The position numbers and the translations under genes are program-made. The notes beneath the pieces are model-generated. The model worked only from the letters and a program-made list of their open reading frames with translations. It was not told the origin of the DNA and searched no databases. A stretch of 64,000 nucleotides of DNA from an uncultured Candidatus Saccharibacteria bacterium (GTDB taxonomy: Bacteria > Patescibacteriota > Minisyncoccia > Phycocordibacterales > UBA9973). Positions 1 through 64,000 of the stretch are shown one piece after another. How positions within the stretch are numbered: the stretch's first letter is position 1; each line of letters opens with the position of its first letter. The stretch is taken from NCBI GenBank assembly GCA_964404925.1, contig CAYOLW010000002.1, positions 38,995 to 102,994 on the forward strand, in the 5' to 3' direction.

Positions 1-96
1 TGGATTAAAAAAACCTGAGTCTTCCCACAGTTTATAAATCCTGTCCTCTGTGGCCTTGGCATCATAGGGCTTGAGGAATTTTTCATTGATTTCCAT
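1..96 (-). CDS. valS: valyl-tRNA synthetase, N-terminal fragment; the gene continues beyond the window start
   Basis: Minus-strand ATG at 94-96 opens MEINEKFLKPYDAKATEDRIYKLWEDSGFFNP, a typical ValS N-terminus, and the frame stays open to position 1. Confidence 0.6.
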   Translation of the reverse strand, partial: MEINEKFLKPYDAKATEDRIYKLWEDSGFFNP

Positions 97-149
97 GGTT
101 AAAATATATCATTTTTTATATGATAATTGAAGTATTTGTTATTTTTTAG

Positions 150-222
150 TGCGCGGTATAGGATTCGAACCTATGGCCTTGTCTACGTCAAAGACACGCT
201 CTACCAACTGAGCTAACCGCGC
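150..222 (-). tRNA. tRNA-Val (anticodon GAC)
   Basis: Reverse complement GCGCGGTTAGCTCAGTTGGTAGAGC...GGTTCGAATCC...ACCGCGCA folds as a cloverleaf with 7-nt anticodon loop TTGACGT. Discriminator A, no encoded CCA. Confidence 0.8.
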
Positions 223-247
223 AAAGACGGATTAATCCCGTCTTTTG
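223..247. other. hairpin between the gdhA stop and tRNA-Val (AAGACGG-attaatc-CCGTCTT); possible terminator or processing structure
   Basis: 7 bp perfect stem with 7-nt loop read directly. It is followed by TTTTG only on the plus strand, so its role as a terminator for the minus-strand genes is uncertain. Confidence 0.35.
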
Positions 248-250
248 ATA

Positions 251-1471
251 TTACATGCTTTCTTGTATTCTATCAAGCGCTAGTAGGAATGCCGCAGTAC
301 GCAGATCTGTATTGTTATCTTTTGCGAGTTTCCATATTTTCTGCGCAGAGTCAGAAAGTATAGGGTTTAATTTATCGAAAACTTCTTTTTCACTCCAATG
401 CTCGCCTTTTAAATTTTGTTCCCATTCAAAGGTCGATACTGTTACTCCACCAGAGTTAGCCAAAACATCTGGAATTACAGATATGCCCATTTTGTTTAAG
501 GTTTCATCAGCGTGCGGGGTGACCGGTCCGTTAGCCAGCTCGAGTATTACTTTGGCTTGGACTTTCTCGGCATTTTCTTCACCAATTTGATTCTCGAAAG
601 CAGCCGGGATTAAAAGGTCGCAGGGTAGGGTAAGTAGCTCTTCGTTTGTAATATTTTCTCCACCCGGGAATCCAGCCAACATGCCTGTTTCTTGCTTGAA
701 CTTAGCAGCTGCCTCGATGTCTAAACCTTCTTTGTTATAGGTACCGCTTTTGGAATCAGATACGGCTAATATGCGGTGCCCAGCATTTTGCCAAATTTTG
801 GCTGCGTACATTCCGGCATTGCCGAATCCTTGGATAACTACATCGCATTTTTCTGGGAGTCCGATTTGTTCTCGGAGTGCTTCAAAGACAAAGAATCCTC
901 CTTGGGCTGTAGCGCTGCCTCGGCCTTCAGATCCACCACCACCTAGAGGCTTACCAGTAATCACAGCACCTGTTTTGTCACCAGTTATTTTTTCAAATTC
1001 ATCTGCCATCCAAGACATTATTTCCGGAGTAGTGTTTACGTCTGGTGCAGGGACGTCTTTTTTAGGACCTAGTACTTCATATAGACCTTGTATCCAACCC
1101 CTCGATAATTTCTCTAGTTCATGTTTTGAAAGTTCTTTTGGGTTAACAGTTATACCGCCCTTGCCTCCACCCATGGGTATGCCTGCAACTGCACATTTGA
1201 TAGTCATCCAAAAAGCGAGTGCTTTTACTTCATCAATATTAGTTTCGTGGTGATATCGAATTCCGCCTTTGTATGGTCCGCGCACGTTGTTGTACTGAAC
1301 TCTATAACCTTCAAATATTTTAGTACCCCCATCATCCATGAGGACAGGTATAGCAATCCTTAACTCACGATTAGGCTGACGCAAGCGTGCTAAAAACTCA
1401 CTACTATAATTCTTGATCTTGGCAACTTTATCGAGTTGCTCCATAGCATTATGGAAAGGATTTTCGTTCAT
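251..1471 (-). CDS. gdhA: NAD(P)-specific glutamate dehydrogenase
   Basis: 406 aa with Glu/Leu/Phe/Val dehydrogenase hallmarks: KGGIRYH, GIPMGGGKGG, and Rossmann motif GFGNAG. Confidence 0.9.
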   Translation of the reverse strand: MNENPFHNAMEQLDKVAKIKNYSSEFLARLRQPNRELRIAIPVLMDDGGTKIFEGYRVQYNNVRGPYKGGIRYHHETNIDEVKALAFWMTIKCAVAGIPMGGGKGGITVNPKELSKHELEKLSRGWIQGLYEVLGPKKDVPAPDVNTTPEIMSWMADEFEKITGDKTGAVITGKPLGGGGSEGRGSATAQGGFFVFEALREQIGLPEKCDVVIQGFGNAGMYAAKIWQNAGHRILAVSDSKSGTYNKEGLDIEAAAKFKQETGMLAGFPGGENITNEELLTLPCDLLIPAAFENQIGEENAEKVQAKVILELANGPVTPHADETLNKMGISVIPDVLANSGGVTVSTFEWEQNLKGEHWSEKEVFDKLNPILSDSAQKIWKLAKDNNTDLRTAAFLLALDRIQESM

Positions 1472-1557
1472 AATTATATTGCCTCGTATTTAAAGCGAGA
1501 CTATTACTTTTTATAACGAGGTTATTATATACCTACACTAGAGAGTAAACAATAATT

Positions 1558-2316
1558 TCAAATTAGGTCTTCGAGCACGGCTAATTCTTCTTTGGTATTT
1601 GGTTGTAGCCCTTCTAATACACTGGCAACGGGTACTGCCAATACTGTTTTATTTTGTTCAAAAGCAGCATGGATTAAATCTGTTAGGTAGTATTCTTGCT
1701 GGGCATTTTCATTCCTTATTTTTTCAATATTTTGCCACAGCCATTTTGCATCAAAGGCATAAATTGCTGGATTTACTTCGGTAATGTTTTTTTCTTCATC
1801 GGTGGCGTCTTTGTATTCAACAATTTTCTCAACTTTGCCATCTGTGTCGCGGACTATTCTGCCAAAATGTAGCATACCACTACGCCACTCGTTAAAATCT
1901 GGTAGTTTGACTGTACCTAAAGTTATCGTAGCGTTTTTGCCGGTGTGTTCGTCTACTATATTGGATATAGTCTCGGTTGAGATTAGGGGTTGATCCGTTG
2001 ATAGTACCAGTATGGTATGATGTGTGTCGTTGGTTAAGTCTTGGGCTGATTTTACTGCGTGGCCAGTACCTAATTGTTCTTGTTGTACTGCATAAATAAA
2101 GTCTGAACCTATTCTATCCATTACTTCTTCTTTTTTATGTCCGACAACTATTATGGGTTTGTGCACCAAATCAAGCCTCTGTAGCGTATCTAAAATATGC
2201 CTAAGGAAAGGTTTGTTTTTTAATTCGGCCAAGGCTTTCGGCGTGTCGCCGCCCATCCTTTTGCTTTTACCAGCAGCTAGGACTATGATTTGAAGATTGT
2301 TGGTATTTACGGTCAT
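1558..2316 (-). CDS. sugar-nucleotide pyrophosphorylase, GlmU N-terminal uridylyltransferase domain only (no left-handed beta-helix acetyltransferase part)
   Basis: LAAGKSKRMGGDTPK and LGTGHAV motifs match the GlmU/nucleotidyltransferase fold. At 252 aa it lacks the hexapeptide-repeat domain. Confidence 0.7.
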   Translation of the reverse strand: MTVNTNNLQIIVLAAGKSKRMGGDTPKALAELKNKPFLRHILDTLQRLDLVHKPIIVVGHKKEEVMDRIGSDFIYAVQQEQLGTGHAVKSAQDLTNDTHHTILVLSTDQPLISTETISNIVDEHTGKNATITLGTVKLPDFNEWRSGMLHFGRIVRDTDGKVEKIVEYKDATDEEKNITEVNPAIYAFDAKWLWQNIEKIRNENAQQEYYLTDLIHAAFEQNKTVLAVPVASVLEGLQPNTKEELAVLEDLI

Positions 2317-2352
2317 GATATTAAGGTACCATTTTTAAATAAAAAATAAAGC

Positions 2353-2922
2353 ATGGAAGAACATAATGATTTAGAAATAATAGAAGAGCACATTGCAGGT
2401 AATGAAAAAGCCTTTGCTGTATTGGTGAATAGGTACTTCAAAATAGTCTATCGTTATTCATTGTCTTGGCAAAAGGACTCTACCTTAGCCGAAGATGCTA
2501 CTCAAGAAACCTTTCTAAAGGTCTGGAAAAAGTTAAATACATTTGACACTGCAGGTTCTTTCAAATCTTGGATATTACGTATAACGAGAAATACTAATAT
2601 TGATATTTTACGTAAAAAGAAATCTTTCAATTTTACCGAGCTTGGTGTTAATGATGAAGATAACTTCGTTGAATCAATAGAGAGTACAGATCCGTTGCCA
2701 GATGAGGTTTTTGCCCATATAGAGGACAAAGAAGTTTTGCGTTCAATGTTGGAAAATTTATCCCTTCAAGAAAGGGAAGTTATTAGGCTGCGTTACGGTG
2801 AGGATATGTCCTTTGAAGAAATTGCTAATGTTCTAGATAAGAATCTAAACACAGTAAAGAGTTTAAATAGGAGAGGCTTGCTAAAGCTTCGGGAGCTTAA
2901 GGTGCAACTTAATTATAATTAA
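2353..2922 (+). CDS. ECF-type sigma-70 family RNA polymerase sigma factor
   Basis: 189 aa. Region 2 reads ATQETFLKVWKK...FKSWILRITRN; region 4 HTH reads MSFEEIANVLDKNLNTVKSLNRRG. Confidence 0.8.
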   Translation: MEEHNDLEIIEEHIAGNEKAFAVLVNRYFKIVYRYSLSWQKDSTLAEDATQETFLKVWKKLNTFDTAGSFKSWILRITRNTNIDILRKKKSFNFTELGVNDEDNFVESIESTDPLPDEVFAHIEDKEVLRSMLENLSLQEREVIRLRYGEDMSFEEIANVLDKNLNTVKSLNRRGLLKLRELKVQLNYN

Positions 2923-2935
2923 CTTCGTATATTTA

Positions 2936-3328
2936 TTGGTTATGAATTCAAAATACAACAACTTGTTTAATACCGAACCTAGAGAGGGCTTAGCTACCGA
3001 TATTTTGGCCTATGTTAGAAAGTCAGAGCAGAGAAGTGCCAAGGCTCGCTTTTTTGGCTTGGCTTTTTTGTCTTTGATTTTGTTCGGTGTTTTATCAATG
3101 GCGGCTATTTATCTATGGGGTGAAATGCAGACAACTGGTTTTATAGATTATTTTAGATTATTACTTGGTGGAGCAATAAGTAATTTCTGGGTAGAACTTA
3201 CTTTAGCATTACTTGAATCCTTGCCAGCATTTTATTTATTACTTTTCTTTTCAGTCTTAGTTTCTTTAATCAGTTCTATTAGGTTTACTTTACGTAATTA
3301 TTATTTAACCAGAATATCATTTAGCTAA
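2936..3328 (+). CDS. membrane protein, possible anti-sigma factor (assigned by position only)
   Basis: 130 aa with several hydrophobic helices, immediately downstream of the ECF sigma gene. No recognisable motif. Confidence 0.4.
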   Translation: MVMNSKYNNLFNTEPREGLATDILAYVRKSEQRSAKARFFGLAFLSLILFGVLSMAAIYLWGEMQTTGFIDYFRLLLGGAISNFWVELTLALLESLPAFYLLLFFSVLVSLISSIRFTLRNYYLTRISFS

Positions 3329-3329
3329 T

Positions 3330-3788
3330 ATGCAAGAAATAAAAAATAGTATTAAAAAGGTTTTACAGTCTAAATTATGGCACCATGCTATAACAGGTGT
3401 TTTTTGTTTACTCATATTAATAATAGTTTTCCAAGTTGGAGTGTTGGTGGGTATGCGCAAGGGTAATTTTGCCGGTAGATATGCAGATAATTATTATGAT
3501 AATTTTGGAACACGTGGAATGATGCATCCGAATAATTTACCGAATGCTCACGGTACTGTAGGGCGAATACTCAGTATAGATTTACCAGAGATTGTTGTTT
3601 CTGATAGAGATCAAGTAGAAAAGGTAATTGTAACAAACGAAGAGACTATGGTTAAACACGCTCGGGATAGCATTAAATTGGAAGATTTAAAAGTTGATGA
3701 TTTTGTGATAGTTATTGGTATGCCTGGAGAGGATGGAAAAATAACTGCTAAATTTATTCGCCACATGCCCAAACCTTTCAATAAATAA
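3330..3788 (+). CDS. membrane-anchored hypothetical protein
   Basis: 152 aa with one N-terminal TM helix, start coupled to the stop of the upstream gene; product unknown. Confidence 0.45.
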   Translation: MQEIKNSIKKVLQSKLWHHAITGVFCLLILIIVFQVGVLVGMRKGNFAGRYADNYYDNFGTRGMMHPNNLPNAHGTVGRILSIDLPEIVVSDRDQVEKVIVTNEETMVKHARDSIKLEDLKVDDFVIVIGMPGEDGKITAKFIRHMPKPFNK

Positions 3789-3797
3789 TACTTATAC

Positions 3798-5441
3798 ATG
3801 AAAAACATACTAGAAAAAATAAAAATTTTTGTTCGTGCTCATAAAATATGGTCAATTGTTATTTTGATAATTATTGTCTTCTTGGGTTATAAACTTTACG
3901 GACAAATTGCTGGAGATACGAGTGCGAATAAATACGTACTAGGTGCTGTACAAAAGGGAACAATAGTTGCTTCTGTTTCTGCTAGCGGTCAGGTTGAGTC
4001 TGGAGACCAGATAGATCTCAAAGCTAAGGTAACAAGTGATGTTCGTTATATTGGAGTAAAAGCTGGTGCCAGTGTACGCCGAGGACAAACGTTGTTTAGT
4101 TTTGATGCTAGAGATGCACAGAAGTCTGTCCGCGATGCTGAGACCAACCTAGAAACAGCTAAACTGGAATTAGAGAAACTAAGAGAAATACCAGATGATA
4201 TAGACGTGTTATCTATTAAACAAGCTATCAAGGACGCCGAAACAGATAAAACCGATGCTGCAGATGATGTATCGGCAGCTTGGCGTAAACTTCTTAATAC
4301 TTCTGTAGTGGCTGATCCAGTAAATGCCAACAGCAGTTATACTGCGCCCACCGTTACGGGAACATATATCTTGGATAAAGAGATGGATATAAATATTAAT
4401 GTATACCAAACAGGCGAGGGTGCGTATTATAATGCATATAGTACTCCTTCTGGAGTGTTCACTTTCTCTGGTCAGGTTTCTACCTCTGTGGCACAGGTGC
4501 TAGGTAATACTGGTTTGTATATAAAGTTCTCAAGCAGTAGTGCCAGTCAGCCTGCTTGGATAATAAGTCTACCGAATAAATCCGTTACAGCTTATGAGAC
4601 TAATTTAAAAAGTTATCAAGATACCTTAGACGAACAGAAAAAAGTAGATGATGCTTCTGCCTTAACCATAGCCCAAAAGAATCAAGAATTAGATGAGCTA
4701 TACAGTCCAGACCCGCTTGATGTCCGTACCAAGGAATTAGCTATTAAAAAAGCAGAAGACGATCTCACGGATGCTAAAGCCAAATTATCTGATTATTATG
4801 TATATGCACCATTTGATGGAGTGATGGCTAATATTGATGCCAAGGTAGGTGAATCACCATCCAGTCCTTTGGGTTCTATTATTACGAACAACAAAGTAGC
4901 TGTGCTTTCAATGAATGAAGTTGACGTAGCAAAAATTAATTTAGGTCAATCAGCCACCATGACTTTTGATGCAATTGATGGATTGTCTCTGACTGGTAGA
5001 GTTGTAGAAATCGATCAGCAAGGCACTGTGAGCCAAGGTGTTGTTTCTTATTCAGTGAAGATTGCTTTCGATACAGATGATGCCCAAATAAAACCGGGTA
5101 TGAGTGTCGAGGCTGCAATAATTACTGAATCAAAAACTGATGTATTGTATATTCCAGCCAGTGCTATTAAAACGCGCAACAACACGAGCTATGTTGAAGT
5201 TTTTGAACCCGCATTAACAGTAACTGAGGCTGAATCTATTGCTGGCATAGAATCTGAAGAAAAACCTGTGCAGATTGATGTTGTGGTAGGTATTACTGAT
5301 GACACTAATACGGAAATAATTTCTGGTTTGTCCGAAGGACAACAAATAGTAACAAGAACTGTCTCAGCTACTGCTGCTAAAACCACCACTGCGCCGAGTC
5401 TGATTGGAGGCAGCAGCAGTCGTGGTCTCGGTGGAAGATAA
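3798..5441 (+). CDS. HlyD/MacA-like periplasmic adaptor subunit of an ABC efflux system
   Basis: 547 aa: N-terminal TM anchor, a long coiled-coil/lipoyl-like region, and a beta-barrel-like C-terminus. Directly followed by ABC ATPase and FtsX-type permease genes. Confidence 0.7.
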   Translation: MKNILEKIKIFVRAHKIWSIVILIIIVFLGYKLYGQIAGDTSANKYVLGAVQKGTIVASVSASGQVESGDQIDLKAKVTSDVRYIGVKAGASVRRGQTLFSFDARDAQKSVRDAETNLETAKLELEKLREIPDDIDVLSIKQAIKDAETDKTDAADDVSAAWRKLLNTSVVADPVNANSSYTAPTVTGTYILDKEMDININVYQTGEGAYYNAYSTPSGVFTFSGQVSTSVAQVLGNTGLYIKFSSSSASQPAWIISLPNKSVTAYETNLKSYQDTLDEQKKVDDASALTIAQKNQELDELYSPDPLDVRTKELAIKKAEDDLTDAKAKLSDYYVYAPFDGVMANIDAKVGESPSSPLGSIITNNKVAVLSMNEVDVAKINLGQSATMTFDAIDGLSLTGRVVEIDQQGTVSQGVVSYSVKIAFDTDDAQIKPGMSVEAAIITESKTDVLYIPASAIKTRNNTSYVEVFEPALTVTEAESIAGIESEEKPVQIDVVVGITDDTNTEIISGLSEGQQIVTRTVSATAAKTTTAPSLIGGSSSRGLGGR

Positions 5442-5445
5442 TCCA

Positions 5446-6129
5446 ATGATAGAAATAAAAAATATAAATAAAACATACGGCAGTGGGGAATCTGCTTTTC
5501 AAGCATTAAAGGGTGTAAGTTTTAAAATTGAAGATGGTGAATTTGTAGCCATTATGGGTCCTTCTGGTTCAGGTAAAAGCACATTGATGCATATACTTGG
5601 AGCATTGGATACTCCGACTTCGGGGACTTATTTATTAGACGGGAAAGATGTGTCTACCATGTCTGAAGACGAACTAGCAGATATCAGACGAGAGAAAATT
5701 GGCTTTGTATTTCAATCTTTTAACCTTCTACCTCGTACAACGGTACTGCGCAATGTAGCCTTGCCGTTAGTCTATGAAGGAGTAGATGAGAAAGAAAGAA
5801 ACACTCGCGCTCGCGATGCGCTTGCCTCCGCTGGACTTAGCGAAGAATATTTCTCCCATCTTTCTAATCAATTATCTGGTGGGCAGATTCAGCGTGTGGC
5901 TATCGCTCGCGCCCTTGTGAACAACCCATCCATTGTATTGGCAGATGAGCCAACAGGTAACCTAGATTCAAAGACTGGTGAAATAGTGTTGGGTACTTTC
6001 GAAAAATTAAATCGACAATTTAAAAGAACAATTGTGCTGATTACTCACGAGCAGGATGTGGCCCTGCATGCGGACAGAATTATCTTTATCAAAGACGGAG
6101 CTGTACTAAGCGATAAAAAAATAAAATGA
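5446..6129 (+). CDS. ABC transporter ATP-binding protein, MacB/LolD/FtsE family
   Basis: Walker A GPSGSGKST, signature LSGGQIQR, Walker B LADEPTGNLD. I placed the start at the internal Met (MIEIKNINKTYG); the longer frame overlaps the upstream gene. Confidence 0.85.
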   Translation: MIEIKNINKTYGSGESAFQALKGVSFKIEDGEFVAIMGPSGSGKSTLMHILGALDTPTSGTYLLDGKDVSTMSEDELADIRREKIGFVFQSFNLLPRTTVLRNVALPLVYEGVDEKERNTRARDALASAGLSEEYFSHLSNQLSGGQIQRVAIARALVNNPSIVLADEPTGNLDSKTGEIVLGTFEKLNRQFKRTIVLITHEQDVALHADRIIFIKDGAVLSDKKIK

Positions 6130-7349
6130 GAACTATCGATATTTTAGAAGAAACATATAGTGCGCTTTTTTCCAACAAGGTCCGATCTGGGTTGACCATG
6201 CTCGGTATTGTTATTGGTATTAGTTCAGTGATTGCTATGACGGCTATCGGAGGTGGGGCACAGAAATCAATCGAAGCCAATATCCAGTCGATTGGTGCGA
6301 ACCTTATTACTGTGTATCCCGGTGCGCAGAGGGGTCCTGGTGTGCAGGTTTCAGGTGGACGAGGCTCAGCCAAAACATTGACCCTAAAAGACGCCGAATC
6401 AATCCAAAGTGAAGTATCTGGGGTCAAGGCTGTGTCACCAGAAGTCCAAGGCCGGTACCAAATCACCGCCAAGGGAACCAATACTAATACTAGTGTTATT
6501 GGAGTTACTGCTGCATATGCAGAAGTACACAATGTTGAAATTGAAGAAGGTAATTTTGTTAGTGATTCACAGGCACAGAATGGATCCAAAGTTGCCGTTA
6601 TTGGTCCCTCGGTGCGGGATGATTTGTTTGGTGAAGGTGCATTTGCTATGGGGCAAGTTATAAAAATAAAGGGTTCTCAGTTTAAAGTTGTCGGTATAAC
6701 TAAATCAAAAGGAGGTACTGGATTTAATAATCAGGACGATATGATTTTTGTACCATTGGCTACTGCGCAGCGATATTTCGCAGGAGATGAATATTTGAAC
6801 TCTATTGGTGTATCAGCCGAAGATTCTGAAGTGTCTAGTGCTGTACAGGCAGACATAACTACACTTCTATTAGACAGACATAATATTTCTGATGCAGCTT
6901 TGGCCGACTTTTCAACCTTGAATCAGGCAGATATTATTGCAACAGCCTCGACCATTACCGGTACATTAACTATCTTGCTTGCAGCTATTGCAGGTATCTC
7001 ACTAGTGGTGGGTGGCATCGGTATTATGAATATGATGTTAACCACCGTTACCGAGCGTACTCGCGAGATTGGTCTGCGTAAAGCCATCGGCGCCAAGAGG
7101 AGAGATATCAGTCGGCAATTTTTATATGAAGCTATGGCATTAACCATCGTGGGTGGAACTGTAGGGATATTGCTTGGGTGGGGGATATCGCTTGCTATTA
7201 CTCAGCTTGGAATTATTGCCACTGAAGTATCAATAAAATCTGTTTTGTTGTCTTTTGGAGTGTCAGCTACAATTGGTATTGTATTTGGATATTATCCAGC
7301 TAAAAAAGCTGCAAAGTTAAATCCAATAGATGCGCTACGGTATGAATAA
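6126..7349 (+). CDS. ABC transporter permease, MacB/FtsX family
   Basis: 407 aa with an N-terminal TM helix, a large periplasmic domain, and a C-terminal FtsX-like 3-TM bundle (ERTREIGLRKAIGA). Confidence 0.85.
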   Translation: MRTIDILEETYSALFSNKVRSGLTMLGIVIGISSVIAMTAIGGGAQKSIEANIQSIGANLITVYPGAQRGPGVQVSGGRGSAKTLTLKDAESIQSEVSGVKAVSPEVQGRYQITAKGTNTNTSVIGVTAAYAEVHNVEIEEGNFVSDSQAQNGSKVAVIGPSVRDDLFGEGAFAMGQVIKIKGSQFKVVGITKSKGGTGFNNQDDMIFVPLATAQRYFAGDEYLNSIGVSAEDSEVSSAVQADITTLLLDRHNISDAALADFSTLNQADIIATASTITGTLTILLAAIAGISLVVGGIGIMNMMLTTVTERTREIGLRKAIGAKRRDISRQFLYEAMALTIVGGTVGILLGWGISLAITQLGIIATEVSIKSVLLSFGVSATIGIVFGYYPAKKAAKLNPIDALRYE

Positions 7350-7377
7350 ATATTATTAATATTAAAAATAAAATTAT

Positions 7378-7818
7378 ATGAACAAAAAATATATTGGTTT
7401 GCTGGTAGCTATAGTATTGGTGGTAGGTGGAGGATCGTTCTGGAGTGGTTATGCTTATGGTCAATCTAAAACAAAATCCGGATTCCCCGGTGGAGCAGGG
7501 AGTATGTCTGGCCGGAATTTCGGTGGTGCAAATGGTGGCCCCTCTCAGCCTCGCAACAGATCCGGTCTGGGCGGATTTATCTCTGGTGAAGTTTTGTCAA
7601 AAGATGAAAAAAGCTTAACTATTAAATTACAAGATGGTGGTTCCAGAATTGTGCTCATTGGTGGCGAGACTAAAGTTTCTAAATCAGCTGAGGGCAGTAT
7701 AGCTGATGTGTCTATTGGTGGGGCAGTGATGGTATCCGGTAAAGCAAATCCAGACGGTAGCCTGACGGCTGAGACAGTGCAATTGCGCCCAAACATGCCT
7801 CGTAGAGAAGTGCAATAG
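7378..7818 (+). CDS. Gly-rich secreted/membrane-anchored hypothetical protein
   Basis: Signal-anchor MNKKYIGLLVAIVLVVGGG followed by a Gly/Ser-rich low-complexity region. Confidence 0.5.
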   Translation: MNKKYIGLLVAIVLVVGGGSFWSGYAYGQSKTKSGFPGGAGSMSGRNFGGANGGPSQPRNRSGLGGFISGEVLSKDEKSLTIKLQDGGSRIVLIGGETKVSKSAEGSIADVSIGGAVMVSGKANPDGSLTAETVQLRPNMPRREVQ

Positions 7819-7844
7819 ATATTGATATTACAAAATATAAAAAA

Positions 7845-7869
7845 TAAAAAGCCCCGAGAGGGCTTTTTA
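7845..7869. terminator. bidirectional rho-independent terminator
   Basis: AAAAGCCC-cgaga-GGGCTTTTT hairpin, with an A-run on one side and a T-run on the other, sitting between convergent genes. Confidence 0.7.
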
Positions 7870-8316
7870 TAATTCTAGTTCTAGCATGACTGCTGTGTAG
7901 AGGATTTTGTCGTTTTTTTGTACGTCGGCGACCATATAGCCACGCTTTAATTTAAGCCTCAGCATTCGGTCGGAAACATTGTAGACTTTGGATAGCATTT
8001 TCTTGAATCCATTTTTCCTGGCATAATCCTCGGCCAGGTCCATTAATTCGGTGGCAATCCGATGGCCCCTGTATTCAGGTAATACTCCTAGAATCCAACT
8101 GTAGAAATATTCACCCTTGGGATAGCCTACGAAGTAACCGACTATTTGACCTTGGTCGAGCGCTACAAATACAGCAGATTCATCTACGCTCAAGCGTGAT
8201 TCGAATTCAGATAGCTCGTACGGCTTCCAGTCGTACACACCGTCAAATACTTTGAAATTAACTTCTGCTATTTCCGGCAACCTATCTAGCCCAACCTGTT
8301 TGAATTCTATGTCCAT
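7867..8316 (-). CDS. GNAT family N-acetyltransferase
   Basis: 149 aa; acetyl-CoA-binding region around GHRIATELMDLAEDYARKNG. Confidence 0.7.
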   Translation of the reverse strand: MDIEFKQVGLDRLPEIAEVNFKVFDGVYDWKPYELSEFESRLSVDESAVFVALDQGQIVGYFVGYPKGEYFYSWILGVLPEYRGHRIATELMDLAEDYARKNGFKKMLSKVYNVSDRMLRLKLKRGYMVADVQKNDKILYTAVMLELEL

Positions 8317-8346
8317 AAAATTATTATAACAAACAATTTTAAATCA

Positions 8347-8544
8347 TTATAAACCGCTCAATCCTCCAATATAGCTACTCATAAAGAAGGGAACAGCAAA
8401 CACCAGTCCTATTATGGGTAATACAACTGTGAATATCGTAATCCAAAAAATCATTTTGAAATAGCGCCTGATCTTCTCTACAGATTTATATATGGCATCT
8501 ATCTTTTGTGCTTGTTCTTCAATCTTTTGTTCAAGTTTTTCCAT
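8347..8544 (-). CDS. small membrane protein, hypothetical
   Basis: 65 aa: N-terminal coiled-coil-like segment plus C-terminal TM helices. Confidence 0.35.
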   Translation of the reverse strand: MEKLEQKIEEQAQKIDAIYKSVEKIRRYFKMIFWITIFTVVLPIIGLVFAVPFFMSSYIGGLSGL

Positions 8545-8604
8545 ATTTAGATTATAACAAAAAACAAAATGCGCCGCTTCTTTTGGGGGAATCTGTGCTA
8601 AAAT

Positions 8605-8982
8605 TTGATTATGAAAAAGACAAAAATTGTTTATTTTGGATCTACGGTGCTGCTTTCACTCATGATGCTAGCAGCAGCGTTTATGGAGCTTTCTTTTAAT
8701 CCTGAAGCAGTGGCTACTATTACGGGGCTTGGATACCCGATGTATTTTATCACCATCATCGGCGTTGCCAAAATATTGGGCGTCATAGGCATCTGGCAGA
8801 AGCAGGTCGCATTTCTACGAGAGTGGGCCTATGCAGGATTCTTTATCGACTTTATTGGGGCGCTTGCCTCACACCTTGCGCATGGTGATGGTCCCGAGAA
8901 ATACGGCGCAGCCGTTTTTGCACTTGTTCTCGTAACTGCCTCATATTGGTCATACAGAAAACTCCAAGGGGTACAGGGATAA
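8605..8982 (+). CDS. DoxX-like family membrane protein
   Basis: 125 aa, 4 TM, with the glycine/aromatic pattern typical of DoxX. Confidence 0.6.
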   Translation: MIMKKTKIVYFGSTVLLSLMMLAAAFMELSFNPEAVATITGLGYPMYFITIIGVAKILGVIGIWQKQVAFLREWAYAGFFIDFIGALASHLAHGDGPEKYGAAVFALVLVTASYWSYRKLQGVQG

Positions 8983-8989
8983 AAGTTTT

Positions 8990-9187
8990 TTATTTATTTC
9001 TGTTTTTAAACCAGTAAAGAATCAAGAAAGTATTAAGAAATAATCCTATAATAAGAGTAAAGAATGATATATTCTCTGACAAAGCTAGGCGCCTTAAATC
9101 ACTTGAGTCAAAAACAAAAGGCATTAAAATCTTTAAATTTATAAAAGTATAAACAGCTAGAACGATAACATCTAAATTCTTTTTCAT
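8990..9187 (-). CDS. small membrane protein, hypothetical
   Basis: 65 aa with two hydrophobic helices; weak call. Confidence 0.3.
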   Translation of the reverse strand: MKKNLDVIVLAVYTFINLKILMPFVFDSSDLRRLALSENISFFTLIIGLFLNTFLILYWFKNRNK

Positions 9188-9222
9188 ACCTCTATTATAT
9201 ATAAAAAATTAACTTATTTGTT

Positions 9223-9258
9223 AAAAATAAAAACAGCAACTTTCGTTGCTGTTTTTAT
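9223..9258. terminator. bidirectional rho-independent terminator
   Basis: A-run, ACAGCAAC-tttc-GTTGCTGT, then T-run. Lies downstream of the minus-strand three-gene operon. Confidence 0.7.
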
Positions 9259-9367
9259 GCTGTGAGCGTTCAGCAGATAGAACCAAACTGATTCCTTGCA
9301 TTGTAAGCTCGGTTTTAATATTTCTATTAATTTACTTCAACCCTTCTTGTGCGTATAGATAATATGA

Positions 9368-10042
9368 TTATACTAATATGTATTTAATAAATTCTCTACC
9401 AGTGTTAGTAAGATCATAATCCTGATAGTTCGAACCATTATATGTTGGAATAGTATAAGCTCTTAAAATTCCAATGTTGATTAAATTTGTTTCTGCCTCA
9501 GCCCAAATTTCACGGATATTTGAACCGGGTGATAAATTATATTTACCAGGATTATCATTTGAATCCTTAACTAAATAAGTTTTTAGATGCTCCGAAAGCT
9601 TGTTATTCTTATATACTATAGTGTTCGATAATTTATCTAAAAGATGCAACAGTTCTAAACCTTCCTTACTAACTAACGAAAGAAGGCTAATCATTCGTTC
9701 AATCTCAAACTGTTCTAGGTCTGCTGACTGCGTGTATCCAAGAAATATTTGCCTGATTATTTGTCGTTTCTTCTCATTACGTTCTGATATATATTTTTCA
9801 AAAGAATACACAAACGCATCTTGAAAGTTTTCAGATTTCAAAATTTCCTCACTAAAAATACTTGGGTTATCCCTAACCATTTCAACCCACTCAAGAGCTC
9901 TATTTTGTCTTAATTTTAACCCAGCACCATGCAATGCTTTAGTTAGACCCCAAGCAATATTTAACCCTGGGAGATTTGATGCAATTTGGTCTGCAATAAC
10001 AAGTGCTGAATCTTTTAAAATTTGTTGATCTTTTTCGTTCAT
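9368..10042 (-). CDS. hypothetical protein, third gene of the OLD-nuclease operon
   Basis: 224 aa with no motif I recognise. Its start is tightly coupled to the stop of the upstream gene (6-nt gap). Confidence 0.55.
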   Translation of the reverse strand: MNEKDQQILKDSALVIADQIASNLPGLNIAWGLTKALHGAGLKLRQNRALEWVEMVRDNPSIFSEEILKSENFQDAFVYSFEKYISERNEKKRQIIRQIFLGYTQSADLEQFEIERMISLLSLVSKEGLELLHLLDKLSNTIVYKNNKLSEHLKTYLVKDSNDNPGKYNLSPGSNIREIWAEAETNLINIGILRAYTIPTYNGSNYQDYDLTNTGREFIKYILV

Positions 10043-10048
10043 AATAAA

Positions 10049-10366
10049 TTATTTCAAAATCCCATCTCCGAAAAGAAATACAATAACAGCGACTATTATC
10101 GTTATCGCTGCAGTCCAAGCAGATATTCGGATACTTTTTTCCTGTATTTTTTGAGACTGTTCTTGAGACATCAAACTGTCCCTCATAGCTTTTTCTTGAA
10201 GCCCTAGAGAGTCTAGAGAATTTCTCTCTAGCATGGTAACTAGGGTTCCACACTGGCTGCAAAGGAATAGAGAATTACTCTTCCTGTCGCCACTGTCAGC
10301 ATCCATATGTAGTTCCCAGTCATGATTACAATTTTTAAATTTTGCTCTATATTGTCCTATTCCCAT
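10049..10366 (-). CDS. small zinc-ribbon protein with C-terminal transmembrane anchor
   Basis: 105 aa: CNHDW...CSQCG Cys/His cluster, then a C-terminal hydrophobic helix ISAWTAAITIIVAVIVFLF. Confidence 0.55.
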   Translation of the reverse strand: MGIGQYRAKFKNCNHDWELHMDADSGDRKSNSLFLCSQCGTLVTMLERNSLDSLGLQEKAMRDSLMSQEQSQKIQEKSIRISAWTAAITIIVAVIVFLFGDGILK

Positions 10367-10371
10367 AATAG

Positions 10372-11823
10372 TTATATTGTTTTAGGTAGTAAGTTTTTTA
10401 ACAACTTTTCTCCAAGGTAATTATAGATACTGCCTTCAGTAGTAAAATCTGTCGTTTCATTCCAAGTTAATGAAGCAATTGTTTTACCAACTATAACTTC
10501 CCATGGTTTATCTATACCCATTATACCCAGAACCAATATTCTTAAAGATTTTATCTTTAAATTTTTTCTATCATAATCAGCTTGTTTGAAAGCAATCATA
10601 TCTTCAAACTGAGGGTGCGATTTTCCAGTTTTTTCAGTAATCCACTCATCCATTTTTCCTTGTAGAACTTCCCATGTATTGCCCAACGAAGACAAGACCT
10701 CATTAGTTAATAATAAGTTTTCAGCGCTATAACACTTTAATTTTAATTTTATTATAGGTAAATCATCTGAAAGATCAGTTTCTGGTGTATCATCTCGATC
10801 GCGCAAGGAGTAGGCCCTTGCTTTATCATAGACACTTTCAATGATATTTTTTACTTCGGTTTCAAAAGGACCTATTTCTTCTACGCTTCCACAAACACAA
10901 GGATAAATTTTAATTTTCCCTTGTGCCGTCCTGACTGCTTGTTGCCATATTCGCTCGTCATCCTCACCCTCAACAAGTAACACAGGGGCTTCGTTAAAAA
11001 TGTTTGATAGAGGATGTGCACCAAATATAGGCAAAACCTTTTTGTAAATATCTGATATTGGCTTAAACTCAAGGTCCTTTTGTCCAGGAGACAGAAAACT
11101 TAAATTAACATCAGTATACGACTCTAGTGCACCCAATATTGCTGTACTGTGTGTAACTACGATAACCTTGAAGTTATTTTCCTCAACCAGATTTTTTAAA
11201 AAATGCATTAAACGTACCTGTAAATCGGGATGAAGATGCACATCTGGCTCATCTAAAAATAAAAAATTATCTTTTCCAGCAACACATTCTTTACTAAATA
11301 CTAAACATTCAATGCCCAATGATATTAATTCGCTTTCTCCGCTACTTATTGATTCTGGTCCTATTTCTGTCGTAGTTCCTTTGTTATAAATCTTGAAAGT
11401 ATTATCATTTCTTTTTATTTCTATATTATCTAATAGAGAATTTATTTTTGTTATGTAAAGGTCGAAATTATAATCTGTATCTGCTCTTTTGGCACCTTCA
11501 ATTTCTCTTAGAACTAACCACTCTAATTTTTTATATTGGGCGACACTTTGTTGTTTAAAGTTTGGTGTTTGATTTCTACGTCTTTGACCTGGAAGCCAGT
11601 TTACATCGCTTGCTAATGAATTTTCCATTCCTGCATCATAATTCAAAGAGCCACCGCGTTCAGGTGATATATATTTAGTTTTACCATAAGTTTCATTATG
11701 GGAAGATATGTGTTGTTCAACTTTCCTAATGAAAGTACTTTTGCCAGAACCATTCTTACCTAAAACGATATTTATCTTGCTCAGTCCTTTTAATGTGTAT
11801 CCATTAGCATCTAATATATCCAT
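10372..11823 (-). CDS. OLD-family nuclease: ABC-type ATPase domain fused to a Toprim domain
   Basis: Walker A GKNGSGKST, signature-like ISSGESELISLG, Walker B/H-loop FLFLDEPDVHLHP, switch VIVVTHS. The C-terminal Toprim glutamate sits in VLLVEGEDDERIW and the DxD motif in LRDRDD. Confidence 0.75.
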   Translation of the reverse strand: MDILDANGYTLKGLSKINIVLGKNGSGKSTFIRKVEQHISSHNETYGKTKYISPERGGSLNYDAGMENSLASDVNWLPGQRRRNQTPNFKQQSVAQYKKLEWLVLREIEGAKRADTDYNFDLYITKINSLLDNIEIKRNDNTFKIYNKGTTTEIGPESISSGESELISLGIECLVFSKECVAGKDNFLFLDEPDVHLHPDLQVRLMHFLKNLVEENNFKVIVVTHSTAILGALESYTDVNLSFLSPGQKDLEFKPISDIYKKVLPIFGAHPLSNIFNEAPVLLVEGEDDERIWQQAVRTAQGKIKIYPCVCGSVEEIGPFETEVKNIIESVYDKARAYSLRDRDDTPETDLSDDLPIIKLKLKCYSAENLLLTNEVLSSLGNTWEVLQGKMDEWITEKTGKSHPQFEDMIAFKQADYDRKNLKIKSLRILVLGIMGIDKPWEVIVGKTIASLTWNETTDFTTEGSIYNYLGEKLLKNLLPKTI

Positions 11824-11875
11824 AGGTATTAATTATACTTTAAATTAGTTAAATTTATAGCATCGAAGATACATA

Positions 11876-11906
11876 CAAAAACAGCCCCAATCTGGGCTAT
11901 TTTTGT
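11876..11906. terminator. bidirectional rho-independent terminator downstream of tRNA-Glu
   Basis: CAAAAAC-AGCCCCAATCTGGGCT-ATTTTTG. Confidence 0.6.
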
Positions 11907-11929
11907 ATGCTACTCGTGCTAGCTGTTGA

Positions 11930-12004
11930 TGGTGACCTCACGGAGAATCGAACTCCGATTAACGGATTGAAAACCCGTTGTCCTAACCGTTAGACGATGA
12001 GGCC
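11930..12004 (-). tRNA. tRNA-Glu (anticodon UUC), CCA encoded
   Basis: Reverse complement GGCCTCATCGTCTAACGGTTAGGACAACGGGTTTTCAATCCGTTAATCGGAGTTCGATTCTCCGTGAGGTCACCA, with anticodon loop TTTTCAA. Confidence 0.8.
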
Positions 12005-12145
12005 GTTTTTAAATTTTAAACAATAGATTCTCGCCCTTCCGGAGCCTTGGCGTAGTAAGGGTAGGGCTTAGGAGAGATATTACAACATTTCTATAAATTT
12101 AGCAAAACTTTTAAAAGATTTTTGCTTGTGTTCTTGTTGTTTAAC

Positions 12146-12165
12146 ATATTAGAATATGCTAATAT
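12146..12165. promoter_or_regulatory. inverted-repeat operator candidate (ATATTAG-aatatg-CTAATAT), 7 nt upstream of the arsR-family gene
   Basis: Perfect 7 bp arms read directly. ArsR/SmtB repressors commonly autoregulate through such palindromes overlapping their promoter. Confidence 0.45.
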
Positions 12166-12171
12166 GTATTT

Positions 12172-12426
12172 ATGAATAGAAATAACCTTTATAAAGCTTT
12201 TTCAAGTGAGCACAGGCTCAAACTTCTGCGGTGTTTGTCAAAGCCAAAGAACGTGACTGAATTATTAGATAATTGTTCTTTTACTCAGTCGGCTCTGTCT
12301 CAGCATTTAAAAGTGCTTAGAGATGCGGGTGTGGTTACTACCAGTAGGCAGGGCAAAGAAATGGTGTATAGCGTCGCTAACAAAAAGGTCACGCAAATTA
12401 CTGACCTATTACTAGATTTTAAATAA
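12172..12426 (+). CDS. ArsR/SmtB family transcriptional regulator
   Basis: 84 aa winged HTH: LKLLRCL...VTELLDNCSFTQSALSQHLKVLRDAGVV. Confidence 0.8.
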   Translation: MNRNNLYKAFSSEHRLKLLRCLSKPKNVTELLDNCSFTQSALSQHLKVLRDAGVVTTSRQGKEMVYSVANKKVTQITDLLLDFK

Positions 12427-12442
12427 AAAATAAATACTTATT

Positions 12443-13435
12443 ATGAAAAACAATAAATATACAATGTTCGGTGTTGTGGGATTGGTTGTCATTGCGATAG
12501 CTTCTTTGTCTTTTATGGGCAGTCCCAAGAAGCTTGCTGGTGCAGAGTTTATTGATAAATACACAAATACTCCTAATGCTATGTTGATAGACGTGCGAAC
12601 TCCGGGTGAATTTAATACTGGCCATATTGACCAGGCAATAAATATTGATTTTGAAAATTCTACTTTTGTCTCAGAAATAAAAAAGCTAGATACAACAAAA
12701 ACGTATTTTGTATATTGCCGTTCCGGCAACAGGTCAGGGCAAGCTATTTCTGTTATGAAATCCAATGGTATAAAAAACATTTATGAATTAAATGGGGGTA
12801 TTATCTCAAACACAAAAACAATAAATCTTGTGACATTGAATAACTCTGAATACGTTGTCGATCCTAGTGACATGTTAAACGGTAACACCCTTGTCTCTGG
12901 TATAAAAAAATCTGAGCTTTCAGAGAAAGAAATAGCAGGAATTATTTTGATGCGTGAAGAAGAGAAGCTTGCCCGTGATGTATATACTACTCTCGGCAAT
13001 ATTTGGGGGAATAGGATTTTTTCAAATATTGCAGCTTCCGAGCAGACACACATGGATGCCGTCAGAGTTCTGCTGGATAGATATGCAATCACCGATCCTG
13101 TTGTTAATGATACTGTTGGGTATTTTACCTCGGTGTCTATGCAGGATTTGTATAAATTTCTAATAGAAAAAGGTAAAGTTTCAATTATCGATGCTCTTAT
13201 CGTCGGTGCAACTGTTGAAGATTTAGATATTAGAGACTTAGAAACATTAAAAAAAGAAACACAAAAAGAAGACATTTTAGTTACATATAATAATCTACAG
13301 AAAGGATCTAGGAATCATTTGCGTGCTTTTGTTAAAAACATTCAGACAAATGGTGGCACATATACACCTCAATATATTAATGACAGTGACTATGATTTAA
13401 TCATTAATTCAGCTCAAGAAAGAGGCAGAAATTAG
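12443..13435 (+). CDS. rhodanese-domain protein with a C-terminal ferritin-like (possibly DUF2202) domain
   Basis: Signal-anchor, then rhodanese fold with catalytic loop CRSGNRS. The C-terminal helical domain (EEEKLARDVY...EQTHMDAV) looks ferritin-like, but that assignment is uncertain. Confidence 0.6.
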   Translation: MKNNKYTMFGVVGLVVIAIASLSFMGSPKKLAGAEFIDKYTNTPNAMLIDVRTPGEFNTGHIDQAINIDFENSTFVSEIKKLDTTKTYFVYCRSGNRSGQAISVMKSNGIKNIYELNGGIISNTKTINLVTLNNSEYVVDPSDMLNGNTLVSGIKKSELSEKEIAGIILMREEEKLARDVYTTLGNIWGNRIFSNIAASEQTHMDAVRVLLDRYAITDPVVNDTVGYFTSVSMQDLYKFLIEKGKVSIIDALIVGATVEDLDIRDLETLKKETQKEDILVTYNNLQKGSRNHLRAFVKNIQTNGGTYTPQYINDSDYDLIINSAQERGRN

Positions 13436-13484
13436 TCCCATTATAGAATTTGAAACTAAGATAAAAGGGGGATATAATTAATGT

Positions 13485-13751
13485 ATGTCTACAGTATTTT
13501 GTCCAACTTGCGGTGATGACGTTGACCCTCGGCACAGTGGGTGTGGGCGGGCTGACTGCCCCTACAGGGATCCAGAACTACCCATCGAGCATGTACCTGG
13601 GCACCATGATGTGGTAGAAGAGAAAGAAGAAGAAAAACCTAAAGTAAAGTCTAAAAAAGAAATGTTAGATGATTTAAATGAATATGGAAGGAAAGTTGAT
13701 GCAGGAGAAAATCCACCAAACAAACCACCCCTCCCATGGAAAAAGCACTGA
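13485..13751 (+). CDS. small Cys-rich (zinc-ribbon-like) protein with Lys/Glu/Pro-rich tail, hypothetical
   Basis: CPTCG...CGRADC motifs; locally GC-rich coding sequence. Confidence 0.45.
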   Translation: MSTVFCPTCGDDVDPRHSGCGRADCPYRDPELPIEHVPGHHDVVEEKEEEKPKVKSKKEMLDDLNEYGRKVDAGENPPNKPPLPWKKH

Positions 13752-14150
13752 TTACAGTGCTTTTTTTGCTTCCAATATTTTATCATCAATCATGATGTAG
13801 TTGCCGCCGCGGGGTTTGCCAAATAGGATGCCATGGTATTTGAATCCGTGCTTGGCGAGCCATGCCTCGGTATTGGCTCGGTGTGCCTCGGTTCGAGAGG
13901 TAAAGAATGTCACAATGTGTCCTTCGTCATACATGGCGTTTACTTTCTCGAGTGTGCCGGGGATTATGGCCGCGGTTAGCATGCGCTCGGGTTGTTCGTT
14001 CGGTATATCTTCGCAGATGGTGCCATCGATGTCTACCAAGTAGTTGATTTTAGTTTTTGGCAATTCAGGTGAAACTTTATTGCCATTTTCATCGTATTTA
14101 TCTATGAGTTCCATGGCCAATAGTATAATTGGGTACAGGATTTTAAGCAA
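13752..14150 (-). CDS. HAD-superfamily hydrolase-like protein (small phosphatase/nucleotidase-like)
   Basis: DIDGTI (HAD motif I) and KP...IMIDDK (motifs III/IV). The true start may be the internal Met at 14113 (MELIDKY). Confidence 0.55.
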   Translation of the reverse strand: MLKILYPIILLAMELIDKYDENGNKVSPELPKTKINYLVDIDGTICEDIPNEQPERMLTAAIIPGTLEKVNAMYDEGHIVTFFTSRTEAHRANTEAWLAKHGFKYHGILFGKPRGGNYIMIDDKILEAKKAL

Positions 14151-14269
14151 ATTGGTACCGAGGCATAAAGGTTGAATTTAATGGTCAAAAGTGCTAAAGT
14201 GCGGGCAGGAGGCTATGAAAAGGTCGTTTATAAGCTTAAATATCAAGGATTTATTAACTTTTAAAAATT

Positions 14270-15280
14270 ATGAAAAAAATATATCAAAAAATGTTTGTGT
14301 TTGCGGTGGTCGCTTTGGGTTTGCTGTTTGGATACAGTGCTCATGCTATGACCCCAACTTTGTCTCTATCTAGCAATAACAATAACTATGTTACTGTAAC
14401 GGTAAACGGGGATTCAAATTCCAGCGTCTACCTGTATTACAACCTGTCCTACGGTAATCAAAATACATACCTTGGCACCACCAACGGTTATGGATATTTC
14501 TCAACTACCTTAGAACAAAATAGCTACAACATGACTTCTGGGTCAATGGTGTACGTCACAGTGAACGGACAATCATCTCAGACTTATGTTTGGCCAACCA
14601 ATTACAATAACTGCAGTAATTGTTATACAACTTCAAATAGTACACCTTTGACTATTTCAAGTTTGACCTTGCCAGTCGGATCTAGTGCTGTTTTGAATTC
14701 TACCAATGGTCAGAGTATGACTGTTAACAGTAATTCCAACGGCAGTGTGGTTACAACCTCTGGTTCATTAGGTGGCGGTATCTTGCCAGCTGGTTGCACC
14801 GGTGGACAGTATAGCTACATCAATGGTCAGCCTTGCTACACTAACTACAATTACAACACTAGTTACAACAGTGGAACTCTACAGTTAAATGCGATATCTG
14901 TCGGTACTTCGAATTTGACCATCTGTTCTAATTACAACAATTACAACACTGGTTACAACAATAATTGTATGAATCTCACAGTAACCGTAACCGGAGCTTC
15001 GTTGGCTTATAACAATAACTACAACTATACCAACACTGGTGCAGTACTAGGTGCTTGTTACTTTAACTCAACATTAAGATTCGGAATGACTGGTTCTGAT
15101 GTGTTGTGCTTGCAGTCAGCATTGCAGACACTAGGCTACTTGCCAAGCGGTTATACTAGCCAAGTTTTCGACTCAACCACACTCAGTGCTGTGACTTCTT
15201 TCCAGCGTGCTCGTGGATTATTCGCTGATGGAATAGTAGGTAGAAACACCAGGAATCAACTGCTAAATTACTCTTACTAA
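14270..15280 (+). CDS. secreted Asn/Tyr/Thr-rich protein with C-terminal peptidoglycan-binding domain
   Basis: Signal peptide MKKIYQKMFVFAVVALGLLFGYSAHA, NYN-type low-complexity repeats, and a C-terminal PG_binding_1-like GMTGSDVLCLQSALQTLGY...ADGIVG. Confidence 0.7.
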   Translation: MKKIYQKMFVFAVVALGLLFGYSAHAMTPTLSLSSNNNNYVTVTVNGDSNSSVYLYYNLSYGNQNTYLGTTNGYGYFSTTLEQNSYNMTSGSMVYVTVNGQSSQTYVWPTNYNNCSNCYTTSNSTPLTISSLTLPVGSSAVLNSTNGQSMTVNSNSNGSVVTTSGSLGGGILPAGCTGGQYSYINGQPCYTNYNYNTSYNSGTLQLNAISVGTSNLTICSNYNNYNTGYNNNCMNLTVTVTGASLAYNNNYNYTNTGAVLGACYFNSTLRFGMTGSDVLCLQSALQTLGYLPSGYTSQVFDSTTLSAVTSFQRARGLFADGIVGRNTRNQLLNYSY

Positions 15281-15298
15281 TACGTTTGTAAATAGGCT

Positions 15299-15332
15299 AA
15301 AAAGTGATAGGATTAACCCTATCACTTTTTTG
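15299..15332 (+). terminator. rho-independent terminator
   Basis: AAAAGTGATAGG-attaac-CCTATCACTTTTTT. Confidence 0.75.
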
Positions 15333-15349
15333 TTTATAGTATTTTTTTT

Positions 15350-15436
15350 GGAGATGTGGCTGAGTGGTTGAAGGCACCGGTTTCGAAAACCGGCATTGGG
15401 GTAACTCAATCGAGAGTTCAAATCTCTCCGTCTCCG
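15350..15436 (+). tRNA. tRNA-Ser (anticodon CGA), type II with long variable arm
   Basis: GGAGATGTGGCTGAGTGGTTGAAGGCACCGGTTTCGAAAACCGG...GAGAGTTCAAATCTCTCCGTCTCCG with anticodon loop TTCGAAA. Confidence 0.8.
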
Positions 15437-15454
15437 CTGTGATATAATTTACTA

Positions 15455-16390
15455 GTGAAAAAATTTTTCAATAATTTATTCTGGTTGTTTGTGCTTGTTT
15501 TCTTGGTGTATTATTTTAAGGATACTTTGTCTGCTGGATATACTAAAGTCCAAAGACAATATTTCCCATGTACTGACACTATTTATTATTCTCTGGGTGA
15601 ATTTGATACTAAATTCGGCTTAAGCCAAGAAGAATTTTTGAAATACTTAAACGAAGCTGCTAAAAAATGGAATGAAGCATCTGGCCGGGAGTTACTAGCT
15701 TATTCAGAAAATAGTGATTTTAAAGTAGACCTGGTATACGACAAACGCCAAGCAGTTACTGATGTGTTGGATGACATTGGTGGAGGATTGGACAAAAACA
15801 AGACAGTTTATAATGAACTGAAGGAAAAATATAATGCTGGTATGACTCTGTACAAGATTTCTAAAGCTACATTCGAGAAAGACTGGGTGAGTTTTGCTCA
15901 AAAGAACTCTGAGTATAATAAAAAAGTCCAAGCTGTGAATGCTTCCGGCGGGGCAAGTCCAGAAGAATATTATGCTTTGACCGCTGAAAGGGAGAATCTG
16001 AATACAGAAGAATTAAAGTTGAAAAACATTGAGGACTCGTTAAACAAGTCGGTGGCGTCTGTGAACAAACTAGCCCAAGAGCTCAATACTTTAGCCCAAG
16101 AACTTAACCTTGACGTAACACGATACAACGCCATAGGTGATATGCAGGATGATGAATTCGAGGAGGGTAGATACTATAGAGAAGGTATATCAGAGGGCAT
16201 AGAGATATATCAGTTTGATGATAGGATAAAATTAGAGAGAGTTCTGGCCCATGAGTTTGGGCATGCATTAGGCGTAGAGCATGTGGACGATAAAGAGTCG
16301 ATCATGTATTTCTTGAATACTTCAGGCAATACAGAATTAACAGATTCAGACAAATCTGCTTTGTCGACAATCTGCCATTTAGAAAATTAA
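15455..16390 (+). CDS. membrane-anchored zinc metalloprotease, metzincin/matrixin-like
   Basis: N-terminal TM helix, then HEFGHALGVEH (HExxHxxGxxH) followed by a Met-turn candidate SIMYF. Confidence 0.7.
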   Translation: MKKFFNNLFWLFVLVFLVYYFKDTLSAGYTKVQRQYFPCTDTIYYSLGEFDTKFGLSQEEFLKYLNEAAKKWNEASGRELLAYSENSDFKVDLVYDKRQAVTDVLDDIGGGLDKNKTVYNELKEKYNAGMTLYKISKATFEKDWVSFAQKNSEYNKKVQAVNASGGASPEEYYALTAERENLNTEELKLKNIEDSLNKSVASVNKLAQELNTLAQELNLDVTRYNAIGDMQDDEFEEGRYYREGISEGIEIYQFDDRIKLERVLAHEFGHALGVEHVDDKESIMYFLNTSGNTELTDSDKSALSTICHLEN

Positions 16391-16405
16391 ATTATATCGT
16401 AGAGC

Positions 16406-17506
16406 ATGAAATCAAAAAATAAATTAATAACCCTTTTTATAATCTTGAGTTTTGTTTTTAGTATTGTCCCAGGCATATCCTTGGCCCAGGAACAGAACCA
16501 AGACCAAGTCCTAAAGGCCCGGGTAACAGAGGTGGTGTCTCAAGAAGACAGATACCTACCAGTCACTCAAATCAAGGAGGTGTATCAGACAATCAAGGCA
16601 GATATTCTCGAAGGAGATAAAAAGGGTAAAAATGTCACAATCAGTGATGACTATTTAAAACTAAAGAAAGGAGATACATTTTATTTAATTGAAAGTGTGA
16701 ACCCTGACACGGGAGATGTGCGGTATGCTGTACATGACAAATACCGTTTGCCGGCTATTTTTTTCTTTGTTGTATTGTTTGTGCTGTCTGTTTTTGTTTT
16801 CGGAGGTATTCAAGGAGTGCGTGGGCTCGTCGCGCTTATTGGTAGTATTCTGCTTATATTTTTTGTTTTAGTACCAAGTATTCTGCACGGGTATTCGCCA
16901 ATACTGGTAACCATTGGCGTGTCTTCACTTATTATAGTGTTGGGTTCGTACGTTACGCACGGATTCAATAAGACTACTTCGTCCGCGGTGGTGGGTATGA
17001 TTGTTACGGTGCTTTTCACTGGATTTTTGGCTTATTATGCAGTGGGTATGTCTGGACTTTCTGGCTTTGAATCCGAGGATGCCGTGTATTTGAATTGGAA
17101 TACTAATGGCACTATAGACTTTGTCGGTTTACTGTTTGGGGGGATAATGATTGGTCTTTTGGGTGTGCTGTATGACGTGGCGATAGGGCAGGCAGTGTCT
17201 GTGGAAGAATTACAAGAAGCTGGGCTCAAAGACAGAAAAGTTATTTTAAAAAGAGTTATCAGGATTGGCCGTGAGCATATAGGTGCATTGGTTAACACTC
17301 TGGCTATTGCCTATGTAGGTGCATCTTTACCTTTGCTTTTACTATTTTACAGTAGTGGTAATAACTCCATATTAGAGGTTATAAATCGAGAAGTATTTGC
17401 CACCGAAATAATTAGAACTATTGTTGGGTCCATTGGGCTAGTGCTTGCTGTGCCAATCACCAGCATCATTTCTACTTGGATGTTGGTAAAAAAGTCTAAA
17501 GTTTAA
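16406..17506 (+). CDS. YibE/F family membrane protein
   Basis: 366 aa: signal peptide, periplasmic domain, then multiple TM helices with the glycine-rich helix pattern of YibE/F. Confidence 0.7.
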   Translation: MKSKNKLITLFIILSFVFSIVPGISLAQEQNQDQVLKARVTEVVSQEDRYLPVTQIKEVYQTIKADILEGDKKGKNVTISDDYLKLKKGDTFYLIESVNPDTGDVRYAVHDKYRLPAIFFFVVLFVLSVFVFGGIQGVRGLVALIGSILLIFFVLVPSILHGYSPILVTIGVSSLIIVLGSYVTHGFNKTTSSAVVGMIVTVLFTGFLAYYAVGMSGLSGFESEDAVYLNWNTNGTIDFVGLLFGGIMIGLLGVLYDVAIGQAVSVEELQEAGLKDRKVILKRVIRIGREHIGALVNTLAIAYVGASLPLLLLFYSSGNNSILEVINREVFATEIIRTIVGSIGLVLAVPITSIISTWMLVKKSKV

Positions 17507-17560
17507 AAGCCGTCCTGCATTGGTTGCAGAACGGCTTCGTTTTCATTGGTTGCGCCAATT

Positions 17561-17983
17561 TTAAGCTGGCAGATTCTCGGGGTCAAGATTAACCGCCGTC
17601 ATTTGAATACGATACATCAGGTCATCGTCGATAGGGCCACCGGAAATGACGCAACTTGAACAACAGATGTTGCCAAGCACAATTGGTTGTCCGAATTTTT
17701 TAGAGAAAAAGTTCTGCAAAAAAGTTCGAGCAGTTACATCTCCGACTACATCATGTACCTGGGCTGCGAGTTCGTCTGTGTCAGTTATAGCATGTTCGCA
17801 GTAATAGTTACCAGGGGCCACTTTCTGTACCGCTTGATTAAATGAGTGTACGGTTCCGTTAACAAAAGCCGTAACCATTCGCTCCAGTTCAGGAAGTACG
17901 TTTGGCAAGTGGGTTTGAAGTCCTTGAAGGAAGCCACCATTATGGTTCCATACAAGTTTTGCAGTTGTGCAATTCATAATCAA
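17561..17983 (-). CDS. Cys-containing hypothetical protein (CCSSC motif)
   Basis: 140 aa with no assignable family. Co-directional with and downstream of the ParA-like ATPase gene. Confidence 0.5.
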   Translation of the reverse strand: MIMNCTTAKLVWNHNGGFLQGLQTHLPNVLPELERMVTAFVNGTVHSFNQAVQKVAPGNYYCEHAITDTDELAAQVHDVVGDVTARTFLQNFFSKKFGQPIVLGNICCSSCVISGGPIDDDLMYRIQMTAVNLDPENLPA

Positions 17984-18076
17984 TTTGTTTTACAATTGTG
18001 AAAAGAACTAAGTTATTCGTGATAAACAAAAACTTGAAACTAGTTCAAGTTTGGTTATCATACTGCAGCCAATTCT

Positions 18077-18952
18077 TTAGCTGCAGGGAGATAACAAAAC
18101 TTTATCCTTACCTTCGTCGTAATCTCTTTGTTTTTTGAATTTTTCTACCGTGCGGGCAAATCTGTCTCCTTGTGTTTTAGACTTTAACTTGTTCACCAAT
18201 CGTCCTAATGTTTCTTGCCAGTCTGCTATCATTATCCCGGGTTCACGCATAATGCTTTTATTAATAGGGAAGTAAAAGACCTCATCTTGCCCAAGTGCCT
18301 CTTGGCAGAATTTAACGTCTTCCTCGTCTGTTATTTTATTTAATACGAAGACATATGGTACTTGATAAAAATCTAAAATTTTGGATATTTGTTTTGCTGT
18401 TTTAGTTCCATGGAGTGAAGCATCTGTCACTATGGCACATACATCTACTCCACTAATTATGCCCGTTGATGCACCGTCTGCGCCGGCTTTTTCATCGAGG
18501 ACTACATACTCATTCTCTGAGAGTTCAAGTAATGGCAGATATACCTTAAGTGGGGCGGATAGGGAATGACTGCAGGCCTTGCCATATAGGACGTCGTCGT
18601 TTTGTGGACCGGCTGCGAGTGCGTATAAACCGTCGGAGAGTTTTGTTATGTGTTGTCCAGTAAAGTCATCGATTTTATCGAGAGTAAAACAAAACCTTTT
18701 TTCTATTGAAGTTAAATCAATTTTTTTATACTGAACATCAGAAGCGATACCCAAATACTCAAAAAGTTCTTGCTTTGCATTTCCTAAATACATCATCTCT
18801 GGCAGGGATCCACGATTCAGGTTATAGATAAAATCTATATTGTGGTCACCATCAATAGCCAAAACATCATTTTTTTGTGCTAAAAAAAGCGCTATCTGGG
18901 TAGAGAGGGTAGACTTACCGACTCCGCCTTTTCCTAATACTCCTATAATCAT
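18077..18952 (-). CDS. ParA/MinD/CooC-family P-loop ATPase
   Basis: Deviant Walker A GVLGKGGVGKSTLS at the N-terminus; 291 aa. Confidence 0.7.
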   Translation of the reverse strand: MIIGVLGKGGVGKSTLSTQIALFLAQKNDVLAIDGDHNIDFIYNLNRGSLPEMMYLGNAKQELFEYLGIASDVQYKKIDLTSIEKRFCFTLDKIDDFTGQHITKLSDGLYALAAGPQNDDVLYGKACSHSLSAPLKVYLPLLELSENEYVVLDEKAGADGASTGIISGVDVCAIVTDASLHGTKTAKQISKILDFYQVPYVFVLNKITDEEDVKFCQEALGQDEVFYFPINKSIMREPGIMIADWQETLGRLVNKLKSKTQGDRFARTVEKFKKQRDYDEGKDKVLLSPCS

Positions 18953-18970
18953 AATTTATATTAAATATTT

Positions 18971-19044
18971 TAGATGCAATTTAGTTGCATCTATTATTAA
19001 TATAGCATACGCCTAATTAAATGCAAGTTTATTGCATTTAATTA
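18971..19044. promoter_or_regulatory. two related palindromes (TAGATGCAA-n5-TTGCATCTA; TAATTAAATGCAA-n5-TTGCATTTAATTA) between the divergent ParA-like gene and fur
   Basis: Perfect 9 bp and 13 bp inverted repeats read directly, sharing the core ATGCAA-n5-TTGCAT. Candidate Fur-family operator sites. Confidence 0.45.
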
Positions 19045-19086
19045 AATGTATTTTACTTTTAGCTTCTAAAGTAATATATTGTTTAT

Positions 19087-19518
19087 ATGAAGTTTGATGC
19101 AAAAAAAGCCGAAGAGTTACTAGAAACATTTGCCCTCAAGAAGACAAAGCCGAGGATTTCTTTGCTTAATTTGTTGCTCAAAGCAAGTTCTCCTTTGTCT
19201 GCTAATTCTATATTCAAAAAACTTGCCAATGATAATCCTGACAAAGTGACGATCTATCGCACACTGGATGCCTTAGAAGAAAGTGGTGTTATAAAAAAAG
19301 TTCACACTGGAGAAAGGGAAGCTAAATACGAGATCAACAACAGCGCTGATGATCATCACCATATAATCTGCTTAAAATGTAAAAAGATTGTTGATTTCAG
19401 TGGCTGTGATGCCGATGGTTTAATTAAAAAGGCCTTAGCTCAAACAAAAGAATTCAAAAATATCACCCACCATTCTTTCGATTTGTTTGGTATTTGCTTG
19501 AAATGTGGAGATAAATAG
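19087..19518 (+). CDS. fur: Fur family transcriptional regulator (Fur/Zur/PerR-like)
   Basis: 143 aa: DNA-binding winged helix, HHHIICLKCKK...CLKCG metal-site motifs. Confidence 0.8.
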   Translation: MKFDAKKAEELLETFALKKTKPRISLLNLLLKASSPLSANSIFKKLANDNPDKVTIYRTLDALEESGVIKKVHTGEREAKYEINNSADDHHHIICLKCKKIVDFSGCDADGLIKKALAQTKEFKNITHHSFDLFGICLKCGDK

Positions 19519-19533
19519 TTTTTCTATATTAGA

Positions 19534-19740
19534 ATGTTAGCTACTTTTTTGTTGGCTGCCCCAATTGTGAATCCTATTATTTTTTTAACTACTTTAGAGG
19601 CTTTTAATATTGATAAAAATATTGCAATTATACGAATCGTATCTGGATATATTATTGCAATTTTGTTAGGAGTAATTATCAGTTTCTATAAAAATCAGAA
19701 TGCTTTACTGAACAAGGATTTTGCGGCAGCTATTAATTGA
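19534..19740 (+). CDS. small membrane protein, possibly a truncated permease remnant
   Basis: 68 aa, two hydrophobic helices; weak call. Confidence 0.3.
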   Translation: MLATFLLAAPIVNPIIFLTTLEAFNIDKNIAIIRIVSGYIIAILLGVIISFYKNQNALLNKDFAAAIN

Positions 19741-19813
19741 TATTAATAATTTTTATATTTGATGTTGTAAAATTTACTTGTTGTTTATTTAATTAGTTGT
19801 ATACTAATAATAG

Positions 19814-22063
19814 ATGTCAAATCAATCAATACCTCAAAAAGTATTTGATGCCGAAGTGAATCAAATTTGCGAGCTAGCTCCTGGTGTGCGCAAAATTACT
19901 CTAAAAATTCAGGAACCCTTTGTTTTTCAAGAAGCCCAATATATATGGTTGGAGCTTGTTTGTAATCCAGCTGATCCAAAAGGTAATCGACGAGCTTTTT
20001 CTATTTTTAATCAAAACAACAAAGACAATATGATTGAAATTGTTGTGCGAGTGAGTGTTAGTTTGTATAAAAAAAAATTATTTAGTTTAAAAATTGGGGA
20101 CAAGGTATTGATTCACGGTCCTTTTGGTAGTACTTTCAAGTTGGACAATATTGAAACACAACCTTGCCCAACTAAAATAGTTTTTATTGCTGGTGGAGTA
20201 GGCATCTCTGTTTTTTGGCCTACTTTGCGAAAAATATCACAAGATAAAATACCAATCTTGTGCCATTTGGTTTATTTAAACAAAGATAGAAAGTCAACTC
20301 CTTTTCTAGTTGAATTAGAAGAGTTTAAAAAACAAAATTCTTTTTTTAATTATAATATTGATTTCGGCTATTTTAATGTCGATGATTTATTAAAAATAAA
20401 TTTTTCTTTGGACGTAGATGTGGAGTGGTGGATTTCGGGTCCGCAGGGGATGGTAAATCATGTTTTTGGTGAATTAATTAAACAAAAGTTTTCTAAAAGA
20501 AAAATGCGATTTGAAAATTATTATCCCAACGACCCTAACTCTTTGACTTTTGATAAAATTAATCAATTACTTGAATCTACTGAAAGTAATATCTTTGTTC
20601 AAGCTATTCAAAATTCAACTAACCATACGGTTATAACCGATCCGGATGGCAAAATTTTGTTTGCTAACAAAGCTACTTTAAATATCACTCAATTTTCAGC
20701 TGATGAATTAATTGGACAAACTCCTAGAATTTGGGGTGGAATGATGGATGTAGATTTTTATAAATCTTTTTGGGGGAAGATTAAATCTGGTCAACGTTTT
20801 CAGGGTGAAGTTTTAAATCGTAGAAAATCTGGTCAATATTATAATGCAATTGCACACATTAATCCTATTTTAAATCACAATAAAGATATTGTTGGTTATA
20901 TTGGCACCGAAGAAGATGTCAGTTATATTCGAGAACAGGAAAAGCAGGCTACTTTGTATAAAAATCGTTTAGAGATGGCAACTCAATCTGCTAATTTGGG
21001 GGTTTGGGAGTGGAATTTGATAAAAAAGGAAATTGTTTGGAACGATAATATGTATCAAATATATGGTTTAATGAAAGATTCTTTTGAATTAACCGATAAT
21101 AATTGGCGTAATTGCATACATGTTGACGATGTAGAGATGCGAGATAAAAATATAAATGCGTTGATTGAAAAAAAAGAGTCTGTTCCTATTGATTTTCGTA
21201 TAAATTTAAAAAACGGTAAAATTCGTTATATTCGTTCTTATGCTTTATGTGAAAAAAATAGTAATAATCAAATAGAGAAGTTGATTGGTGTTAATTTAGA
21301 TATCACTAGAGAGAGGGAAGTTGATAAAGTCAAAACGGAGTTTGTCTCGTTGGCTTCACACCAATTACGTACACCATTATCAATTATCAATTGGTATACA
21401 GAAACTTTGTTAAGTAAAAAGATTGGTAGTATTAATACTAATCAAGAAAAATATTTGTCCGAAATATATAAAAATAGTCAAAAAATGACTAGTTTATTGA
21501 ATGCCTTACTAGATATTTCTCGCTTAGATTTAGGCACTCTTGTTGTTGAAACGAAACAAATCGATATTTGTATTCTTATACAAGAATGTTTAAAGGATTT
21601 GCAATATATCTTTTTATCTAAAGATATTCATCTTGTAGAAAAATACGAAATAAAAAAATTTATCTGCCTACTAGATGAAAATATTTTTCGTATTATTGTG
21701 CAAAATATTTTATCTAATGCTGTAAAATATTCAAAAAATAATAGTAAAATTTTAGTTAAAATCAAAAAAAATAATCCCGGTGAAATCTTGGGTGGTCGGA
21801 AGATAAACTCTAAAAGTATTTCAATTACCGTTGAAGATCATGGTATCGGTATTGCTAAAAAAGATGAACAAAAGGTTTTTTCTAAGCTTTTCAGAGCAGA
21901 AAATGCAAAAAAATATTCAACCGAAGGAACTGGCTTGGGTTTGTATTTAGTTAAATCAGTGGTGGAACATTCTGGTGGAATGGTCTGGTTTGAATCTACG
22001 GAGGGATTAGGAACAATTTTTTATATTGTTTATCCAGAAACAGGAATGCGATCGATAAAATAA
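19814..22063 (+). CDS. sensor histidine kinase with N-terminal ferredoxin-NADP-reductase-like FAD/NAD(P)-binding module, two PAS domains, HisKA and HATPase_c
   Basis: FNR-type motifs RAFSI (RxYS), GPFG, FIAGGVGISVFWP, ISGPQGM. PAS region follows. H-box FVSLASHQLRTPLS; G-boxes DHGIGI and GTGLGL. Confidence 0.75.
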   Translation: MSNQSIPQKVFDAEVNQICELAPGVRKITLKIQEPFVFQEAQYIWLELVCNPADPKGNRRAFSIFNQNNKDNMIEIVVRVSVSLYKKKLFSLKIGDKVLIHGPFGSTFKLDNIETQPCPTKIVFIAGGVGISVFWPTLRKISQDKIPILCHLVYLNKDRKSTPFLVELEEFKKQNSFFNYNIDFGYFNVDDLLKINFSLDVDVEWWISGPQGMVNHVFGELIKQKFSKRKMRFENYYPNDPNSLTFDKINQLLESTESNIFVQAIQNSTNHTVITDPDGKILFANKATLNITQFSADELIGQTPRIWGGMMDVDFYKSFWGKIKSGQRFQGEVLNRRKSGQYYNAIAHINPILNHNKDIVGYIGTEEDVSYIREQEKQATLYKNRLEMATQSANLGVWEWNLIKKEIVWNDNMYQIYGLMKDSFELTDNNWRNCIHVDDVEMRDKNINALIEKKESVPIDFRINLKNGKIRYIRSYALCEKNSNNQIEKLIGVNLDITREREVDKVKTEFVSLASHQLRTPLSIINWYTETLLSKKIGSINTNQEKYLSEIYKNSQKMTSLLNALLDISRLDLGTLVVETKQIDICILIQECLKDLQYIFLSKDIHLVEKYEIKKFICLLDENIFRIIVQNILSNAVKYSKNNSKILVKIKKNNPGEILGGRKINSKSISITVEDHGIGIAKKDEQKVFSKLFRAENAKKYSTEGTGLGLYLVKSVVEHSGGMVWFESTEGLGTIFYIVYPETGMRSIK

Positions 22064-22103
22064 TTTAGGTCGAGATTATAAATTTTTAAAATTTAAATAA
22101 AAT

Positions 22104-22475
22104 ATGAACAAAAAAGTTTTGGTTATTGAAGATGAAACAAGTTTAAGGTTTTTATTGTGCGAACGTTTAAGTTCTGAAAATTTTCAAATTTTTTCAGCCA
22201 GTAATGGGGTGGATGGTCTGTCTTTGGCTTTACAGGAAAAACCGAACCTAATTTTATTAGACATAATGATGCCAGGTATAGACGGTAACCATGTTTTAGA
22301 AGAGATCCGAAAAAATGATTGGGGTAAAAAAGCTCATGTTATAATATTAACTAATTTAAACACTAGTGAAGAGTTGGCCAAAGCTTTAGAACTAGAAGCT
22401 TTTGAATTTTATGTTAAATCTAATATCAAGATAGAAGATTTAATGCAAAAGATTATTCAATACTTAAAAAAATAA
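22104..22475 (+). CDS. single-domain response regulator (CheY-like receiver)
   Basis: VLVIEDE...LLDIMMPGIDG...K; 123 aa, no output domain. Confidence 0.8.
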   Translation: MNKKVLVIEDETSLRFLLCERLSSENFQIFSASNGVDGLSLALQEKPNLILLDIMMPGIDGNHVLEEIRKNDWGKKAHVIILTNLNTSEELAKALELEAFEFYVKSNIKIEDLMQKIIQYLKK

Positions 22476-22477
22476 CT

Positions 22478-23404
22478 TTATTTTGTGTGCAAATTTAAAT
22501 AAATGTCTTCTAGTGCGCGGACTGCGTCGCCAGCTGCGATGTTGTTCTGGTGATATAGTACATTCGTACAGTCACCAGCTGCCCAGATACCTGGTGTTTC
22601 AGTTTTACCTGTCCATGGATCAATCTTGATTTGGCCCATTTCATTTAGTGGAACTATGTCTTTGGCGTAGCCTGTGTTTGGAATTTGGCCTATCTCGACA
22701 AAGATTCCTGAAACTTTTAAATCATTCATTTCACCAGTTTCTTTATTTTTAAATTTGATTCCATCGACAAATTTTTCTCCGGTTACTTCCAGTATATCTA
22801 CGTTCTTGATTGCTTTAAATTTAGGATTTTTAGATAGTTTTTCTACTGTCACTTCATCAGCTCTGAATGTGTCGCTGCGGTGTAGTAAAGTCACAGATTT
22901 ACAATATGCCAGTAGTTGTGCAGCCGACTCGAATCCAGCATTACCCCCACCAATAACCACCACATCCATATCAGAAAAAAGAGGTCCATCACAAGATGCA
23001 CAGTAGGTGAGTCCTTTGTGTTCCAGCCTGTCGGCACCTATGGCTTCGAGCTTTCTGCGTCCTGAACCAGAAGAAATAAGCACGGTCTTGGATTCGTGTG
23101 TTTTGCCACCTTCGGTTGTGATTATAAAAGTCTCGTTTTCTTTTTTTATAGCGACGACTTTTTCACCTTCGGCTACTTGTAGATCTTGGCCGACGTTTGC
23201 CATTACATGTTGTTTAAAATTAGTCGCTAGCTCGTGTCCTGGAATTTCAACAGATCCAATCCAGTTATAAATCTTTTCAGAAACTATACTTTGTCCACCC
23301 CATTCAGCTAATATTAGTAGTGTTTTTAATCTTTTGCGGGCAGCATACACAGCCGCAGCAGTGCCAGCCGGTCCACCGCCAATAATTATTAAATCGTATA
23401 TCAT
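22478..23404 (-). CDS. trxB: thioredoxin-disulfide reductase
   Basis: FAD motif IIGGGPAGTAAAVYAAR, redox-active CASCDG, NADPH motif VVIGGGNAG. Confidence 0.9.
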   Translation of the reverse strand: MIYDLIIIGGGPAGTAAAVYAARKRLKTLLILAEWGGQSIVSEKIYNWIGSVEIPGHELATNFKQHVMANVGQDLQVAEGEKVVAIKKENETFIITTEGGKTHESKTVLISSGSGRRKLEAIGADRLEHKGLTYCASCDGPLFSDMDVVVIGGGNAGFESAAQLLAYCKSVTLLHRSDTFRADEVTVEKLSKNPKFKAIKNVDILEVTGEKFVDGIKFKNKETGEMNDLKVSGIFVEIGQIPNTGYAKDIVPLNEMGQIKIDPWTGKTETPGIWAAGDCTNVLYHQNNIAAGDAVRALEDIYLNLHTK

Positions 23405-23432
23405 TTTTATATTATAACAGAAGAGTCAAGAA

Positions 23433-24665
23433 TTATTTCTTTCGTCTTAGGAAGGCTGGCACTGCACTCCAGTCATCAGCTTCATCGTCAATTATTATTT
23501 CTTCTGGTTCTTGTTTTTTTTCTACTCGTTTCACCATGTAGTCGTTGTTTGGTAGAGGTGTGCTGGGCACGCTAGGGATTGTATTATTCGAGGTATTATT
23601 TGAAATAATTGTATTAACCTCTTTCTTTATTTGCGGTACAGTTTCTTCTTTAGCTGGAGTTGCTGGTACTGGGTTTGGAGTACTAGCAAACAGGCTTTTC
23701 CTTGGTATGTCAGTAGGGAAGTTGGTAGCAATAACGGTTACTTTTAATTCACCTTTCTTTAGTTTATCGTCTAAGATTGTACCAAAGATAACCTTGGCAT
23801 CTTTGTCGATAGATTCAGTAATGATTTTAGCAGCTTCTTGGATTTCTTGGATAGTAATGTCTTCACCTCCAGATATTGCAAATAGTACACCCTTGGCACC
23901 GTGAATTGATACTTCAAGTAGAGGGGAATTGATAGCTTGGTTTGCGGCGATACTAGCGCGGTTCTCACCGGATGCTAATCCAATACCCATAAGTGCACTA
24001 CCAGCGTCAGACATAACAGCCTTAATGTCGGCAAAGTCAACGTTGATTATACCTGGAGTGGTGATTAGATCTGAGATTCCTTCGACGGCCTGGCGCAGTA
24101 CATTGTCACAAGAAGCAAAAGCATCTTTGAAGTTAGTATTTCGATCAGAAAGTTGGAGTAGTTTATCGTTTGGAATTATGATGATTGCATCAACTTCTTT
24201 AGCTAATTCTTCGATTCCTCTTTCAGCGATTTTGCCTCGGTGTTGACCTTCAAAGAAGAATGGCTTGGTGACAACACCCACGGTCAATATGCCTTGTTCT
24301 CGAGCAATGCGAGCCACCACAGGGGCTGCTCCAGTGCCAGTACCACCACCCATTCCACATGCGATGAATAGCATATCTGCACCCTTGATTACGTCTTGGA
24401 TTTCAGCTTTGGTTTCTTCGGCAGCTTTTTTACCCACATCAGGATTCATTCCAGCTCCGAGACCTTTTGTTAGGTTTTTACCAATGTGAATTTTCTTGTC
24501 TGCTAATGAGTTGTGCAGGTCTTGAGTATCTGTGTTCATGCAGATAAAGGAAACACCCTTTACCTTTGAATTGATCATGTGGTTAACTGCGTTCTTGCCT
24601 GAGCCACCTACTCCGACAACTATTATTCGAGCAAAGCTCTCTATTTCTGGGTTTACCTTGGGCAT
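23433..24665 (-). CDS. ftsZ: cell division GTPase FtsZ
   Basis: GVGGSGKNAV, tubulin signature GGGTGTGAAP, and a C-terminal conserved tail DDWSAVPAFLRR. Confidence 0.95.
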   Translation of the reverse strand: MPKVNPEIESFARIIVVGVGGSGKNAVNHMINSKVKGVSFICMNTDTQDLHNSLADKKIHIGKNLTKGLGAGMNPDVGKKAAEETKAEIQDVIKGADMLFIACGMGGGTGTGAAPVVARIAREQGILTVGVVTKPFFFEGQHRGKIAERGIEELAKEVDAIIIIPNDKLLQLSDRNTNFKDAFASCDNVLRQAVEGISDLITTPGIINVDFADIKAVMSDAGSALMGIGLASGENRASIAANQAINSPLLEVSIHGAKGVLFAISGGEDITIQEIQEAAKIITESIDKDAKVIFGTILDDKLKKGELKVTVIATNFPTDIPRKSLFASTPNPVPATPAKEETVPQIKKEVNTIISNNTSNNTIPSVPSTPLPNNDYMVKRVEKKQEPEEIIIDDEADDWSAVPAFLRRKK

Positions 24666-24781
24666 ATTTGTCTTGCCATTTATCGTTTTTTAGCGATTCT
24701 GGTCCTGTGTTTAATTAATTAGTATGTGGACACTATAGCAAAAAAATAAGGGTCTGCCAAGCTGTCAAAATCTTAAATTCT

Positions 24782-25942
24782 TTAGGGTAGCAACTGTTTA
24801 ATATTAGATTTTACAATACTTTTTAGGTTGTGCCAGAATGATTCTAGCGAGTTGGAAGCAATCATGTTTTCTCCTTTTTCAACGGTCAGTAATCCAAGCA
24901 CTGACAACCAGGCTGCATCACGGAGTTTGGTCTTGGTATTACCAAAAACTTCTGAAGCACCAACCTTGGCAGGAAGTTTTAAGAAATTACGAGCGGACTC
25001 AGCAATTCCATTTAAATTTGCACCAGCCCCAATCAGAACTATTCCTGCTGGTAGAAGTTCGTTTCTTTTTATTTTCTTTAAATGGTTTTCTATGAGTTCA
25101 AAAATATCCGACAGTCGCGCGTCGATTATTTCATCAACTTTTTTCTTTGGGTGTTTGTTTGTAACATTGCCTAGTTTTACATTCTCAGCTTCTTCTAAAG
25201 TTATTTTAAGTCCGAGGGCTATGTCATTAGTTATATCATTTGATCCAATCGGCAGGGTGTGCAGATAGATGAGTGTTTCATTTTCAAATACTGCCATGGA
25301 TACAGTCTCTGCACCAATATCTACTAATAGCGAGCCAGCCATTTTTTGTTTTTTAGAAAGAGTGAGTGCACTGGCAGCTACGATACTTGGCACAATGCCT
25401 ATTGTTTCAATTCCTGCATCAGCTACTGCTGATAGTAAGTTTTCAAAATGTTGAGTATGAGTAGTGGCAAAAAGCGCCCGAATTTCGAGCTTGTTACCAT
25501 GCATACCTTCTGGGCGACCGAAAACCTCCTTACTATCGAGCTTGTATGCAATAGGGAACATCTGGAGAATCTTTTTGTTTCCCAGGCTTAATCCTTCTTC
25601 TGCATTTTCAAATGCATTTTTCACATCGAGAGATGTAACCTCGCTATCTGCCTTTGATATAATGGTTGTACCATTAGCGATATCTCCGTGCAGAGTCATG
25701 TTGTTTATACCGAGGTATGCACGACGAATTTTAACACCAGAGGTTTTTTCGGCTTGCTCGACTGCTATCTTTATAGAATTAGTTGCGTCTTCTTCGGATA
25801 CTACATAGCCACGACGCATGCCAACAGCGGGCGCTTCACCTGCGCCGATTATCTTCGGTTCTTTTTCTCCTTTTTGAAACTCGCCGACTACCACTCGCAC
25901 TGTCGAGGAGCCTACTTCTATTCCCACCGAAATATTTCGCAT
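24782..25942 (-). CDS. ftsA: cell division protein FtsA
   Basis: Actin-like ATPase; N-terminus ISVGIEVGSSTVRVVVGE is typical of FtsA; immediately upstream of ftsZ. Confidence 0.9.
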   Translation of the reverse strand: MRNISVGIEVGSSTVRVVVGEFQKGEKEPKIIGAGEAPAVGMRRGYVVSEEDATNSIKIAVEQAEKTSGVKIRRAYLGINNMTLHGDIANGTTIISKADSEVTSLDVKNAFENAEEGLSLGNKKILQMFPIAYKLDSKEVFGRPEGMHGNKLEIRALFATTHTQHFENLLSAVADAGIETIGIVPSIVAASALTLSKKQKMAGSLLVDIGAETVSMAVFENETLIYLHTLPIGSNDITNDIALGLKITLEEAENVKLGNVTNKHPKKKVDEIIDARLSDIFELIENHLKKIKRNELLPAGIVLIGAGANLNGIAESARNFLKLPAKVGASEVFGNTKTKLRDAAWLSVLGLLTVEKGENMIASNSLESFWHNLKSIVKSNIKQLLP

Positions 25943-26336
25943 AATATTTTTCTTCTAGTCTTTCCATTATACTGCCATGGTCCAATCCTTTCAAATGCAG
26001 CATTCCGTGGATAACTAAAAATCCAGTAAATTCAAAAAATTTTTTTTCAAAAAGTTTATGTTCACGTCTAATAACTTTTGGGCAGAGGATAAGTTCTCCA
26101 GAATTTTTGCTCAAAGCAAATGATAACACATTTGTGGGATAATCTTTTTCTCTGTGTTTGAAATTTATTTTTCTTGAAGTTCCTTCATCTACGAAAGCCA
26201 CAGACAATTCATACTTTTTACCCAGTATGTCTATACACAAATCAGAAAAAGGTAAGTCTCGCAACTTACCTAAATTACCGCTAACTGTGACAGATGTCAG
26301 GTTATCTAATTTTTCCAAGCTTTCGGAGTTTTTCAA
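25836..26336 (-). CDS. ybeY: rRNA maturation endoribonuclease YbeY
   Basis: DYPTNVLSF and the metal site HGMLHLKGLDH. The 3' end overlaps the ftsA start by about 107 nt and its last 35 codons are Arg/Ser-rich, so the true stop may be affected by a frameshift. Confidence 0.75.
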   Translation of the reverse strand: MKNSESLEKLDNLTSVTVSGNLGKLRDLPFSDLCIDILGKKYELSVAFVDEGTSRKINFKHREKDYPTNVLSFALSKNSGELILCPKVIRREHKLFEKKFFEFTGFLVIHGMLHLKGLDHGSIMERLEEKYYAKYFGGNRSRLLDSASGSRRVSKRRKRTEDNRRR

Positions 26337-26529
26337 TTTGTGTCCGTCTTACAATGCGCTTCAAAGTACTCTTTTTTACTTTCAACTTTGATTCTTTGCG
26401 TTCGTTATAGCGCTTCGACTTAACTTTTTGAATGATAGAACCCTCCTGAACCTTACGTGAAAATCGGCGCAAAAGACTTGCGTTGTTTTCGTTCGGGTTC
26501 TTTTTAATTTCCACGACTGTTTTTGCCAT
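26302..26529 (-). CDS. rpsU: 30S ribosomal protein S21
   Basis: 75 aa basic protein; LLRRFSRKVQEGSI...ERK resembles the bS21 core. Confidence 0.65.
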   Translation of the reverse strand: MAKTVVEIKKNPNENNASLLRRFSRKVQEGSIIQKVKSKRYNERKESKLKVKKSTLKRIVRRTQIEKLRKLGKIR

Positions 26530-26605
26530 ATGGCATACAGAATAGCATATATTTAGTATAAGGCAAGCCCCTCCTGTTTACTTTTGGTTAAAAAAAAGTT
26601 AGCAT

Positions 26606-27079
26606 TTGCAAATGGGAAAAGATTATATCACTGAGGATAAAAGAAAAGAACTAGAAGAGGAGTTAAAGGATTTGTCTGGTCCGAAACGCAAAGAGATTCT
26701 AGAGGTACTTTCGTATGCCAAGTCATTAGGAGATTTGAAAGAAAATGCTGAATACCATCAGGCTCGAGATGACCAGGCTAAAAACGAAGACCGAATTAAG
26801 ACTATTGAACATATATTACGTCATTCTGAGGTTGTGCAAGCTGGATCTTCTAATAATACCATTGTAAGCATCGGCTCGGTTGTAACAGTGCGAAAGGTTG
26901 GCGAATCTAATGAAACGACCTATATCGTTGTGGGCTCAGAAGAATCTGATATGGTTTCTGGTAAGGTTTCAAATAAATCACCTCTAGGTGGTGCTTTATT
27001 TGATAAAAAGGTTGGGGATGTAGCTATCGTTACTACACCCAAAGGTAGTATTAATTATGAAATTTTAAAAATTAATTAA
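26606..27079 (+). CDS. greA: transcription elongation factor GreA
   Basis: N-terminal coiled coil with LKENAEYHQARDDQ; C-terminal FKBP-like domain. Confidence 0.9.
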   Translation: MQMGKDYITEDKRKELEEELKDLSGPKRKEILEVLSYAKSLGDLKENAEYHQARDDQAKNEDRIKTIEHILRHSEVVQAGSSNNTIVSIGSVVTVRKVGESNETTYIVVGSEESDMVSGKVSNKSPLGGALFDKKVGDVAIVTTPKGSINYEILKIN

Positions 27080-27080
27080 T

Positions 27081-28538
27081 ATGTCGACTATTGATGAAAT
27101 CAAAGAAGCTCGTCTCAAGAAATTAGATTTATTAAAATCAAAGGGGGTTGATCCGCATCCAGCGAATTCATTACGTGAGTTTAGTTTGGTGCACGTCATT
27201 AATAATTTTACTGATTTAGAAAACTCAAAAGAGTCACATTGGATTGCCGGCAGGATTATGTCTATGCGCGGGCAAGGTGCGATTATCTTTATAACTCTTT
27301 TTGATGGTACTGCTAGTTTCCAAGGCCTATTAAAGAAAGATGTACTAGGAGATGAGAAGCTTGGTTTCTTTAATGATGTTGTAGACATTGGGGACTTTAT
27401 CGAAATATATGGAACTTTTTTTGTAACCAAAAGAGGAGAGAAAACATGCGAAGTTACAGATTGGCGAATGCTGACTAAAACATTGGCGCCACTGCCTGAG
27501 AAGTGGCACGGTATCACTGACGATGATGAGCGATATCGCAAGCGATATTTAGATGTGCTAATGAATGCAGACCTACGGGAGCTTCTTGAAAAGAAATCAA
27601 AGTTTTGGAAGGCAACTCGTGATTTTATGCTTGCTGAAGGATTCCTTGAGGTAGAGACCCCAACCCTTGAGGTTACCACTGGTGGTGCTGAGGCTCGACC
27701 ATTTAAAACACACCACAATGATTATGATATGCCGGTATATCTGCGTATATCTGTAGGCGAGTTGTGGCAGAAAAGGCTCATGGCTGCAGGGTTTCCTAAA
27801 ACTTTTGAAATTGGGCGAGTTTATAGAAATGAAGGTTCAAGTCCTGATCACTTACAAGAATTCACTAATATGGAATTCTATTGGGCTTATGCAGATTATA
27901 AAAAGGGAATGGAATTGGTAGAAAAAATGTACAGATATATAGCCCAAGAAGTTTTTGGTACTACCAAGTTTTCTGTGCGTGGGCACGAATTTGATCTTGC
28001 AGATACTTGGCCGAGAATTGATTATCGAGATACTGTAAAAGAAAAAACTGGTATAGACACACTGTCTGCAACCCTAGAAGAAATGGAGTCTAAGGCCAAA
28101 GAACTCGGTATCAAGTATGAAGGACAAAATAGAGAAAGGCTCATTGATACACTTTGGAAGTATTGCAGAAAGACTATATCAGGTCCGGCATTTTTAGTGC
28201 ACCATCCAAAGATTGTTTCGCCACTTTCAAAGTCTTTACCAGAGAACCCAGATCTGACTGAACGATTCCAGCCTTTGATTGCTGGTAGTGAATTAGGTAA
28301 CGGTTTTTCTGAGCTGAATGATCCAGTAGATCAAAGAGAAAGATTTGAATTACAGCAACAACTGATTGAAAGAGGAGACGATGAGGCTATGATGCCTGAA
28401 TGGGAATTCGTAGAAATGCTCGAGCATGGCATGCCGCCTACTTGTGGCTTTGGTTTCGGTGAACGACTATTTGCCGTTTTAGCAGGGCAATCCATCCGTG
28501 AGACAGTAATGTTCCCATTGATGAAGCCACGAGAATAA
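27081..28538 (+). CDS. lysS: lysyl-tRNA synthetase (class II)
   Basis: OB anticodon-binding domain plus class II motifs (FEIGRVYRNEG, GSELGNGFSELNDP, GFGFGERL). Confidence 0.95.
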   Translation: MSTIDEIKEARLKKLDLLKSKGVDPHPANSLREFSLVHVINNFTDLENSKESHWIAGRIMSMRGQGAIIFITLFDGTASFQGLLKKDVLGDEKLGFFNDVVDIGDFIEIYGTFFVTKRGEKTCEVTDWRMLTKTLAPLPEKWHGITDDDERYRKRYLDVLMNADLRELLEKKSKFWKATRDFMLAEGFLEVETPTLEVTTGGAEARPFKTHHNDYDMPVYLRISVGELWQKRLMAAGFPKTFEIGRVYRNEGSSPDHLQEFTNMEFYWAYADYKKGMELVEKMYRYIAQEVFGTTKFSVRGHEFDLADTWPRIDYRDTVKEKTGIDTLSATLEEMESKAKELGIKYEGQNRERLIDTLWKYCRKTISGPAFLVHHPKIVSPLSKSLPENPDLTERFQPLIAGSELGNGFSELNDPVDQRERFELQQQLIERGDDEAMMPEWEFVEMLEHGMPPTCGFGFGERLFAVLAGQSIRETVMFPLMKPRE

Positions 28539-28555
28539 CGTGATATAATTTTTAT

Positions 28556-28900
28556 ATGAAATTTTTAGCAAAATTGTTAATAGGGGCACTCGCATTTTTA
28601 GGAGCAGCTTATATTGTTCCTGGAATTGATGTCAGCAGTTTCTATATTGCTGTTATTACTGCTTTTGTGTGGGGATTTATCAGCTTCTTTTTAAAGCCGA
28701 TTGTGCATTTGTTTGCATTACCGATAACTATCCTGACATTGGGTTTATTTTCTCTGGTGGTGAACGGACTTTTGTTCTGGCTGATGTCTACTTTTATAAA
28801 AGGATTTGTTGTTGAGAATTTCTTGGCTGCTGTATTGGGTGCTTTGGCGGTGTCTGTACTCGGTTGGGTAGGGAAGGAAATTTTCTTAAAAGAAGACTAG
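28556..28900 (+). CDS. 4-TM membrane protein of the phage-holin-4_2/DUF360-like type
   Basis: 114 aa with four predicted TM helices. Confidence 0.5.
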   Translation: MKFLAKLLIGALAFLGAAYIVPGIDVSSFYIAVITAFVWGFISFFLKPIVHLFALPITILTLGLFSLVVNGLLFWLMSTFIKGFVVENFLAAVLGALAVSVLGWVGKEIFLKED

Positions 28901-28923
28901 TATATAAATACATAAATATCAGT

Positions 28924-28952
28924 AAAAAAGCCTTGTAATACAAGGCTTTTTT
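28924..28952 (+). terminator. rho-independent terminator
   Basis: AAAAAGCCTTG-taata-CAAGGCTTTTTT. Confidence 0.8.
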
Positions 28953-28988
28953 ACTGTGTAGTTATCCACATTGAGGTATTATATTTAT

Positions 28989-29041
28989 TTGCGACCTAAT
29001 GCGAAGTGGTGTACAATGTTAGGCAAGTGGGAAAAAGTGGG
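28989..29041 (+). promoter_or_regulatory. Pmra-type sigma-70 promoter (TTGCGA-n17-TACAAT) followed by MraZ-box direct repeats (GTGGT, GTGGG, GTGGG)
   Basis: -35 at 28989-28994, -10 at 29012-29017. GTGGG repeats at 29027-29031 and 29037-29041 with 10-nt periodicity, just upstream of mraZ. Confidence 0.6.
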
Positions 29042-29069
29042 AAATTAAGTTTTGAGGTTTAATAACAAC

Positions 29070-29507
29070 ATGTTGATCGGCGAATATACACACACCATAG
29101 ATGAAAAAAATCGCATGTCACTTCCGGCGAAATTTCGCACGGAACTCGGCAAAAAAGTTGTTATAACTCCAGGACTTGAAGATTGTTTGTTTGTATTCAA
29201 CATGAAGGAGTGGACGAAGGTTAAAAATAAACTTTCTAACTCTGAATCTGATTTATCTTTTCTTTCAGCCGATAGACGTAGTTTTAATAGATTTATGTTT
29301 GGTCGGGCTGCAGAAGTGGAGATTGATTCGATTGGACGAATACTTCTACCGAGCTTTCTGAAAGAAAGACTTGGACTGAAGGATAAAGCCATTGTTGTGG
29401 GGGTAGAAGATAGAGTTGAAATTTGGCATGAAAAAGCTTGGGATAAATACAAGGCCGAGATAGAAAAACAAGCCAGCGGATTAGCAGAAAAGTTATCACA
29501 GCAATAA
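29070..29507 (+). CDS. mraZ: transcriptional regulator MraZ
   Basis: MLIGEYTHTIDEKNRMSLPAKFR plus the second SpoVT/AbrB repeat RILLPSFL; first gene of the dcw cluster. Confidence 0.85.
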   Translation: MLIGEYTHTIDEKNRMSLPAKFRTELGKKVVITPGLEDCLFVFNMKEWTKVKNKLSNSESDLSFLSADRRSFNRFMFGRAAEVEIDSIGRILLPSFLKERLGLKDKAIVVGVEDRVEIWHEKAWDKYKAEIEKQASGLAEKLSQQ

Positions 29508-29509
29508 TC

Positions 29510-30397
29510 ATGTCGAGTGTACACGAAAGTGTTCTTTTAAATGAAACAGTTCTGGGTTTAAACCTAGAATCAACACAGGATTCACTGGTTGTTGATACGA
29601 CTTTTGGTGGTGGTGGTCATAGCATCCATGTGCTTAAAACCCATCCTTTGTCGAAAGTTGTAGCCACAGATCAAGACAAGGGAGCTTGGGATAGGGCTGC
29701 CTATAAATTTAAAGATTTCATTGATAGAATTTCTTTTCTTAATTTAAATTTTAGAGAAATAGGCGGACTAGATATAAACCCAGACGGGGTGATGATGGAT
29801 TTAGGTTTGTCATCTGACCAGTTGGATAATTCAGGCAGAGGTTTTACTTTTCGTAAAAATGAACCATTGCTCATGACCATGATGGAGAATCCAGGCGAAG
29901 ATGATTTAACAGCACGAGAAATAGTGAATACCTGGGATGCAGAGAACATTGAAGCTATATTGCGTGGCTATGGAGAAGAAAAATTCGCCAAAAGGATTGC
30001 CACTGGGATAGCGGAGGCTCGAGAAATTACACCAATTGAAAATACTTTTGATTTGGTGGCAGTGATTGAGGATTCTGTGCCTGGTTTTTACAAAAGAGGC
30101 AAGATTCATCCAGCTACTCGTACATTTCAAGCTTTGAGAATGGCCGTAAATGATGAGATGAATACCTTGAGATTAGGATTAGAGGGATCATTCAAAATTT
30201 TAAAAAGTGGTGGGAGACTTGCCGTGATTAGTTTCCATAGTGGAGAAGATAGAATTGTAAAGAATTTTTTTAAAGACAGAGCAATTAGCAAAGAAGGTAT
30301 TTTAATAAACAAAAAGCCAATTCTGCCAAGTGCAGAAGAAATAAAAAACAATAAAAGGTCGCGTAGTGCAAAATTAAGAATTATTCAAAAAAATTAA
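29510..30397 (+). CDS. rsmH: 16S rRNA (cytosine1402-N4)-methyltransferase RsmH/MraW
   Basis: HESVLLNE...DTTFGGGGHS SAM motif; conserved dcw position. Confidence 0.9.
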   Translation: MSSVHESVLLNETVLGLNLESTQDSLVVDTTFGGGGHSIHVLKTHPLSKVVATDQDKGAWDRAAYKFKDFIDRISFLNLNFREIGGLDINPDGVMMDLGLSSDQLDNSGRGFTFRKNEPLLMTMMENPGEDDLTAREIVNTWDAENIEAILRGYGEEKFAKRIATGIAEAREITPIENTFDLVAVIEDSVPGFYKRGKIHPATRTFQALRMAVNDEMNTLRLGLEGSFKILKSGGRLAVISFHSGEDRIVKNFFKDRAISKEGILINKKPILPSAEEIKNNKRSRSAKLRIIQKN

Positions 30398-30757
30398 ATG
30401 AACAAAATGCAAAATTCAATAAAAAACAATACTCTGATTAATACCCTAGAAGAGAACATCGAAATTCGAGTTAGAATGCTACAAGTTGCTTTTGCAGGTT
30501 TTGTCTTTTTTGCACTTCTGTATCTTTTCTTTTTAGGTAGTGCTGTATTTAATGTTGTTGAGCGTAAATCACTCGAAGCTGAGGCGCATACATTATCTAA
30601 CCAAATAGGTGAATTAGAACTCAAATATTTACAAGTTTCTGGACAAATTGATCGTGATTTATCAAAAAGTATGGGTTTTGAAGAGATAGCACAGAATTTT
30701 GCTACTCGTGAATCAATAACTTTAATTGGAGAAAAAATCGCAAGAAATGAAATCTAA
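30398..30757 (+). CDS. ftsL: FtsL-like cell division protein
   Basis: 119 aa with one TM helix and a coiled coil, positioned between rsmH and ftsI. Confidence 0.55.
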   Translation: MNKMQNSIKNNTLINTLEENIEIRVRMLQVAFAGFVFFALLYLFFLGSAVFNVVERKSLEAEAHTLSNQIGELELKYLQVSGQIDRDLSKSMGFEEIAQNFATRESITLIGEKIARNEI

Positions 30758-32462
30758 TTTTGGATCTAGGAGCAAAGTAATTGTCTTGGTTTTTGTATTT
30801 ATAGCTTTTATCTTTGGGATAAAGCTTTTTTTTGTTCAGATCCTCCATGGCAGGACATACTCTGAATTAGCTGATCGGCAATACGTGACACCAGCTACCA
30901 ATATATTTGAACGAGGAGATGTTTTCTTTCAAAGCCAAGATGGGACCTTGGTATCTGCTGCTACTCAAACCCAAGGATATAAATTAGCGGTTAATCCAGA
31001 AAAAATAAAAGACAAAGAAAAAGCATATACTGCCATCCATGAAATTCTACCTCATGTATTACATGAAGAATTCATAGCCAAGGCCAGCAAGTCAAATGAT
31101 CCATACGAAGAGATAATAAGCGGTATGACCCGCGAAGAAGCAGATAAAATATCTGCATTGAAGATTGCTGGAATAGAAATTCATAAAGAAAAATGGAGAT
31201 TTTATCCTGGGAAAAATTTAGCTTCACAGACCTTGGGTTTTGTGGCCTATCGTGGCGATGAATTAAGCGGACGCTATGGATTGGAAAGGCAGTATGATGC
31301 TGTTTTGACGAGGAATGCTGATAATCCGTATGTTAACTTTTTTGCTGAAGTTTTCTCAAATATCAAAGATGGGTTATTTTCCGGTGAAGATAAAAAAGGA
31401 AATATTGTTACAACCATTGAACCAAAGGTGCAAACTTTCTTAGAAAGGGAATTATCTGATGTTCAAAAAAAATATAGTGTTGATCAGATTGGTGGCATAA
31501 TAATGAATCCTCAGGATGGTGCGATATATGCATTGTCGACTAAACCTGATTTTGATTTGAATGATTTTAAATCTGTAAAAAATCCTTTACTCTACAGAAA
31601 TCCTTTCGTTGAAGACGTGCTCGAATTTGGATCGGTGGTGAAGCCTCTAGTAATGGCCGCTGCACTTGATGCCAAGGTGGTAACTGCCAATACTACCTAT
31701 ACAGACCATGGCATGGTGACTGTTGATAAAAAACAGATTTATAACTTTGACAAAAAAGGACGCGGACCAAACACCACCATGCAAGACGTATTGAATCAAT
31801 CTCTTAATACTGGTATGGTTTTTACCTATCAGCGTTTAGGTAAAGAAAAAATACGTGATTATTTATATGCTTTTGGTATCAAGGAAAAAACAGGAATAGA
31901 TTTACCAAACGAAACCAGTGGTTTAACCAGTAATCTGAAAGCCCCAAGGGATTTAGAGTATGCGAATGCTGCTTTCGGCCAGGGTATTGCACTCACTCCA
32001 ATCGAGATGGTGCGAGCACTGGCTTCACTTGGTAACAAGGGTGTTTTGGTTACACCACACATAGCAGAGAGGATAAAATACGATGATGGTACTGAAAAAA
32101 AACTTGAATACGAAACCAAGCCCACAATGATTAGTGCTGCAGCAAGTGAAGAGATTACCAGAATGCTCGTGACAGTTATGGATAAATCATTAAAAAATGG
32201 GGAAGCAAAATTTCCTCATTATAGTATCGCTGTAAAAACAGGAACAGGGCAAGTTGCCAATAATCAAGACGGAGGTTACTATGAGGATAGGAATACCCAT
32301 TCCTTTTTTGGCTATTTTCCTGCTTATGATCCAAAGTTTATTGTTTTTCTATACGCAGTTAATCCAAAAGGTGTACCGTATGCATCCCAGACTTGGGCAG
32401 ACCCATTTCTAGATATTGCTAAATATTTGATTAACTACTATCAAGTTCCACCTGATCGATAA
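30726..32462 (+). CDS. ftsI: penicillin-binding protein FtsI-like transpeptidase
   Basis: TM anchor, dimerisation domain, and SVVKP (SxxK), SLN (SxN), KTGT motifs. The start may instead be the internal Met at 30747. Confidence 0.85.
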   Translation: MEKKSQEMKSNFGSRSKVIVLVFVFIAFIFGIKLFFVQILHGRTYSELADRQYVTPATNIFERGDVFFQSQDGTLVSAATQTQGYKLAVNPEKIKDKEKAYTAIHEILPHVLHEEFIAKASKSNDPYEEIISGMTREEADKISALKIAGIEIHKEKWRFYPGKNLASQTLGFVAYRGDELSGRYGLERQYDAVLTRNADNPYVNFFAEVFSNIKDGLFSGEDKKGNIVTTIEPKVQTFLERELSDVQKKYSVDQIGGIIMNPQDGAIYALSTKPDFDLNDFKSVKNPLLYRNPFVEDVLEFGSVVKPLVMAAALDAKVVTANTTYTDHGMVTVDKKQIYNFDKKGRGPNTTMQDVLNQSLNTGMVFTYQRLGKEKIRDYLYAFGIKEKTGIDLPNETSGLTSNLKAPRDLEYANAAFGQGIALTPIEMVRALASLGNKGVLVTPHIAERIKYDDGTEKKLEYETKPTMISAAASEEITRMLVTVMDKSLKNGEAKFPHYSIAVKTGTGQVANNQDGGYYEDRNTHSFFGYFPAYDPKFIVFLYAVNPKGVPYASQTWADPFLDIAKYLINYYQVPPDR

Positions 32463-32466
32463 TAAT

Positions 32467-33762
32467 ATGAAAAATCTTTTTAAAAAAGTTGTTACTAAAG
32501 TTTTAATTTTTGAATCCAAGCTGGTTATTCGGAAATATAATCCAAAAATAATTGCTGTCACGGGTTCCGTGGGCAAAACATCTACCAAGGATGCTATTTA
32601 TACTGTTATTTCAAAATTTGCCTATGTTCGTAAAAGTGAAAAAAGCTACAACAGTCAAATAGGATTACCTTTGACCGTGCTCGGCTTACCAAATGGTTGG
32701 AATAATCCGCTTGTCTGGACTGCAAATATTTTACGAGGTTTGTGGCTCATCATTTGGCCACATAAATATCCGAGCTGGCTAGTGCTTGAGGTTGGTGTTG
32801 GTAAGCCAGGAGATATGGCTGAGACAGCAGCCTGGCTGCGTACTGACATTGTGGTTATGACAACTATTCCTGAAACACCGGTCCATATTGAATTTTTTCA
32901 TTCTAGGAAACATTTGGTGGATGAAAAAGCTGAGCTTATAAAAACATTGAAAAAAAATGGAACCTTGATATTAAATGCTGACGACTCAACTATACTAGAA
33001 ATGAAATCCAGAACTAGAAATATAGTTGTGACTTATGGATTTAATGAAGATTCTGATTTGCGAGCTAGTGAAGAAAAAATAATGTATAGCGAGAGCGGCG
33101 CTCCAGAAGGTGTGACTTTTCGTATTGATGCTTCGGGCAAGAGTTTGCCAGTAGTCATGAAAGGAGTGTTTGGACAGAATCATATATATTGTGGACTAGC
33201 GGCTGTTGCTTGCGCCTATGTTTTGAAATTTAGTTTACTTGAAGCTATTGATGCTTTGGTTGTGCATGAGACTCCGGTTGGTAGGATGAAAGTTTTGAAG
33301 GGGATAAATGATATTGTAATTATTGATGATAGTTATAATTCTTCACCTATTGCGGCAGAGTCAGCTGTGTCTACCTTGGGTAAAATAGAAACCAAGGGTA
33401 GGAAAATAGCCGTATTAGGAGACATGCTGGAGCTTGGCAAACACACCGAGGAAGCACATCGTAATATAGGTAAAATGGCCCAAAGTAGTGCAGATGTTTT
33501 AGTAGTGGTTGGCCCGAGAGCTAAATTCTTTAAAGAAGGTGCTGTATCGGTAAAAATGCCTGAAAAAAATATCCATGATTTCAATACATCGGTTGAGGCT
33601 GCAGAGTTTATGAAAGGTTTTGTCCAAAACAGTGATATTGTACTGGTGAAAGGTTCACAAGGTATGCGAATGGAGAGAGTGGTAGTGGCCCTATTAGCAG
33701 ATTATGAAAAGCAGAAAAATTCTGTACCGAGACAAGACAGAGAATGGTTGGCTAAAAATTAA
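32467..33762 (+). CDS. murF: UDP-N-acetylmuramoyl-tripeptide--D-alanyl-D-alanine ligase
   Basis: IAVTGSVGKTSTKD P-loop, Mur ligase central and C-terminal domains. Confidence 0.9.
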   Translation: MKNLFKKVVTKVLIFESKLVIRKYNPKIIAVTGSVGKTSTKDAIYTVISKFAYVRKSEKSYNSQIGLPLTVLGLPNGWNNPLVWTANILRGLWLIIWPHKYPSWLVLEVGVGKPGDMAETAAWLRTDIVVMTTIPETPVHIEFFHSRKHLVDEKAELIKTLKKNGTLILNADDSTILEMKSRTRNIVVTYGFNEDSDLRASEEKIMYSESGAPEGVTFRIDASGKSLPVVMKGVFGQNHIYCGLAAVACAYVLKFSLLEAIDALVVHETPVGRMKVLKGINDIVIIDDSYNSSPIAAESAVSTLGKIETKGRKIAVLGDMLELGKHTEEAHRNIGKMAQSSADVLVVVGPRAKFFKEGAVSVKMPEKNIHDFNTSVEAAEFMKGFVQNSDIVLVKGSQGMRMERVVVALLADYEKQKNSVPRQDREWLAKN

Positions 33763-34106
33763 CTGCGTCCGTATTTGTCTTCAATCCTAATGATATCGGA
33801 TTCATCAAATTCACCCAAAGCTATTTCTAGGAATTCAATATCTGTGATACCCACCATTCTGTGGTGAGTGTTCACTGGTATTAATATTTCATCGCCTTCT
33901 TTCACTTCGCGTGTTTCTGTGCCAATGGTTGCTATCCCTACACCCTTTAATACTCGCCAAAATTCTGCCCGATTATTATGGTATTGCAGGCTGAAAGCCT
34001 CGCCTTTGTTAACGGTGATTATTTTAACTGTACTTTTTTGATTTAGGGTAAACCTTTCAAATTTACCCCAAGGTCTATTTTCAAAATTTTTATTGATTAT
34101 ATCCAT
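33759..34106 (-). CDS. cupin domain protein (mannose-6-phosphate isomerase-like)
   Basis: 115 aa with cupin motifs HxxxxE and the conserved His in VNTHHRMVG. Confidence 0.65.
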   Translation of the reverse strand: MDIINKNFENRPWGKFERFTLNQKSTVKIITVNKGEAFSLQYHNNRAEFWRVLKGVGIATIGTETREVKEGDEILIPVNTHHRMVGITDIEFLEIALGEFDESDIIRIEDKYGRS

Positions 34107-34115
34107 ATTTTTTTA

Positions 34116-34763
34116 TTATATATTAAAAGTTGATTTTATCTTTTTCATTGTATTCACACTGAATTCGGATAATAACATTTTTCTTAACTTCCGAAGCGTA
34201 ATTATTGAAATAATTATAATCAAACCTGAGAACATAATATTGTGTATTACTCTGGTGCCCGAGAATATTCTTTCTATGCTATGCGCGAAATAATAGCCCA
34301 CACCCATGGCAACCGGCACATACACCGCGAGTGCTAGGAAATCCACTTTGAGGAAATGCTTAAACGGTGTACCGACGCGGGCAGCAGTAATAGGGCCGAG
34401 TGCGCGGAGCTGGACTAAAAACCTGGAGACAAAGATAATTTTGTTAACGTGTTTTTTCAAGAAATCAGATTGGGTGTCTATGTCTACGTCTAATACTTTC
34501 TTTAATATATAATCAATAATTCGGTGCCCACGCCGAGCTAGGTAATAGACCACAGAGTCTATAATCAAAAGCCCAATAATCAAGAAGGTCATTATCTGGG
34601 TAAAAGAAATAAGCTCGGGTTTCAAATTGGCAAGATAGCCGAAATATATGAGGAATATTTCTTCAGGGATGGGAGGGAAGGCATTAGCAAATATTGCAAT
34701 CAGCACGAACCACGCAGGGGATATGTGATCAAGCGGCAAATTCACAAACGGCAGATTTTCCAT
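34116..34763 (-). CDS. DedA/VTT-domain membrane protein
   Basis: Multi-TM protein; start set at the internal Met MENLPF because the 47 upstream codons look non-coding. Confidence 0.6.
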   Translation of the reverse strand: MENLPFVNLPLDHISPAWFVLIAIFANAFPPIPEEIFLIYFGYLANLKPELISFTQIMTFLIIGLLIIDSVVYYLARRGHRIIDYILKKVLDVDIDTQSDFLKKHVNKIIFVSRFLVQLRALGPITAARVGTPFKHFLKVDFLALAVYVPVAMGVGYYFAHSIERIFSGTRVIHNIMFSGLIIIISIITLRKLRKMLLSEFSVNTMKKIKSTFNI

Positions 34764-35182
34764 TGATATATTATATAGTAGATTAAAGGCCTCTCGATAT
34801 TGACATAAACAAATATGCGGGTTAATATATAAAAGTGTAAGTTCTTTATACAAGTTGAATGATGACGAAAGAGTGCAATTTATTAGATTGTTTTCTTCCT
34901 TCATTAAATTAACTTAAACATGGGATCTCTTTTTCAAAAACCCTCTAAAGGGGTTGTTGTTGGAACATCAGCAACTATTTTTCTTTTGTTGCTTGTATTT
35001 ATTTTCCATCGGGAAATACTATTTTTTCTACAACATTACGTAAGTTTTGATTTGTCTGGCCACCCAGGAAATGGTGGCTACTAAAATTAAAATAACACCC
35101 GTTTTCGGCTTCATCGCGTAGTAATTACGTGGGAAGCCTTTTATTTTGCAAAAAATATAAATTTTGGTAGTATTTCCGTATT

Positions 35183-35283
35183 GGCCTCATCATTCAGTTA
35201 GGACAAGGGTTTGTCTTCCGCTGAGAGGAGTGAGCTTGGGCAATGGACCCGAGCGCAAGGCCGGAAGCTGTCGAGCTGAGGCG
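35183..35283 (+). ncRNA. tRNA-like degenerate fragment within a candidate structured RNA
   Basis: Shares GGCCTCATC and TTAGGACA with the tRNA-Glu 5' half 180 nt downstream, then diverges. Nested complementarity: GCCTCA/TGAGGC and CTTCCG/CGGAAG. Confidence 0.3.
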
Positions 35284-35360
35284 GGGTAGCAGAAATTTTT
35301 AGCAAAAAATTATCTGTGACCGATTCTCAGAATCGAACTTTGAAAAATTTAAAATATATT

Positions 35361-35432
35361 GGCCTCATCGTCTAACGGTTAGGACAGCGGGTTCTCAATC
35401 CGCTAATCGGAGTTCGATTCTCCGTGAGGTCA
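35361..35432 (+). tRNA. tRNA-Glu (anticodon CUC)
   Basis: GGCCTCATCGTCTAACGGTTAGGACAGCGGGTTCTCAATCCGCTAATCGGAGTTCGATTCTCCGTGAGGTCA; anticodon loop TTCTCAA. Confidence 0.8.
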
Positions 35433-35623
35433 CATGAGCGAAAAGCAGCTAAACTGCTTTAGCTGCGAGCGAAGTGTGAAGACGGAGGCATAATTCGCCA
35501 GTAGGCGAATAGCCGAGTCCGGGGCTGGAAAATTTGCGAGTGACGACGAGTAAATTATTGTAGCTCACACTATTTAAGTACGCGAAGCGTTCAAAATTCG
35601 GATGTCCGACGTCCGAAAACATT

Positions 35624-36520
35624 ATGAAAAAGTATATAAATTATCTATTATTTTTATTGGTAATATTAGGGATAATATATTTCTCTCTCAATTCATTTTT
35701 ACTGATAAATATTTTAAATATAAATTTACGATCTGTATATGACTTTATATATGACTGGCAACAGTTAATTGGTGCATTTTTAGGTGCATTAACTCCAATA
35801 GCACTTTTCTTGATAAATGAAAAATATCAAAAGAAACAAAAAAAGAAAGCACATCTTTTGCTGTTAGAAAAAAGTATTATTTTAGCAATAAACAATTTGA
35901 GCGATATAGACAATATGCTCCATCGTTTCAATAGTAATCAACTTACAGTAGCAAAACAAAGAATAGCGAATGAGTCATTAAAAAATCAATATTCTGTTGG
36001 GCAGATTTTCATACCCCTTACAGCTACCTTTTCTTTTTCTGATGAGTTAATGAATGAAACCACAGACAGTAATTACATAGAAAATCTCAAAATGGATGTT
36101 TATGCCACATCAAAAGAACTGCCTATTTTGTTACAAGATCTTAACAGGCAATTTGATAGAAACATAAACCTCAATACCCAAATATCAATAGCAAAATTAA
36201 ATGACCCTAAAATGCAAAATACAGTATTTTTATCTAATATTACTGACTTTGAGAAGTATTTATATGCCGAAGTCTTTGGACATAACATTCCAGTATATTT
36301 AAGAAAGCTCGTGACATTACTTATTGCTTTAAAGAAAATGAATAGCTTAGGGTTAAAAAAATGGAGAGCGACATTTCCTTTTAAACAACCATATACACAA
36401 GAAATTGATGAAAAAATATCAGCATATTTCTCCGAAGAGATAAATAATAAAATAAAAGAATTAGATAAAAGTTTCAAATCAAAACTTTTATTAGTTGAAG
36501 AGAAAAGTAGTATAGTTTAG
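35624..36520 (+). CDS. hypothetical membrane protein (two N-terminal TM helices)
   Basis: 298 aa, very AT-rich, no recognisable family. Confidence 0.5.
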   Translation: MKKYINYLLFLLVILGIIYFSLNSFLLINILNINLRSVYDFIYDWQQLIGAFLGALTPIALFLINEKYQKKQKKKAHLLLLEKSIILAINNLSDIDNMLHRFNSNQLTVAKQRIANESLKNQYSVGQIFIPLTATFSFSDELMNETTDSNYIENLKMDVYATSKELPILLQDLNRQFDRNINLNTQISIAKLNDPKMQNTVFLSNITDFEKYLYAEVFGHNIPVYLRKLVTLLIALKKMNSLGLKKWRATFPFKQPYTQEIDEKISAYFSEEINNKIKELDKSFKSKLLLVEEKSSIV

Positions 36521-36526
36521 GTTTTT

Positions 36527-37270
36527 ATGAAAAAAATAAACAAAACAAATACAGACATTGTGGCAATTAAAGAGCAAAATCAAGTCTCTGTCCTTAGAGA
36601 TCCAAATTTATTAAAACCATTTTTGGAACAACCAAAACTAAAGATTGCAGAATTTATTACAGGAGCTTTATCTAATGGTCTTTCAGATTGGACAAAGATA
36701 GGCGGTAGGTTGGTTCAAGGAGTAATAGTTGGAAATTTAATGACACAAGTTGGAAGAGAGATAAATAAACTCATAGATGAAGGAAAAATTAAAGAAAACT
36801 ATGCTGAAACAAAATATGGATTTAAATCATTAGAAGAATTATTGAAATTTATTGATAGTGAAGCACCCGACGAAGATAGATTTAATGCTGTGAAAGCGAT
36901 GTTTTTTGCTTTAAATAGCGTTGACGTGAAAAATTTAGGTGAAGAAATATTGCGTTATCAGTTATTTCATGTATCAACCAAATTGAGTTCATCTCAATTA
37001 TTAACTATGAGAGCTGCATATGAGTTTAAGAAAAATCATACACAACATAGTAGCGCTGAGGCGTGGTTGCAAGATATTTCAAAACAAATAGGTCATAACT
37101 CTAAAGGTTTAGTAGAAAATGATGAAACTGTTTTAGAACAGGAAAAATTAATTACAGGCAGGACATATAATGACAGAAGTGGAGTTAGGGGTCACAATGG
37201 CAGATTGAGTGATTTTGGAATTTCATTAGTTGAATATATATTAAAGTATGAAAATTATATTGAAGAATAA
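36527..37270 (+). CDS. hypothetical soluble protein, operon partner of the upstream membrane protein
   Basis: 247 aa, no recognisable motif; starts 7 nt after the upstream stop. Confidence 0.5.
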   Translation: MKKINKTNTDIVAIKEQNQVSVLRDPNLLKPFLEQPKLKIAEFITGALSNGLSDWTKIGGRLVQGVIVGNLMTQVGREINKLIDEGKIKENYAETKYGFKSLEELLKFIDSEAPDEDRFNAVKAMFFALNSVDVKNLGEEILRYQLFHVSTKLSSSQLLTMRAAYEFKKNHTQHSSAEAWLQDISKQIGHNSKGLVENDETVLEQEKLITGRTYNDRSGVRGHNGRLSDFGISLVEYILKYENYIEE

Positions 37271-37397
37271 AATAAGAGTACTCAAAAGTAAAAACTGGTT
37301 TGAAAACAGCGATACATCGTATACATAAGTTTTAAAAGCACAAAAGACTCTTTACTTGATTGAATACTTGGTTCCAATCTCATATAATTAAACTCAC

Positions 37398-37916
37398 ATG
37401 AACTTTATTGTTATAAACGGCCCATCTTGTGTAGGAAAAAGCACAACAATCAACCATTTAATGGAAACCAAGGACGGATATTTCCATTTGTCTTATGACA
37501 AAATTAAGAGAAATTTCTCTAGATATGAATCAGGCAAATATGTTAATGAAATCTTCAGCCTTTTGTTCGTAATGGAGAAAAACATTTGCGAACAAGGTTT
37601 AGATATTTTGACCGATATAGCTGTATGGCGGGAGAATAGAGAAAAAATAATTGAAATCGCAAAGCAGTATAACTATCAAATATTTGAAATTAATTTAGAA
37701 GCCCCATTTGATGTTGTGCTAGAAAGATTTAGAAATCGAGTAAACGAGTCCATAATAAATCCAGAGAAGAAACTCGCCAATACATCTGAAGTAAGACTAA
37801 AAGAAATGTTTGATATATACGAAGAAGGGAAGAATAAAAATGCCTTAACGTTGCGGACAGATCAATTAACTCCTCAAGAAATAAAAGAGCAGATTTTGGA
37901 TTATATAAATAGATAA
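37398..37916 (+). CDS. P-loop kinase-like protein (AAA_33/chloramphenicol-phosphotransferase-like fold)
   Basis: N-terminal Walker A INGPSCVGKST; 172 aa. Confidence 0.55.
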   Translation: MNFIVINGPSCVGKSTTINHLMETKDGYFHLSYDKIKRNFSRYESGKYVNEIFSLLFVMEKNICEQGLDILTDIAVWRENREKIIEIAKQYNYQIFEINLEAPFDVVLERFRNRVNESIINPEKKLANTSEVRLKEMFDIYEEGKNKNALTLRTDQLTPQEIKEQILDYINR

Positions 37917-38311
37917 TAAATACAAATATTCTATTTATCGCCATAAGTTCTAATCACACCTTTCAGCTATTGACTTTTCTATTATTTGTGTTAATCTGCA
38001 GTTAAATTTTAGCTCGTTGAAATAAGAAAGTGACGGGTTGGGGAATGATTCTAGCCTCTAATTATTTAGGGTTTTGAATCATTCACCTTAACTCTTCACT
38101 TAAACAAAACAAAAAAATCATGGAAGGAAAAACCATCCTTTGGATTATAGGAGGCCTCGTCCTGTATTTACTTGTTGGCTACATAAATGCATTGAGAGTC
38201 AGAAACTCTGCTCGGGGACTTTCAGCCACTCTTCAAATACCAATGAAACACGACAACTTAGACAAGACCATAATTTTTTTCTGGATTTTCAAAATGTTCA
38301 AATTTTAAACC

Positions 38312-38629
38312 GTGCTATCTATGGCTAACTTCTTTTTGTATTTGGACTGTCTTGTAACAAACAAGGTCTCTCGATTCTCGCTTCTTCTTTTCGCCTTAGG
38401 TTTTTTTCTGATGCGAAAGTATAATTGGATTTTTTTTCCGATTGTGCTTTTTGTAATCGGCGGAATCCTATTCTTTTTCACAGGTTTTGGGCTTAATAGT
38501 TACATTCTCTGTAAGAGAATGTGTAATATTGTTGAAAGTCGTGGATTTCTAGAGGTCTCTGAAGACGACATAGACACACCCTGTGCCTCAGCCGCCTTTA
38601 AGGTGGCATCAAGAAGATATAGTAAATAA
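38312..38629 (+). CDS. hypothetical membrane protein
   Basis: 105 aa with two or three hydrophobic helices; weak call. Confidence 0.3.
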   Translation: MLSMANFFLYLDCLVTNKVSRFSLLLFALGFFLMRKYNWIFFPIVLFVIGGILFFFTGFGLNSYILCKRMCNIVESRGFLEVSEDDIDTPCASAAFKVASRRYSK

Positions 38630-38857
38630 AATATAATCCAACGCATACCCGCTTTCACAAAACAGTTAATCTGCTAAGTGTTAGCGGGTTTTCTGTTTTT
38701 CGGTTATCTTGCATCTAAGCAAATATAATGTAGTATTCAATCGAATCAAATCGCGCCTGGCGAGTATCTCAGGTATCTCTATATATGAGAAAGCTCTTTA
38801 TACTTTTTTTATTTTTTTACCCTGAATTTATTTTTGGTCAGCTAACCCTGCAGAGTA

Positions 38858-39286
38858 TTGTCGCTAAATTCGAGACTGAAATGGACACTTGTTTATCTGA
38901 CTGTTTCAAATACAGGTTGGATAACATTTATAAGTTCACCCAGGATAGCTATAGGTGACCCTCATTTTTTTCCATTCCCTCACAAGACTATTTGGATCAG
39001 AGATTCTTCTGATTTGGAAATGCTAGTAGAGGAGGTGTCTCATTCATACCAATGGCAACAAAAAGGCGGTAAGTTTCGTTTAGTTACCGCTGCCAGTGGA
39101 CTATATCTAAAGGCTGCTTGGTTATCTGTTTGGAAAAAAGATGGTAAAAAATTAACACTTTGGCAAAGATATTCAGACTTTGCCTATGAGCCCATGCGGC
39201 ACAAGTTCTGGGCCTATGAATATGAGGCTCACAATGAAATTGTTCGAGATATGTGGAAGTATTTGGGTTGCAAGGACAGTTTTTGA
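38858..39286 (+). CDS. hypothetical protein, possibly the 3' part of a frameshifted secreted-protein gene
   Basis: TTG-initiated ORF. An ATG frame from 38786 encodes a signal-peptide-like MRKLFILFLFFYPEFIFG and stops at 38953 inside this ORF. Confidence 0.35.
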   Translation: MSLNSRLKWTLVYLTVSNTGWITFISSPRIAIGDPHFFPFPHKTIWIRDSSDLEMLVEEVSHSYQWQQKGGKFRLVTAASGLYLKAAWLSVWKKDGKKLTLWQRYSDFAYEPMRHKFWAYEYEAHNEIVRDMWKYLGCKDSF

Positions 39287-39298
39287 AAGTAAATCTTA

Positions 39299-39341
39299 AA
39301 AGACTATGCAGTAGTATGAACTAACGCATAGTCTTTTTTTA
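39299..39341 (+). terminator. rho-independent terminator
   Basis: AAGACTATGC-(16 nt loop)-GCATAGTCTTTTTTT. Confidence 0.75.
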
Positions 39342-39382
39342 TTGTTATAATATAGTCATTATTAATTATTAAATATAATTAT

Positions 39383-39547
39383 ATGGGAATAGAAGCAGGT
39401 TATTCAAAAAAGGGTACAGAGACATGTCCATCGTGCAATGGTGATGGTGTAATAAAAACACGTATTGAAAGCAATAGCGAACTACAATTCCGTACAGATA
39501 CATGTCCTACCTGTAAAGGTTCTGGGCAAGTACCAGCCAGGAAATAG
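39383..39547 (+). CDS. small zinc-ribbon protein (54 aa), hypothetical
   Basis: CPSCNG...CPTCKG, two CxxC pairs. Below the 60 aa ORF-track cutoff, so I translated it by hand. Confidence 0.35.
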   Translation: MGIEAGYSKKGTETCPSCNGDGVIKTRIESNSELQFRTDTCPTCKGSGQVPARK

Positions 39548-39575
39548 GTTTACTGATAAATAGTAATTTTTGCTA

Positions 39576-40011
39576 TAATACTGGCACAGATGCCGACCAA
39601 GAAAATTAAGAAAATATTAGTGGTAGAAGACGAGCGCCCAATGGCACATGCGCTTGATTTAAAGCTGACCCATGAAGGGTTCACTGTGACCGTAGCTTAT
39701 AACGGAGAAGAAGCACTAAAAGCTATGGAGGATACTGAATTTGATTTGGTTCTGCTTGATATCATGATGCCGAAGCTAGATGGATTTGGAGTCTTAGAAC
39801 AGATGAAGATTCTCAATTACAAATGGCCGGCGATAGTTTTGTCTAATCTGAGTCAGAGTGAAGACGAGAAAAGAGCTCGCGATTTGGGTGCAAATAAATT
39901 TTTTGTTAAATCCAATACTCCAATAATGAGAATTGTGGACTACGCAAAAGAAATTTTACGCGGGTAGTGTTATACTATTTAACAGATGAATATTGATGAG
40001 CAAAAATTAAT
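39576..40011 (+). repeat. upstream copy of the duplicated block (regulator promoter/5' end, then regulator 3' end plus pilB first 8 codons)
   Basis: 39576-39635 and 39862-40011 recur at 41765-41965. The 3' ~147 nt appear identical; the 5' ~60 nt carry 3 mismatches. Confidence 0.8.
39590..39967 (+). CDS. single-domain response regulator (CheY-like receiver)
   Basis: ILVVEDE...LLDIMMPKLDG...K; a paralogue of the receiver at 22104. Confidence 0.8.
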   Translation: MPTKKIKKILVVEDERPMAHALDLKLTHEGFTVTVAYNGEEALKAMEDTEFDLVLLDIMMPKLDGFGVLEQMKILNYKWPAIVLSNLSQSEDEKRARDLGANKFFVKSNTPIMRIVDYAKEILRG

Positions 40012-40016
40012 TTAAA
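39987..40016 (+). pseudogene. 8-codon pilB 5' stub (MNIDEQKL then I and a stop)
   Basis: Identical to the first 25 nt of the full pilB at 41941, then diverges into the insert. Confidence 0.5.
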
Positions 40017-40019
40017 TAT

Positions 40020-41054
40020 ATGGAAATCAATCAAGAAATAACAGAAGTAGAGCAGGGTGTTAAAGAGTATATAAAAAAAGATAATGGTTTTACTCTTATA
40101 GAGATAATCATGGTCATTGTTGTAATAGCGATTCTGGCAAGTTTGTCACTTGTGGTTTTTTCTGAAGCAAGGAAAAAAGCAAGAGACACACAACGTATAA
40201 CTGCTATTCAAAATATTAATAAAGCAATTCAAGTATATATCACTGATTATGGTCTAGCACCAGATCTTGGTGATCCTGCGTGCCTTGAAGTCCTTAACCC
40301 TAATCCATCTTGTGTTGCTGATATTATGAATCATCCAAATGAATGGACAGATTTAGCAAAAGCGCTAGAGCCATACATCCATATTTTGCCCACCGATCCT
40401 TGTGTGAATTGTGTAAGTGTTTTTACTAATGTTGCTTATGCACAAACAGGTTTAGATTATAACTTTGTTTATAAAGCACCAGCAGGTATAGCATATGATT
40501 TACAGCAAGCAGGTCTATCGTTAGATTTTTTGGATAGTAGTACATATCGAATATATGCTGATAAACTTGAGAAATTTGATGGAGCATTTGGGTATGGTTA
40601 TAATTTACATGGTTTTTTTGCTTTAAATAATGATGCTTCTGTATTAGATGAGTTATGTCCTTTAAGTTCAAAAGAGTATTGTGATTTTTGGCCTGATTTA
40701 GTTAAAAAAAATACCGAAATTTGCAATTCGGGCGATTTGGAAACATGCATTATGTTGGCGCGTCACGGATTGTTTGATGGATCAAATGTTTTTAAATGTG
40801 TATTTAATACAGAAGAACAATGCGCTGAATGGGATTCTTTTCTATATAAAAACATAACAATATGTAATGAGGGAGAAAGGTCTAGTTGTGATTTGTTAGC
40901 AAAATATGATTTATACCCACAGATTACAGAATGTCCTTTAAAGGAACGTGATTGCCTTGCTTGGTTTGAAGAAATACAAAATAATTTATTATTATGTGAT
41001 TTTAAAGAAGAGACAGCTTGTAATTGGTTGGATAAAAATAATGTTTTTAAATAA
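40020..41054 (+). CDS. prepilin-type N-terminal domain protein with Cys-rich tandem repeats
   Basis: Class III signal GFTLIEIIMVIVVIAILAS after a 23 aa leader. The C-terminal half carries repeated units of the type xIC-N-xGx...C. Confidence 0.6.
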   Translation: MEINQEITEVEQGVKEYIKKDNGFTLIEIIMVIVVIAILASLSLVVFSEARKKARDTQRITAIQNINKAIQVYITDYGLAPDLGDPACLEVLNPNPSCVADIMNHPNEWTDLAKALEPYIHILPTDPCVNCVSVFTNVAYAQTGLDYNFVYKAPAGIAYDLQQAGLSLDFLDSSTYRIYADKLEKFDGAFGYGYNLHGFFALNNDASVLDELCPLSSKEYCDFWPDLVKKNTEICNSGDLETCIMLARHGLFDGSNVFKCVFNTEEQCAEWDSFLYKNITICNEGERSSCDLLAKYDLYPQITECPLKERDCLAWFEEIQNNLLLCDFKEETACNWLDKNNVFK

Positions 41055-41764
41055 TACTGGTTTTTGGGCAATTGCTTCTGCAAGTAGTTGTAAAAAATTT
41101 TGAATTAGAAAAGGACGCTTTTTTATTTAATGGGTCTATCAATTGAGGAAGTATAGCCATGTATTCTTGATGAGCTTTAGTCGTGTCTAAAATTACTCCC
41201 TTATCTGCTGAACTTTTTACTTGGACTAGATATAGAGTATGAACTTGATTATTGTCTTCTACTATCCAAGGAAAGAAAGGTATCTTTGGCACTTTCTGTA
41301 CCACTTAATATCATTTTTACTTCTGCTTGTATTTTTTCAGAATTACTACCTAATTCTTCAGCTAAAACCTACTTAATAATAAAAGAAATGTTATTAATTG
41401 GTATATTATACTGAGTCACTATTCTTAGTAATGCATTTTGTAATCTTGCTTCTGGTAAGTAGAGAACTCTTCTTTTTAATTCTTCTCCTTAATAAACTCC
41501 AACTACTCGTCTTTGGGTGGCTGATATATCTCTTTCTGAACTTTCTCTTAGATAAATTTTAATTAAGTTTTTGATTTTATCATTTGCTGGACCAGCATGT
41601 ATCTCGTTTTTAACAGGAACAGTCGCTGTAAAAGCAGGTTGTCCTCTGTCTCAACCCTTCTCAAAAATCAATTTAAAAAAATTATTTTCTGCCCCCCATA
41701 ACTAAACTGTAGCATTTTGGCTTTATATTTTAATAGAACTTTTTTTAAGTTTAAGTACGGGTTA
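41055..41764 (-). pseudogene. decayed gene of unknown identity
   Basis: Minus-strand translation gives three or more long fragments joined only across stops and frameshifts (for example DRGQPAFTATVPVKNEIHAGPANDKIKNLIKIYLRESSERDISATQRRVVGVY). The only intact ORF is the 85 aa piece at 41047..41304. Confidence 0.35.
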
Positions 41765-41965
41765 TAATACTGGCACATATGCCGACCAAGAAAACTAAGA
41801 AAATATTAGTGGTAGAATACGAGAAAAGAGCTCGCGATTTGGGTGCAAATAAATTTTTTGTTAAATCCAATACTCCAATAATGAGAATTGTGGACTACGC
41901 AAAAGAAATTTTACGCGGGTAGTGTTATACTATTTAACAGATGAATATTGATGAGCAAAAATTAA
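41765..41965 (+). repeat. downstream copy of the duplicated block (regulator remnant plus the true pilB start)
   Basis: Direct repeat of 39576-40011 with a ~225 nt internal deletion whose ends sit at a 9-nt microhomology (GAAGACGAG/GAATACGAG). Confidence 0.8.
41779..41922 (+). pseudogene. in-frame internally deleted response-regulator remnant (47 codons: MPTKKTKKILVVEYEKRARDLGANKFFVKSNTPIMRIVDYAKEILRG)
   Basis: The 5' 16 codons and 3' 31 codons of the regulator at 39590 are fused; the phosphoacceptor region is missing. Confidence 0.6.
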
Positions 41966-43599
41966 AAGACATACTGCTCCGCCAGAACTATATTACTGAA
42001 AAAGATTTCACCACTGCCGCTTTAAATGCAAAGAAAGAAAAGATTTCACCAGTCAGATACCTATTAAACCAAGGAATAATTTCTGAAGGTTTAATAGCTC
42101 AGGCATTAGCCGAGTCTTTTGGTGTTCCTTATTCAGATTTAAAGTTAAGAGAACCCTCCAAGGACGTAGTAAATCTAATTCCAGAGAAATTTGCTCGTGA
42201 AAAGAGGGTAGTATGTGTGTCTTCTAATAAAGACCAAGTAGTTGTAGCCACAGACAATCCATTGCAGCCAAAATTAGCTGAAGAATTAAATTCTATTTTG
42301 CATAATAGTAATATTTCTATTACGTACGCACTGCCTGAATCCATAGATCAAATTCTACGTTTTTATCAAAAATCATTAGATACCAGATTTTCTAAAATAA
42401 TTGCTGCTGGTAATAGGGTTGCTCCAGAAATATTAGAAGAAATATTTGAAGATGCGTACGCTTTTTCAGCTTCAGACATACATTTTGAACCTAATGCTAA
42501 AGACATCTCGGTTCGTTTCAGAGTGGACGGAGTATTGCAAGACGGGGGTAAACTTCCAAAAGAATTTTACGAAAATATTTTAAACAGAATCAAAGTTGAA
42601 AGCCGACTGCGCATAGACGAGCATTTTGCTGCACAAGATGGATCTATGCATTACGAATCAGGTACAGATGCAGAGAAAAAGTTTTTTGATTTACGTACAT
42701 CTATTGTACCGACGGTGGAAGGGGAAAAAGTAGTGTTGCGTGTTTTGTCTTCGTATGTAGAAGGTTTGTCTTTGGCTGATTTAGGTTTTAGTAAAGAAGA
42801 CGGAGAAAAGATTGAGAAAGCAGCGCATAAACCCTTCGGCATGATATTGGTTACTGGACCAACTGGTTCTGGCAAGACGACTACTCTGTACGGAGTGCTC
42901 AAAATATTAAATACTAGGGAAGTAAACGTCACCACCATCGAGGACCCTGTCGAATATAAAGTATCCGGTATAAATCAAATTCAGACTAATCTAGAGACAA
43001 ATTTAACCTTTGCTAAAGGTTTGCGTTCTATCGTTCGCCAAGACCCAGACATCATATTGGTAGGTGAAATCAGAGATGAGGAAACAGCCGAAATAGCGGT
43101 GAACGCTGCACTGACCGGGCATTTGTTGTTGTCGACTTTTCACGCCAATGATGCTTCTACTGCTATACCTCGACTACTTGATATGGGTATTGAACCTTTC
43201 TTGCTTTCATCAACCCTTGAATTAATTGTTGCTCAGCGTTTGGTACGCAAGATATGCGAGGCTTGTCGTTATAGCACCGAATTGTTAGTGAGTGATTTAG
43301 CAAAAAAATACAAAAATGTTCACGGTTTTTCTGGCAAGAATATTACCTTGTATCAAGGCAAGGGTTGTGACACATGTGCTGGTACTGGGTTTAAGGGACG
43401 TACAGCTATCTTTGAATTTATTGAGATAACTCCAGCCATGTCTGAATTAATGCTCAAGTCCCCGTCTTCGATTGAGATTCAAAAATTAGCCAAAAAAGAA
43501 GGAACTAAATCAATGTTTGAAGATGGGCTTGAGAAGGTTAAATCCGGTGTGACGACATTAGACGAATTACTACGGGTGGCACCTCCGCCAATCGAATAA
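41941..43599 (+). CDS. pilB: type IV pilus assembly ATPase PilB (GspE family)
   Basis: T2SSE N-terminal domain, Walker A GPTGSGKTTTLY, Asp/His boxes, and tetracysteine motif CEAC...CDTC. Confidence 0.9.
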   Translation: MNIDEQKLKDILLRQNYITEKDFTTAALNAKKEKISPVRYLLNQGIISEGLIAQALAESFGVPYSDLKLREPSKDVVNLIPEKFAREKRVVCVSSNKDQVVVATDNPLQPKLAEELNSILHNSNISITYALPESIDQILRFYQKSLDTRFSKIIAAGNRVAPEILEEIFEDAYAFSASDIHFEPNAKDISVRFRVDGVLQDGGKLPKEFYENILNRIKVESRLRIDEHFAAQDGSMHYESGTDAEKKFFDLRTSIVPTVEGEKVVLRVLSSYVEGLSLADLGFSKEDGEKIEKAAHKPFGMILVTGPTGSGKTTTLYGVLKILNTREVNVTTIEDPVEYKVSGINQIQTNLETNLTFAKGLRSIVRQDPDIILVGEIRDEETAEIAVNAALTGHLLLSTFHANDASTAIPRLLDMGIEPFLLSSTLELIVAQRLVRKICEACRYSTELLVSDLAKKYKNVHGFSGKNITLYQGKGCDTCAGTGFKGRTAIFEFIEITPAMSELMLKSPSSIEIQKLAKKEGTKSMFEDGLEKVKSGVTTLDELLRVAPPPIE

Positions 43600-43607
43600 C
43601 CAATCGA

Positions 43608-44702
43608 ATGCAAAAAATTTCAATTCAAAAAATTAATGATTTTTTTGCTGATATGGGTTTTGTAAAAGAGAAAGAATACTTCTTGACCAATTTGAGCATG
43701 CTGCTTGATGCAGGAATGAATGTGTCTGATGCTGTGGCTACTTTGCGCAAAGAATCTAAATCTCCCTCAATGCGTAAATTGCTTGCGAATGTTGGTGAAG
43801 ATATAAGTAACGGTTTTTCTATCTCGAATACTTTAAAAAGATCTGGTTTCACTACTGATCACACAGATTCGCTCATTAAAATAGGTGAGGAGTCAGGTAA
43901 GCTGTCACAAAATCTAAAAATTATCGCCGTTGGAGAAGAAAAGAACAGAGTTTTCCGTTCTAAAATTCGTTCGGCGATGCTTTATCCAATGTTTGTTTTT
44001 GGAGTGACTATTATGGTGGGGATAGTGGTGATTTGGTATATATTACCCAGGCTTGCAACTGTATTTTCTCAAATGAATATTGAGTTGCCGGCTTTGACTC
44101 GAGCTTTAATTGCAACCGGTAATTTCTTGGCAAAATACGGAACTTTTTTTGTGCCGACGGTGCTTTTGCTTTTAAGTTCGATTTTCTATTTTCTATTTGT
44201 ATTTCATAAAACTAAACATATTGGGCAAAGGTTTTTATTATCTTCGCCTGGTGTCGGAGAAATATTAAGACAAATAGAGATTGCTCATATGGGTTATATA
44301 TTAGGTACCTTGCTCGACGCTGGTATTCCAGTTGTTTCTTCACTTAATTCTCTTGCTGAATCCACCAGTTCCCGAACACATCAAAATTTTTATAAAAAAA
44401 TTAAAAACAGTATTGCTGATGGCAATTCTTTTGCCAAGACATTCGATTCTTTGTCAGAGACAAATAAATTCATTCCACCAACAGTTGAACGTCTAATTGT
44501 ATCCGGAGAACAATCGGGTAAATTGTCTGAAACATTGCTGAAGGTTGGTATTCATTATGAAGCAAAGATTGATGATACAACCAAGAATCTGTCAGTTATT
44601 TTTGAACCAATCTTGTTGGTTATTGTATGGGTTGGGGTGGTGTCTGTGGCGCTTGCTGTTATTTTGCCTATTTATAGTTTGATTGGTAATTTCAATCGCT
44701 AA
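43608..44702 (+). CDS. pilC: type IV pilus platform protein PilC (GspF family)
   Basis: 364 aa; two T2SSF repeats with three TM helices. Confidence 0.85.
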   Translation: MQKISIQKINDFFADMGFVKEKEYFLTNLSMLLDAGMNVSDAVATLRKESKSPSMRKLLANVGEDISNGFSISNTLKRSGFTTDHTDSLIKIGEESGKLSQNLKIIAVGEEKNRVFRSKIRSAMLYPMFVFGVTIMVGIVVIWYILPRLATVFSQMNIELPALTRALIATGNFLAKYGTFFVPTVLLLLSSIFYFLFVFHKTKHIGQRFLLSSPGVGEILRQIEIAHMGYILGTLLDAGIPVVSSLNSLAESTSSRTHQNFYKKIKNSIADGNSFAKTFDSLSETNKFIPPTVERLIVSGEQSGKLSETLLKVGIHYEAKIDDTTKNLSVIFEPILLVIVWVGVVSVALAVILPIYSLIGNFNR

Positions 44703-44703
44703 T

Positions 44704-45147
44704 ATGTCGACAAAACAAAACCATGGTTTTACATTGATAGAAATGTTGTTATCAGTAGCTGTTTTTGGTGGAATTTTGGCCATAGGGGCGCCGTTGTACA
44801 GCCGATTCCTCAGTATCAATAACCTAAACACAACTACTACTATTTTGGTACAAAATCTAAGGCATGCTAGGAATTCGGCTATTTCTGTTGACGGAGATAG
44901 TCCGTGGGGTGTCCATGTCGCATCAGGTGTTATTACTGTCTACAAGGGTGCTTCTTATGCCACACGGGATGTATCATTCGATCAGGTGAATAATGTCCCA
45001 ACTGAAGTTACTTTTTCCGGCGATACTGAAGTTGCGTTCAAGAAATTCGATGGTTTGCCAAATTCAGATACAATTTTTACTCTAACAAATACCAATAATC
45101 AAACAACCAACATTAATATTAATACCAAAGGCTTAATTGATTTTTAA
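44704..45147 (+). CDS. prepilin-type N-terminal cleavage/methylation domain protein (pilin)
   Basis: MSTKQNHG/FTLIEMLLSVAVFGG class III signal peptide. Confidence 0.7.
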   Translation: MSTKQNHGFTLIEMLLSVAVFGGILAIGAPLYSRFLSINNLNTTTTILVQNLRHARNSAISVDGDSPWGVHVASGVITVYKGASYATRDVSFDQVNNVPTEVTFSGDTEVAFKKFDGLPNSDTIFTLTNTNNQTTNININTKGLIDF

Positions 45148-46551
45148 ATGTATAAAAAATTAAAAATTAATAAAGGCTTTTCAATAATAGAAGTATTGTT
45201 GGCTGTTTCTGTTTTTGGTTTGTTGGTTTCTGCCTTGTCTGGTATTTATTTTTATGGCCAAGAATCAGGTGTTCTCTCTGGTAAACGTAACCGTGCTGTA
45301 TCTTTGGCTGAGGAGGGTATTGAGGCTGTACGTAATATACGTGATGCTAATTTTGCTAATTTAAACGACGGCACTTACGGACTAAGTAAATCTGGTAGTA
45401 GTTGGGTTTTAACACCTGTGCCGGATACTACAGGTGCCTACACTCGTGCAATAAACATTAATTCCACAGATGCCGATCATAAAGAAATAACCTCGACTGT
45501 AACCTGGCAGCAAAATGCTACTCGTTCAGGTAGTGTGTCTATTGTCTCAAAACTTAATTATTGGACAAGGATTATTTCTACCGCTGATTGGGCTAAACCA
45601 CTTTTAACGTCTAGTTTAAATCTGGCAGGTAATAATAATGGTTTTAAACTGCAGGTTAAGGGGGATTATGTGTATTTGATACGCAATGCTGGCACACCCA
45701 ATCTGTATATTTTAAATATCTCTAATCTAAATAGTCCATCACTTGTCGGTTCGATTGCTTTGTCTGGAACACTTAGGAATATATATACTGATGGAGGTTA
45801 TGTGTATGTAACATCAAACAGTAATAATCAAGAGTTGCAAATAGTAGATGTATCGAATCCTGCCGCTCCTTTTATAGCTGGTACTTATGATGCAGCTGGT
45901 ACCTCAGACGCCAATGGTGTTTATGTTGCTGGTAATTATGCATACATGGCAAAGGCGAGTAGCACCAGTCACGAATTTTTCGTTGTGGATATAACGAATC
46001 CTGCTTTACCGGCACTAGCTGGATCGGTGGATTTAGGTACCACTGGTTATGAATTAGTAACTTCTGGTGGTTTTGCTTATGTAACCTCTGCGAATAATAC
46101 TCAAGAAGTAAAAGTTATAAATATTTCAACTCCAGGAAGTCCCACTGTACAAGCTAACCTTAACCTTACTGGTAATAATGACGCAACTGTAATTGGACTA
46201 TATAATTCAACTACTCTTGTTGTGGGGCAAAACACTAGTTTCTACACTATTAGTATTGTGAATCCATTGGCTCCGAGTGTTCTGGGTACTGTCAATATTA
46301 GTGCAATTGTTAATGATATTTCTTTAGAATCTAATACTTCAGGTGAATATGTGTATCTAGCAACAAGTGATAACGCTGATGAGTTTCAGGTTGTAGATGT
46401 CTCTGACAAAGTGAATCCTGTAAATTACGGGAGTTATGACCAAACCGGTTTAAACGTATTAAACGGAGTTGCTTATATGCCTGGAATAGACAAGGCATTT
46501 GCTGCTAGCAGTTCAAATACGCAAGAATTCATAATTTTAGAACCTCAATAA
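45148..46551 (+). CDS. pilin-like protein with large C-terminal repeat domain (LVIVD-type beta-propeller-like repeats)
   Basis: NKGFSIIEVLLAVSVFGLL prepilin motif. The C-terminus holds about 7 repeats of the form YVYVTS...QEL/FxVVDVSNPxxP. Confidence 0.65.
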   Translation: MYKKLKINKGFSIIEVLLAVSVFGLLVSALSGIYFYGQESGVLSGKRNRAVSLAEEGIEAVRNIRDANFANLNDGTYGLSKSGSSWVLTPVPDTTGAYTRAININSTDADHKEITSTVTWQQNATRSGSVSIVSKLNYWTRIISTADWAKPLLTSSLNLAGNNNGFKLQVKGDYVYLIRNAGTPNLYILNISNLNSPSLVGSIALSGTLRNIYTDGGYVYVTSNSNNQELQIVDVSNPAAPFIAGTYDAAGTSDANGVYVAGNYAYMAKASSTSHEFFVVDITNPALPALAGSVDLGTTGYELVTSGGFAYVTSANNTQEVKVINISTPGSPTVQANLNLTGNNDATVIGLYNSTTLVVGQNTSFYTISIVNPLAPSVLGTVNISAIVNDISLESNTSGEYVYLATSDNADEFQVVDVSDKVNPVNYGSYDQTGLNVLNGVAYMPGIDKAFAASSSNTQEFIILEPQ

Positions 46552-46552
46552 A

Positions 46553-47071
46553 ATGCAAAAAATTAATACAAAATTAAATAGAGGATTTACTCTGATTGAA
46601 ATGCTTCTGTATATTTCGATTGCAGGTACTCTGATGTTGGTTATTTCCATCTTTACTAATTCTATTTTAGAATCTAGCGTTAAAAACACAACAATTATAG
46701 AAGTAGAATCCAGCGGAGAATATATCTCTCAGATAATGAATCAAACATTGCGTAATGCTACGAGTATAAACACACCGATTGCGGGTAATACTAGCTCAAC
46801 GCTTTCTGTAGACACGACTGATGCAGTTTTAAATCCAACTATTTTTGATTTATCGGGAGGGGTGTTGAGAATCAAAGAAGGCACTGCGGATTATATAGAA
46901 CTTTCTAATTCAAAAGTAATAGTATCGGATTTAAATTTTAAAAATCTAACAGTGTCTGGCGCACCAGCTAGTGTTAGCTACTCTTTTACTGTTTCTTCTT
47001 CGAGTGTCAGTCCGAGACAAGAAAATAAATATAGTCAAAATTTTTATGGTGGAGTAAGTTTACGAAAATAA
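46553..47071 (+). CDS. prepilin-type N-terminal domain protein (minor pilin-like)
   Basis: NRGFTLIEMLLYISIAG. Confidence 0.65.
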   Translation: MQKINTKLNRGFTLIEMLLYISIAGTLMLVISIFTNSILESSVKNTTIIEVESSGEYISQIMNQTLRNATSINTPIAGNTSSTLSVDTTDAVLNPTIFDLSGGVLRIKEGTADYIELSNSKVIVSDLNFKNLTVSGAPASVSYSFTVSSSSVSPRQENKYSQNFYGGVSLRK

Positions 47072-47476
47072 ATGCAAAAAATTAATTCAAAAACAAAAGG
47101 TTACGTTACTCTGATTACTGTTTTGGTTATGGGGGCTATCAGCGTATCAGTGACTATGACTATAGTTATGACTGGTATTATATCAACAAAAGACAGTTTA
47201 TCTGTTGTGCAAAGCAGGCAAGCAAATTTTTTAGCTAATGCCTGTGCTGAGGATGCATTACAAGAAATTCGTAATGATACTCTGTATGTGGGTACAGTCC
47301 AAATAAATTTAGGGTCTGGATCATGTACTTATACCGTTACTAATAATGGAGGTGAATCGCGAACTATTGCATCTTCGGGAACTGTTGGTACAATAATAAG
47401 GAAGAGTAAGATACAAATTGACGCTATTAATCCAAAGATTAATATAACGTCTTGGCAAGAAGTTGCCGACTTCTAA
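47072..47476 (+). CDS. pilin-like protein (PilX-like hydrophobic N-terminus)
   Basis: KTKGYVTLITVLVMGAISV N-terminal helix without the canonical G/F-E motif. Confidence 0.45.
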   Translation: MQKINSKTKGYVTLITVLVMGAISVSVTMTIVMTGIISTKDSLSVVQSRQANFLANACAEDALQEIRNDTLYVGTVQINLGSGSCTYTVTNNGGESRTIASSGTVGTIIRKSKIQIDAINPKINITSWQEVADF

Positions 47477-47504
47477 GTCGTATGAAGTTAAAAGAATAAA
47501 AAAT

Positions 47505-47981
47505 ATGATGACAAATTATAAGAAAGGTTTTACATTATTAGAAGTTTTGCTTGTGGTCGCCGCTATTGGTATTTTAGCCGGTATAGTTATTGTTGCACTT
47601 AACCCAAATAAGCAACTTGGTGATACTAGGAATGCTCAACGCAGGGCTGACGTGAATACAATATTAAATGCAGTTTACCAGTATGCTATAGATAATAGTG
47701 GTAATTTGCCAGCTGGCATTGACTCGACTGCTGGTTCATCTCAGGTTTTAGGTACAACTGGTTCTGGACTTGATTCTACTTGTACAGCAACCACTACCGT
47801 TGCTGCGGGGCTTGATCTGTCCGCAGTATTGGTGCCTACCTATATCGTAGGTATTCCTATGGATCCAAAGACTGGTTCAGCAGGTAATACAGATTACTAC
47901 ATTAACAAAGATGCAAACGGAAGAATAACTGTTGGTGCCTGTGACCCAGAACAATCTGCTGTAATTAGCGTAACCCGCTAA
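47505..47981 (+). CDS. type IV pilin (PilA-like)
   Basis: MMTNYKKG/FTLLEVLLVVAAIGILAGIV with conserved Glu+5. The longer TTG-initiated frame was rejected. Confidence 0.65.
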   Translation: MMTNYKKGFTLLEVLLVVAAIGILAGIVIVALNPNKQLGDTRNAQRRADVNTILNAVYQYAIDNSGNLPAGIDSTAGSSQVLGTTGSGLDSTCTATTTVAAGLDLSAVLVPTYIVGIPMDPKTGSAGNTDYYINKDANGRITVGACDPEQSAVISVTR

Positions 47982-49807
47982 TGAATATTGTTTCCACAAT
48001 ACTTTTCATTCTCCTTGGTATAGCAGTGCTTGCCAAGGAGAGGGAACGTGGAGGGACTGCACGTTTAATCGGTTTTCTCGTGTCATTAGTTTCCTTGTCT
48101 TTGTTAATAATGCCAAGGAGTTTTTTCGCTTTGTATAATATTGAAGGTTTTTTATCTATACCTTCTTTTTTAGAATCTATCAGTTCCTTTTTGCTTGGAA
48201 CAATTTTTTTACTACCACACAAGAGTGCTTTCCGTAGGTACTATTATTTAGAATTTGCTACAGGCTTGTCTGTATTGTTATCTGCCTTATATATGGTGGG
48301 TTATTTTTTTCCAGCGACAGCTATAACTAATTATAGTATTTTTAACGATAAGGAAATTATTTTTGTTTTTATAAATATATTATTGACTTTTGTCGTTTTC
48401 ATTAATTTTCGGTCAAAATATGAATCCAAGTTCTTGTTTAATAAAAAAGTCTTCACGTTGGCGATACTTTTTGGCGGAGTTCTTTTTTCTCTTAGTTATG
48501 CATCTTATTTGAGTAACTTACTCAGCAATTCAACCCCAAATTTAATACCGCTGCTTAACTATATTCCAATTGTTATAGTAGTACTCGGAGTACTGCTCAG
48601 TGTTCTTTTTATTCTAATGTTGTATGCTTTTTCTTCTCTGCGCGAGAGAACCGTATTGTATGCTAATGATGTCACCAAAGGCTTGCGTCAGGCCAAGGCT
48701 AAAGACGAGGCACTACTGCTGTCTATCGGTGAGGGTCTGGTTGCTACCGGTAAAGATGGAAACATAATTTTCGTTAATCGTGCTTTTGAAAGTATGCTTG
48801 GTTGGAAAGAAGAAGAAGTACAAGGAAAACTTTTTCTAAACCTGGTCCATATGTTTGACGAGAACGGTAAGGAAATTCAAAAAGACAACCGTCCTTTTTA
48901 TAGCGCACTGCAGACTAAAAATTCAAAAGATTTTAAATCTAAAACAACAACTAATATGTATTATCGACACCGAGATGGTAACATTTTCCCGGTGGCTATT
49001 ACGATTTCTCCAATTGTTGTGGAAGGTGAGATGATGGGTGTCGTAGAAGTGTTTAGAGATATAACCAGAGAAAAAGAAATAGACAAGGAAAAGACTGAAT
49101 TCGTTTCTCTGGCTTCGCATCAATTGCGAACACCTCTATCATCAGTGAATTGGTACACTGAGATGCTTTTAGCAGGAGATGCTGGTAAATTAACTAAAAA
49201 GCAAAAAGAGTATGCAGATGAAATATTCCAAGGTACACAAAGGATGGTTAGACTCGTAAACGACCTATTGAATGTATCTCGGTTAGAACTGGGTACATTC
49301 TCTGTGAATCCAGAGACAGTGGATGTGGTGGCAGCAGCCTTCGATGCTATTGATGAACAAAAACAACATATTAAATTGAAGAAAATAAAAGTGACAACTG
49401 ATTTCCCTGATGAGAGGCCATTAGAAATGGAAGCAGATCCTAAATTACTGCATATGATTTTCCAGAATTTATTATCAAATTCAATAAAATATACTGGAGA
49501 AAAAGGGCATATCAATTTGGCAGTTTTTAAAAATGGGAAAGAGATACTTATTGAAGTTTCAGATAATGGTATCGGTATTCCAAAAAATGAACAAAGTAAA
49601 ATTTTCACTAAATTATTCCGTGCTGACAACGTAAAGGAACAAGACATGGAAGGCACAGGACTCGGACTGTATATTATTAAATCTATTGTTGAGAAGTCCG
49701 GCGGTTCAATCCGTTTTGAATCAACAGAAGGTGAGGGAACTAAATTTATTGTAGATTTCCCAGAAGGAAATATGAAAAAAAGAGAAGGTAGTAGAGAACT
49801 TAGCTAA
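47981..49807 (+). CDS. membrane sensor histidine kinase (multi-TM, PAS, HisKA, HATPase_c)
   Basis: 6-7 N-terminal TM helices, PAS region, H-box FVSLASHQLRTPLSSVNWYTEMLL, G-boxes DNGIGIP and GTGLGL. A paralogue of the kinase at 19814. Confidence 0.8.
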   Translation: MNIVSTILFILLGIAVLAKERERGGTARLIGFLVSLVSLSLLIMPRSFFALYNIEGFLSIPSFLESISSFLLGTIFLLPHKSAFRRYYYLEFATGLSVLLSALYMVGYFFPATAITNYSIFNDKEIIFVFINILLTFVVFINFRSKYESKFLFNKKVFTLAILFGGVLFSLSYASYLSNLLSNSTPNLIPLLNYIPIVIVVLGVLLSVLFILMLYAFSSLRERTVLYANDVTKGLRQAKAKDEALLLSIGEGLVATGKDGNIIFVNRAFESMLGWKEEEVQGKLFLNLVHMFDENGKEIQKDNRPFYSALQTKNSKDFKSKTTTNMYYRHRDGNIFPVAITISPIVVEGEMMGVVEVFRDITREKEIDKEKTEFVSLASHQLRTPLSSVNWYTEMLLAGDAGKLTKKQKEYADEIFQGTQRMVRLVNDLLNVSRLELGTFSVNPETVDVVAAAFDAIDEQKQHIKLKKIKVTTDFPDERPLEMEADPKLLHMIFQNLLSNSIKYTGEKGHINLAVFKNGKEILIEVSDNGIGIPKNEQSKIFTKLFRADNVKEQDMEGTGLGLYIIKSIVEKSGGSIRFESTEGEGTKFIVDFPEGNMKKREGSRELS

Positions 49808-50865
49808 TCTTCTAAATTTGGTTTATCTATAGCAATTTGAGTAATCTGAGGTGAGCTGCCAGTGATACGAAGTACGTCTTTGTCAATTTTTTTGAGTTCC
49901 TTACCAGAAGCAGTGTAGTGGTTTACCATTGTAGATATTGAGTTTCCAAGTTTAGTATGATATTCATCATAGGCTTTCAGGTGTCGACTTAATTCCTCAA
50001 CTCGTTTAATAATTTCTTTAGCATTTTCTTCTATTTGCATTGCTTTGAGGCCCTGCAAAACTGTCTGCAAATATGCGAGGAAAGAAGTAGGGGAAGTGAT
50101 AATAACTTTGTATTTACCGCTAGCCCTCTGGATTAGGTTTTCATTTTCTTCATCTTTTAGTCCACCTATTTTGTTGGTTATTAAATCATAGTAGATTGCT
50201 TCATGGGGAATAAACATAAATGCAAAATCCGTTGTATTTTGTGTTGGTTGAACGTATTTAGAAGTTTCGATAATTCGATTTTTTAAATCATTAACGAATA
50301 CTGTCTCAAGCCTTTTTTTCTCGGTTGGGTCTCCCGCTTCAATCATCTTGTTGTAATTCTCAAGTGAGAATTTGGAATCAATTGGAATAATTTTATCTTT
50401 AACGAAAACAACAGCGTCCACTATTGTGCCATCTGGGAATGGGTACTGCATTTGATAGCTTCCAGGTGGAAGTACATTTTTCAAAACTGTTTCTAAATAA
50501 TATTCACCGAGTATGCCACGCTGCTTAGGATTCTTTAAAATATTTTCTAGGCTTTGTAATTGGTCAGCAAAGGAGATAACCTGTTTGTTAGTCTCATCCA
50601 ATCTGGTTAATTTTTCTGTGACGTCACGGATGATTTCGTTTGAACGGGTAGAGTGAAATTGCAGGCTTTCGCGAACTTCTTTTTGACTTTCGCCAATCTT
50701 GCTGTCGACTGTACGGGAAAGCTCATTTAATTGCTGCAGGATAAGTTGCAGCCCCACATCATCTTTCTCAGTACCTTTTTTATTCTTGAAATATGAGTTC
50801 AAAAATACAACAGCGATAAAAGCCAGCACGACTACAAAAATCAGTATCATAATAACTATTTCCAT
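49804..50865 (-). CDS. rmuC: DNA recombination protein RmuC
   Basis: N-terminal TM, long coiled coil, and C-terminal RmuC nuclease-like core DFAFMFIPHEAIYYDLI. Confidence 0.75.
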   Translation of the reverse strand: MEIVIMILIFVVVLAFIAVVFLNSYFKNKKGTEKDDVGLQLILQQLNELSRTVDSKIGESQKEVRESLQFHSTRSNEIIRDVTEKLTRLDETNKQVISFADQLQSLENILKNPKQRGILGEYYLETVLKNVLPPGSYQMQYPFPDGTIVDAVVFVKDKIIPIDSKFSLENYNKMIEAGDPTEKKRLETVFVNDLKNRIIETSKYVQPTQNTTDFAFMFIPHEAIYYDLITNKIGGLKDEENENLIQRASGKYKVIITSPTSFLAYLQTVLQGLKAMQIEENAKEIIKRVEELSRHLKAYDEYHTKLGNSISTMVNHYTASGKELKKIDKDVLRITGSSPQITQIAIDKPNLED

Positions 50866-50954
50866 GTGTATATTCTAACAGCTCTTGGATAAATTACAGT
50901 GATTGACTAAATGTGTAATATATTGTAATTTAAATTTAATAAATATGTTTGTTC

Positions 50955-51125
50955 ATGAAAAATAAGTACCAACCAGAATATGGTATCCAGTGGTATCATG
51001 TTTTGGGAGCAGTCGCTATCGGACTTGGGGTGATTGCATTAATTGCAAGTCCAAAAATTGCTGGCTATATTTTGTTGGCCGGTGTCGCTTACGCTGTTTG
51101 GCGTAACGTGACAGATTCTCATTAA
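50955..51125 (+). CDS. small membrane protein (56 aa), hypothetical
   Basis: Hand-translated ORF MKNKYQPEYGIQWYHVLGAVAIGLGVIALIASPKIAGYILLAGVAYAVWRNVTDSH with two TM helices. Confidence 0.3.
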   Translation: MKNKYQPEYGIQWYHVLGAVAIGLGVIALIASPKIAGYILLAGVAYAVWRNVTDSH

Positions 51126-51164
51126 ATTTTTTTCACAAACTAAGCGGTGCTACGGCCCGCTTTT

Positions 51165-51881
51165 TTATTTACCTAAATAGTGTTTAAGGGTGTATATCCA
51201 GTCCTCGTCTGGACCATCACCATTTAACTTTTGAGCAAGTAACCATTCTAAGTATCCTCGATCTATTTTAGCCACATCTTCCACGCGCTGGCCATTGTAT
51301 TTACCAAATGCAAATTTTTTAAGTATTGAAGGGTGGGAAGATATCTGGACCATTTCCTGATAAGCCTCTTCTTCCGTCATATTTTGACTGGTCACTATTT
51401 TATTTTTGAGTCGGTTAAAAAGTTCTTCAAGCACCAGCACATCACCAAATGCGTCATGCGCAGCAGCATCAATCTCTATTTCTAGTAAATATCGTAAATA
51501 CTGTAGATTGTATCTGTCTATTTTTTCTTCTGTATCTAAATGCCTGGCCACACGTAGTGTGCAGATGAAATTTTTTATTTGTATATTTTCACGAGCGAGC
51601 ATCGCTATGTCAAAAGTCGCATTATGGGCGACCATAATTGTATCTCTATGCTCAAAAAGTGATTTAACGTTCTCATAGTCTCTCGAATTTTGGAATGACG
51701 GTTTGTCCGCGACCATCTTGTTGGTGATATGGTGCACTGCGGAAGCCTCGGGAGGTATCTTTTTTTCAGGTTTATAAAGCTGGTTGAAAGTCTCGCTACC
51801 AGTCTTGTATGCAAGCTGGCATAGGGTGTCGGTATCGGTGTTACCAGTAGTCTCGGTATCAAAAAATATTATTTTGCTCAT
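51165..51881 (-). CDS. DEDDh 3'-5' exonuclease (DnaQ/epsilon-like) with C-terminal extension
   Basis: Exo I FFDTETTG, Exo II VAHNATFD, Exo III H...D (AAAHDAFGD). Confidence 0.75.
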   Translation of the reverse strand: MSKIIFFDTETTGNTDTDTLCQLAYKTGSETFNQLYKPEKKIPPEASAVHHITNKMVADKPSFQNSRDYENVKSLFEHRDTIMVAHNATFDIAMLARENIQIKNFICTLRVARHLDTEEKIDRYNLQYLRYLLEIEIDAAAHDAFGDVLVLEELFNRLKNKIVTSQNMTEEEAYQEMVQISSHPSILKKFAFGKYNGQRVEDVAKIDRGYLEWLLAQKLNGDGPDEDWIYTLKHYLGK

Positions 51882-51908
51882 AGTGACATTTTAGCATATA
51901 ATGAGTGC

Positions 51909-52358
51909 ATGCTACACGAACAAATAAAATCAGGAATAAAGGAAGCAATGATTGCTAAAGACGAAACACTATTAAAGGCTTTACGCAATATGGTTGCCGC
52001 TTTTATGACCGAGGTTATGACTAAGGGTAGAAAACCAGATGAATTTCTAACTGACGAAGAAGCCCTCACTGTTATCACCAAGCTTTCAAAACAAAGAAAA
52101 GACTCAATAGAACAATTCAAGAAAGGAGGAAGAGAAGACTTGGTTCAAGAAGAAGCTGCAGAATTAGCTGTTTTAGAAAAGTATCTACCAACACTAATGG
52201 AAAAAGAAGAAGTTTTGAAATTCGCCAAGACCAAGCAAACAGAGCTTGGGCTAACAGACGTAACGAAAAAAGGCATGCTTATGGCCGCACTCATGAAGGA
52301 CTTGAAAGGTAAGGCAGATGGATCTGTGGTCAAGGAAGTTGTTGACTCACTTTTTTAG
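51909..52358 (+). CDS. GatB/YqeY domain protein
   Basis: 149 aa with the YqeY helical pattern (LKALRNMVAA...ELAVLEKYLP). Confidence 0.7.
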   Translation: MLHEQIKSGIKEAMIAKDETLLKALRNMVAAFMTEVMTKGRKPDEFLTDEEALTVITKLSKQRKDSIEQFKKGGREDLVQEEAAELAVLEKYLPTLMEKEEVLKFAKTKQTELGLTDVTKKGMLMAALMKDLKGKADGSVVKEVVDSLF

Positions 52359-52359
52359 A

Positions 52360-53301
52360 ATGAAAACACTGGTAACACACAATGGAGCTATTCATGCTGA
52401 TGACCTGTTTGCAGCAGCGACTTTGTCTTTGTATTTAGACAGTAAAGGTGAGACACATAAAATAGTCCGCAGTCGAGACAAAGAAACAATTGATGGGGCT
52501 GATTATGTTTTTGATGTTGGAGGAGTATACGATCCGTCTCTTAACCGATTTGATCATCATCAAAAAAACGGACCAGGTGCCAGGGACAATACTGTGCCGT
52601 ATGCTTCATTTGGGCTTATCTGGAAGCATTTTGGTCCATCACTATGTGACGGGGACAATGAGCTATGGAAGAAAATTGATACAGAAATAGTTTCCCCGAT
52701 TGATGCTGCCGATAATGGTGTTGATGTTAGTATGCCAAAGATTAAAGGAGTTAGTGAATACGTAGCAGCTAGAACATTTCTGATATTTACTCCAACTTGG
52801 CAAGAACAGAAAAGTTCTATAGATGATGTGTTTAATAATCAGGTCATAGAGGCTAAGCGTGTTTTGCGCAGAGAAATAGAGGTTTCGCGAGCTGACATTG
52901 TAGGTAGGAAAATTATTATGGATGCGTATGATAAATCTGAAGATAAACGCATAATAGAATTGCCGGATAATTTTCCTAGGTATTTATATCAAAATACGTT
53001 ATCATCACTATCTGAACCAGTGTATATGATTTGCAAGAGTCGATTTACTGATGATTGGAAAATTGAAGCTATAAGCAAAAATCCAAACACCATGCAAAGT
53101 CGCAAACCATTTCCTGTCGCTTGGCGAGGTCTTCCTAATGGGGATAGTGGTTTAAAGAAATTAACTGGTGTAGAAGACGTTATTTTTTGTCACCACGATG
53201 GATTCCTTATGAGTACAGGCACACGCGAAAGTGCCTACAAATTAGTAGAGATATCATTAAATAATAAAGAAAAAACAAAATGGCTTTCGTGGATGAAATA
53301 A
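52360..53301 (+). CDS. MYG1/UPF0160 family metal-dependent hydrolase
   Basis: THNGAIHADD and FDHHQ motifs; start set at the internal Met MKTLV. Confidence 0.7.
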   Translation: MKTLVTHNGAIHADDLFAAATLSLYLDSKGETHKIVRSRDKETIDGADYVFDVGGVYDPSLNRFDHHQKNGPGARDNTVPYASFGLIWKHFGPSLCDGDNELWKKIDTEIVSPIDAADNGVDVSMPKIKGVSEYVAARTFLIFTPTWQEQKSSIDDVFNNQVIEAKRVLRREIEVSRADIVGRKIIMDAYDKSEDKRIIELPDNFPRYLYQNTLSSLSEPVYMICKSRFTDDWKIEAISKNPNTMQSRKPFPVAWRGLPNGDSGLKKLTGVEDVIFCHHDGFLMSTGTRESAYKLVEISLNNKEKTKWLSWMK

Positions 53302-54269
53302 AATTTTATGCAAAGGCGGGTGATGGTGGCGACGGCGTTGTACGTTGGCGTCAAGAGAAATTTATACCCAAAGGTGGTCCTGCAGGCGGGGACGGTGGAC
53401 GTGGTGGAGATTTCTACGTTGTTGGTGTACGCGATATTGGAATACTAGCAAAATATAAATCTAAAACTAGATTTGAAGCTGAGCGAGGTGAAGATGGTGG
53501 CAAGAAAAGCCTGCACGGTGCCCAAGGTGAAGACATGCTTTTTGAACTACCAGTAGGTTCTGTAATTACTAATACTCGAACAGGTGAAGAATGGCAGCTT
53601 ACCGAAGAAGGGCAAAAGGTAATGCTACTCAAAGGTGGTTTTGGGGGATTCGGTAATGAACACTTTAAAAGTTCTCGTGATGTAGCACCTAAAAAAGCCA
53701 ACAAAGGTGGCCCTGGCGAAGAAGGTGATTTCCATGTTGAACTACAGATATTTGCTGATGTGGGACTCGTGGGGTTGCCGAATGCAGGTAAGTCGTCTTT
53801 GCTAAATATGGTAACTAATGCCAAAGCTAAAGTGGCTGACTATGCTTTCACTACACTAGATCCTAACTTAGGTGATTTTTATGGATATATCATAGCCGAT
53901 ATTCCGGGTATTATCGAAGGCGCTGCTGAAGGTAAAGGACTAGGTATTAAATTCTTGCGTCATGTGAAGCGCACACGAATGCTGGCGCATTTGGTGTCAT
54001 TTGAAAATGAGGATATGATGGCAACCTACAAACAAATTCGTTCTGAACTTGAGAAATATGATAAAGAGAACAAGCTCGGCGAAGACGGATTGTCTCAAAA
54101 AGAAGAAATAATAATCTTAACCAAAACTGACGTTACCAAGCCTGATCTGGTTGCTAAAAAGGTTAAAGAATTTCAAAAATTAAAGAAACAAGTTTTTGTC
54201 TTGTCTCTATATGATGACGAAAGTATAAAAACCTTTTCTCACGAGATGTCAAAAATATTAACCGTGTAG
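53280..54269 (+). CDS. obg: GTPase Obg
   Basis: Gly-rich Obg fold AGDGGDGVVRWRQEKF...GGDGGRGGD, then G1 GLPNAGKSSL, G3 DIPG, G4 TKTD. Confidence 0.9.
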   Translation: MAFVDEIKFYAKAGDGGDGVVRWRQEKFIPKGGPAGGDGGRGGDFYVVGVRDIGILAKYKSKTRFEAERGEDGGKKSLHGAQGEDMLFELPVGSVITNTRTGEEWQLTEEGQKVMLLKGGFGGFGNEHFKSSRDVAPKKANKGGPGEEGDFHVELQIFADVGLVGLPNAGKSSLLNMVTNAKAKVADYAFTTLDPNLGDFYGYIIADIPGIIEGAAEGKGLGIKFLRHVKRTRMLAHLVSFENEDMMATYKQIRSELEKYDKENKLGEDGLSQKEEIIILTKTDVTKPDLVAKKVKEFQKLKKQVFVLSLYDDESIKTFSHEMSKILTV

Positions 54270-54308
54270 AACTTTCGTTTTATATGTTTTATTGCTAAAA
54301 TAGCCTTT

Positions 54309-55751
54309 ATGGATAAGAAATATTACGTAACAATGGGGCTTGAAATTCATGCTGAAGTCAAGACTAAAACTAAAATGTTTTGCGCTTGCAAGAATGACCC
54401 TAATGAAGAAAAACCCAATATAAATATTTGTCCGGTTTGCATGGCGCATCCGGGGGCATTACCTGTACCAAACAAAGAAGCTATTCGGCAGGTTATTCGT
54501 GTTGGTTTAGCTATTGGTGCTAATATTGCTGACTTTTCAGAATTTGATCGTAAAAATTATTTTTACCCAGATATACCAAAAGGGTACCAGATTTCTCAGC
54601 TTAAATACCCAATAGTATCTGGCGGGCACTTGGCTGATATGGACATAACCCGCATACACCTCGAAGAAGATACTGGTAACAATAAACACTATGAAGATTC
54701 GACTGGGGGGTATTCACTGGTTGATTTCAACCGCGCTGGTGTGCCGCTCGCAGAGCTTGTTACCGAACCCCATACTTTTGACACGGCAGAAGAAGCCGCC
54801 AAGGTAGCAAGTAGTTTTGCTCGCGAGTACCAGCTCCTACTTCAGTACCTTGGTGCGTCAGAGGCCAACATGGAGAAGGGTGAAATGCGTGTTGAGGCCA
54901 ATGTGTCTGTTAGTCCAGACAAGGATAAAATGTCTAAAGCTTATGTGGAGGTTAAAAATTTAAACTCTTTTAAAACTGTTGAGAAGGCTATTAAATACGA
55001 AGTTGATAGAATGATTGAATTATGGGAAGCCGGTAAAGAATCAGAAATCATCAAAGAAACTCGTGGATGGGACGAAGCTAAACAAAAAACAACTTCTCAG
55101 CGCAAAAAGGAATCTGCCGAGGATTATCGGTATTTTCCAGATCCCGATCTACCAAAAATGAAATTGCATGAAGCTTTTGATTTAGAAAAAATTAAATCAG
55201 AACTCCCTGAGCTGCCAGAGCAAAAAAGAGGTAGGTACCGAAATGATTTTGGAATTAAAGATGAGGATATTGAGATTTATATAAACGATCATGATTTAGC
55301 AACTTGGTTTGAAAATGTAGCGGGGAAGCTTGTTGATAAAAATAAAATAAAGACTGCTTCTAATTATGTAACTTCGGATTATGTAGGTATCAAGAAAAAT
55401 TCTGCAGAAGTCCGACTTCCACAAGCAGTTAATTTTGCTGAACTTATTAGTATGGTTACTGAAAATCAGATTTCTTCCAGAGCTGCTAAGGATATTTTGT
55501 CTATGATTGTTCTGAATGATGAGTCACCAATGAAGATAGCTACAGAAAAAAACCTACTTCAGAAAAATGATGAAGGTGAATTGAAAGTAATTGTTGAAAA
55601 AATAATTGCTGAAAACTCTGAAGTTGTTGCCACATATAAGAGCGGAAAAGAAAACGCTATAATGTCTCTCGTGGGTAAAATAATCAAGGAAACCAATGGA
55701 TCAGCTAACCCTCAGGTTGTCATCAAACTATTAAAAGAATTAATTGGATAA
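54309..55751 (+). CDS. gatB: Asp-tRNA(Asn)/Glu-tRNA(Gln) amidotransferase subunit B
   Basis: N-terminus YYVTMGLEIHAEVKTKTKMFC and C-terminal YqeY-like tail. Confidence 0.9.
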   Translation: MDKKYYVTMGLEIHAEVKTKTKMFCACKNDPNEEKPNINICPVCMAHPGALPVPNKEAIRQVIRVGLAIGANIADFSEFDRKNYFYPDIPKGYQISQLKYPIVSGGHLADMDITRIHLEEDTGNNKHYEDSTGGYSLVDFNRAGVPLAELVTEPHTFDTAEEAAKVASSFAREYQLLLQYLGASEANMEKGEMRVEANVSVSPDKDKMSKAYVEVKNLNSFKTVEKAIKYEVDRMIELWEAGKESEIIKETRGWDEAKQKTTSQRKKESAEDYRYFPDPDLPKMKLHEAFDLEKIKSELPELPEQKRGRYRNDFGIKDEDIEIYINDHDLATWFENVAGKLVDKNKIKTASNYVTSDYVGIKKNSAEVRLPQAVNFAELISMVTENQISSRAAKDILSMIVLNDESPMKIATEKNLLQKNDEGELKVIVEKIIAENSEVVATYKSGKENAIMSLVGKIIKETNGSANPQVVIKLLKELIG

Positions 55752-56622
55752 GTCTATGAAAACACTACGTGAATGTATCAAAGAAGCAGGAGACAATGGT
55801 GTGGCAGTTGGGCATTTTAATATTTCTAATTTAGAGGGGTTACATGCGATTTACGCTGCAGCCCGGGAGCTTGATCTACCGGTCATAATTGGTGTATCAG
55901 AAGGCGAAGAAGGATTTGCTGGAACTGACGAAGTAGCAACATTGGTAAAGATGTTACGAGAACGTGATCAGTATCCAATATTCTTAAACGCTGATCATCA
56001 TGCTAGCTTCGAAAGCGTAAAAAAATGCATTGATGCTGGATTCGATATGGTTATTATTGATGCTGCTAAATTACCTTTTGAAGAAAATGTAGCTTTAACT
56101 AAAAAATGTGTTGATTATGCACGCGAGGTATCTAAAAACACAGGCAGAGACATACTAGTCGAAGCTGAATTGGGCTACATAGGATCTGGCTCAAATATCA
56201 AAGATACTGTTCCTGAAGGTGCAGGAGTGTTAACAAAACCCGAAGAAGCAAAGGCTTTTGTAGAAGCAACGGGTATAGATTTATTCGCCCCGTCTATTGG
56301 TTCTATTCACGGTTTGATTAAAAGTGGTAAACCACATATTGATGCAGAACTAACCAAAAAAATCAGAGAAGTTGCCGGTATACCTCTTGTATTACATGGT
56401 GGTTCAGGTTTGCGGGATGAAGACTTTACCAATGCGATAAAAGCTGGAGTGCAGATAGTGCACATCAATAGTGAAATTCGTCTCGCACTACGTGAAGCTT
56501 TAGAAAAAGCACTAAATGAAAATAAAGAAGAAATAAATCCAGTAAAGCTATTAACCCCTGCAGTAGAATCAATGAAAGAAGTGGTAAAAAATCGATTGAA
56601 GCTTTTCAATAATATTCAATAA
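55744..56622 (+). CDS. fba: class II fructose-bisphosphate aldolase
   Basis: VAVGHFNISNLEG; Zn/His ligands in LHGGSG and HINSE contexts. Confidence 0.85.
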   Translation: MDKSMKTLRECIKEAGDNGVAVGHFNISNLEGLHAIYAAARELDLPVIIGVSEGEEGFAGTDEVATLVKMLRERDQYPIFLNADHHASFESVKKCIDAGFDMVIIDAAKLPFEENVALTKKCVDYAREVSKNTGRDILVEAELGYIGSGSNIKDTVPEGAGVLTKPEEAKAFVEATGIDLFAPSIGSIHGLIKSGKPHIDAELTKKIREVAGIPLVLHGGSGLRDEDFTNAIKAGVQIVHINSEIRLALREALEKALNENKEEINPVKLLTPAVESMKEVVKNRLKLFNNIQ

Positions 56623-56629
56623 TTTATTA

Positions 56630-57235
56630 ATGAATAGCCCTCAAGACAAAACAATAGAAACATATGTAGATAAATTTGAAGTCTACAAAAATAAAACAGT
56701 TTCTGTGGTTAATGGAGAATTCAAGGATTTTATTGATTCCTTCTGTTCATATTTAGATCCATCTGCAAGTATTTTTGAAATTGGTTCTGCTCACGGAAGA
56801 GATGCAAGATATATAAAGTCAAAAGGCTTCGATGTTTTTTGCACTGATATTGTTCCTCAAGCATTAGAGGATTTGAAGCAAGAAGGTTTCAAAACAGATC
56901 TATATGATTTTAGAGATATTCCAAAGTATGAATGGGTAGGTAAATTTGATGGATTTTTTGCTAACGCAGTATTGCTTCATGCTACACAAGAAATTTTTGA
57001 AAATGCTCTTGTTAATGTAAGTAAAATATTAAAGAAAAATGGCATATTCGCTTTTTCTTTAAAAACAGGGCAAGGAGAAGAAGTATCCATTGAAAAAATG
57101 GACGCCCCAAGGTACTTTAAGTATTACTCAAAAGAAGAGTTAGCTCAGATTTTAAGTAAATACTCATATGAAGTTTTGTCTCTAGAAGAAGCCAGTGAAG
57201 GTAAGTGGCTCCATGTAATTTTAAAAAATAAATAA
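56630..57235 (+). CDS. class I SAM-dependent methyltransferase
   Basis: Motif I IFEIGSAHGRD with acidic motif II D...CTD. Confidence 0.65.
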   Translation: MNSPQDKTIETYVDKFEVYKNKTVSVVNGEFKDFIDSFCSYLDPSASIFEIGSAHGRDARYIKSKGFDVFCTDIVPQALEDLKQEGFKTDLYDFRDIPKYEWVGKFDGFFANAVLLHATQEIFENALVNVSKILKKNGIFAFSLKTGQGEEVSIEKMDAPRYFKYYSKEELAQILSKYSYEVLSLEEASEGKWLHVILKNK

Positions 57236-57259
57236 TAAATCTGATATAATAGTTTAAAT

Positions 57260-59023
57260 ATGAAAGAGGAAATTCAAAAGTTTTTTAAGGGTGATATAGA
57301 TGACCGAGAAGATACATTAGAAAAATACTCACACGATGCGAGTGTTTTTTTGGTACGACCACAGATAGTGCTTTTCCCAAAAGATTCAGAAGATGTAAAA
57401 AATCTTGTGAAGTGGGCGGGTGAGAATAAATCTAGATATCCGCATTTGTCTATTACTGCGCGCGCGGCGGGTACATGTATGTCTGGTGGCTCAATCAATG
57501 AATCTATAATCTTAGATTTTACAAAGTACATGAATAAGTTTGTGAACTACGAGGAGGACACACCTGACTCACTGAAAGCTTTCGCTCAAGGTGGTATTGG
57601 TAAAAGTGTTCACGATGGTTCTAAACACACCATGATTCCATACATGACTGTGCAGCCTGGTATGTATTATCGAGATTTTGAAAAACTTACCTTAGAAAAA
57701 GGTATGATTTTGCCTTGTTATACCGCGTCCAAGACTCTAAATGCTATGGGCGGAATGTTTGGTAATAATTCAGCGGGTGAGAGAACTCTACGTTTTGGTA
57801 AGACGGAGGAATATGTAGCTCAGTCAAAAATAGTATTTGCTGATGGTAATGAATACACAGTAAAACCTCTTTCTAAACAGGAATTAGAAGCCAAAATAAA
57901 CCAGCAGGATTTCGAAGGAGGAGTGTATCGAGAAATATATAATCTGATTATGCAAAACAAGGAGGATATAAAATCTGCTAAACCTAATGTACACAAAAAT
58001 TCTTCTGGTTACACTATTTGGAATGTATTGGATACCGAAGGTGCCAGACCGGAGAAAGAGTATTTTGATTTAAACAGGTTACTGGTTGGTTCACAGGGCA
58101 CACTGGGTATTGTTACTGAGATTACTTTTCGTCTAGTTCCAGAATTACAATCCAGAAGGCTGCTGGTGCTTTTCTTGAGAGACATGACTTTGCTGCCAAA
58201 CATCGTGAATAAACTACTGATACATAATCCAGAAACTATTGAGACATACGATGACAAAACCTTCTTTTTGGTTCTAAGATACATCCGTAGCTTTGCTAAA
58301 TTGCTCGGTGTAGGTAATTTCTTAAAACTCATATTTAGTTTTGGTCCAGAAGCCTGGATGACACTTCGTCATGGTTTCCCAAGACTTATTTTTTTGGTTG
58401 AATTTGCTGGCAGTACGCAGGCTGAAGCAGATGAAGCAGCTAAGAAAGCCCTCGAGAGTGTCCAAAGTTTTCATAAAATTGGTTCTCGACTAACTCGTAA
58501 TGAGTTTGAATCTAAAAAGTATTGGACCATACGCAGAGAAGCTTTTAATTTAATTCGTTATCATCTAAAGACGGTAAAGTCTAAACCATTCATTGATGAT
58601 GTTATTGTCCGTCCTGAAAATTTACCAGAATTTATGCCTGAAATTTATAAAATTCTTGAAGAATATAAAGATGAAATGACTTTTGCTGTTGGTGGTCATG
58701 CTGGTGATGGTAACCTACATATCTATACACTAGTTAATCCAAGTGATCCAAATCTTAAGCAAATGGTGCTTGACGTGTCCAACAGAGTATATACCTTGGT
58801 TGCTAAATTTGGAGGTTCTATTACAGCAGAACACAATGATGGGCTTATTCGCACACCATACCTGAATAAAATATTCAGTTCAAAAATTATAGATATATTC
58901 AAGCAAATAAAGAATGTTTTTGATTCTAAACACGTCTTCAATCCTGGTAAAAAGGTTCCAGAGGAAGGTGTTGGTCCTGGAACCAAGGAATATATGGTTG
59001 CTCATATACCAAACACAAAGTAG
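57260..59023 (+). CDS. FAD-linked oxidase (GlcD/D-lactate dehydrogenase-like, FAD_binding_4 plus C-terminal domain)
   Basis: RAAGTCMSGGS FAD-binding motif and C-terminal GGSITAEHNDGL. Confidence 0.75.
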   Translation: MKEEIQKFFKGDIDDREDTLEKYSHDASVFLVRPQIVLFPKDSEDVKNLVKWAGENKSRYPHLSITARAAGTCMSGGSINESIILDFTKYMNKFVNYEEDTPDSLKAFAQGGIGKSVHDGSKHTMIPYMTVQPGMYYRDFEKLTLEKGMILPCYTASKTLNAMGGMFGNNSAGERTLRFGKTEEYVAQSKIVFADGNEYTVKPLSKQELEAKINQQDFEGGVYREIYNLIMQNKEDIKSAKPNVHKNSSGYTIWNVLDTEGARPEKEYFDLNRLLVGSQGTLGIVTEITFRLVPELQSRRLLVLFLRDMTLLPNIVNKLLIHNPETIETYDDKTFFLVLRYIRSFAKLLGVGNFLKLIFSFGPEAWMTLRHGFPRLIFLVEFAGSTQAEADEAAKKALESVQSFHKIGSRLTRNEFESKKYWTIRREAFNLIRYHLKTVKSKPFIDDVIVRPENLPEFMPEIYKILEEYKDEMTFAVGGHAGDGNLHIYTLVNPSDPNLKQMVLDVSNRVYTLVAKFGGSITAEHNDGLIRTPYLNKIFSSKIIDIFKQIKNVFDSKHVFNPGKKVPEEGVGPGTKEYMVAHIPNTK

Positions 59024-59055
59024 TCGGGGTTGCTTTTATAACTTTTTCGTATATA

Positions 59056-59697
59056 ATGTTCTCCATGCTTTCACTTACAGTAAAAAACCGAGAAAAAAAC
59101 GTAGATTTAGAAGCCCTAAGAAAGGATGGCAACGTACCGGCCGTATATTACGGGTCTGGCGTAGCCTCTACCTCTATTTCAGTGCCAAAGAATGCTTTTA
59201 TAAAAGCTTGGCGTGAAGCTGGTGAATCTACACCATTAGAAATAAATCTAGACGGTAAAAAAGTAAATGTTTTGATCCATGAGGTTGCACTACACCCAGT
59301 TTCCAACGAGCCAACTCATGTGGATTTCCTAGTTGTTGATATGAGTAAAAAGGTCACAGTTTCTGTACCTCTTGAATTTATCGGAGTTGCTCCCGCTGTT
59401 AAAAATGGTCTTGGTAGTTTGGTTAAGGTTCTACACGAAATTGAAATCGAAGCTTTGCCAAGTGACTTGCCTCAGGTATTGGAAGTTGATATTACTTCTC
59501 TTGTTGATCTTGATGGACAGATTGCTGTTTCTGACCTTGCATTACCAAACGGCGTATCAGCTGTTACCAAGGATTCTGAAATAGTTGCATCAATCGCAGC
59601 ACAACAAGAAGAAAAAGAAGATACTGGACCAGTTGACCTTTCAGCTATTGAAGTAGAAAAGAAAGGTAAGAAAGAAGAAGAGGCTGCTACAGAATAA
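59056..59697 (+). CDS. rplY: 50S ribosomal protein L25/general stress protein Ctc
   Basis: LRKDGNVPAVYYG and C-terminal beta-domain; 213 aa Ctc form. Confidence 0.8.
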   Translation: MFSMLSLTVKNREKNVDLEALRKDGNVPAVYYGSGVASTSISVPKNAFIKAWREAGESTPLEINLDGKKVNVLIHEVALHPVSNEPTHVDFLVVDMSKKVTVSVPLEFIGVAPAVKNGLGSLVKVLHEIEIEALPSDLPQVLEVDITSLVDLDGQIAVSDLALPNGVSAVTKDSEIVASIAAQQEEKEDTGPVDLSAIEVEKKGKKEEEAATE

Positions 59698-59727
59698 TTC
59701 AAATAAAAATATGTTATAATAAAAAGT

Positions 59728-61068
59728 ATGGTCAGAAAAACCATACTTTTTATATTACTTAGTTTAATGTTATTACCAACAGCTCATCGTGCGCTGGGGG
59801 CAGTTGATTGTTTGTCCATTACCCCTAACTCTCCAGAATCTGACAAGAATTACTGTCGCTCAGAGCTTGCTCAAATTGAAGCTGAATTAGCAGAATTAAT
59901 ACAAAAACAAAAAGATCAAGCCAAAAATACTGGTACCATAAATGGAGATATTACTTATTTAAGTAGTCAAATAAAGGCCCTCCAGACTAAAATCAAAGCA
60001 CGAGGTTTGGCCATTGCCCAACTGAAGGTATCTATTTCAGAAAAGGTTTCTAGGATAGAAACTCTGTCCGAAAAAATAGACCGCCAACACGAATCGCTGG
60101 CTCAGCTTATAAGAAATACTGATGATTTTGATAATCAGAGTCTTATTTACCTTGTTGCGTCAAGTAATAATTTATCTGGTTTTTATAGCGATTTAGAATC
60201 ATATTCTGCAATCAAACAAGCCGTCAAAGAATCTGTTGATCAAATCAGGGGAGTGAAAACTGAGACGGAAGCTGAAAAACAAAAACTAGAAGAAAAAAGA
60301 AATGCTGAAGCTGATGCCAAGGTTGAGCTAGAAACCAGTCAGAAGAAAGTCACTCAAACAGAAGCCGAGAAAAAACAGCTTTTAGCACTGAGCAAAAAGA
60401 AGGAATCTGAATACGCTAAACTGGCAGCTGAAAAGAAAGCCCGAGCTGACAAAATCCGTTCTGCATTGTTTGCCCTTCGAGACAGTAAGGCTATTCCTTT
60501 CGGTACAGCCTTAAAATATGCAGAAGAGGCTGAAAAGGTTACTGGAGTACGAGCTGCATTTGTTCTGGCTATTTTAACGCAAGAAACAAACTTGGGTGCT
60601 AATGTCGGTACCTGTAATCGGGTTACTGATCCTGAAAGTAAATCGTGGTCTAAAATAATGAAACCTGAGCGGGATATCGAGCCATTTAAACGCATTACTG
60701 ACGGTTTAGGTATTTCTCGTGAGGGTTTACCATTGTCTTGCCCGTGGGGAGGAGGTTGGGGAGGGGCTATGGGTCCATCGCAATTTATACCATCAACCTG
60801 GGAACTGTATTCCAAGAAAATTGCTAAGGCTTTAGGTATATCTGGTATGCCAGATCCTTGGAATGCGCGACATGCTTTCTTCGCTTCATCTATTTATTTG
60901 GGTGAATTAGGGGCAAGTAAGGGTGGATATACTGCAGAACGCACCGCTGCGCTCAAGTACTATGCCGGGGGTAATTGGAACAAGAAATCTAATGCCTTCT
61001 ATGGAGATCAGGTGATGGCCAGAGTAGAGAAAATACAAGCTGATATCGACTATTTGCAGAATAACTAG
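59728..61068 (+). CDS. secreted coiled-coil protein with C-terminal lytic transglycosylase-like (MltB/SLT_2-type) domain
   Basis: Signal peptide, ~200 aa coiled coil, then AILTQETNLG and GAMGPSQFIPSTW motifs. Confidence 0.6.
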   Translation: MVRKTILFILLSLMLLPTAHRALGAVDCLSITPNSPESDKNYCRSELAQIEAELAELIQKQKDQAKNTGTINGDITYLSSQIKALQTKIKARGLAIAQLKVSISEKVSRIETLSEKIDRQHESLAQLIRNTDDFDNQSLIYLVASSNNLSGFYSDLESYSAIKQAVKESVDQIRGVKTETEAEKQKLEEKRNAEADAKVELETSQKKVTQTEAEKKQLLALSKKKESEYAKLAAEKKARADKIRSALFALRDSKAIPFGTALKYAEEAEKVTGVRAAFVLAILTQETNLGANVGTCNRVTDPESKSWSKIMKPERDIEPFKRITDGLGISREGLPLSCPWGGGWGGAMGPSQFIPSTWELYSKKIAKALGISGMPDPWNARHAFFASSIYLGELGASKGGYTAERTAALKYYAGGNWNKKSNAFYGDQVMARVEKIQADIDYLQNN

Positions 61069-61091
61069 AACTGTGTTATTCTAGCCTTACT

Positions 61092-61313
61092 ATGAAGAAA
61101 GGTATACACCCAAAACACAACGCCAAAGCAAAAGCAATTTGCGCTTGCGGTGCTCAATTTGAAATAGGTTCTACCCTAGACGAAATTCGAGTTGAAATCT
61201 GCAGCATGTGTCACCCGTTCTATACTGGTAACGAGAAAATACTCGATACTGCTGGACGAGTTGATAAATTCAAGAAGCGAGCTGCTGCTGCTAAGCCAAC
61301 CAAAGCTAAATAA
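61092..61313 (+). CDS. rpmE: 50S ribosomal protein L31 (Zn-ribbon form)
   Basis: MKKGIHP...CACG...CSMCHPFYTG. Confidence 0.85.
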   Translation: MKKGIHPKHNAKAKAICACGAQFEIGSTLDEIRVEICSMCHPFYTGNEKILDTAGRVDKFKKRAAAAKPTKAK

Positions 61314-61317
61314 CAAA

Positions 61318-61395
61318 ATACCAACTTTTTCCGGTACGGAAGTTTTTCTGCTGAAAAATTTCCTGAAATGCTCGGGCTAATCGCCCTCGCAGCCC
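61318..61395 (+). terminator. multi-branched terminator-like structure between rpmE and prfA
   Basis: An outer 11 bp stem ACCAACTTTTT/AAAAAGTTGGT encloses two inner hairpins and is followed by a T-rich tract. Confidence 0.4.
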
Positions 61396-61429
61396 CTTCA
61401 AAAAGTTGGTATTTTCTTTAGAGATAATA

Positions 61430-62395
61430 ATGAACCTCGAAGATTTAAAAAAGAATAATCAAACAAGTTACCTGGCAGATATGCTGGAGAATTTAAATCG
61501 TAAAGAAGCAGAGGTTCGTGAAATGTTGGATAGTGATGAAACACTACACGAGTTAGCTACCGAAGAATTAAAAAGCTTACAGGAAGAGCGAAAAAATATT
61601 GAGACTCAAATTGAGGATATCTTAGCTAAAGAACGTGAAGCAGAAGAATTTCCTAATGAAATAGTGCTTGAAGTCCGGGCGGGTGCTGGCGGGGACGAGG
61701 CTGCACTTTTTGCTTGGGAGCTTGCTCATATGTATGAACGTTATTCTGAGATAAAAGGCTGGCAGTGGAGAGTAAACTACGAATCTAAAAATGATATTGG
61801 TGGATACAAAGAAGCTTCTTTCGAAATAAAAGGTAACAATGTGTACAAAGAATTAATGAACGAGACTGGAGTACACCGCGTACAGCGTGTACCAGCTACT
61901 GAGAAAAATGGCCGTGTCCATACTTCTACAGCATCCGTGGCTGTGCTTCCTATTAAGAAAAAAGTTAATTTTGAAGTTAACCCGGCAGAATTTGAAATGG
62001 AATATTCCCGTTCTGGTGGTAAGGGAGGACAGAATGTGAACAAGGTTGAAACAGCAGTTCGCATAATTCACATACCTACTGGACTGGATGTGAGATCAAC
62101 CAACGAAAGAAGTCAGCTAGCAAATCGAGAAAAAGCTATGGCCATACTATTGGCAAAGTTGCAGCAAAAGAAAGAAGAAGATGAGGCTAAGAAATATTCA
62201 AGCGAACGTAAAAACCAGATAGGCAGTGGAGATAGGAGTGAAAAAATTCGTACCTATAATTTCCCTCAAGATCGTATTACTGATCACCGTATAAAGAAAA
62301 CATGGCACAACCTACCAAAAATAATGGAAGGAGAAATAAGCCCAATCATTATCGACTTACTACTGGGCGAGACAGGGGAAGAAGACGAAGATTAA
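61430..62395 (+). CDS. prfA: peptide chain release factor 1
   Basis: PxT-equivalent PAT tripeptide and SGGKGGQNVNKVETAVR (GGQ). Start set at MNLEDL. Confidence 0.9.
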   Translation: MNLEDLKKNNQTSYLADMLENLNRKEAEVREMLDSDETLHELATEELKSLQEERKNIETQIEDILAKEREAEEFPNEIVLEVRAGAGGDEAALFAWELAHMYERYSEIKGWQWRVNYESKNDIGGYKEASFEIKGNNVYKELMNETGVHRVQRVPATEKNGRVHTSTASVAVLPIKKKVNFEVNPAEFEMEYSRSGGKGGQNVNKVETAVRIIHIPTGLDVRSTNERSQLANREKAMAILLAKLQQKKEEDEAKKYSSERKNQIGSGDRSEKIRTYNFPQDRITDHRIKKTWHNLPKIMEGEISPIIIDLLLGETGEEDED

Positions 62396-62408
62396 TTAAA
62401 TAAAATTT

Positions 62409-64000
62409 ATGAAAATACAAAGAATTTTTTATTATTACTGGCAATCTGCCAGAAAATATTGGCGTCTCATTGTTGGGATGCTTTTAGGATATGCTGTAGG
62501 TGCTTTAACATCTAACGTTGCTATTCCTCTTTTTCTAAAAAAGATTATTGACATAATCTCAAGCAACGAACCAACACAATCAATAAGCAAGCCTTTGTTT
62601 AGCCTTGTTTTTATTTATTCAGTGGCTGTTCTTGCACACTTGATTTCTTCGAGGGCTGGGGATTGGCTAATAATTAAATTTGAAGCTAGGGCTATTAGAG
62701 ACATACACAACGCTTCTTTTGCAAGAATCCTGAATCATTCTTATCGCTTCTTTTCAAATAATTTTGCAGGGTCTCTGGTGGCAAAGACAAAAAGATTTGC
62801 TTCTTCTTTTGAGAAAATTGTTGATATCGCAACCTACAGTTTCTGGTATGCCAGTATAATGCTTATAGGTATATTTGTGGTAGTTTTTTTGAACGTACCT
62901 GTGGTTGGCTATATATTTTTGGCATGGATTAGTATATACGCTTTAATCATATTTTTTTCTGTACGTTTTAAAATAAAATATGATTTATTAGAAGCAGCTG
63001 CTGATTCCAAGGTTACGGGTTCTTTTGCTGATGCTATTAGTAATGTTTTAAACATTAAGATATTTTCAAGCAAGGGTAATGAGCACAAAAGATTCGAGCA
63101 GGTAACACAAGAAGAATACCAACACAGATACAAGGCATGGGTTGTGGGGAATATACAATTTACAACACAGAATGTCTTAACTGCTATACTCCAAATAACT
63201 ATTATCTACACTTTGGCAAAATTATGGTTAGCTGGAAGCATCACAACTGGAACTGTAGTATTGGTTCAATCTTACACACTGCAATTGTTTAGTATTATGC
63301 GAGATCTGGGTAAATCAATTGTACGTTTTATGAAAGAACTTTCAAACGCCCAAGAAGTTATTGACCTATTTGACCAACAAATAGATATCAAAGATCCAAT
63401 AAAACCAGAAAAACTTGCTATGGGCAAAGGTGAAATTGTCTTCAAAGATGTTGGTTTTGAGTATGTTAAAGGTCAGGAAATATTTTCAGACTTTAACCTA
63501 GCTATTAGGTCCGGAGAAAAAGTTGGCTTGGTGGGGCATTCTGGTTCTGGTAAATCAACTATAACTAAAATACTACTTAGGTTCATGGATATACAATCTG
63601 GGGCTGTGTTGATTGATGGGCAGAATATCGCTAATGTTATGCAAGATGATTTGCGATCTGTGGTTTCTTATGTACCGCAAGAACCAATATTATTCCATCG
63701 AAGTATCTTTGAAAATATTGCATATTCAAAACCAGATGCCAGCCTGGAAGAAGTAATTGAAGTTGCCCATAAAGCATATGCTCATGATTTTATATCTAAA
63801 CTACCAAATGGATATGATACTTTAGTTGGAGAGAGAGGTGTTAAACTTTCTGGTGGAGAGAGGCAAAGGATTACTATTGCTAGAGCCATGCTTAAAGACT
63901 CACCAGTTATTGTGCTTGATGAAGCTACTTCTTCTCTTGATAGTGAGAGCGAATCATATATTCAAGAAGCTTTTGCTCAGTTAATGCAGGGTAGAACAGC
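62409..64000 (+). CDS. ABC transporter, fused permease plus ATP-binding domains (MsbA-like exporter), runs beyond the window end
   Basis: N-terminal 6-TM domain, then Walker A GHSGSGKST, signature LSGGERQR, Walker B VLDEATSSLD. The frame is open to position 64000. Confidence 0.8.
   Translation, partial: MKIQRIFYYYWQSARKYWRLIVGMLLGYAVGALTSNVAIPLFLKKIIDIISSNEPTQSISKPLFSLVFIYSVAVLAHLISSRAGDWLIIKFEARAIRDIHNASFARILNHSYRFFSNNFAGSLVAKTKRFASSFEKIVDIATYSFWYASIMLIGIFVVVFLNVPVVGYIFLAWISIYALIIFFSVRFKIKYDLLEAAADSKVTGSFADAISNVLNIKIFSSKGNEHKRFEQVTQEEYQHRYKAWVVGNIQFTTQNVLTAILQITIIYTLAKLWLAGSITTGTVVLVQSYTLQLFSIMRDLGKSIVRFMKELSNAQEVIDLFDQQIDIKDPIKPEKLAMGKGEIVFKDVGFEYVKGQEIFSDFNLAIRSGEKVGLVGHSGSGKSTITKILLRFMDIQSGAVLIDGQNIANVMQDDLRSVVSYVPQEPILFHRSIFENIAYSKPDASLEEVIEVAHKAYAHDFISKLPNGYDTLVGERGVKLSGGERQRITIARAMLKDSPVIVLDEATSSLDSESESYIQEAFAQLMQGRT

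Follow-up and report, generated by a model that had tools for sequence, protein, structure and literature searches.

Three closely spaced genes (genes A, B, and C) in a 64,000-nt stretch of DNA from an uncultured Candidatus Saccharibacteria bacterium (contig CAYOLW010000002.1; hereafter, the window) raise the question of whether they constitute a new anti-phage system. A first-pass annotation, made from the DNA letters alone, described gene A as an OLD-family ATPase/Toprim nuclease and proposed that two small downstream proteins take the place of the helicase known from a related system.

Organization and genomic setting of the locus

The locus and its immediate surroundings comprise the following features:
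Positions 11930 to 12004, minus strand: tRNA-Glu(UUC) gene (ARAGORN; Rfam tRNA, 61 bits)
Positions 11872 to 11909: hairpin between runs of A and T (arms of 16 nt, loop of 6 nt; inverted-repeat search)
Positions 11832 to 11837, minus strand: TATAAT hexamer, 8 nt before the gene A ATG (sequence reading)
Positions 10372 to 11823, minus strand: gene A, a 483-aa ORF
Positions 10049 to 10366, minus strand: gene B, a 105-aa ORF
Positions 9368 to 10042, minus strand: gene C, a 224-aa ORF
Positions 9227 to 9258: hairpin (inverted repeat) between runs of A and T (perfect arms of 14 nt, loop of 4 nt)

The coordinates confirm that the three ORFs are co-oriented; the gaps between them, previously given as 6 nt, are 5 nt between genes A and B and 6 nt between genes B and C, and only the second agrees with that figure. 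The genes are probably co-transcribed. As had been noted, the operon is AT-rich (G+C content of 0.31 to 0.35 versus 0.40 to 0.44 in the flanks), and the terminators said to bracket it correspond to the two hairpins. The hairpin between the tRNA gene and the operon, which has a terminator scan match on the plus strand, is judged from its sequence to be a bidirectional terminator-like element, and the hairpin at the other end is a putative terminator-like element closing the operon. The TATAAT hexamer, which was not among the matches of a two-hexamer promoter scan, is a possible -10 box, in which case the leader would be very short or absent.

The tRNA-Glu(UUC) gene lies beside the operon, as first reported; it shares the strand of gene A, is separated from it by 106 nt on the upstream side, and is a context marker outside the system. 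An integrative island at this tRNA gene was considered and rejected, neither an integrase nor an att-like repeat having been seen. The genes neighboring the operon in the window encode ArsR, rhodanese/DUF2202, DoxX, GNAT, and HAD-like proteins. These housekeeping neighbors are at odds with the "usual context for defence islands" invoked in the first-pass annotation; the window is not a defense island.

[quoted passage not shown]

The gene A protein is composed of three domains:
Positions 11089 to 11823, minus strand: compact ABC ATPase domain (residues 1 to 245)
Positions 10729 to 10989, minus strand: Toprim domain, probable DUF4435/AriB type (residues 279 to 365)
Positions 10375 to 10728, minus strand: helical C-terminal domain (residues 366 to 483)

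The ATPase half contains a Walker A motif (GKNGSGKST; K28), Q92, a signature motif (SSGESE; S160 to E165), a Walker B/D-loop segment (FLFLDEPDVHLHP; D191/E192), and an H-loop (THS; H225), and the protein matches Pfam AAA_15/AAA_21 at 6e-16. The nuclease motifs are EGEDDE (E285) and RDRDD (D342-x-D344). Across 26 relatives of gene A, residues K28, D191/E192, H225, E285, D342, and D344 are invariant. In the AlphaFold model of the protein (pLDDT, 80), residues 281 to 361 form a Toprim-type unit with a beta-alpha-beta-alpha-beta-beta topology, in which E285 and D342/D344 are located at strand ends. Structure prediction thus recovers the expected Toprim fold, and in a Foldseek search with the full-length model, the matches to GajA and to the OLD nuclease of retron Eco8 extended across both domains. 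Motifs, Pfam matches, and structural comparisons agree with the initial reading of the 483-aa protein as an ABC ATPase combined with a Toprim domain. The helical C-terminal domain, which is modeled with a pLDDT of about 87 to 96, includes the conserved residues E368, N369, W384, W394, H403, R419, K425, R428, W441, and E442 and had no match in a PDB sequence search; by analogy with AriB, it may participate in dimerization or substrate binding.

Gene A represents a distinct family in the OLD/PARIS supergroup

The original OLD-family assignment holds for the ABC-ATPase/Toprim architecture, which is that of the OLD/PARIS supergroup, but not for the Toprim domain, which lacks any OLD or GajA profile match. 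The models without a match in the Toprim half were Pfam Toprim_OLD (PF20469), OLD-like_TOPRIM, PADLOC Old, and GajA; the PADLOC Old model covers only residues 182 to 302 of the gene A protein. Likewise, none of 46 diverse C-terminal halves (the window protein and 45 diverse relatives; E ≤ 0.01) matched an OLD or GajA Toprim model, while AriB was matched in 30 of the 46 and DUF4435 in 18. For the window protein, the sole PADLOC matches of the C-terminal half were AriAB (7.5e-5) and AriB (1.2e-4), and the match to DUF4435 (PF14491) was weak (15.7 to 17.2 bits against a cutoff of 27 bits). Since the Toprim half matches only AriB, AriAB, and DUF4435 profiles, the DUF4435 domain that was previously reported as missing appears, weak as these matches are, to be fused inside the gene A protein itself.

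The apparent affinity of gene A to PARIS is weak at the sequence level. The PADLOC AriAB model (PDLC02981) gave a match of 1.7e-22, yet over profile positions 308 to 530 only (223 of 694); every PARIS-type score was below its curated cutoff; and hhalign comparisons with two canonical AriB proteins aligned 26 to 30 residues, corresponding to the LVEGxDD motif only. A profile of the C-terminal half retrieved nothing significant from PDB sequences and hence no solved relative. Among proteins of solved structure, AriA (8ux9_B) is the nearest to the ATPase half in sequence (2e-9), and its identity of 23% is the highest among the structural matches of this ATPase. Because the PARIS match is weak and the AriB alignment is limited to LVEGxDD, gene A represents a distinct compact family within the OLD/PARIS supergroup, with an HEC-04-like architecture. 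This family escapes family-level capture by Pfam, NCBIfam, and PADLOC v2.

The gene A family is widespread and has no conserved neighbor

A census of 80 species-level loci with full-length relatives of gene A (37 to 67% identity) revealed that the family is present in many phyla and that it has no conserved neighbor, the commonest neighbor family occurring at no more than 5 of the 80 loci. The Escherichia coli relative (WP_000868467.1) is a lone gene found in 28 of 5426 genomes. Defense-type genes occur at many of the family loci (HsdS at five, HsdM, HsdR, GmrSD, ApeA, AbiJ, Shedu, and KAP NTPase), and HsdS (type I specificity) genes are located directly upstream of some family members. Recombination between the sensor half and the effector half has made the family mosaic, a pattern typical of defense genes. 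Phage carriage was searched for in 50,697 phage records, with 0 matches, and predicted prophage contigs yielded only five full-length gene A matches and none for gene B or gene C. Housekeeping genes surround many of the family loci; this observation, together with the absence of a defense island in the window, runs against a single-gene defense view. Judging from these comparisons, the family appears to consist of widespread, single-gene, ATP-driven Toprim nucleases related to PARIS and OLD.

Genes B and C occur independently of gene A

At the 80 family loci, gene B is found beside a gene A relative once and gene C never. Close relatives show a stepwise loss: a gene A relative with 88% identity is followed by gene B only, without gene C, and a relative with 81% identity has neither; conversely, genes B and C both occur without gene A, beside other genes. 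Homologs of all three genes, with 97% (A), 95% (B), and 99% (C) identity, are each recorded on a 5710 bp contig, which suggests that the same trio is present in a near-identical relative. Taken together, the counts at the 80 loci, the 88%- and 81%-identical relatives, and the occurrence of genes B and C without gene A leave near-identical genomes as the only ones in which the trio is seen. The trio does not recur in the same order across the family, and the three-gene system proposed in the first-pass annotation, with small proteins replacing the helicase, is not supported.

The gene B family is small (only 40 clusters), exclusive to Patescibacteria, and conserved at an identity of at least 57% throughout. 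Its members combine a metal site (CxH...CxxC) and a conserved helix with a transmembrane (TM) helix at the C terminus; C13, H15, C36, and C39 are invariant in the alignment, in line with the zinc ribbon and C-terminal TM anchor originally described. Gene B lies on the same strand, 1 to 17 nt downstream of varied genes: the ATPase-Toprim gene in three gene A lineages (the window, L081, and L006), a PIN_12/PIN_8 gene (L098/99/105), a gene whose 211-aa product contains a HEPN-like motif, RNxxxH (L117), a gene for the membrane protein DUF6804 (L097), and a gene for a 113-aa protein (L103/L106). At one other gene B locus, the upstream neighbor is a NUDIX gene at a distance of 94 nt, and at L094 gene B has no upstream partner. 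This census, with about seven context types, is small because a B-centered metagenome scan returned only five loci. An association of gene B with a C-terminal subtype of gene A was considered and rejected, since the relatives P0070, P0109, and P0005 are of the same subtype and lack gene B. Gene B is thus a promiscuous accessory gene encoding a tail-anchored zinc-ribbon protein.

Gene C, whose family counts 406 representatives, contains a conserved N-terminal helical module (residues 1 to 141) with no family or fold match, and its predicted model ends in a winged helix (residues ~149 to 222; nt 9377 to 9598). The earlier statement that this 224-aa protein has no recognizable domain is therefore true for sequence libraries but not for the model. 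PDB sequence searches with gene B, gene C, and the 211-aa partner of gene B produced no matches. Neighbors of gene C family members elsewhere encode HsdR-like, Mrr_cat, and DUF2726 nucleases, one member is fused to Mrr_cat, and the gene is also embedded in restriction-modification (R-M)-like operons. Gene C is accordingly a promiscuous gene of defense contexts. A kinship with Abi_alpha is unsupported, with three weak matches (E values of 0.005 to 0.018) among 73 members. Genes B and C occur as a pair in three different settings (the window, L117, and L094).

A proposed single-gene effector and its alternatives

We propose that gene A is the functional unit of this locus: an ATP-dependent Toprim nuclease that is complete in a single polypeptide, moves horizontally, and is most likely an anti-phage effector of the abortive-infection type (probability of roughly 0.55). 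ABC ATPases dimerize head to head on ATP. The compact ATPase half would serve as a nucleotide-dependent sensor or switch, probably through such a head-to-head ATP dimer, and would control the fused DUF4435-type Toprim domain, in which metal-ion catalysis at E285/D342/D344 would cut nucleic acid. The target would be tRNA if the enzyme is AriB-like and DNA if it is OLD-like. Genes B and C, small lineage-restricted genes found in Patescibacteria, would have joined the downstream side in successive steps, being co-transcribed here and unrequired by the gene A family. The defense function of the family is inferred from homology and neighborhood only.

The spacing of 5 to 6 nt between the three genes, together with the A-B arrangement in three gene A lineages (the window, L081, and L006), allows local functional coupling. 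A tentative alternative is that gene B, with or without gene C, is a portable accessory module serving whichever nuclease lies upstream and that all three proteins act together at this locus as a lineage-specific elaboration; the zinc-ribbon protein of gene B, tethered to the membrane, would then act as a regulator, antitoxin, or anchor, and the winged-helix protein of gene C would bind nucleic acid as a sensor or adaptor. The positions of gene B 1 to 17 nt behind ATPase-Toprim, PIN, HEPN-like, DUF6804, and 113-aa genes, its high identity throughout (≥57%), the three settings of the B-C pair, and the ties of gene C to nucleases through both fusion to Mrr_cat and neighborhood are consistent with such a module. 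However, the partners of gene B are partly non-nuclease (DUF6804 and the NUDIX gene at 94 nt) and L094 is partnerless, the HEPN assignment is by motif only, the sampling of about seven context types is thin, physical interaction is putative, and most gene A relatives, including the 81%-identical one, lack both genes. A more speculative and rather doubtful extension holds that gene B, sometimes with gene C, is an unrecognized portable partner of interchangeable nuclease toxins (Toprim, PIN, and HEPN-like) in Patescibacteria, the locus being a lineage-specific, three-part elaboration of a compact PARIS/OLD-like single-chain nuclease family. As an example, gene B could act from the membrane as a tethered antitoxin or sensor, leaving the nuclease inactive until infection disturbs the membrane or brings in foreign DNA.

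It is unlikely that gene A is a non-immune housekeeping or mobile-element nuclease (for DNA repair or element maintenance/addiction) that merely has an OLD/PARIS fold. The patchy distribution (28 of 5426 E. coli genomes), the horizontal spread across phyla, the mosaic sensor and effector halves, and the location of relatives directly 3' of HsdS and beside other R-M or defense genes all argue against it, and every characterized ABC-ATPase plus Toprim protein of the supergroup in the papers cited here is a defense protein; the housekeeping neighbors in the window and the metabolic genes flanking several family loci would fit, as would an IS remnant, serine recombinases, and a few prophage-predicted contigs if gene A were a selfish mobile gene. 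Even harder to maintain is a dedicated and conserved three-component OLD-associated defense system whose small proteins replace a helicase or reverse transcriptase. Co-oriented, hairpin-bracketed genes spaced by 5 to 6 nt and the three matches on the 5710 bp contig are what such a system would present, but synteny already contradicts it: gene C occurs at 0 and gene B at 1 of the 80 family loci, the 88%-identical relative has A and B only, the 81%-identical relative has A alone, and genes B and C are found without A.

The single-chain ABC-ATPase/Toprim protein is an emerging recurrent anti-phage design, as in merged PARIS, class 1 OLD, and HEC-04, and the gene A family contributes a version that is compact, strongly conserved, and very widespread. 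Its occurrence in E. coli makes it directly testable, and the recombination seen between the sensor half and the effector half is a second useful feature for study. [quoted passage not shown] The promiscuity of genes B and C, two unannotated families repeatedly joined to nucleases and R-M operons, is the interesting residue of this locus; should they turn out to act as regulators or adaptors, they would give the immunity of this phylum a new accessory layer, and if they are mere hitchhikers, the locus is an ordinary single-gene defense insertion.

Comparison with known defense systems

In type IV restriction enzymes of the Mrr type, a DNA reader with a winged helix accompanies the Mrr_cat nuclease in one protein. 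Gene C resembles them in its winged helix and in its Mrr_cat fusion and neighbors but differs in lacking a nuclease domain, and its DNA binding is only putative. An analogy with the three-component ABC-3C system, which is Lamassu, was rejected, as neither gene B nor gene C matched the middle or C-terminal components of ABC-3C in Pfam.

Gabija (GajA plus GajB) and retron Eco8 share with gene A the fold of an ATPase plus Toprim effector. Unlike in Gabija, there is no UvrD-like helicase (GajB) ORF in or beside the operon, as the first-pass annotation had stated, and the GajA models match only the ATPase of gene A. The further statement that no reverse transcriptase is present was also borne out, and, in contrast to retron Eco8, neither such an ORF nor an ncRNA occurs in or near the operon; an Rfam scan of positions 8500 to 12700 for msr/msd ncRNA detected the tRNA only, and the NCBIfam model retron_eff_Eco8 scored 32.5 bits against gene A (cutoff, 250). 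Like gene A, class 1 OLD proteins (P2 Old and Thermus scotoductus OLD, PDB 6P74) are single polypeptides with an N-terminal ABC ATPase, a C-terminal Toprim domain, and no obligatory partner. The Foldseek match to 6p74 was 8e-7 and the sequence match was 1.2e-3, the latter in the ATPase only; gene A is shorter and is devoid of the OLD dimerization insert.

HEC-04 (E. coli WP_044502283.1; 490 aa) is an experimentally validated single-gene ABC ATPase-Toprim protein (Payne et al., bioRxiv 10.1101/2024.01.29.577857), and its defense of E. coli depends on the lysine of Walker A as well as on the E/DxD site (bioRxiv 10.1101/2024.01.29.577857), a direct precedent from experiment. It resembles the 483-aa gene A protein in architecture and size and in being a single gene in or near other defense systems, and its K-E/E-D/D-D motif spacing is 257/56/2, compared with 257/57/2 in gene A. 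This spacing prompted us to consider gene A as a member of the HEC-04 family, which hhalign led us to reject: the A-family profile aligned with HEC-04 residues 1 to 399 in the ATPase core only (probability, 52%; E value, 1.4e-4), leaving the Toprim domain unaligned. The motifs are LIEEIENGLHP, FVEDE, and IDGD in HEC-04 versus LFLDEPDVHLHP, VEGEDDE, and RDRDD in gene A.

PARIS is activated by anti-restriction proteins (Ocr and Ptr) and cuts tRNA-Lys and related tRNAs. It combines the ABC ATPase AriA with the DUF4435 Toprim nuclease AriB, the two being merged into one AriAB chain in some clades (Burman et al. 2024, PMC11464382); PARIS corresponds to OLD class 4 according to Dot et al. 2023, as cited in PMC11464382. 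At 483 aa, gene A is smaller than AriA and AriB combined (~770 aa; 694 positions in the AriAB model), and its ATPase half of ~245 aa, versus ~460 aa in AriA, leaves scant space for AriA-sized insertions (IS1/IS2). The fusion of the nuclease in gene A would also make scaffold release, as for AriB, impossible. Gene A and PARIS have in common an ABC ATPase of the AAA_15/AAA_21 type combined with a Toprim domain, which in gene A is probably of the DUF4435 type. The type I R-M genes beside some gene A family members fit the anti-anti-restriction logic of PARIS (PMC11464382).

Locus organization

Three consecutive minus-strand genes, separated by 5 and 6 nt, encode a 483-aa ATPase-Toprim protein (A), a 105-aa zinc-ribbon/transmembrane protein (B), and a 224-aa winged-helix protein (C).

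10372-11823, minus strand: gene A, 483-aa ORF
10049-10366, minus strand: gene B, 105-aa ORF
9368-10042, minus strand: gene C, 224-aa ORF
106 nt upstream of A, same strand: tRNA-Glu(UUC)
11872-11909: hairpin with 16-nt arms, between tRNA-Glu(UUC) and A
9227-9258: perfect hairpin with 14-nt arms, after C

The G+C content of the operon is 0.31 to 0.35, compared with 0.40 to 0.44 on either side. The first-pass annotation placed these genes in a defence-island context. The locus contains neither an integrase nor an att-like repeat of the tRNA end, and its flanking genes (i.e., ArsR, rhodanese/DUF2202, DoxX, GNAT, and HAD-like genes) are all ordinary; it is thus an isolated insertion of approximately 2.6 kb rather than a defence island. 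Just 8 nt separate a TATAAT hexamer (11832-11837, minus strand) from the ATG of A, a spacing suggestive of a transcript with little or no leader, and no obvious Shine-Dalgarno sequence precedes any of the three genes. The lowest G+C content in the first 25 kb (0.28 to 0.31) occurs at 19814-22063, whose 749-aa non-defence product fuses an FAD/NAD-binding oxidoreductase module to PAS domains and a histidine kinase.

Conservation of the three-gene arrangement

The three genes had been proposed to form a new OLD-associated system, a proposal that the comparative data do not bear out. Among 80 species-level loci encoding full-length A relatives, tblastn detected B in one (L006) and C in none. An 88%-identical relative of A (L081 to L084) is followed after 5 nt by B, with C absent; an 81%-identical relative (L116) stands alone, as do P0070 and P0109, two homologs of the same C-terminal subtype. 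A complete trio elsewhere is indicated solely for a 97%-identical relative, as inferred from a shared contig size. The arrangement is therefore recent and local, and the trio is no conserved system, B and C each being found in varied contexts; both are probably co-transcribed add-ons. In related Patescibacteria, a variable spot next to Mur-ligase/PBP genes carries A plus B (L081), A alone (L116), a PIN gene plus B (L098 and L099), or a 211-aa gene followed by B and C (L117), and resembles a defence hotspot at which cassettes are exchanged.

Proteins B and C

The B family comprises 40 clusters, every one at least 57% identical and all from Patescibacteria; C13/H15/C36/C39 are invariant, one helix is conserved, and a transmembrane helix lies at the C terminus. 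B is promiscuous, as the preceding gene varies among loci: a PIN_12/PIN_8 gene (L098, L099, and L105), a DUF6804 membrane protein gene (L097), a gene for a 113-aa protein of unknown function (L103 and L106), a NUDIX gene 94 nt away (L104), or a 211-aa protein gene with C following B (L117). The last (L117, 87-722) ends 1 nt before the B-C pair and contains ARNSLLHGH, an RNxxxH motif resembling that of HEPN RNases; this likeness is one of motif only, as no family or PDB match was obtained. At L094 to L096, nothing precedes B. The C-family gene downstream of B at these loci and at L102 (4328-4990) aligns end to end in a single frame but is called as two genes (45 and 169 aa), and so contains an internal stop, representing either a pseudogene or a sequencing/readthrough issue; A is absent from all of these loci.

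C belongs to a family of 406 representatives (at 50% identity) with no Pfam, PADLOC, or NCBIfam model; its predicted structure (pLDDT 83) consists of a helical N-terminal module followed by a MarR/PadR-like winged helix. C is likewise promiscuous, occurring in several settings. A recurrent operon (L085, 2509-10366; L091, 2235-9216) is composed of an HTH gene, an HsdR-like helicase gene (829 to 850 aa), a C-family gene, and a fused N6_Mtase/Eco57I/Methylase_S gene (826 to 841 aa), with gaps of 2 to 3 nt around the C-family gene; it is an R-M-like system with a C-family gene embedded; in one case, genes for a reverse transcriptase and a PD-(D/E)xK protein lie downstream. Elsewhere, a C-family gene follows an Mrr_cat protein gene or adjoins a DUF2726 nuclease gene in an island that also holds GmrSD, an EcoRI methylase, and XhoI. 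The 514-aa homolog P0363 joins a C-family module (residues 35 to 278) to a C-terminal Mrr_cat restriction-endonuclease domain (23.7 bits; cutoff, 21), a fusion that ties the family to PD-(D/E)xK nucleases.

These contexts lend some support to an alternative in which B, with or without C, serves as a portable regulator or adaptor of whichever nuclease lies upstream. Nuclease-type partners do recur, with very tight spacing to the upstream gene, but sampling is thin and some partners are not nucleases. Beyond the add-on reading, the remaining interest of B and C is that two unannotated, Patescibacteria-restricted small proteins are repeatedly joined to nucleases and R-M-like operons. LdgA and DdgA are reported to be Patescibacteria-specific defence proteins (PMC12366544).

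Domain architecture of protein A

The ATPase-plus-Toprim architecture initially assigned to A is real, as conserved motifs, structure prediction, and structural searches all indicate. Pfam AAA_15/AAA_21 match the first ~230 residues (6e-16), and DUF4435 matches residues 279 to 378 below threshold. Several elements are invariant across 26 aligned relatives: Walker A (GKNGxGKS), Q92, signature SSGESE, DEPDVHLHPDLQ, THS, the linker FGAHPLSN, EGEDDER, D342-x-D344, and E368/N369. In the AlphaFold model (pLDDT 80), an ABC ATPase is followed by a Toprim-type beta-alpha-beta-alpha-beta-beta unit (residues 281 to 361) and a confidently predicted helical C-terminal domain. In Foldseek searches, the retron Eco8 OLD nuclease, GajA, PtuA, AriA, and Thermus OLD score alike, and the alignments with OLD and GajA cover both domains. 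Two segments are invariant yet modeled with low confidence, FGAHPLSN (residues 267 to 274; window 11021-11044) in the ATPase-Toprim linker and PERGG (residues 54 to 58; window 11650-11664) within an ATPase insert; both might mediate interactions or switching.

Distribution and mosaicism of the A family

A protein search with A yielded 1,716 matches (E ≤ 0.001), the best 120 of which are ~476 to 511 aa long and 57 to 97% identical to A. With one genome per species, full-length relatives (37 to 67% identity) were found in Patescibacteria, Proteobacteria, Bacteroidota, Actinomycetota, Cyanobacteria, Planctomycetota, Verrucomicrobiota, and others. No member occurs among 50,697 phage records, and few lie on predicted prophage contigs. 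When all ORFs within 5 kb were clustered, no neighbor family occurred in more than 5 of the 80 loci. Directly adjoining same-strand genes include defence-type genes (HsdS [five times], HsdM, HsdR, GmrSD, ApeA, AbiJ, Shedu, and KAP NTPase) and others (transaldolase, ribonucleotide reductase, and gyrase B). A 35%-identical Escherichia coli member, WP_000868467.1, is a lone gene near an IS remnant in 28 of 5,426 complete genomes and offers a tractable model for the family; in strain UPEC132 (NZ_CP040456.1; L101, 8965-10434), it is full length, annotated "AAA family ATPase," and located between yfgI and guaA.

P0051, P0070, and P0109 are 47 to 53% identical to A in the ATPase half and 67 to 86% identical in the Toprim and tail, whereas most remaining members in the family alignment show the reverse trend, with the ATPase half closer. 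The two halves differ in history and the family is a mosaic; these opposite trends point to recombination between sensor and effector. Distribution, neighbors, and mosaicism fit a mobile, self-sufficient, defence-type single-gene unit.

Proposed mechanism and relationship to known systems

We take as established the architecture of A, its conserved ATPase and metal-binding residues, and its single-gene status across the family, together with the frequent defence-type company and the recombination indicated between its halves. In PARIS, AriA is the sensor for anti-restriction proteins, and AriB carries the Toprim that cuts tRNA-Lys and related tRNAs (PMC11464382, PMC12409363). HEC-04, a single-gene ABC ATPase-Toprim protein validated experimentally as an E. 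coli defence, requires both its Walker A lysine and its Toprim E/DxD site and is toxic upon induction (bioRxiv 10.1101/2024.01.29.577857). By analogy with PARIS, HEC-04, and OLD nucleases, the ABC ATPase half of A would act as a nucleotide-dependent sensor and switch, turning on the Toprim nuclease to which it is fused, either in cis or across an ATP-bound dimer; the activated Toprim might cleave tRNA or DNA, with growth arrest or abortive infection as the putative outcome.

Fused AriAB is the top PADLOC model for the whole of A (1.7e-22; 223 of 694 model positions covered), and AriAB and AriB are the sole matches to its C-terminal half among 5,027 PADLOC models. Of 46 diverse C-terminal halves from the family, 30 match AriB, 26 match AriAB, and 18 match Pfam DUF4435; none matches OLD or GajA Toprim models. 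The earlier statement that DUF4435 is missing is therefore wrong in substance, because a DUF4435-type domain is fused inside A. The relationship is nevertheless remote: DUF4435 scores fall under the Pfam cutoff, profile searches found no solved relative of the C-terminal half, and with a pair of canonical AriB proteins, taken from the two-gene PARIS loci L119 and L120, hhalign aligns the LVEGxDD motif alone. We read A as a member of a distinct compact family within the OLD/PARIS supergroup, its ATPase being closest to AriA and its Toprim to DUF4435. Single-chain ABC ATPase-Toprim defence proteins (i.e., merged PARIS, class 1 OLD, and HEC-04) are already known; A equals HEC-04 in size, with nearly equal catalytic-residue spacing, but belongs to another sequence family, one that is uncaptured at the family level by the profile libraries searched, unusually compact, and unusually widespread.

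Follow-up and report, generated by a model that had tools for sequence, protein, structure and literature searches.

A soluble histidine kinase with an N-terminal ferredoxin-NADP-reductase-like module: a putative self-contained redox sensor from a Patescibacteria-centred family

Positions 19814..22063 (+ strand) of a 64,000-nucleotide stretch of DNA from an uncultured Candidatus Saccharibacteria bacterium, hereafter the window, encode a soluble sensor kinase of 749 aa composed of an N-terminal ferredoxin-NADP-reductase (FNR)-like module, two PAS domains (PAS1 and PAS2), HisKA and HATPase_c, as delimited by the ORF, Pfam domains and TM prediction. The explanation that we favour, with a probability of roughly one half and a mechanism that we infer throughout, is that its product is a soluble redox sensor kinase, self-contained and holding two flavins. 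The gene is not singular: FNR-PAS sensors form a populated family centred on the Patescibacteria, which occurs in fused and in split form. The design, a kinase with a predicted flavin-PAS fused to a reductase-like module, is undescribed but widespread. In line with the preliminary description of this DNA, which did not recall the domain combination as a described sensor class, no publication describing the FNR-PAS-kinase architecture was found in the literature searched, and databases label family members no more specifically than 'PAS domain-containing protein' or 'hypothetical protein'.

Results

The kinase gene is one ORF without internal stop or frameshift, as had been remarked before, and a gap of 40 nt separates its end from a 123-aa ORF at 22104..22475. 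Besides the N-terminal module, Pfam assigned a PAS domain to aa 261-370, PAS_3 to aa 407-494, HisKA to aa 507-573 (E 6e-14) and HATPase_c to aa 621-742 (E 3e-23). No TM segment was predicted in the 749 aa of this soluble protein, which agrees with the cytoplasmic location claimed earlier. Likewise, the claimed fusion of an FNR-like N-terminus to two PAS domains, HisKA and HATPase_c was borne out by Pfam, NCBIfam, AF2 and Foldseek, and the stand-alone receiver said to follow the kinase corresponds to the 123-aa ORF, for which Response_reg is the sole Pfam match. The cassette formed by the kinase and this receiver (RR1) is atypical in composition, with a GC content of 0.30 versus 0.37 and a GC3 of 0.22. 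A promoter and terminator scan of positions 18900-22700 yielded counts not above those of shuffled sequence. By look-up, the exact kinase protein was absent from public assemblies, in which the LysRS of the window is present.

By profile and by model, residues 1-239 are a ferredoxin-NADP-reductase fold. The module comprises an FAD-binding beta-barrel subdomain (aa ~9-106; 19838..20131, +), delimited by Pfam FAD_binding_6 and by AF2 strands at 10-106, and an NAD(P)H-binding Rossmann subdomain (aa ~121-238; 20174..20527, +), delimited by Pfam NAD_binding_1, NCBIfam BenC and Foldseek. In the profile searches, the proposed membership of the N-terminus in the FNR family drew support from FAD_binding_6 and the BenC alignment, but only one of the two expected Pfam domains was recovered above its cut-off: FAD_binding_6 scored 26.1 bits on aa 15-106 (cut-off 21.1), while NAD_binding_1, at 20.9 bits on aa 124-176, fell narrowly below the cut-off of 22. 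Two relatives at other loci (L019 and L022) clear NAD_binding_1 with 47.5 and 37.1 bits, respectively. Among the NCBIfam profiles, aa 8-239 matched BenC in its reductase portion (E 3e-13, profile positions 102-333) as well as about 20 other FNR-family reductases. The AF2 model of the module (pLDDT 89) consists of a six-stranded beta-barrel FAD domain and a Rossmann-like NAD(P)H domain, and Foldseek matched it with a probability of 1.0 and TM values of 0.7-0.8 (TMt up to 0.82) to the DH domain of SpNOX (top match), flavohaemoglobin, NqrF, b5R, GcoB and BenC. A plant-type [2Fe-2S] domain is absent from the kinase, which starts at the FAD barrel in both the BenC alignment and the AF2 model; Pfam gave no Ferric_reduct match, and there is no TM di-haem domain.

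The FNR module runs directly into PAS1. The aromatic residue Y237, at the C-terminal end of the module, is internal rather than terminal and is joined to PAS1 by a linker and PAS N-cap helices (aa 239-270; 20528..20623, +), which an AF2 model of the FNR-PAS1 di-domain places at 246-254 and 260-266 with a pLDDT of 82-96. The di-domain model as a whole has a pLDDT of 92.7 and a pTM of 0.89, with all five models above 91. Among 104 family members, taken from clusters built at 50% identity and used for all conservation counts below, the spacing from P238 to H271 has a mode of 31 aa, found in 35. Judging from the model, the interface between both domains appears to be fixed, and we count this in favour of the two-flavin reading. 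Foldseek returned no solved structure that contains FNR and PAS together (TMq <=0.52, with the FNR part alone aligning).

PAS1 (aa 271-368; 20624..20917, +) is predicted to be an FAD-binding PAS of the NifL/MmoS type, on the basis of PDB sequence matches and conserved determinants. Compared by sequence with the PDB, it matches MmoS (3ewk, E 1e-21) and NifL (2gj3/9qq6, E 8e-13) best, followed by LOV domains and Aer and nothing else. The primary determinant of FAD-PAS domains is a Trp in F-alpha, joined by an Asn in cluster 4, which holds NifL and MmoS (Xing et al. 2023, PMC10468136); further pocket residues were taken from work on Aer (PMC9668731). The key residues of PAS1 are T275, R305, Y316, W320, N335, K338 and E366. 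W320, present in 104/104 members, aligns with the Trp of 'DMWRTI' in MmoS and 'ALWGRL' in NifL, and N335, located in 'NRRKSG' and present in 101/104, aligns with MmoS N164 (N85 in Aer), which contacts the isoalloxazine ring. The Trp and Asn that define the FAD-PAS clade are common to MmoS, NifL and PAS1. Y316 is likewise found in 104/104 members, and W320, N335 and R305 occur together in 101/104. The Trp criterion discriminates within MmoS itself, where the FAD-binding PAS-A carries W and the non-binding PAS-B carries Q at the same column. However, PAS1 lacks the His and Arg close to flavin N5 (H132/R195 in MmoS, H53/R115 in Aer), which are defining for the Aer and AerC clusters and optional in cluster 4. 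It has P304 (98/104) and E366 (92/104) instead, and NifL, with Glu and His, differs at both positions as well. The chemistry of the PAS1 flavin, if it holds any, would therefore differ.

Given the flavin-binding PAS1 predicted here, the FNR module more likely serves as a reductase internal to the sensor than as the only place where sensing occurs. The converse reading, which is that of the preliminary description and which we consider rather unlikely, takes the FNR module as the only cofactor site, so that Y237 would move with the redox state of its FAD or with binding of NAD(P)H/NAD(P)+, and PAS1 and PAS2 would be cofactor-less transducers. Nicotinamide can stack on the flavin of FNR enzymes only once the terminal aromatic has swung away, and in the AF2 model Y237 and P238 continue straight into the well-ordered N-cap helices of PAS1; such a swing and the missing N5-proximal residues of PAS1 would suit a sensor with a single flavin. 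Yet PAS1 is better conserved than the FNR module in the family alignment and keeps the FAD-PAS determinants in 101/104 members, its nearest solved relatives are all flavin-binding PAS domains, and an invariant pocket of T275, R305, Y316, W320, N335 and K338 is hard to reconcile with an empty transducer.

Conservation among the 104 members indicates purifying selection on the FNR cofactor motifs: R60 is found in 100, F62 in 97 and S63 in 101 members, GP.G in about 103, G128 and G209 in 103 each, E234 in 94 and Y237 in 79. In the window protein, the R-x-[YF]-S motif reads R60-A-F62-S63; Phe in place of the usual Tyr also occurs in the flavin reductase Fre. The preliminary description had credited the module with the full FNR motif set. 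RAFSI (aa 60-64), GPFG (102-105), FIAGGVGISVFWP (124-136) and ISGPQGM (207-213) are indeed present, and the Rossmann subdomain retains G127-G128-V-G130 and S208-G209-P210 within AGGVGISV(133)F and S-G209-P-Q, followed by F233-E-N-Y-Y237-P. Two motifs deviate, however. The Pro of GGxGxxP, previously read as P136, lies three residues upstream of that position, where 79/104 members have P133 (consensus GGVGIAPF) and the window protein, as the only one, has Val. Moreover, the second FAD motif, S-G-[YF]-K-x-[TS]-L by consensus, reads S83-L84-Y-K-K-K88-L in the window copy; G84 is found in 80/104 and T/S88 in 86/104 members, and with L84 and K88 the copy departs from the G-x-x-[ST]-type FAD pyrophosphate motif after beta5. 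Both positions vary elsewhere too, with D and K in one relative (P0027) and D and G in another (P0062). Because of these three off-consensus cofactor positions and the NAD_binding_1 score below the cut-off, binding of FAD or NAD(P)H by the window protein may be weak or absent.

G84L, T/S88K and P133V could mark a degenerating module or non-catalytic scaffold on an otherwise ordinary flavin-PAS or ligand-PAS kinase. The low NAD_binding_1 score, the atypical composition of the cassette and its position away from the pilus locus described below, where the kinase HK2 occupies the slot of the sensor, would fit such decay. We nevertheless regard this as unlikely: R60-x-F62-S63, GPFG, GGVG, SGPQ and E234..Y237 are intact in the window copy, the AF2 confidence equals that of any functional FNR fold, the ORF is full-length with zero frameshifts, and positions 84 and 88 vary in P0027 and P0062 as well.

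An exhaustive search yielded 290 cluster representatives at E<=1e-30, and the best 150 of these include 80 FNR-PAS-HK fusions and 41 FNR-PAS proteins. Nearly all named close relatives stem from Patescibacteria MAGs. The search for the same architecture in other genomes, which had been proposed earlier, was thus successful: a 749-aa relative (P0022) shares it end to end with 41% identity over aa 4-746, further end-to-end fusions are encoded at loci L006 and L011, and several relatives have identical domain order and length with 37-41% identity along the whole protein. Fused forms were found in 11 species-representative genomes. At five other loci (L001, L002, L004, L008 and L009) the same parts are split into adjacent genes for FNR-PAS, HK and RR. 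At L022, a stand-alone FNR with the C-terminus EEFSGY and a stand-alone PAS are encoded 4 nt apart; this PAS bears the complete MmoS signature and does carry the N5-proximal His and Arg. Fusion and adjacency of the same parts argue, by Rosetta-stone logic, for functional coupling of FNR, PAS and kinase. The idea that the fusion is recent and confined to the lineage of the window was rejected, since fused forms dominate the family and the architecture is common at 37-41% identity. The kinase-less FNR-PAS proteins share a conserved C-terminal tail helix, for which no Pfam or PDB match was found.

A distant FNR-only relative, at L019, is the only one to adjoin a Ferric_reduct TM haem protein. Together with the DH domain of SpNOX as top structural match, we count this neighbour in support of the view that the FNR-PAS proteins arose from domains whose electrons go to the cofactor of a partner. 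The same kinship with NOX/FRE-type dehydrogenase domains, and the evident role of the L019 relative as part of an enzyme, could be taken to mean that the FNR module is an enzymatic output (for example an NAD(P)H oxidase or a flavin or ferric reductase) regulated by the state of PAS and kinase in a bifunctional protein. Such an arrangement is quite improbable, as the module is N-terminal and always stands directly before a sensor-type PAS (103 cases in the family alignment, with a gap of <60 aa), no haem TM, Fe-S or flavodoxin acceptor is present in the protein or conserved alongside, and FNR in split systems stays with PAS and not with an enzyme partner. That neighbouring FNR-PAS and kinase genes were misread as one through assembly or annotation might be suspected from the closest word-index relatives, which are FNR-PAS proteins of ~400 aa followed by a separate kinase, and from the window junction 'GTEEDV', where homology changes from one gene to the next, but such an artefact is ruled out by the uninterrupted frame, by fusions in 80 of the best 150 representatives and by full-length, same-order homologues at 37-41% identity in many genomes.

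PAS2 (aa 385-500; 20966..21313, +; PAS_3 type, Pfam PAS_3 at aa 407-494) is probably a transducer domain; it is homologous to the PAS_3 domain of the separate kinases in split systems, with 37% identity between aa 367-744 and the L001 kinase. It is followed by the HisKA/DHp domain (21332..21532, +), identified by Pfam and by its H box SLASHQLRTP with the phospho-acceptor H516, and by the HATPase_c catalytic domain (21674..22039, +), identified by Pfam and by the N (NILSNAVKYS), G1 (DHGIGI), F (FSKLFR) and G2 (GTGLGL) boxes. RR1 (22104..22475, +) is a stand-alone CheY-like receiver of 123 aa, in which Response_reg spans aa 5-117 with E9/D10, D53, T83 and K104 and no output domain. By their motifs, kinase and receiver are catalytically complete, and RR1 is presumed to be the phospho-acceptor of the kinase.

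In 11 of 17 related loci, phmmer synteny places the FNR-sensor genes directly next to a PilB-PilC-pilin cluster; beside pilus genes, the sensor is accompanied by one to four genes for stand-alone receivers. RR1 is 45-51% identical to receivers that follow FNR-sensor genes at the pilus-linked loci L005, L015, L004 and L002, and loci with two receivers hold two distinct types, with 24% versus 38-51% identity to RR1. In some relatives (L085 and L086) pilus genes are absent near the sensor. The window itself contains a homologous type IV pilus-like cluster (40020..47981, +; Pfam T2SSE/MshEN, T2SSF and N_methyl), which comprises a pilin-like gene, PilB, PilC and five pilin/pseudopilin genes. This locus, to which a separate kinase and receiver belong, is 20 kb away from the cassette. 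At its head stands a second stand-alone receiver, RR2 (39560..39964, +; Pfam Response_reg alone), which is 39% identical to RR1 and may belong to the FNR-sensor system. The slot behind the pilins, which holds the FNR sensor in relatives, is occupied by HK2 (47981..49807, +), an 8-TM PAS-HisKA-HATPase_c kinase according to Pfam and TM prediction and a paralogue of the FNR-kinase core, with 44% identity over DHp+CA and a near-identical H box and DHp helix 1. The adjacency in 11 of 17 loci makes type IV pili a candidate output and suggests that the FNR-PAS kinase system acts on them. Single-domain receivers are known to control type IV pili, as in the case of PilG/PilH (PMC10519157) and PixG/PixH (PMC11181946). 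A conserved oxidative-stress regulon formed by the Fur-like and TrxB-like neighbours was considered but found no support, as neither of them lies beside the system in any of 22 related loci.

Discussion

In the two-flavin reading, the N-terminal FNR-fold module would bind FAD and accept hydride from NAD(P)H, and electrons would pass from this FAD across the fixed interface to a second flavin in PAS1. O2 or another oxidant would then re-oxidise the PAS1 flavin, by analogy with NifL. With a PAS1 flavin charged by NAD(P)H and discharged by an oxidant, its redox state would report the supply of reducing equivalents against that of the oxidant. This state could pass via PAS2 and the DHp helices, thereby switching autophosphorylation of H516, from which the phosphoryl group would be transferred to D53 of RR1. 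Without an output domain, RR1 must work through protein-protein contact, and synteny in relatives points to the type IV pilus machinery as its most likely target.

The closest solved relatives of PAS1, MmoS of Methylococcus capsulatus and NifL of Azotobacter vinelandii, couple an FAD-PAS redox sensor to a histidine-kinase(-like) transmitter, and MmoS resembles the window protein in its tandem PAS domains followed by HisKA/HATPase_c. A reductase domain is missing from both, and external donors, some of them unidentified, reduce their flavin. For NifL, Macheroux et al. in 1998 reportedly found reduction by NADH only via Hmp, a catalyst with an FNR fold. NifL is not an active kinase (PMC8063818), whereas the window protein carries all kinase motifs. 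Aer, the aerotaxis receptor of E. coli, likewise employs a flavin-PAS that reports redox or energy state and steers motility via a CheY-type receiver, as proposed here. However, Aer is membrane-anchored and acts on flagella, while the window protein is soluble, has a predicted NAD(P)H-linked reductase of its own and is itself the kinase, and its family is linked by synteny to type IV pili.

ThnY of Sphingopyxis granuli is the only precedent found for an FNR-family protein that signals by its flavin redox state (PMC4814904). It has a plant-type [2Fe-2S] domain, takes electrons from a ferredoxin rather than from NAD(P)H, and has a LysR activator as its target (PMC4814904); unlike ThnY, the window protein has no Fe-S domain, has kept the NAD(P)H motifs and continues into PAS domains and a kinase. 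The same logic, an FNR-fold module that passes NAD(P)H electrons to the cofactor of a fused neighbour, is realised in diflavin reductases (CPR-type, FAD to FMN) and in SpNOX (FAD to haem). There, the acceptor is a flavodoxin or haem domain, and the product in diflavin reductases and NOX/FRE enzymes is catalytic turnover, in contrast to a PAS sensor and a phosphorylation signal in the window protein. On the output side, the single-domain receivers PilG/PilH and PixG/PixH resemble the stand-alone receivers beside sensor and pilus genes; those systems use CheA-type kinases with MCP or photoreceptor inputs, as opposed to a HisKA kinase with a proposed redox input and a pilus link that derives from the genes.

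Aer, NifL and MmoS are textbook redox sensors; in the cell, their flavin is reduced either indirectly, through the respiratory chain or quinol pool, or by a donor that is not known. In the family described here, a predicted dedicated NAD(P)H-flavin reductase is repeatedly fused to, or a neighbour of, a predicted flavin-PAS. This makes the electron source explicit and renders the whole sensor testable in one soluble polypeptide.

Patescibacteria are ultra-small, with minimal genomes and few regulators, and they generally do without respiratory chain and quinones, from which flavin-PAS sensors such as Aer usually obtain their electrons. A sensor with its own reductase makes sense in such cells, and the concentration of the family in these regulator-poor, mostly respiration-less bacteria renders it likely that it is among their principal environmental sensors. 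Type IV pili are thought to mediate their attachment to hosts, and the sensor often lies at the end of type IV pilus operons, which suggests that it controls the attachment apparatus. More tentatively, the Patescibacteria (CPR) could possess an unrecognised class of self-powered redox or oxygen sensors, a two-flavin 'comparator' in which an FNR-type reductase would constantly charge the PAS flavin from NAD(P)H and O2 would discharge it, wired via CheY-like receivers to type IV pili. If so, episymbionts without a respiratory chain might perform aerotaxis-like or redox-guided twitching, host attachment or DNA uptake, and the old question of what reduces a flavin-PAS in vivo would have a natural answer. 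The design might also offer synthetic biology a compact, genetically encodable kinase switch responsive to NAD(P)H and O2. As to its reductant, K157, R159 and K160 after beta2 hint weakly at NADPH rather than NADH as the donor of the window FNR module.

An FNR module heads a soluble histidine kinase

The sensor kinase (749 aa; 19814..22063, + strand) is encoded by a single uninterrupted ORF, followed 40 nt downstream by the ORF of the stand-alone receiver RR1 (123 aa; 22104..22475, + strand). Pfam analysis of the kinase yielded matches to FAD_binding_6 (aa 15-106; 26.1 bits, cut-off 21.1), PAS (PAS1, aa 261-370), PAS_3 (PAS2, aa 407-494), HisKA (aa 507-573), and HATPase_c (aa 621-742), while NAD_binding_1 (aa 124-176) scored 20.9 bits at a cut-off of 22. 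H516 as well as the N, G1, F, and G2 boxes are present. Response_reg is the sole Pfam match of RR1, which contains D53, T83, and K104. These matches correspond to the fusion to two PAS domains, HisKA, and HATPase_c, followed by a stand-alone receiver, that the preliminary description had put forward. In agreement with the cytoplasmic location proposed there, no TM segment was predicted in the whole protein.

The assignment of the N-terminus to the FNR family likewise holds. In NCBIfam, aa 8-239 align with the BenC reductase portion (E 3e-13), and about twenty further FNR-family reductases are matched as well, and PDB sequence matches of the FNR module comprise GcoB, NqrF, cytochrome b5 reductase, and flavohaemoglobin. 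AlphaFold modelled aa 1-239 with confidence (pLDDT 89, pTM 0.85), and Foldseek matched this model with probability 1.0 and TM 0.7-0.8 to FAD/NAD(P)H modules, namely those of flavohaemoglobin, SpNOX, NqrF, b5 reductase, GcoB, and BenC. The claim of a full FNR motif set stands in part: the four motifs quoted in its favor are found, but the Pro of GGxGxxP is replaced by V133, and the second FAD motif, with L84 and K88, is not intact. Taken together, the analysis confirms the earlier observation and lends support to its interpretation while sharpening it, with a function that we infer throughout.

The fusion recurs among Patescibacteria

When the FNR module served as query in a word-indexed search, only ten relatives emerged, most of them FNR-PAS proteins of ~400 aa without a kinase. 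At their loci, the FNR-PAS gene is followed by a PAS_3-HisKA-HATPase_c kinase and then by a stand-alone receiver, with accessory sensor genes (CHASE protein, PAS protein, hemerythrin) sometimes interposed. Upon alignment, aa 1-372 of the window kinase follow the FNR-PAS proteins, and aa 367-744 follow the C-terminal half of the separate kinases (37% identity, E 6e-79).

When 1.84 billion cluster representatives were searched exhaustively by profile, 290 of them scored E<=1e-30. The suggestion to look for the same architecture elsewhere proved fruitful, as 80 of the 150 best representatives are FNR-PAS-kinases (median length 745 aa); 41 are FNR-PAS proteins (median length 441 aa) and 29 FNR-only proteins or fragments. 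Several members share the exact domain order of the window kinase end to end at 37-41% identity, and species-representative genomes contain fused as well as split forms. On the basis of these sequences, we regard the fusion as old and recurrent. An assembly artefact, in which two ORFs would be read as one, is excluded by the end-to-end homologues and by the ORF itself, for which the absence of a frameshift or stop was confirmed.

At an identity of 30% or more to the FNR module, nearly all loci belong to MAGs of Patescibacteria (Saccharibacteria, Parcubacteria, Peribacteria, Wildermuthbacteria, Moraniibacteriota, and Colwellbacteria), together with a few TPA bins under other labels. The LysRS of the window is 100% identical to one MAG protein and 84-89% identical to that of Candidatus Pacebacteria/Paceibacterota and Nomurabacteria MAGs, from which we assign the window to a CPR genome of the Paceibacteria type.

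Database names of members are restricted to 'PAS domain-containing protein', 'PAS domain S-box-containing protein', and 'hypothetical protein'. In line with the earlier remark that the architecture was not known as a described sensor class, no description of an FNR-PAS-kinase sensor was found in full-text searches of the literature, nor, on targeted inspection, in a review on flavin redox switches from 2025. We view the family as predicted flavin-PAS two-component sensors whose built-in reductase input module is new and whose distribution is lineage-specific.

A putative two-flavin relay

We estimate a probability of roughly one half that the FNR-kinase is a two-flavin relay sensor. NAD(P)H would reduce the FAD of the FNR module, which would pass electrons to a flavin in PAS1, to be re-oxidised by O2 or another oxidant. 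The redox state of PAS1 would be conveyed via PAS2 to the DHp part and affect autophosphorylation at H516, from where the phosphoryl group would be transferred to RR1. The electron-transfer logic of the proposed FNR-PAS1 step parallels that of diflavin reductases and NOX enzymes, and the sensing logic that of MmoS, NifL, and Aer. To our knowledge, Patescibacteria generally lack a respiratory chain, the usual poiser of flavin-PAS sensors, and a two-flavin relay would therefore suit these organisms. Aer reads the flux through the ETC (PMC13059710). Among FNR-family proteins, ThnY comes nearest to being a precedent for a role in signalling; it differs in that it carries an Fe-S domain, NAD(P)H does not reduce it, and it partners a LysR activator (PMC4814904).

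PAS1, which was absent from the preliminary description as a cofactor site, is a predicted flavin-PAS. Its best solved relatives are all flavin binders, namely MmoS (E 1e-21) and NifL (E 8e-13), followed by LOV domains and Aer. FAD-PAS clusters are defined by the F-alpha Trp, to which the clusters of NifL/MmoS and of Aer add an Asn (Xing et al. 2023, PMC10468136); when aligned to the solved relatives, these correspond to W320 and N335 of PAS1. The Trp criterion separates the MmoS domains, with W in the FAD-binding PAS-A and Q at the same column in the non-binding PAS-B. W320 and Y316 are invariant (each 104/104), and W320, N335, and R305 occur together in 101 of the 104 members. Given this pocket, we deem it unlikely that the kinase is a single-flavin sensor with the FNR module as the sole cofactor site. 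Aer and MmoS have four pocket residues in common, namely T, N, and the N5-proximal pair of His and Arg (PMC9668731). PAS1 keeps the first two (T275 and N335), but contains P304 and E366 in place of the His and Arg, and its flavin chemistry may therefore be distinctive; NifL and LOV domains likewise differ at both positions.

Somewhat less probable still is a pseudo-reductase, that is, an FNR module that is non-catalytic in the window copy. The main reason to retain this idea is that the window copy is off consensus at three positions (G84 to L, T/S88 to K, and P133 to V). Cofactor-motif conservation across the family is in contrast unlike that of a decaying relic: in an alignment of 104 members, drawn from 50%-identity clusters, we counted R60 (100/104), F62 (97/104), S63 (101/104), G102, P103, and G105 (~103/104), G128 (103/104), G130 (99/104), P133 (79/104), G209 (103/104), E234 (94/104), and Y237 (79/104). 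As judged from this alignment, the FNR module is selected as a cofactor-binding module across the family.

PAS1 directly follows the FNR module in 103 representatives, and the P238-to-H271 spacing has a mode of 31 aa (35/104). The AlphaFold model of the di-domain (aa 1-385; 61-sequence alignment) is confident (pLDDT 92.7, pTM 0.89) with an ordered linker, which argues for a fixed FNR-PAS1 interface in this prediction. Foldseek retrieved no solved structure spanning both domains; its top match was SpNOX DH, the NOX dehydrogenase domain. Moreover, an FNR-only relative at locus L019 adjoins a Ferric_reduct transmembrane haem protein. The FNR module thus appears to descend from dehydrogenase domains that natively pass NAD(P)H electrons to the cofactor of a partner domain. 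A regulated enzyme, with the FNR module serving as output and not as input, is highly improbable.

Split and accessory forms in related loci

In a Colwellbacteria locus (L022), FNR and PAS are separate genes, 4 nt apart. The FNR protein (229 aa) has the canonical terminal aromatic (C-terminus ...EEFSGY*), and the stand-alone PAS protein (172 aa) the complete MmoS signature including His and Arg. The latter (L022:5599-6117) shares with kinase-less FNR-PAS proteins, including P0002, P0003, P0005, P0007-P0010, P0016-P0018, P0024, and P0026, a strongly conserved terminal helix, ...LN.xM[VI][GD]REL[KR]M[IV]ELK.EI..., which has no match in Pfam or PDB and is lacking in the window kinase. It may be a docking helix for a partner kinase.

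At L019:3849-5597 (Candidatus Wildermuthbacteria MAG), a cupredoxin-like protein, the Ferric_reduct-like TM protein (25.8 bits, just below cut-off), and the FNR-only protein (ending ...IRFENF*) are encoded in a row, an arrangement resembling a NOX/ferric-reductase-like system, split into separate genes, within a CPR genome. At L004:3438-4754, the FNR-PAS gene is separated from its dCache-HAMP-PAS kinase by genes for a double-PAS protein (293 aa) and for a hemerythrin, so that one operon holds a further sensor module of the O2/iron type; L002 and L009 have a CHASE-domain protein in this slot. In a Candidatus Lloydbacteria MAG (L086:8001-15675), the gene of an FNR-PAS-GAF-PAS-kinase precedes those of a double-domain ATPase resembling KaiC (PF06745, E 3e-91), of a MASE3 and a dCache-HAMP protein, and of two stand-alone receivers; a timer or switch of the KaiC type may thus receive redox input here.

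Type IV pili as candidate output

Of 17 related loci, 11 have the sensor genes directly beside a type IV pilus-like cluster, which encodes PilB, PilC, a pilin, and a large pseudopilin together with two small proteins. Cluster and sensor genes mostly share one strand, on which the latter are distal and followed by 1-4 stand-alone receivers. The homologous cluster of the window (40020..47981) is flanked by the stand-alone receiver RR2 (39560..39964) and the 8-TM PAS histidine kinase HK2 (47981..49807). The DHp+CA parts of HK2 and the FNR-kinase are 44% identical, with a nearly identical H-box region. The receivers of pilus-linked loci share 45-51% identity with RR1, and we therefore take the kinase-RR1 cassette, by sequence, to be the same system, relocated. 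Control of pili by single-domain receivers has precedents in PilG/PilH (PMC10519157) and PixG/PixH (PMC11181946). Since some relatives are without pilus linkage, we infer type IV pili as the output of FNR-kinase/RR1 with moderate confidence only.

The pilus-like locus of the window is complete (39560..49807): RR2 is followed by a pilin-like gene, the genes for PilB and PilC, and five pilin/pseudopilin genes, among them one with LVIVD beta-propeller repeats, and HK2 is the terminal gene, with no receiver next to it.

Composition and neighbourhood of the cassette

The kinase-RR1 cassette (19814..22475) has a GC content of 0.30, whereas the window averages 0.371; among 247 sliding windows it ranks 6th lowest, and its GC3 is 0.22-0.25. 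The best full-length relative of the kinase is only 41% identical, as against 84-89% for the housekeeping LysRS. Together, atypical GC and distant relatives suggest horizontal transfer, relocation, or rapid evolution of the cassette.

A Fur-family regulator gene (19087..19518) is located 295 nt upstream on the same strand, and a convergent gene for a thioredoxin-reductase-like flavoprotein (22478..23404) has its stop codon 2 nt from that of RR1. The redox theme of these neighbours is suggestive; neither gene is conserved beside the FNR-sensor system in relatives. Divergent from the Fur-like gene, the - strand encodes a ParA/MinD-like P-loop ATPase (291 aa) and then a Cys-rich protein of 140 aa without a Pfam match (17561..18952). 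Within 14270..16390, we noted a 336-aa secreted protein with an extreme abundance of Asn, Ser, Thr, and Tyr, whose C-terminal part reads, from its sequence, like a peptidoglycan-binding domain; its gene is followed by a tRNA (15350..15436) and by the gene of a 311-aa protein, in whose translation we read the zinc-protease motif HEFGHALGVEH, similar to that of matrixins. A second low-GC stretch (36001..38000; GC 0.300) displays a strongly positive AT skew of 0.152.

What the first reader, a model, noticed from the sequence alone, without database searches (positions are those of the whole stretch)
35624..39300. AT-rich block of unknown genes downstream of tRNA-Glu(CUC): membrane/soluble gene pair plus P-loop kinase
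Immediately downstream of the tRNA and structured leader lie a 298 aa protein with two N-terminal TM helices and a 247 aa soluble protein (translationally coupled, no detectable motifs). They are followed by a P-loop kinase-like protein (INGPSCVGKST), several tiny membrane ORFs, and an apparently frameshifted secreted-protein gene, and the block ends at a strong terminator. Composition is markedly more AT-rich than the housekeeping flanks. tRNA-adjacent AT-rich blocks of unknown two-gene modules are where uncharacterised defence or toxin systems are usually found. The TM-plus-soluble pair is the candidate.
Basis: partly seen in the sequence, partly recalled or inferred. Interest (0 to 1): 0.55.

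Follow-up and report, generated by a model that had tools for sequence, protein, structure and literature searches.

The report
Defence-type gene islet beside tRNA-Glu
Next to a tRNA gene in an uncultured Patescibacteria-like genome lies a small AT-rich patch of accessory genes. Its soluble protein is a distant relative of the phage-abortive-infection protein Abi-alpha. That protein and its membrane-protein neighbour turn out to be two independent cargo genes, not a conserved two-gene system.

Summary
The described features are present. tRNA-Glu(CUC) is followed by a structured 190-nt RNA, a 298-aa two-TM protein (A), a 247-aa soluble protein (B), an AAA_33 P-loop kinase (K), a frameshifted secreted-protein gene and a terminator. 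A, B and K have 29.3% GC, the lowest 0.5% of same-size windows.

A and B are not a conserved pair. None of 47 other non-redundant B loci carries A. None of the three other A contexts (six fetched loci) carries B. The closest B (81% identical, also at tRNA-Glu(CUC)) follows an unrelated 242-aa gene.

B belongs to a family of 788 clusters spread over many uncultured phyla. It has a C-terminal winged-helix-like domain. Its relatives give repeated, collinear, sub-threshold matches to Pfam Abi_alpha (AbiAlpha, a single-gene abortive-infection protein). In 6 of 47 loci B is nested between hsdM and hsdS of type I restriction-modification operons. Elsewhere it lies beside tRNAs, serine recombinases, IS elements, DpnI, PIN or TIR genes.

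A is an orphan family of 7 proteins. One relative sits at the end of an HsdM-HsdS-Abi_C-HsdR operon.

Best reading: this is an integrase-less, variable, defence-type islet with independent single-gene cargo. B is probably an Abi-alpha-like defence protein, but its function is untested. It is a new variant of a known kind and of moderate interest.

The parts
35183..35290 (+). Decayed tRNA-Glu-like fragment. Its first ~55 nt parallel the 5' part of the real tRNA. It is not a functional tRNA.
   Evidence: Read directly from the sequence. ARAGORN does not call it even with relaxed thresholds or introns allowed. Its fold is no better than shuffles (z = -0.63). No Rfam hit.
35361..35433 (+). tRNA-Glu(CUC), the anchor of the variable site.
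   Evidence: ARAGORN. Rfam tRNA at 58.2 bits. The same tRNA precedes A or B homologues in L001, L003, L016, L020 and L027.
35434..35623 (+). Structured tRNA trailer, which is also the leader of gene A. The conserved core is ~35434-35560. It belongs to no known RNA family.
   Evidence: z = -5.07. It is conserved next to tRNA-Glu(CUC) in L027 and L016, with 10 of 28 predicted pairs showing compensatory double changes. No Rfam match. The downstream gene differs between loci, so the element goes with the tRNA and not with the cargo.
35624..36520 (+). Gene A: a 298-aa protein with two N-terminal TM helices and a ~230-aa cytoplasmic all-helical domain. It is an orphan family.
   Evidence: ORF. Hydropathy. 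AF2 mean pLDDT 72, with long helices. Only 7 homologues found. No family or fold match. One relative sits at the 3' end of an HsdM-HsdS-Abi_C-HsdR operon.
36527..37270 (+). Gene B: a 247-aa soluble helical protein with a C-terminal winged-helix-like domain. It belongs to a large family distantly related to Abi_alpha (AbiAlpha).
   Evidence: Family size of 87, 327 and 788 hits in three searches. AF2 mean pLDDT 83. Weak winged-helix fold hits. Sub-threshold collinear PF14337 matches in relatives. Defence and mobile-element contexts.
37360..37388 (+). Promoter-like site (TTGAAT-17-TATAAT) just upstream of the kinase gene.
   Evidence: Consensus scan, 10 of 12 matches. This is a consensus match only. 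The number of such sites in the region does not exceed the shuffled expectation.
37398..37916 (+). Gene K: a 172-aa divergent P-loop (AAA_33) kinase-like protein. Its substrate is unknown.
   Evidence: AAA_33 at 38.3 bits against a cut-off of 27. Zeta_toxin is below its cut-off. Weak matches to polynucleotide kinase, PSTK, VakA and pVip-kinase. No relative in phage or plasmid collections or in any fetched locus.
38120..38629 (+). Two small hydrophobic ORFs (62 aa and 105 aa). Their coding status is unverified.
   Evidence: ORFs. Hydropathy. Not called as genes on the identical Logan contig. Exact sequences not in the protein collection. No homologue in the fetched loci.
38785..39286 (+). Frameshifted (pseudo)gene for a small secreted protein.
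   Evidence: The intact 169-aa homologue P0299 spans both reading frames. The same frameshift is present in an independent assembly.
39298..39345 (+). Terminator hairpin plus T-run that closes the block.
   Evidence: Inverted repeat I6. The sequence reads AAAAGACTATGC...GCATAGTCTTTTTTTTA.

Best explanation
The block is a small, integrase-less, variable islet at a tRNA-Glu(CUC) site just downstream of the dcw cell-division gene cluster (MraZ-RsmH-FtsL-PBP-MurF) of a Patescibacteria-like genome. Related lineages fill this site with different accessory genes. Here it carries independently acquired single-gene cargo, not a two-gene system.

Gene B is the most interpretable part. It belongs to a large, patchily distributed family that is a distant sister of Abi_alpha (AbiAlpha, EF2833 of Enterococcus faecalis), a single-protein abortive-infection defence. 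By inference, B's C-terminal winged-helix-like domain senses a phage-derived nucleic acid or protein. Its conserved N-terminal helical domain would then trigger premature lysis or growth arrest of the infected cell, as reported for AbiAlpha.

Gene A is an orphan membrane-anchored helical protein that also travels with defence loci. It probably acts on its own at the membrane, for example in exclusion or as an Abi-type effector.

K is a separately transcribed divergent P-loop kinase with an unknown substrate. The remainder of the block (small ORFs and the frameshifted secreted-protein gene) is decaying cargo.

Shown: the anatomy, the family sizes, the non-conservation of the pair, the genomic contexts and the sub-threshold Abi_alpha similarity. 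Inferred: any anti-phage activity and the sensing and effector steps.
For: The site is variable.
- MurF followed by tRNA-Glu(CUC) is conserved, but the cargo differs. L001 has B alone. L003 and L020 have A without B. L027 has an unrelated 242-aa gene followed by B. L016 has a B-like gene.
- A-K has 29.3% GC, the lowest 0.5% of same-size windows.
- B is better conserved than the adjacent housekeeping gene: 53% against 34% for MurF in L001. A is 54% against 48% for MurF in L020. This fits horizontal spread.
- L001 has an exact 19-nt repeat of the tRNA 3' end just before B.

B family.
- 788 clusters at 50% identity reach E <= 1e-3.
- Members occur in MAGs labelled Patescibacteria (Harrison-, Buchanan-, Nomura- and Saccharibacteria), Omnitrophota, Electryonea, Verrucomicrobiia, Terriglobia and Gammaproteobacteria, and in one MAG labelled archaeon.
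- PF14337 (Abi_alpha) matched 8 of 38 members, and 7 of 9 further relatives tested, at 17-26 bits against a cut-off of 29. The best E-value was 1e-5. The matches are collinear, with protein residues 58-236 aligned to profile positions 5-194 of 196.
- Two members carry precomputed PF14337 hits.
- AbiAlpha is a 272-aa single-gene abortive-infection protein that causes premature lysis (PMC6356687).

Contexts of 47 non-redundant B loci.
- Six are nested hsdM-B-hsdS in type I restriction-modification operons.
- Others lie next to tRNAs (Glu, Gln, Ile, Arg), serine recombinases, PIN_12, TIR_2, DpnI with MazE, or IS110/IS21 clusters.
- Genes embedded in type I restriction-modification operons are a documented predictor of defence function (10.1101/2024.01.29.577857; PMC11411939).

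Other support.
- One A relative lies in HsdM-HsdS-Abi_C-HsdR-A, beside SocA_Panacea and a sub-threshold PemK-like gene (22.7 vs 23.1 bits).
- The window's other tRNA-Glu(UUC) is also followed by a defence-type gene, an AriAB/OLD-like ATPase (PADLOC E = 1.7e-22).
Against: - The window's own B gives no Abi_alpha hit at E <= 10. All matches in its relatives fall below Pfam's gathering score.
- PADLOC finds nothing for A or B.
- No profile-profile comparison with genuine Abi_alpha sequences could be made.
- The B fold search shows only a generic winged-helix similarity (E > 0.2). That is equally compatible with a DNA-binding regulator.
- The window has no integrase, no att repeat and no restriction-modification genes. 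Mobility of this particular block is therefore inferred only from comparison with other loci.
- The recurrence of A or B at the same tRNA-Glu(CUC) site in five lineages could partly reflect vertical inheritance.
- Many B loci sit on short contigs with uninformative neighbours.
- No experiment exists for any member of either family.
Confidence: 0.55

Rival explanations
1. A and B form a lineage-specific two-component system. A would be the membrane-anchored effector and B the cytoplasmic sensor or regulator, acting together as a toxin or abortive-infection module.
For: The genes share a strand and are 6 nt apart. Both have very low GC (27.0% and 30.5%). No promoter-like site stands out between them. 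Both families occur separately in defence contexts. AbiAlpha's phenotype is premature lysis, which would fit a membrane partner.
Against: None of 47 other non-redundant B loci has an A homologue, and none of the 3 other A contexts has B. The closest B (81% identical), at the same tRNA, is preceded by an unrelated 242-aa soluble protein. B often stands alone directly after a tRNA or inside restriction-modification operons.
Confidence: 0.12
2. B is an ordinary winged-helix transcription regulator of whatever operon it sits in, including restriction-modification operons. It would not itself be a defence effector.
For: The only structural similarity is to winged-helix DNA-binding domains such as MepR/MarR, PerR/Fur, LexA and ORC2-WH. 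Dedicated regulators of type I restriction-modification systems and defence islands are known, for example RptR (PMC12255303).
Against: The fold hits are weak (E > 0.2) and cover only about 70-110 of 247 residues. The conserved N-terminal ~120 residues carry many invariant polar residues and have no regulator-like counterpart. B lies in the middle of restriction-modification operons, not upstream of them. Its neighbours are extremely varied. The only sequence-family signal is Abi_alpha.
Confidence: 0.15
3. The genes are vertically inherited, lineage-specific housekeeping or envelope genes of this Patescibacteria clade. They would simply be fast-evolving and AT-rich, and the defence association would be coincidental.
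For: A or B occupies the same position (dcw cluster, MurF, tRNA-Glu(CUC)) in at least five Patescibacteria lineages. There is no integrase or att site in the window. Other AT-rich stretches in the window carry ordinary genes, for example the PAS histidine kinase at 19814-22063.
Against: B occurs in MAGs labelled as at least six phyla plus one labelled archaeon. It is more conserved than MurF between genomes. It is nested in restriction-modification operons and flanked by IS elements and recombinases. The gene content at the site differs in every genome examined.
Confidence: 0.1

Closest known systems
AbiAlpha (Abi-alpha, EF2833 of Enterococcus faecalis V583 prophage 6; Pfam PF14337 Abi_alpha, formerly DUF4393)
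   Same: Both are single soluble proteins of about 240-270 aa with no TM segment. Relatives of B match PF14337 collinearly over almost the whole profile. Both are found in accessory or defence regions, and neither has a known biochemistry.
   Different: All B-family matches are below the Pfam gathering score, and the window protein gives no hit at all. AbiAlpha homologues are mostly prophage-borne in Firmicutes. The B family is absent from cultured phage and plasmid collections and lives in uncultured phyla, next to tRNAs or inside type I restriction-modification operons. Activity has not been tested.
Genes embedded in type I restriction-modification operons ('guilt by embedding'; for example PrrC, TgvAB, DarTG2)
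   Same: B is nested between hsdM and hsdS in 6 of 47 loci. One A relative follows hsdR in an operon that also carries Abi_C. This is the arrangement used to predict and validate new defence genes.
   Different: B has no sequence relation to PrrC, GmrSD or DarTG. In this window no restriction-modification gene is present, so any dependence on restriction-modification cannot apply here.
tRNA-adjacent genomic islands and defence islands
   Same: The block is directly 3' of a tRNA, has low GC, varies in content between relatives and includes pseudogenised cargo. A tRNA-like remnant lies upstream. One relative has an att-like tRNA-end repeat.
   Different: The block is only about 3.7 kb. It has no integrase or recombinase and no flanking direct repeats.
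AAA_33 / polynucleotide-kinase-like / zeta-toxin-like P-loop kinases (comparison for K)
   Same: K has a Walker A motif and the overall AAA_33 fold family above threshold. It shows weak full-length similarity to PADLOC VakA and pVip-kinase, to phage polynucleotide kinase and to PSTK.
   Different: No specific subfamily reaches its cut-off (Zeta_toxin scores 15.8 against 22.3). K is not linked to viperin, to an antitoxin or to an RNA-repair partner, and it is not found next to B or A elsewhere.

Membership tests
Abi_alpha / AbiAlpha (PF14337) | Sequence match to the PF14337 profile at or above the gathering score (29 bits) | tested here: not met
   The window's B gives no hit at E <= 10. Relatives score 16.8-26.1 bits with E = 1e-5 to 7e-3, collinear over profile positions 5-194 of 196. 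P0267 and P0295 carry precomputed weak hits. B is therefore a distant relative and not a Pfam-defined member.
Abi_alpha / AbiAlpha (PF14337) | Stand-alone soluble protein of about 200-270 aa that acts as a single gene | tested here: met
   B is 247 aa with no TM segment. Family members are 230-260 aa with variable neighbours and frequently stand alone. Whether a single gene is sufficient for function was not tested.
Abi_alpha / AbiAlpha (PF14337) | Location on prophages or in phage-resistance islands | tested here: inconclusive
   Defence or mobile contexts are common: type I restriction-modification nesting, DpnI, PIN, TIR, IS elements and recombinases. However, only 1 IMG/VR contig carries a relative and cultured phages carry none. 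The window block itself has no other recognisable defence gene.
Abi_alpha / AbiAlpha (PF14337) | Abortive-infection phenotype (premature lysis, loss of plaquing) | not testable with these tools
   This needs expression and phage challenge. The phenotype is described only for EF2833 (PMC6356687).
Conserved two-gene (TM + soluble) defence or toxin module | Co-occurrence and conserved adjacency of the two genes across genomes | tested here: not met
   A occurs without B in L003, L017-19 and L020-21. B occurs without A in 47 non-redundant loci. The closest B has an unrelated upstream gene.
Type I restriction-modification embedded accessory defence gene | Gene nested within an hsdM/hsdS/hsdR operon | tested here: inconclusive
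   This is met for the family: B lies between hsdM and hsdS in 6 of 47 loci, and A lies after hsdR in L017/L018. It is not met in this window, which contains no hsd homologue.
Integrative genomic island at a tRNA | Integrase or recombinase gene plus direct repeats duplicating the tRNA 3' end | tested here: not met
   The block contains no ORF that could encode an integrase. No serine-recombinase homologue is present. The window has no repeat of the tRNA 3' end apart from the other tRNA-Glu gene. An att-like repeat is seen only in the relative L001.
AAA_33 P-loop kinase (for K) | Match to PF13671 above the gathering score, with a Walker A motif | tested here: met
   38.3 bits against a cut-off of 27, with GPSCVGKST at residues 8-16.
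Zeta toxin (for K) | Match to PF06414 above the gathering score and an adjacent epsilon-type antitoxin | tested here: not met
   15.8 bits against a cut-off of 22.3. No small antitoxin-like partner gene with any family hit is present.

The most novel reading that the evidence does not exclude
The B family (788 clusters at 50% identity, Abi_alpha-like with a winged-helix domain) is a new, widespread single-gene anti-phage defence of Patescibacteria/CPR and other uncultured phyla, and it is repeatedly nested in type I restriction-modification operons. In this lineage it would have recruited the orphan membrane protein A as an effector partner, giving a new membrane-acting abortive-infection pair. 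In addition, the conserved structured RNA between tRNA-Glu(CUC) and the cargo may be a new RNA element controlling expression of whatever cargo lands at this site.
Probability: 0.1. Interest if true: 0.6.

Novelty: new variant of a known kind. Interest (0 to 1): 0.4.

Why it matters
Patescibacteria/CPR have tiny genomes, and how they resist phages is poorly known. This analysis links an unannotated protein family of 788 clusters to the AbiAlpha abortive-infection family and shows that it is repeatedly embedded in type I restriction-modification operons. The family becomes a concrete, testable defence candidate, and tRNA-Glu flanks emerge as places where these organisms keep such genes. The analysis also corrects the original hypothesis: the membrane and soluble genes should be tested singly, not as an obligate pair.

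Tried and rejected
- **Family libraries for A and B.** Pfam, PADLOC, NCBIfam and PHROGs gave no significant hit.
- **PDB sequence-profile searches for A and B.** Only noise was returned.
- **Foldseek against PDB and BFVD.** B gave only weak winged-helix similarity and A only generic helical bundles.
- **tblastn of B, a B relative and K against cultured phages and PLSDB plasmids.** Nothing relevant was found. Genuine Abi_alpha sequences could therefore not be fetched for a profile-profile test.
- **Is the gene upstream of the closest B homologue a diverged or frameshifted A?** No.
- **Are kinases near B in L014 and L011 related to K?** No, beyond the P-loop.
- **att repeats of the tRNA in the window.** None found.
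- **hsd or recombinase homologues in the window.** None found.
- **Upstream tRNA-like fragment as an intron-containing or unusual tRNA.** Rejected, because ARAGORN fails to call it and it is not unusually stable.
- **Leader as a known riboswitch or sRNA.** No Rfam match.
- **Leader as part of a B cassette.** Rejected. It is absent next to tRNA-Gln and tRNA-Ile B loci and present before non-B genes.
- **RptR-type regulator as an identity for B.** Rejected. RptR is an unrelated 79-aa four-helix protein.

Full report
**What is at the coordinates**

The window is AT-rich (mean 37.1% GC). It carries the dcw cell-division gene cluster ending in MurF (32467-33762), followed by a cupin gene and a VTT/DedA gene on the minus strand. 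The order of features after that is:

- tRNA-Glu(CUC) at 35361-35433.
- A 190-nt spacer that folds far better than shuffled controls (z = -5.07).
- ORF A, 35624-36520, 298 aa.
- ORF B, 36527-37270, 247 aa, starting 6 nt after A's stop codon.
- After a 127-nt gap that holds a promoter-like site, ORF K, 37398-37916, 172 aa, with Walker A GPSCVGKST.
- Two small hydrophobic ORFs, a frameshifted gene, and a hairpin plus T-run at 39298-39345.

A has two hydrophobic segments, at residues 10-28 and 46-64. B and K have none. K passes Pfam's AAA_33 threshold (38.3 bits against 27).

The frameshift is real. A 169-aa homologue (P0299) runs through both reading frames, and the window lacks about 8 nt after '...DNIYKF'. 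An independent Logan assembly is 100% identical over 36799-39735 and has the same lesion.

The low GC applies to A, B and K only (27.0, 30.5 and 31.8%). Together they are 29.3% GC, which is the lowest 0.5% of same-size windows. The 38.1-39.3 kb part is at the window average. The two small ORFs were not called as genes on the Logan contig, and the fetched loci contain no homologue.

**Is the A-B pair a module?**

It is not. The A family has only 7 members. The B family returned 87 hits in a word-indexed search and 788 cluster representatives in an exhaustive profile search. I fetched 62 loci with B homologues, which collapse to 47 non-redundant loci at 90% identity. None carries an A homologue.

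The three other A contexts lack B:

- L003: MurF, DUF454, tRNA-Glu(CUC), A, then unrelated small genes.
- L020/L021: tRNA-Glu(CUC), A, convergent with MurF.
- L017-L019: HsdM-HsdS-Abi_C-HsdR-A, with SocA_Panacea and a sub-threshold PemK-like gene (22.7 vs 23.1 bits) nearby.

The closest B (P0002, 81% identical) also lies after tRNA-Glu(CUC) and the same conserved trailer RNA. The gene between the trailer and B there is an unrelated 242-aa soluble protein. In L001 and L016, B or a B-like gene follows the tRNA directly.

So the site is shared, the cargo varies, and A and B are independent units that happen to be adjacent here.

**What is B?**

An AlphaFold2 model built from 38 family sequences is confident (mean pLDDT 83, above 95 for residues 120-240). 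It is all-helical apart from one small beta hairpin. Foldseek against the PDB and against viral models gives no significant global match. It gives only weak hits (E 0.26-3, probability up to 0.99) of about 70-110 residues to winged-helix DNA-binding domains such as MepR/MarR, PerR/Fur, LexA-N and ORC2-WH. From the secondary-structure order, the winged helix is H155-169, H177-188, H193-205 and the hairpin at 207-222. This assignment is my inference.

The alignment shows many invariant polar residues (Q74, E78, D110, K123, H190, R226 and others).

The only sequence-family signal is Pfam PF14337 (Abi_alpha):

- 8 of 38 family members match it, with a best E-value of 3.9e-4.
- 7 of 9 further relatives tested match at 16.8-26.1 bits (cut-off 29), with E-values down to 1e-5. 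The matches are always collinear and together cover profile positions 5-194 of 196.
- Two members carry precomputed PF14337 hits.
- The window protein itself does not hit.

Abi_alpha is named after EF2833 of E. faecalis prophage 6. That is a 272-aa single-gene abortive-infection protein which causes premature lysis on infection by a Picovirinae phage. Its biochemistry is unknown (PMC6356687). I therefore read B as a distant sister family of Abi_alpha and not as a Pfam-defined member.

**Genomic context of B**

The family occurs in MAGs labelled Harrison-, Buchanan-, Nomura- and Saccharibacteria, Omnitrophota, Electryonea, Verrucomicrobiia, Terriglobia and Gammaproteobacteria, and in one MAG labelled archaeon. 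I scanned 123 neighbours (two genes either side of B) against Pfam and PADLOC. The commonest neighbour families are type I restriction-modification subunits (Methylase_S 5, N6_Mtase 4, HsdM_N 3; PADLOC MTase_I 7, Specificity_I 5). Resolvase/Recombinase, TIR_2 and ResIII follow.

In six non-redundant loci, B is nested as hsdM-(0-2 genes)-B-(0-1 gene)-hsdS. Examples are L015 (HsdM-B-HsdS) and L008 (HsdM-NYN-B-Trypsin_2-HsdS).

Other loci show:

- A tRNA directly upstream: Glu-CUC three times, Gln and Ile once each, and Arg with two genes in between.
- Large serine recombinases (L006, L013) and a divergent PIN_12 gene (L028).
- DpnI, MazE and ORF6N (L078).
- An IS110/IS21/rve cluster in a 6.1-Mb genome (L077).

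B is more conserved between the window and L001 (53%) than the neighbouring MurF (34%). A is 54% identical to its L020 homologue, against 48% for MurF. In L001 an exact 19-nt copy of the tRNA 3' end lies just before B.

Nesting inside type I restriction-modification, BREX and DISARM loci is a published and experimentally validated predictor of defence function (10.1101/2024.01.29.577857; TgvAB, PMC11411939; DarTG2 between hsdS and hsdR, PMC12255303).

The B family is absent from cultured phage genomes and PLSDB plasmids. Only one IMG/VR contig carries it.

**What is A?**

A has positively charged residues (MKK) at its N-terminus and a KKQKKK run after TM2. This predicts an N-in/C-in topology with a cytoplasmic domain of about 230 aa. 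AF2 models that domain as long helices (mean pLDDT 72). No library or fold search gives a meaningful match. The only functional lead is context: the 3' end of a type I restriction-modification/Abi_C operon beside toxin-antitoxin-like genes. A membrane-acting exclusion or Abi-type role is a guess.

**K and the rest of the block**

K is a divergent AAA_33 kinase. It has weak full-length similarity to polynucleotide kinases, PSTK and the PADLOC VakA and pVip-kinase models. It has no relative in any fetched locus or in phages or plasmids. P-loop kinases near B in L014 and L011 are unrelated to it. I see no evidence that K works with A or B.

**The block as an island**

The block has no integrase, and no serine-recombinase or hsd homologue is found anywhere in the window. 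There is no att-like repeat of the tRNA 3' end. A decayed tRNA-Glu-like fragment lies 70 nt upstream of the tRNA.

The window's other tRNA-Glu(UUC), at 11930-12004 on the minus strand, is followed immediately by an AriAB/OLD-type ATPase (PADLOC E = 1.7e-22) in another AT-rich patch. So this genome keeps defence-type genes beside both tRNA-Glu genes.

**Verdict**

Its general intuition, that a tRNA-adjacent AT-rich block is a place for uncharacterised defence genes, is supported by comparative context. Its specific candidate, a TM-plus-soluble two-gene module, is not supported.

The best-supported explanation is a variable, integrase-less islet of independent single-gene cargo. B is an Abi_alpha-like, winged-helix-containing candidate abortive-infection protein. 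I put the probability that B is defence-related at about 0.55. The sensing and effector mechanism is inferred by analogy only.

Rival explanations are a lineage-specific A-B partnership (0.12), B as a plain regulator (0.15) and vertical housekeeping genes (0.10).

Novelty: a new variant of a known kind. Interest: moderate (0.4). The value lies mainly in giving a large unannotated family a testable assignment and in showing where CPR-like genomes keep such genes.

Noticed in passing
window 35434-35623 (core ~35434-35560); also L027 4008-4140 and L016 5766-5880: A conserved structured RNA lies directly 3' of tRNA-Glu(CUC). Its single-sequence fold has z = -5.07. It is shared with two other Patescibacteria lineages, and 10 of 28 predicted pairs show compensatory double changes. 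It has no Rfam family. The downstream gene differs in each genome, so the RNA goes with the tRNA and not with the cargo.
   Followed up: partly
window 35183-35290: A degenerate tRNA-Glu-like fragment lies 70 nt upstream of the real tRNA. Its 5' half, variable region and start of the T-arm parallel the tRNA, and then it diverges. It is not called by ARAGORN and is not unusually stable. It may be a remnant of a duplication or of an integration event.
   Followed up: partly
window 9368-12004 (minus strand): The second tRNA-Glu(UUC), at 11930-12004, is followed immediately by a 483-aa AriAB/OLD/PtuA-like ATPase (10372-11823; PADLOC AriAB E = 1.7e-22). A 224-aa gene with no match follows, in an AT-rich patch (30.6% GC at 9-10 kb). 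This is probably a PARIS/OLD-type defence locus.
   Followed up: partly
window 39574-41965: The response-regulator gene (39590-39967) is partly duplicated. Its first 61 nt (95% identical) and last 151 nt (99% identical) recur at 41763-41823 and 41815-41965, forming a 47-aa fused remnant just before PilB (41941-43599). Between the two copies lies a 344-aa type IV pilin-like gene (N_methyl motif) at 32% GC. This looks like an insertion or recombination scar in the pilus locus.
   Followed up: partly
L001 7801-7819 and 7972-7990: In the Harrisonbacteria relative, an exact 19-nt copy of the tRNA-Glu(CUC) 3' end recurs 171 nt downstream, 11 nt before the start of the B homologue. This is an att-like scar of site-specific integration at this tRNA.
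   Followed up: partly
L008 311-5656 (MAG labelled archaeon; same locus as L034): A type I restriction-modification operon carries three embedded genes, in the order HsdM - NYN - B homologue - Trypsin_2 peptidase - HsdS. This may be a multi-gene embedded cassette.
   Followed up: no
L001 12548-15211 (minus strand): The DnaB helicase of the Harrisonbacteria relative carries an intein with a LAGLIDADG homing endonuclease (Pfam families listed).
   Followed up: no
window 39383-39547: A stand-alone 54-aa protein consists only of a DnaJ-type CXXCXGXG zinc-finger module (34.7 bits against a cut-off of 32.7). It lies just after the block's terminator and before the response regulator.
   Followed up: no
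window 19814-22063: The only other stretch as AT-rich as A-K encodes a 749-aa protein that fuses an FAD/NAD-binding oxidoreductase-like N-terminus to PAS domains and a histidine kinase. Low GC is therefore not by itself a marker of foreign DNA in this genome.
   Followed up: no
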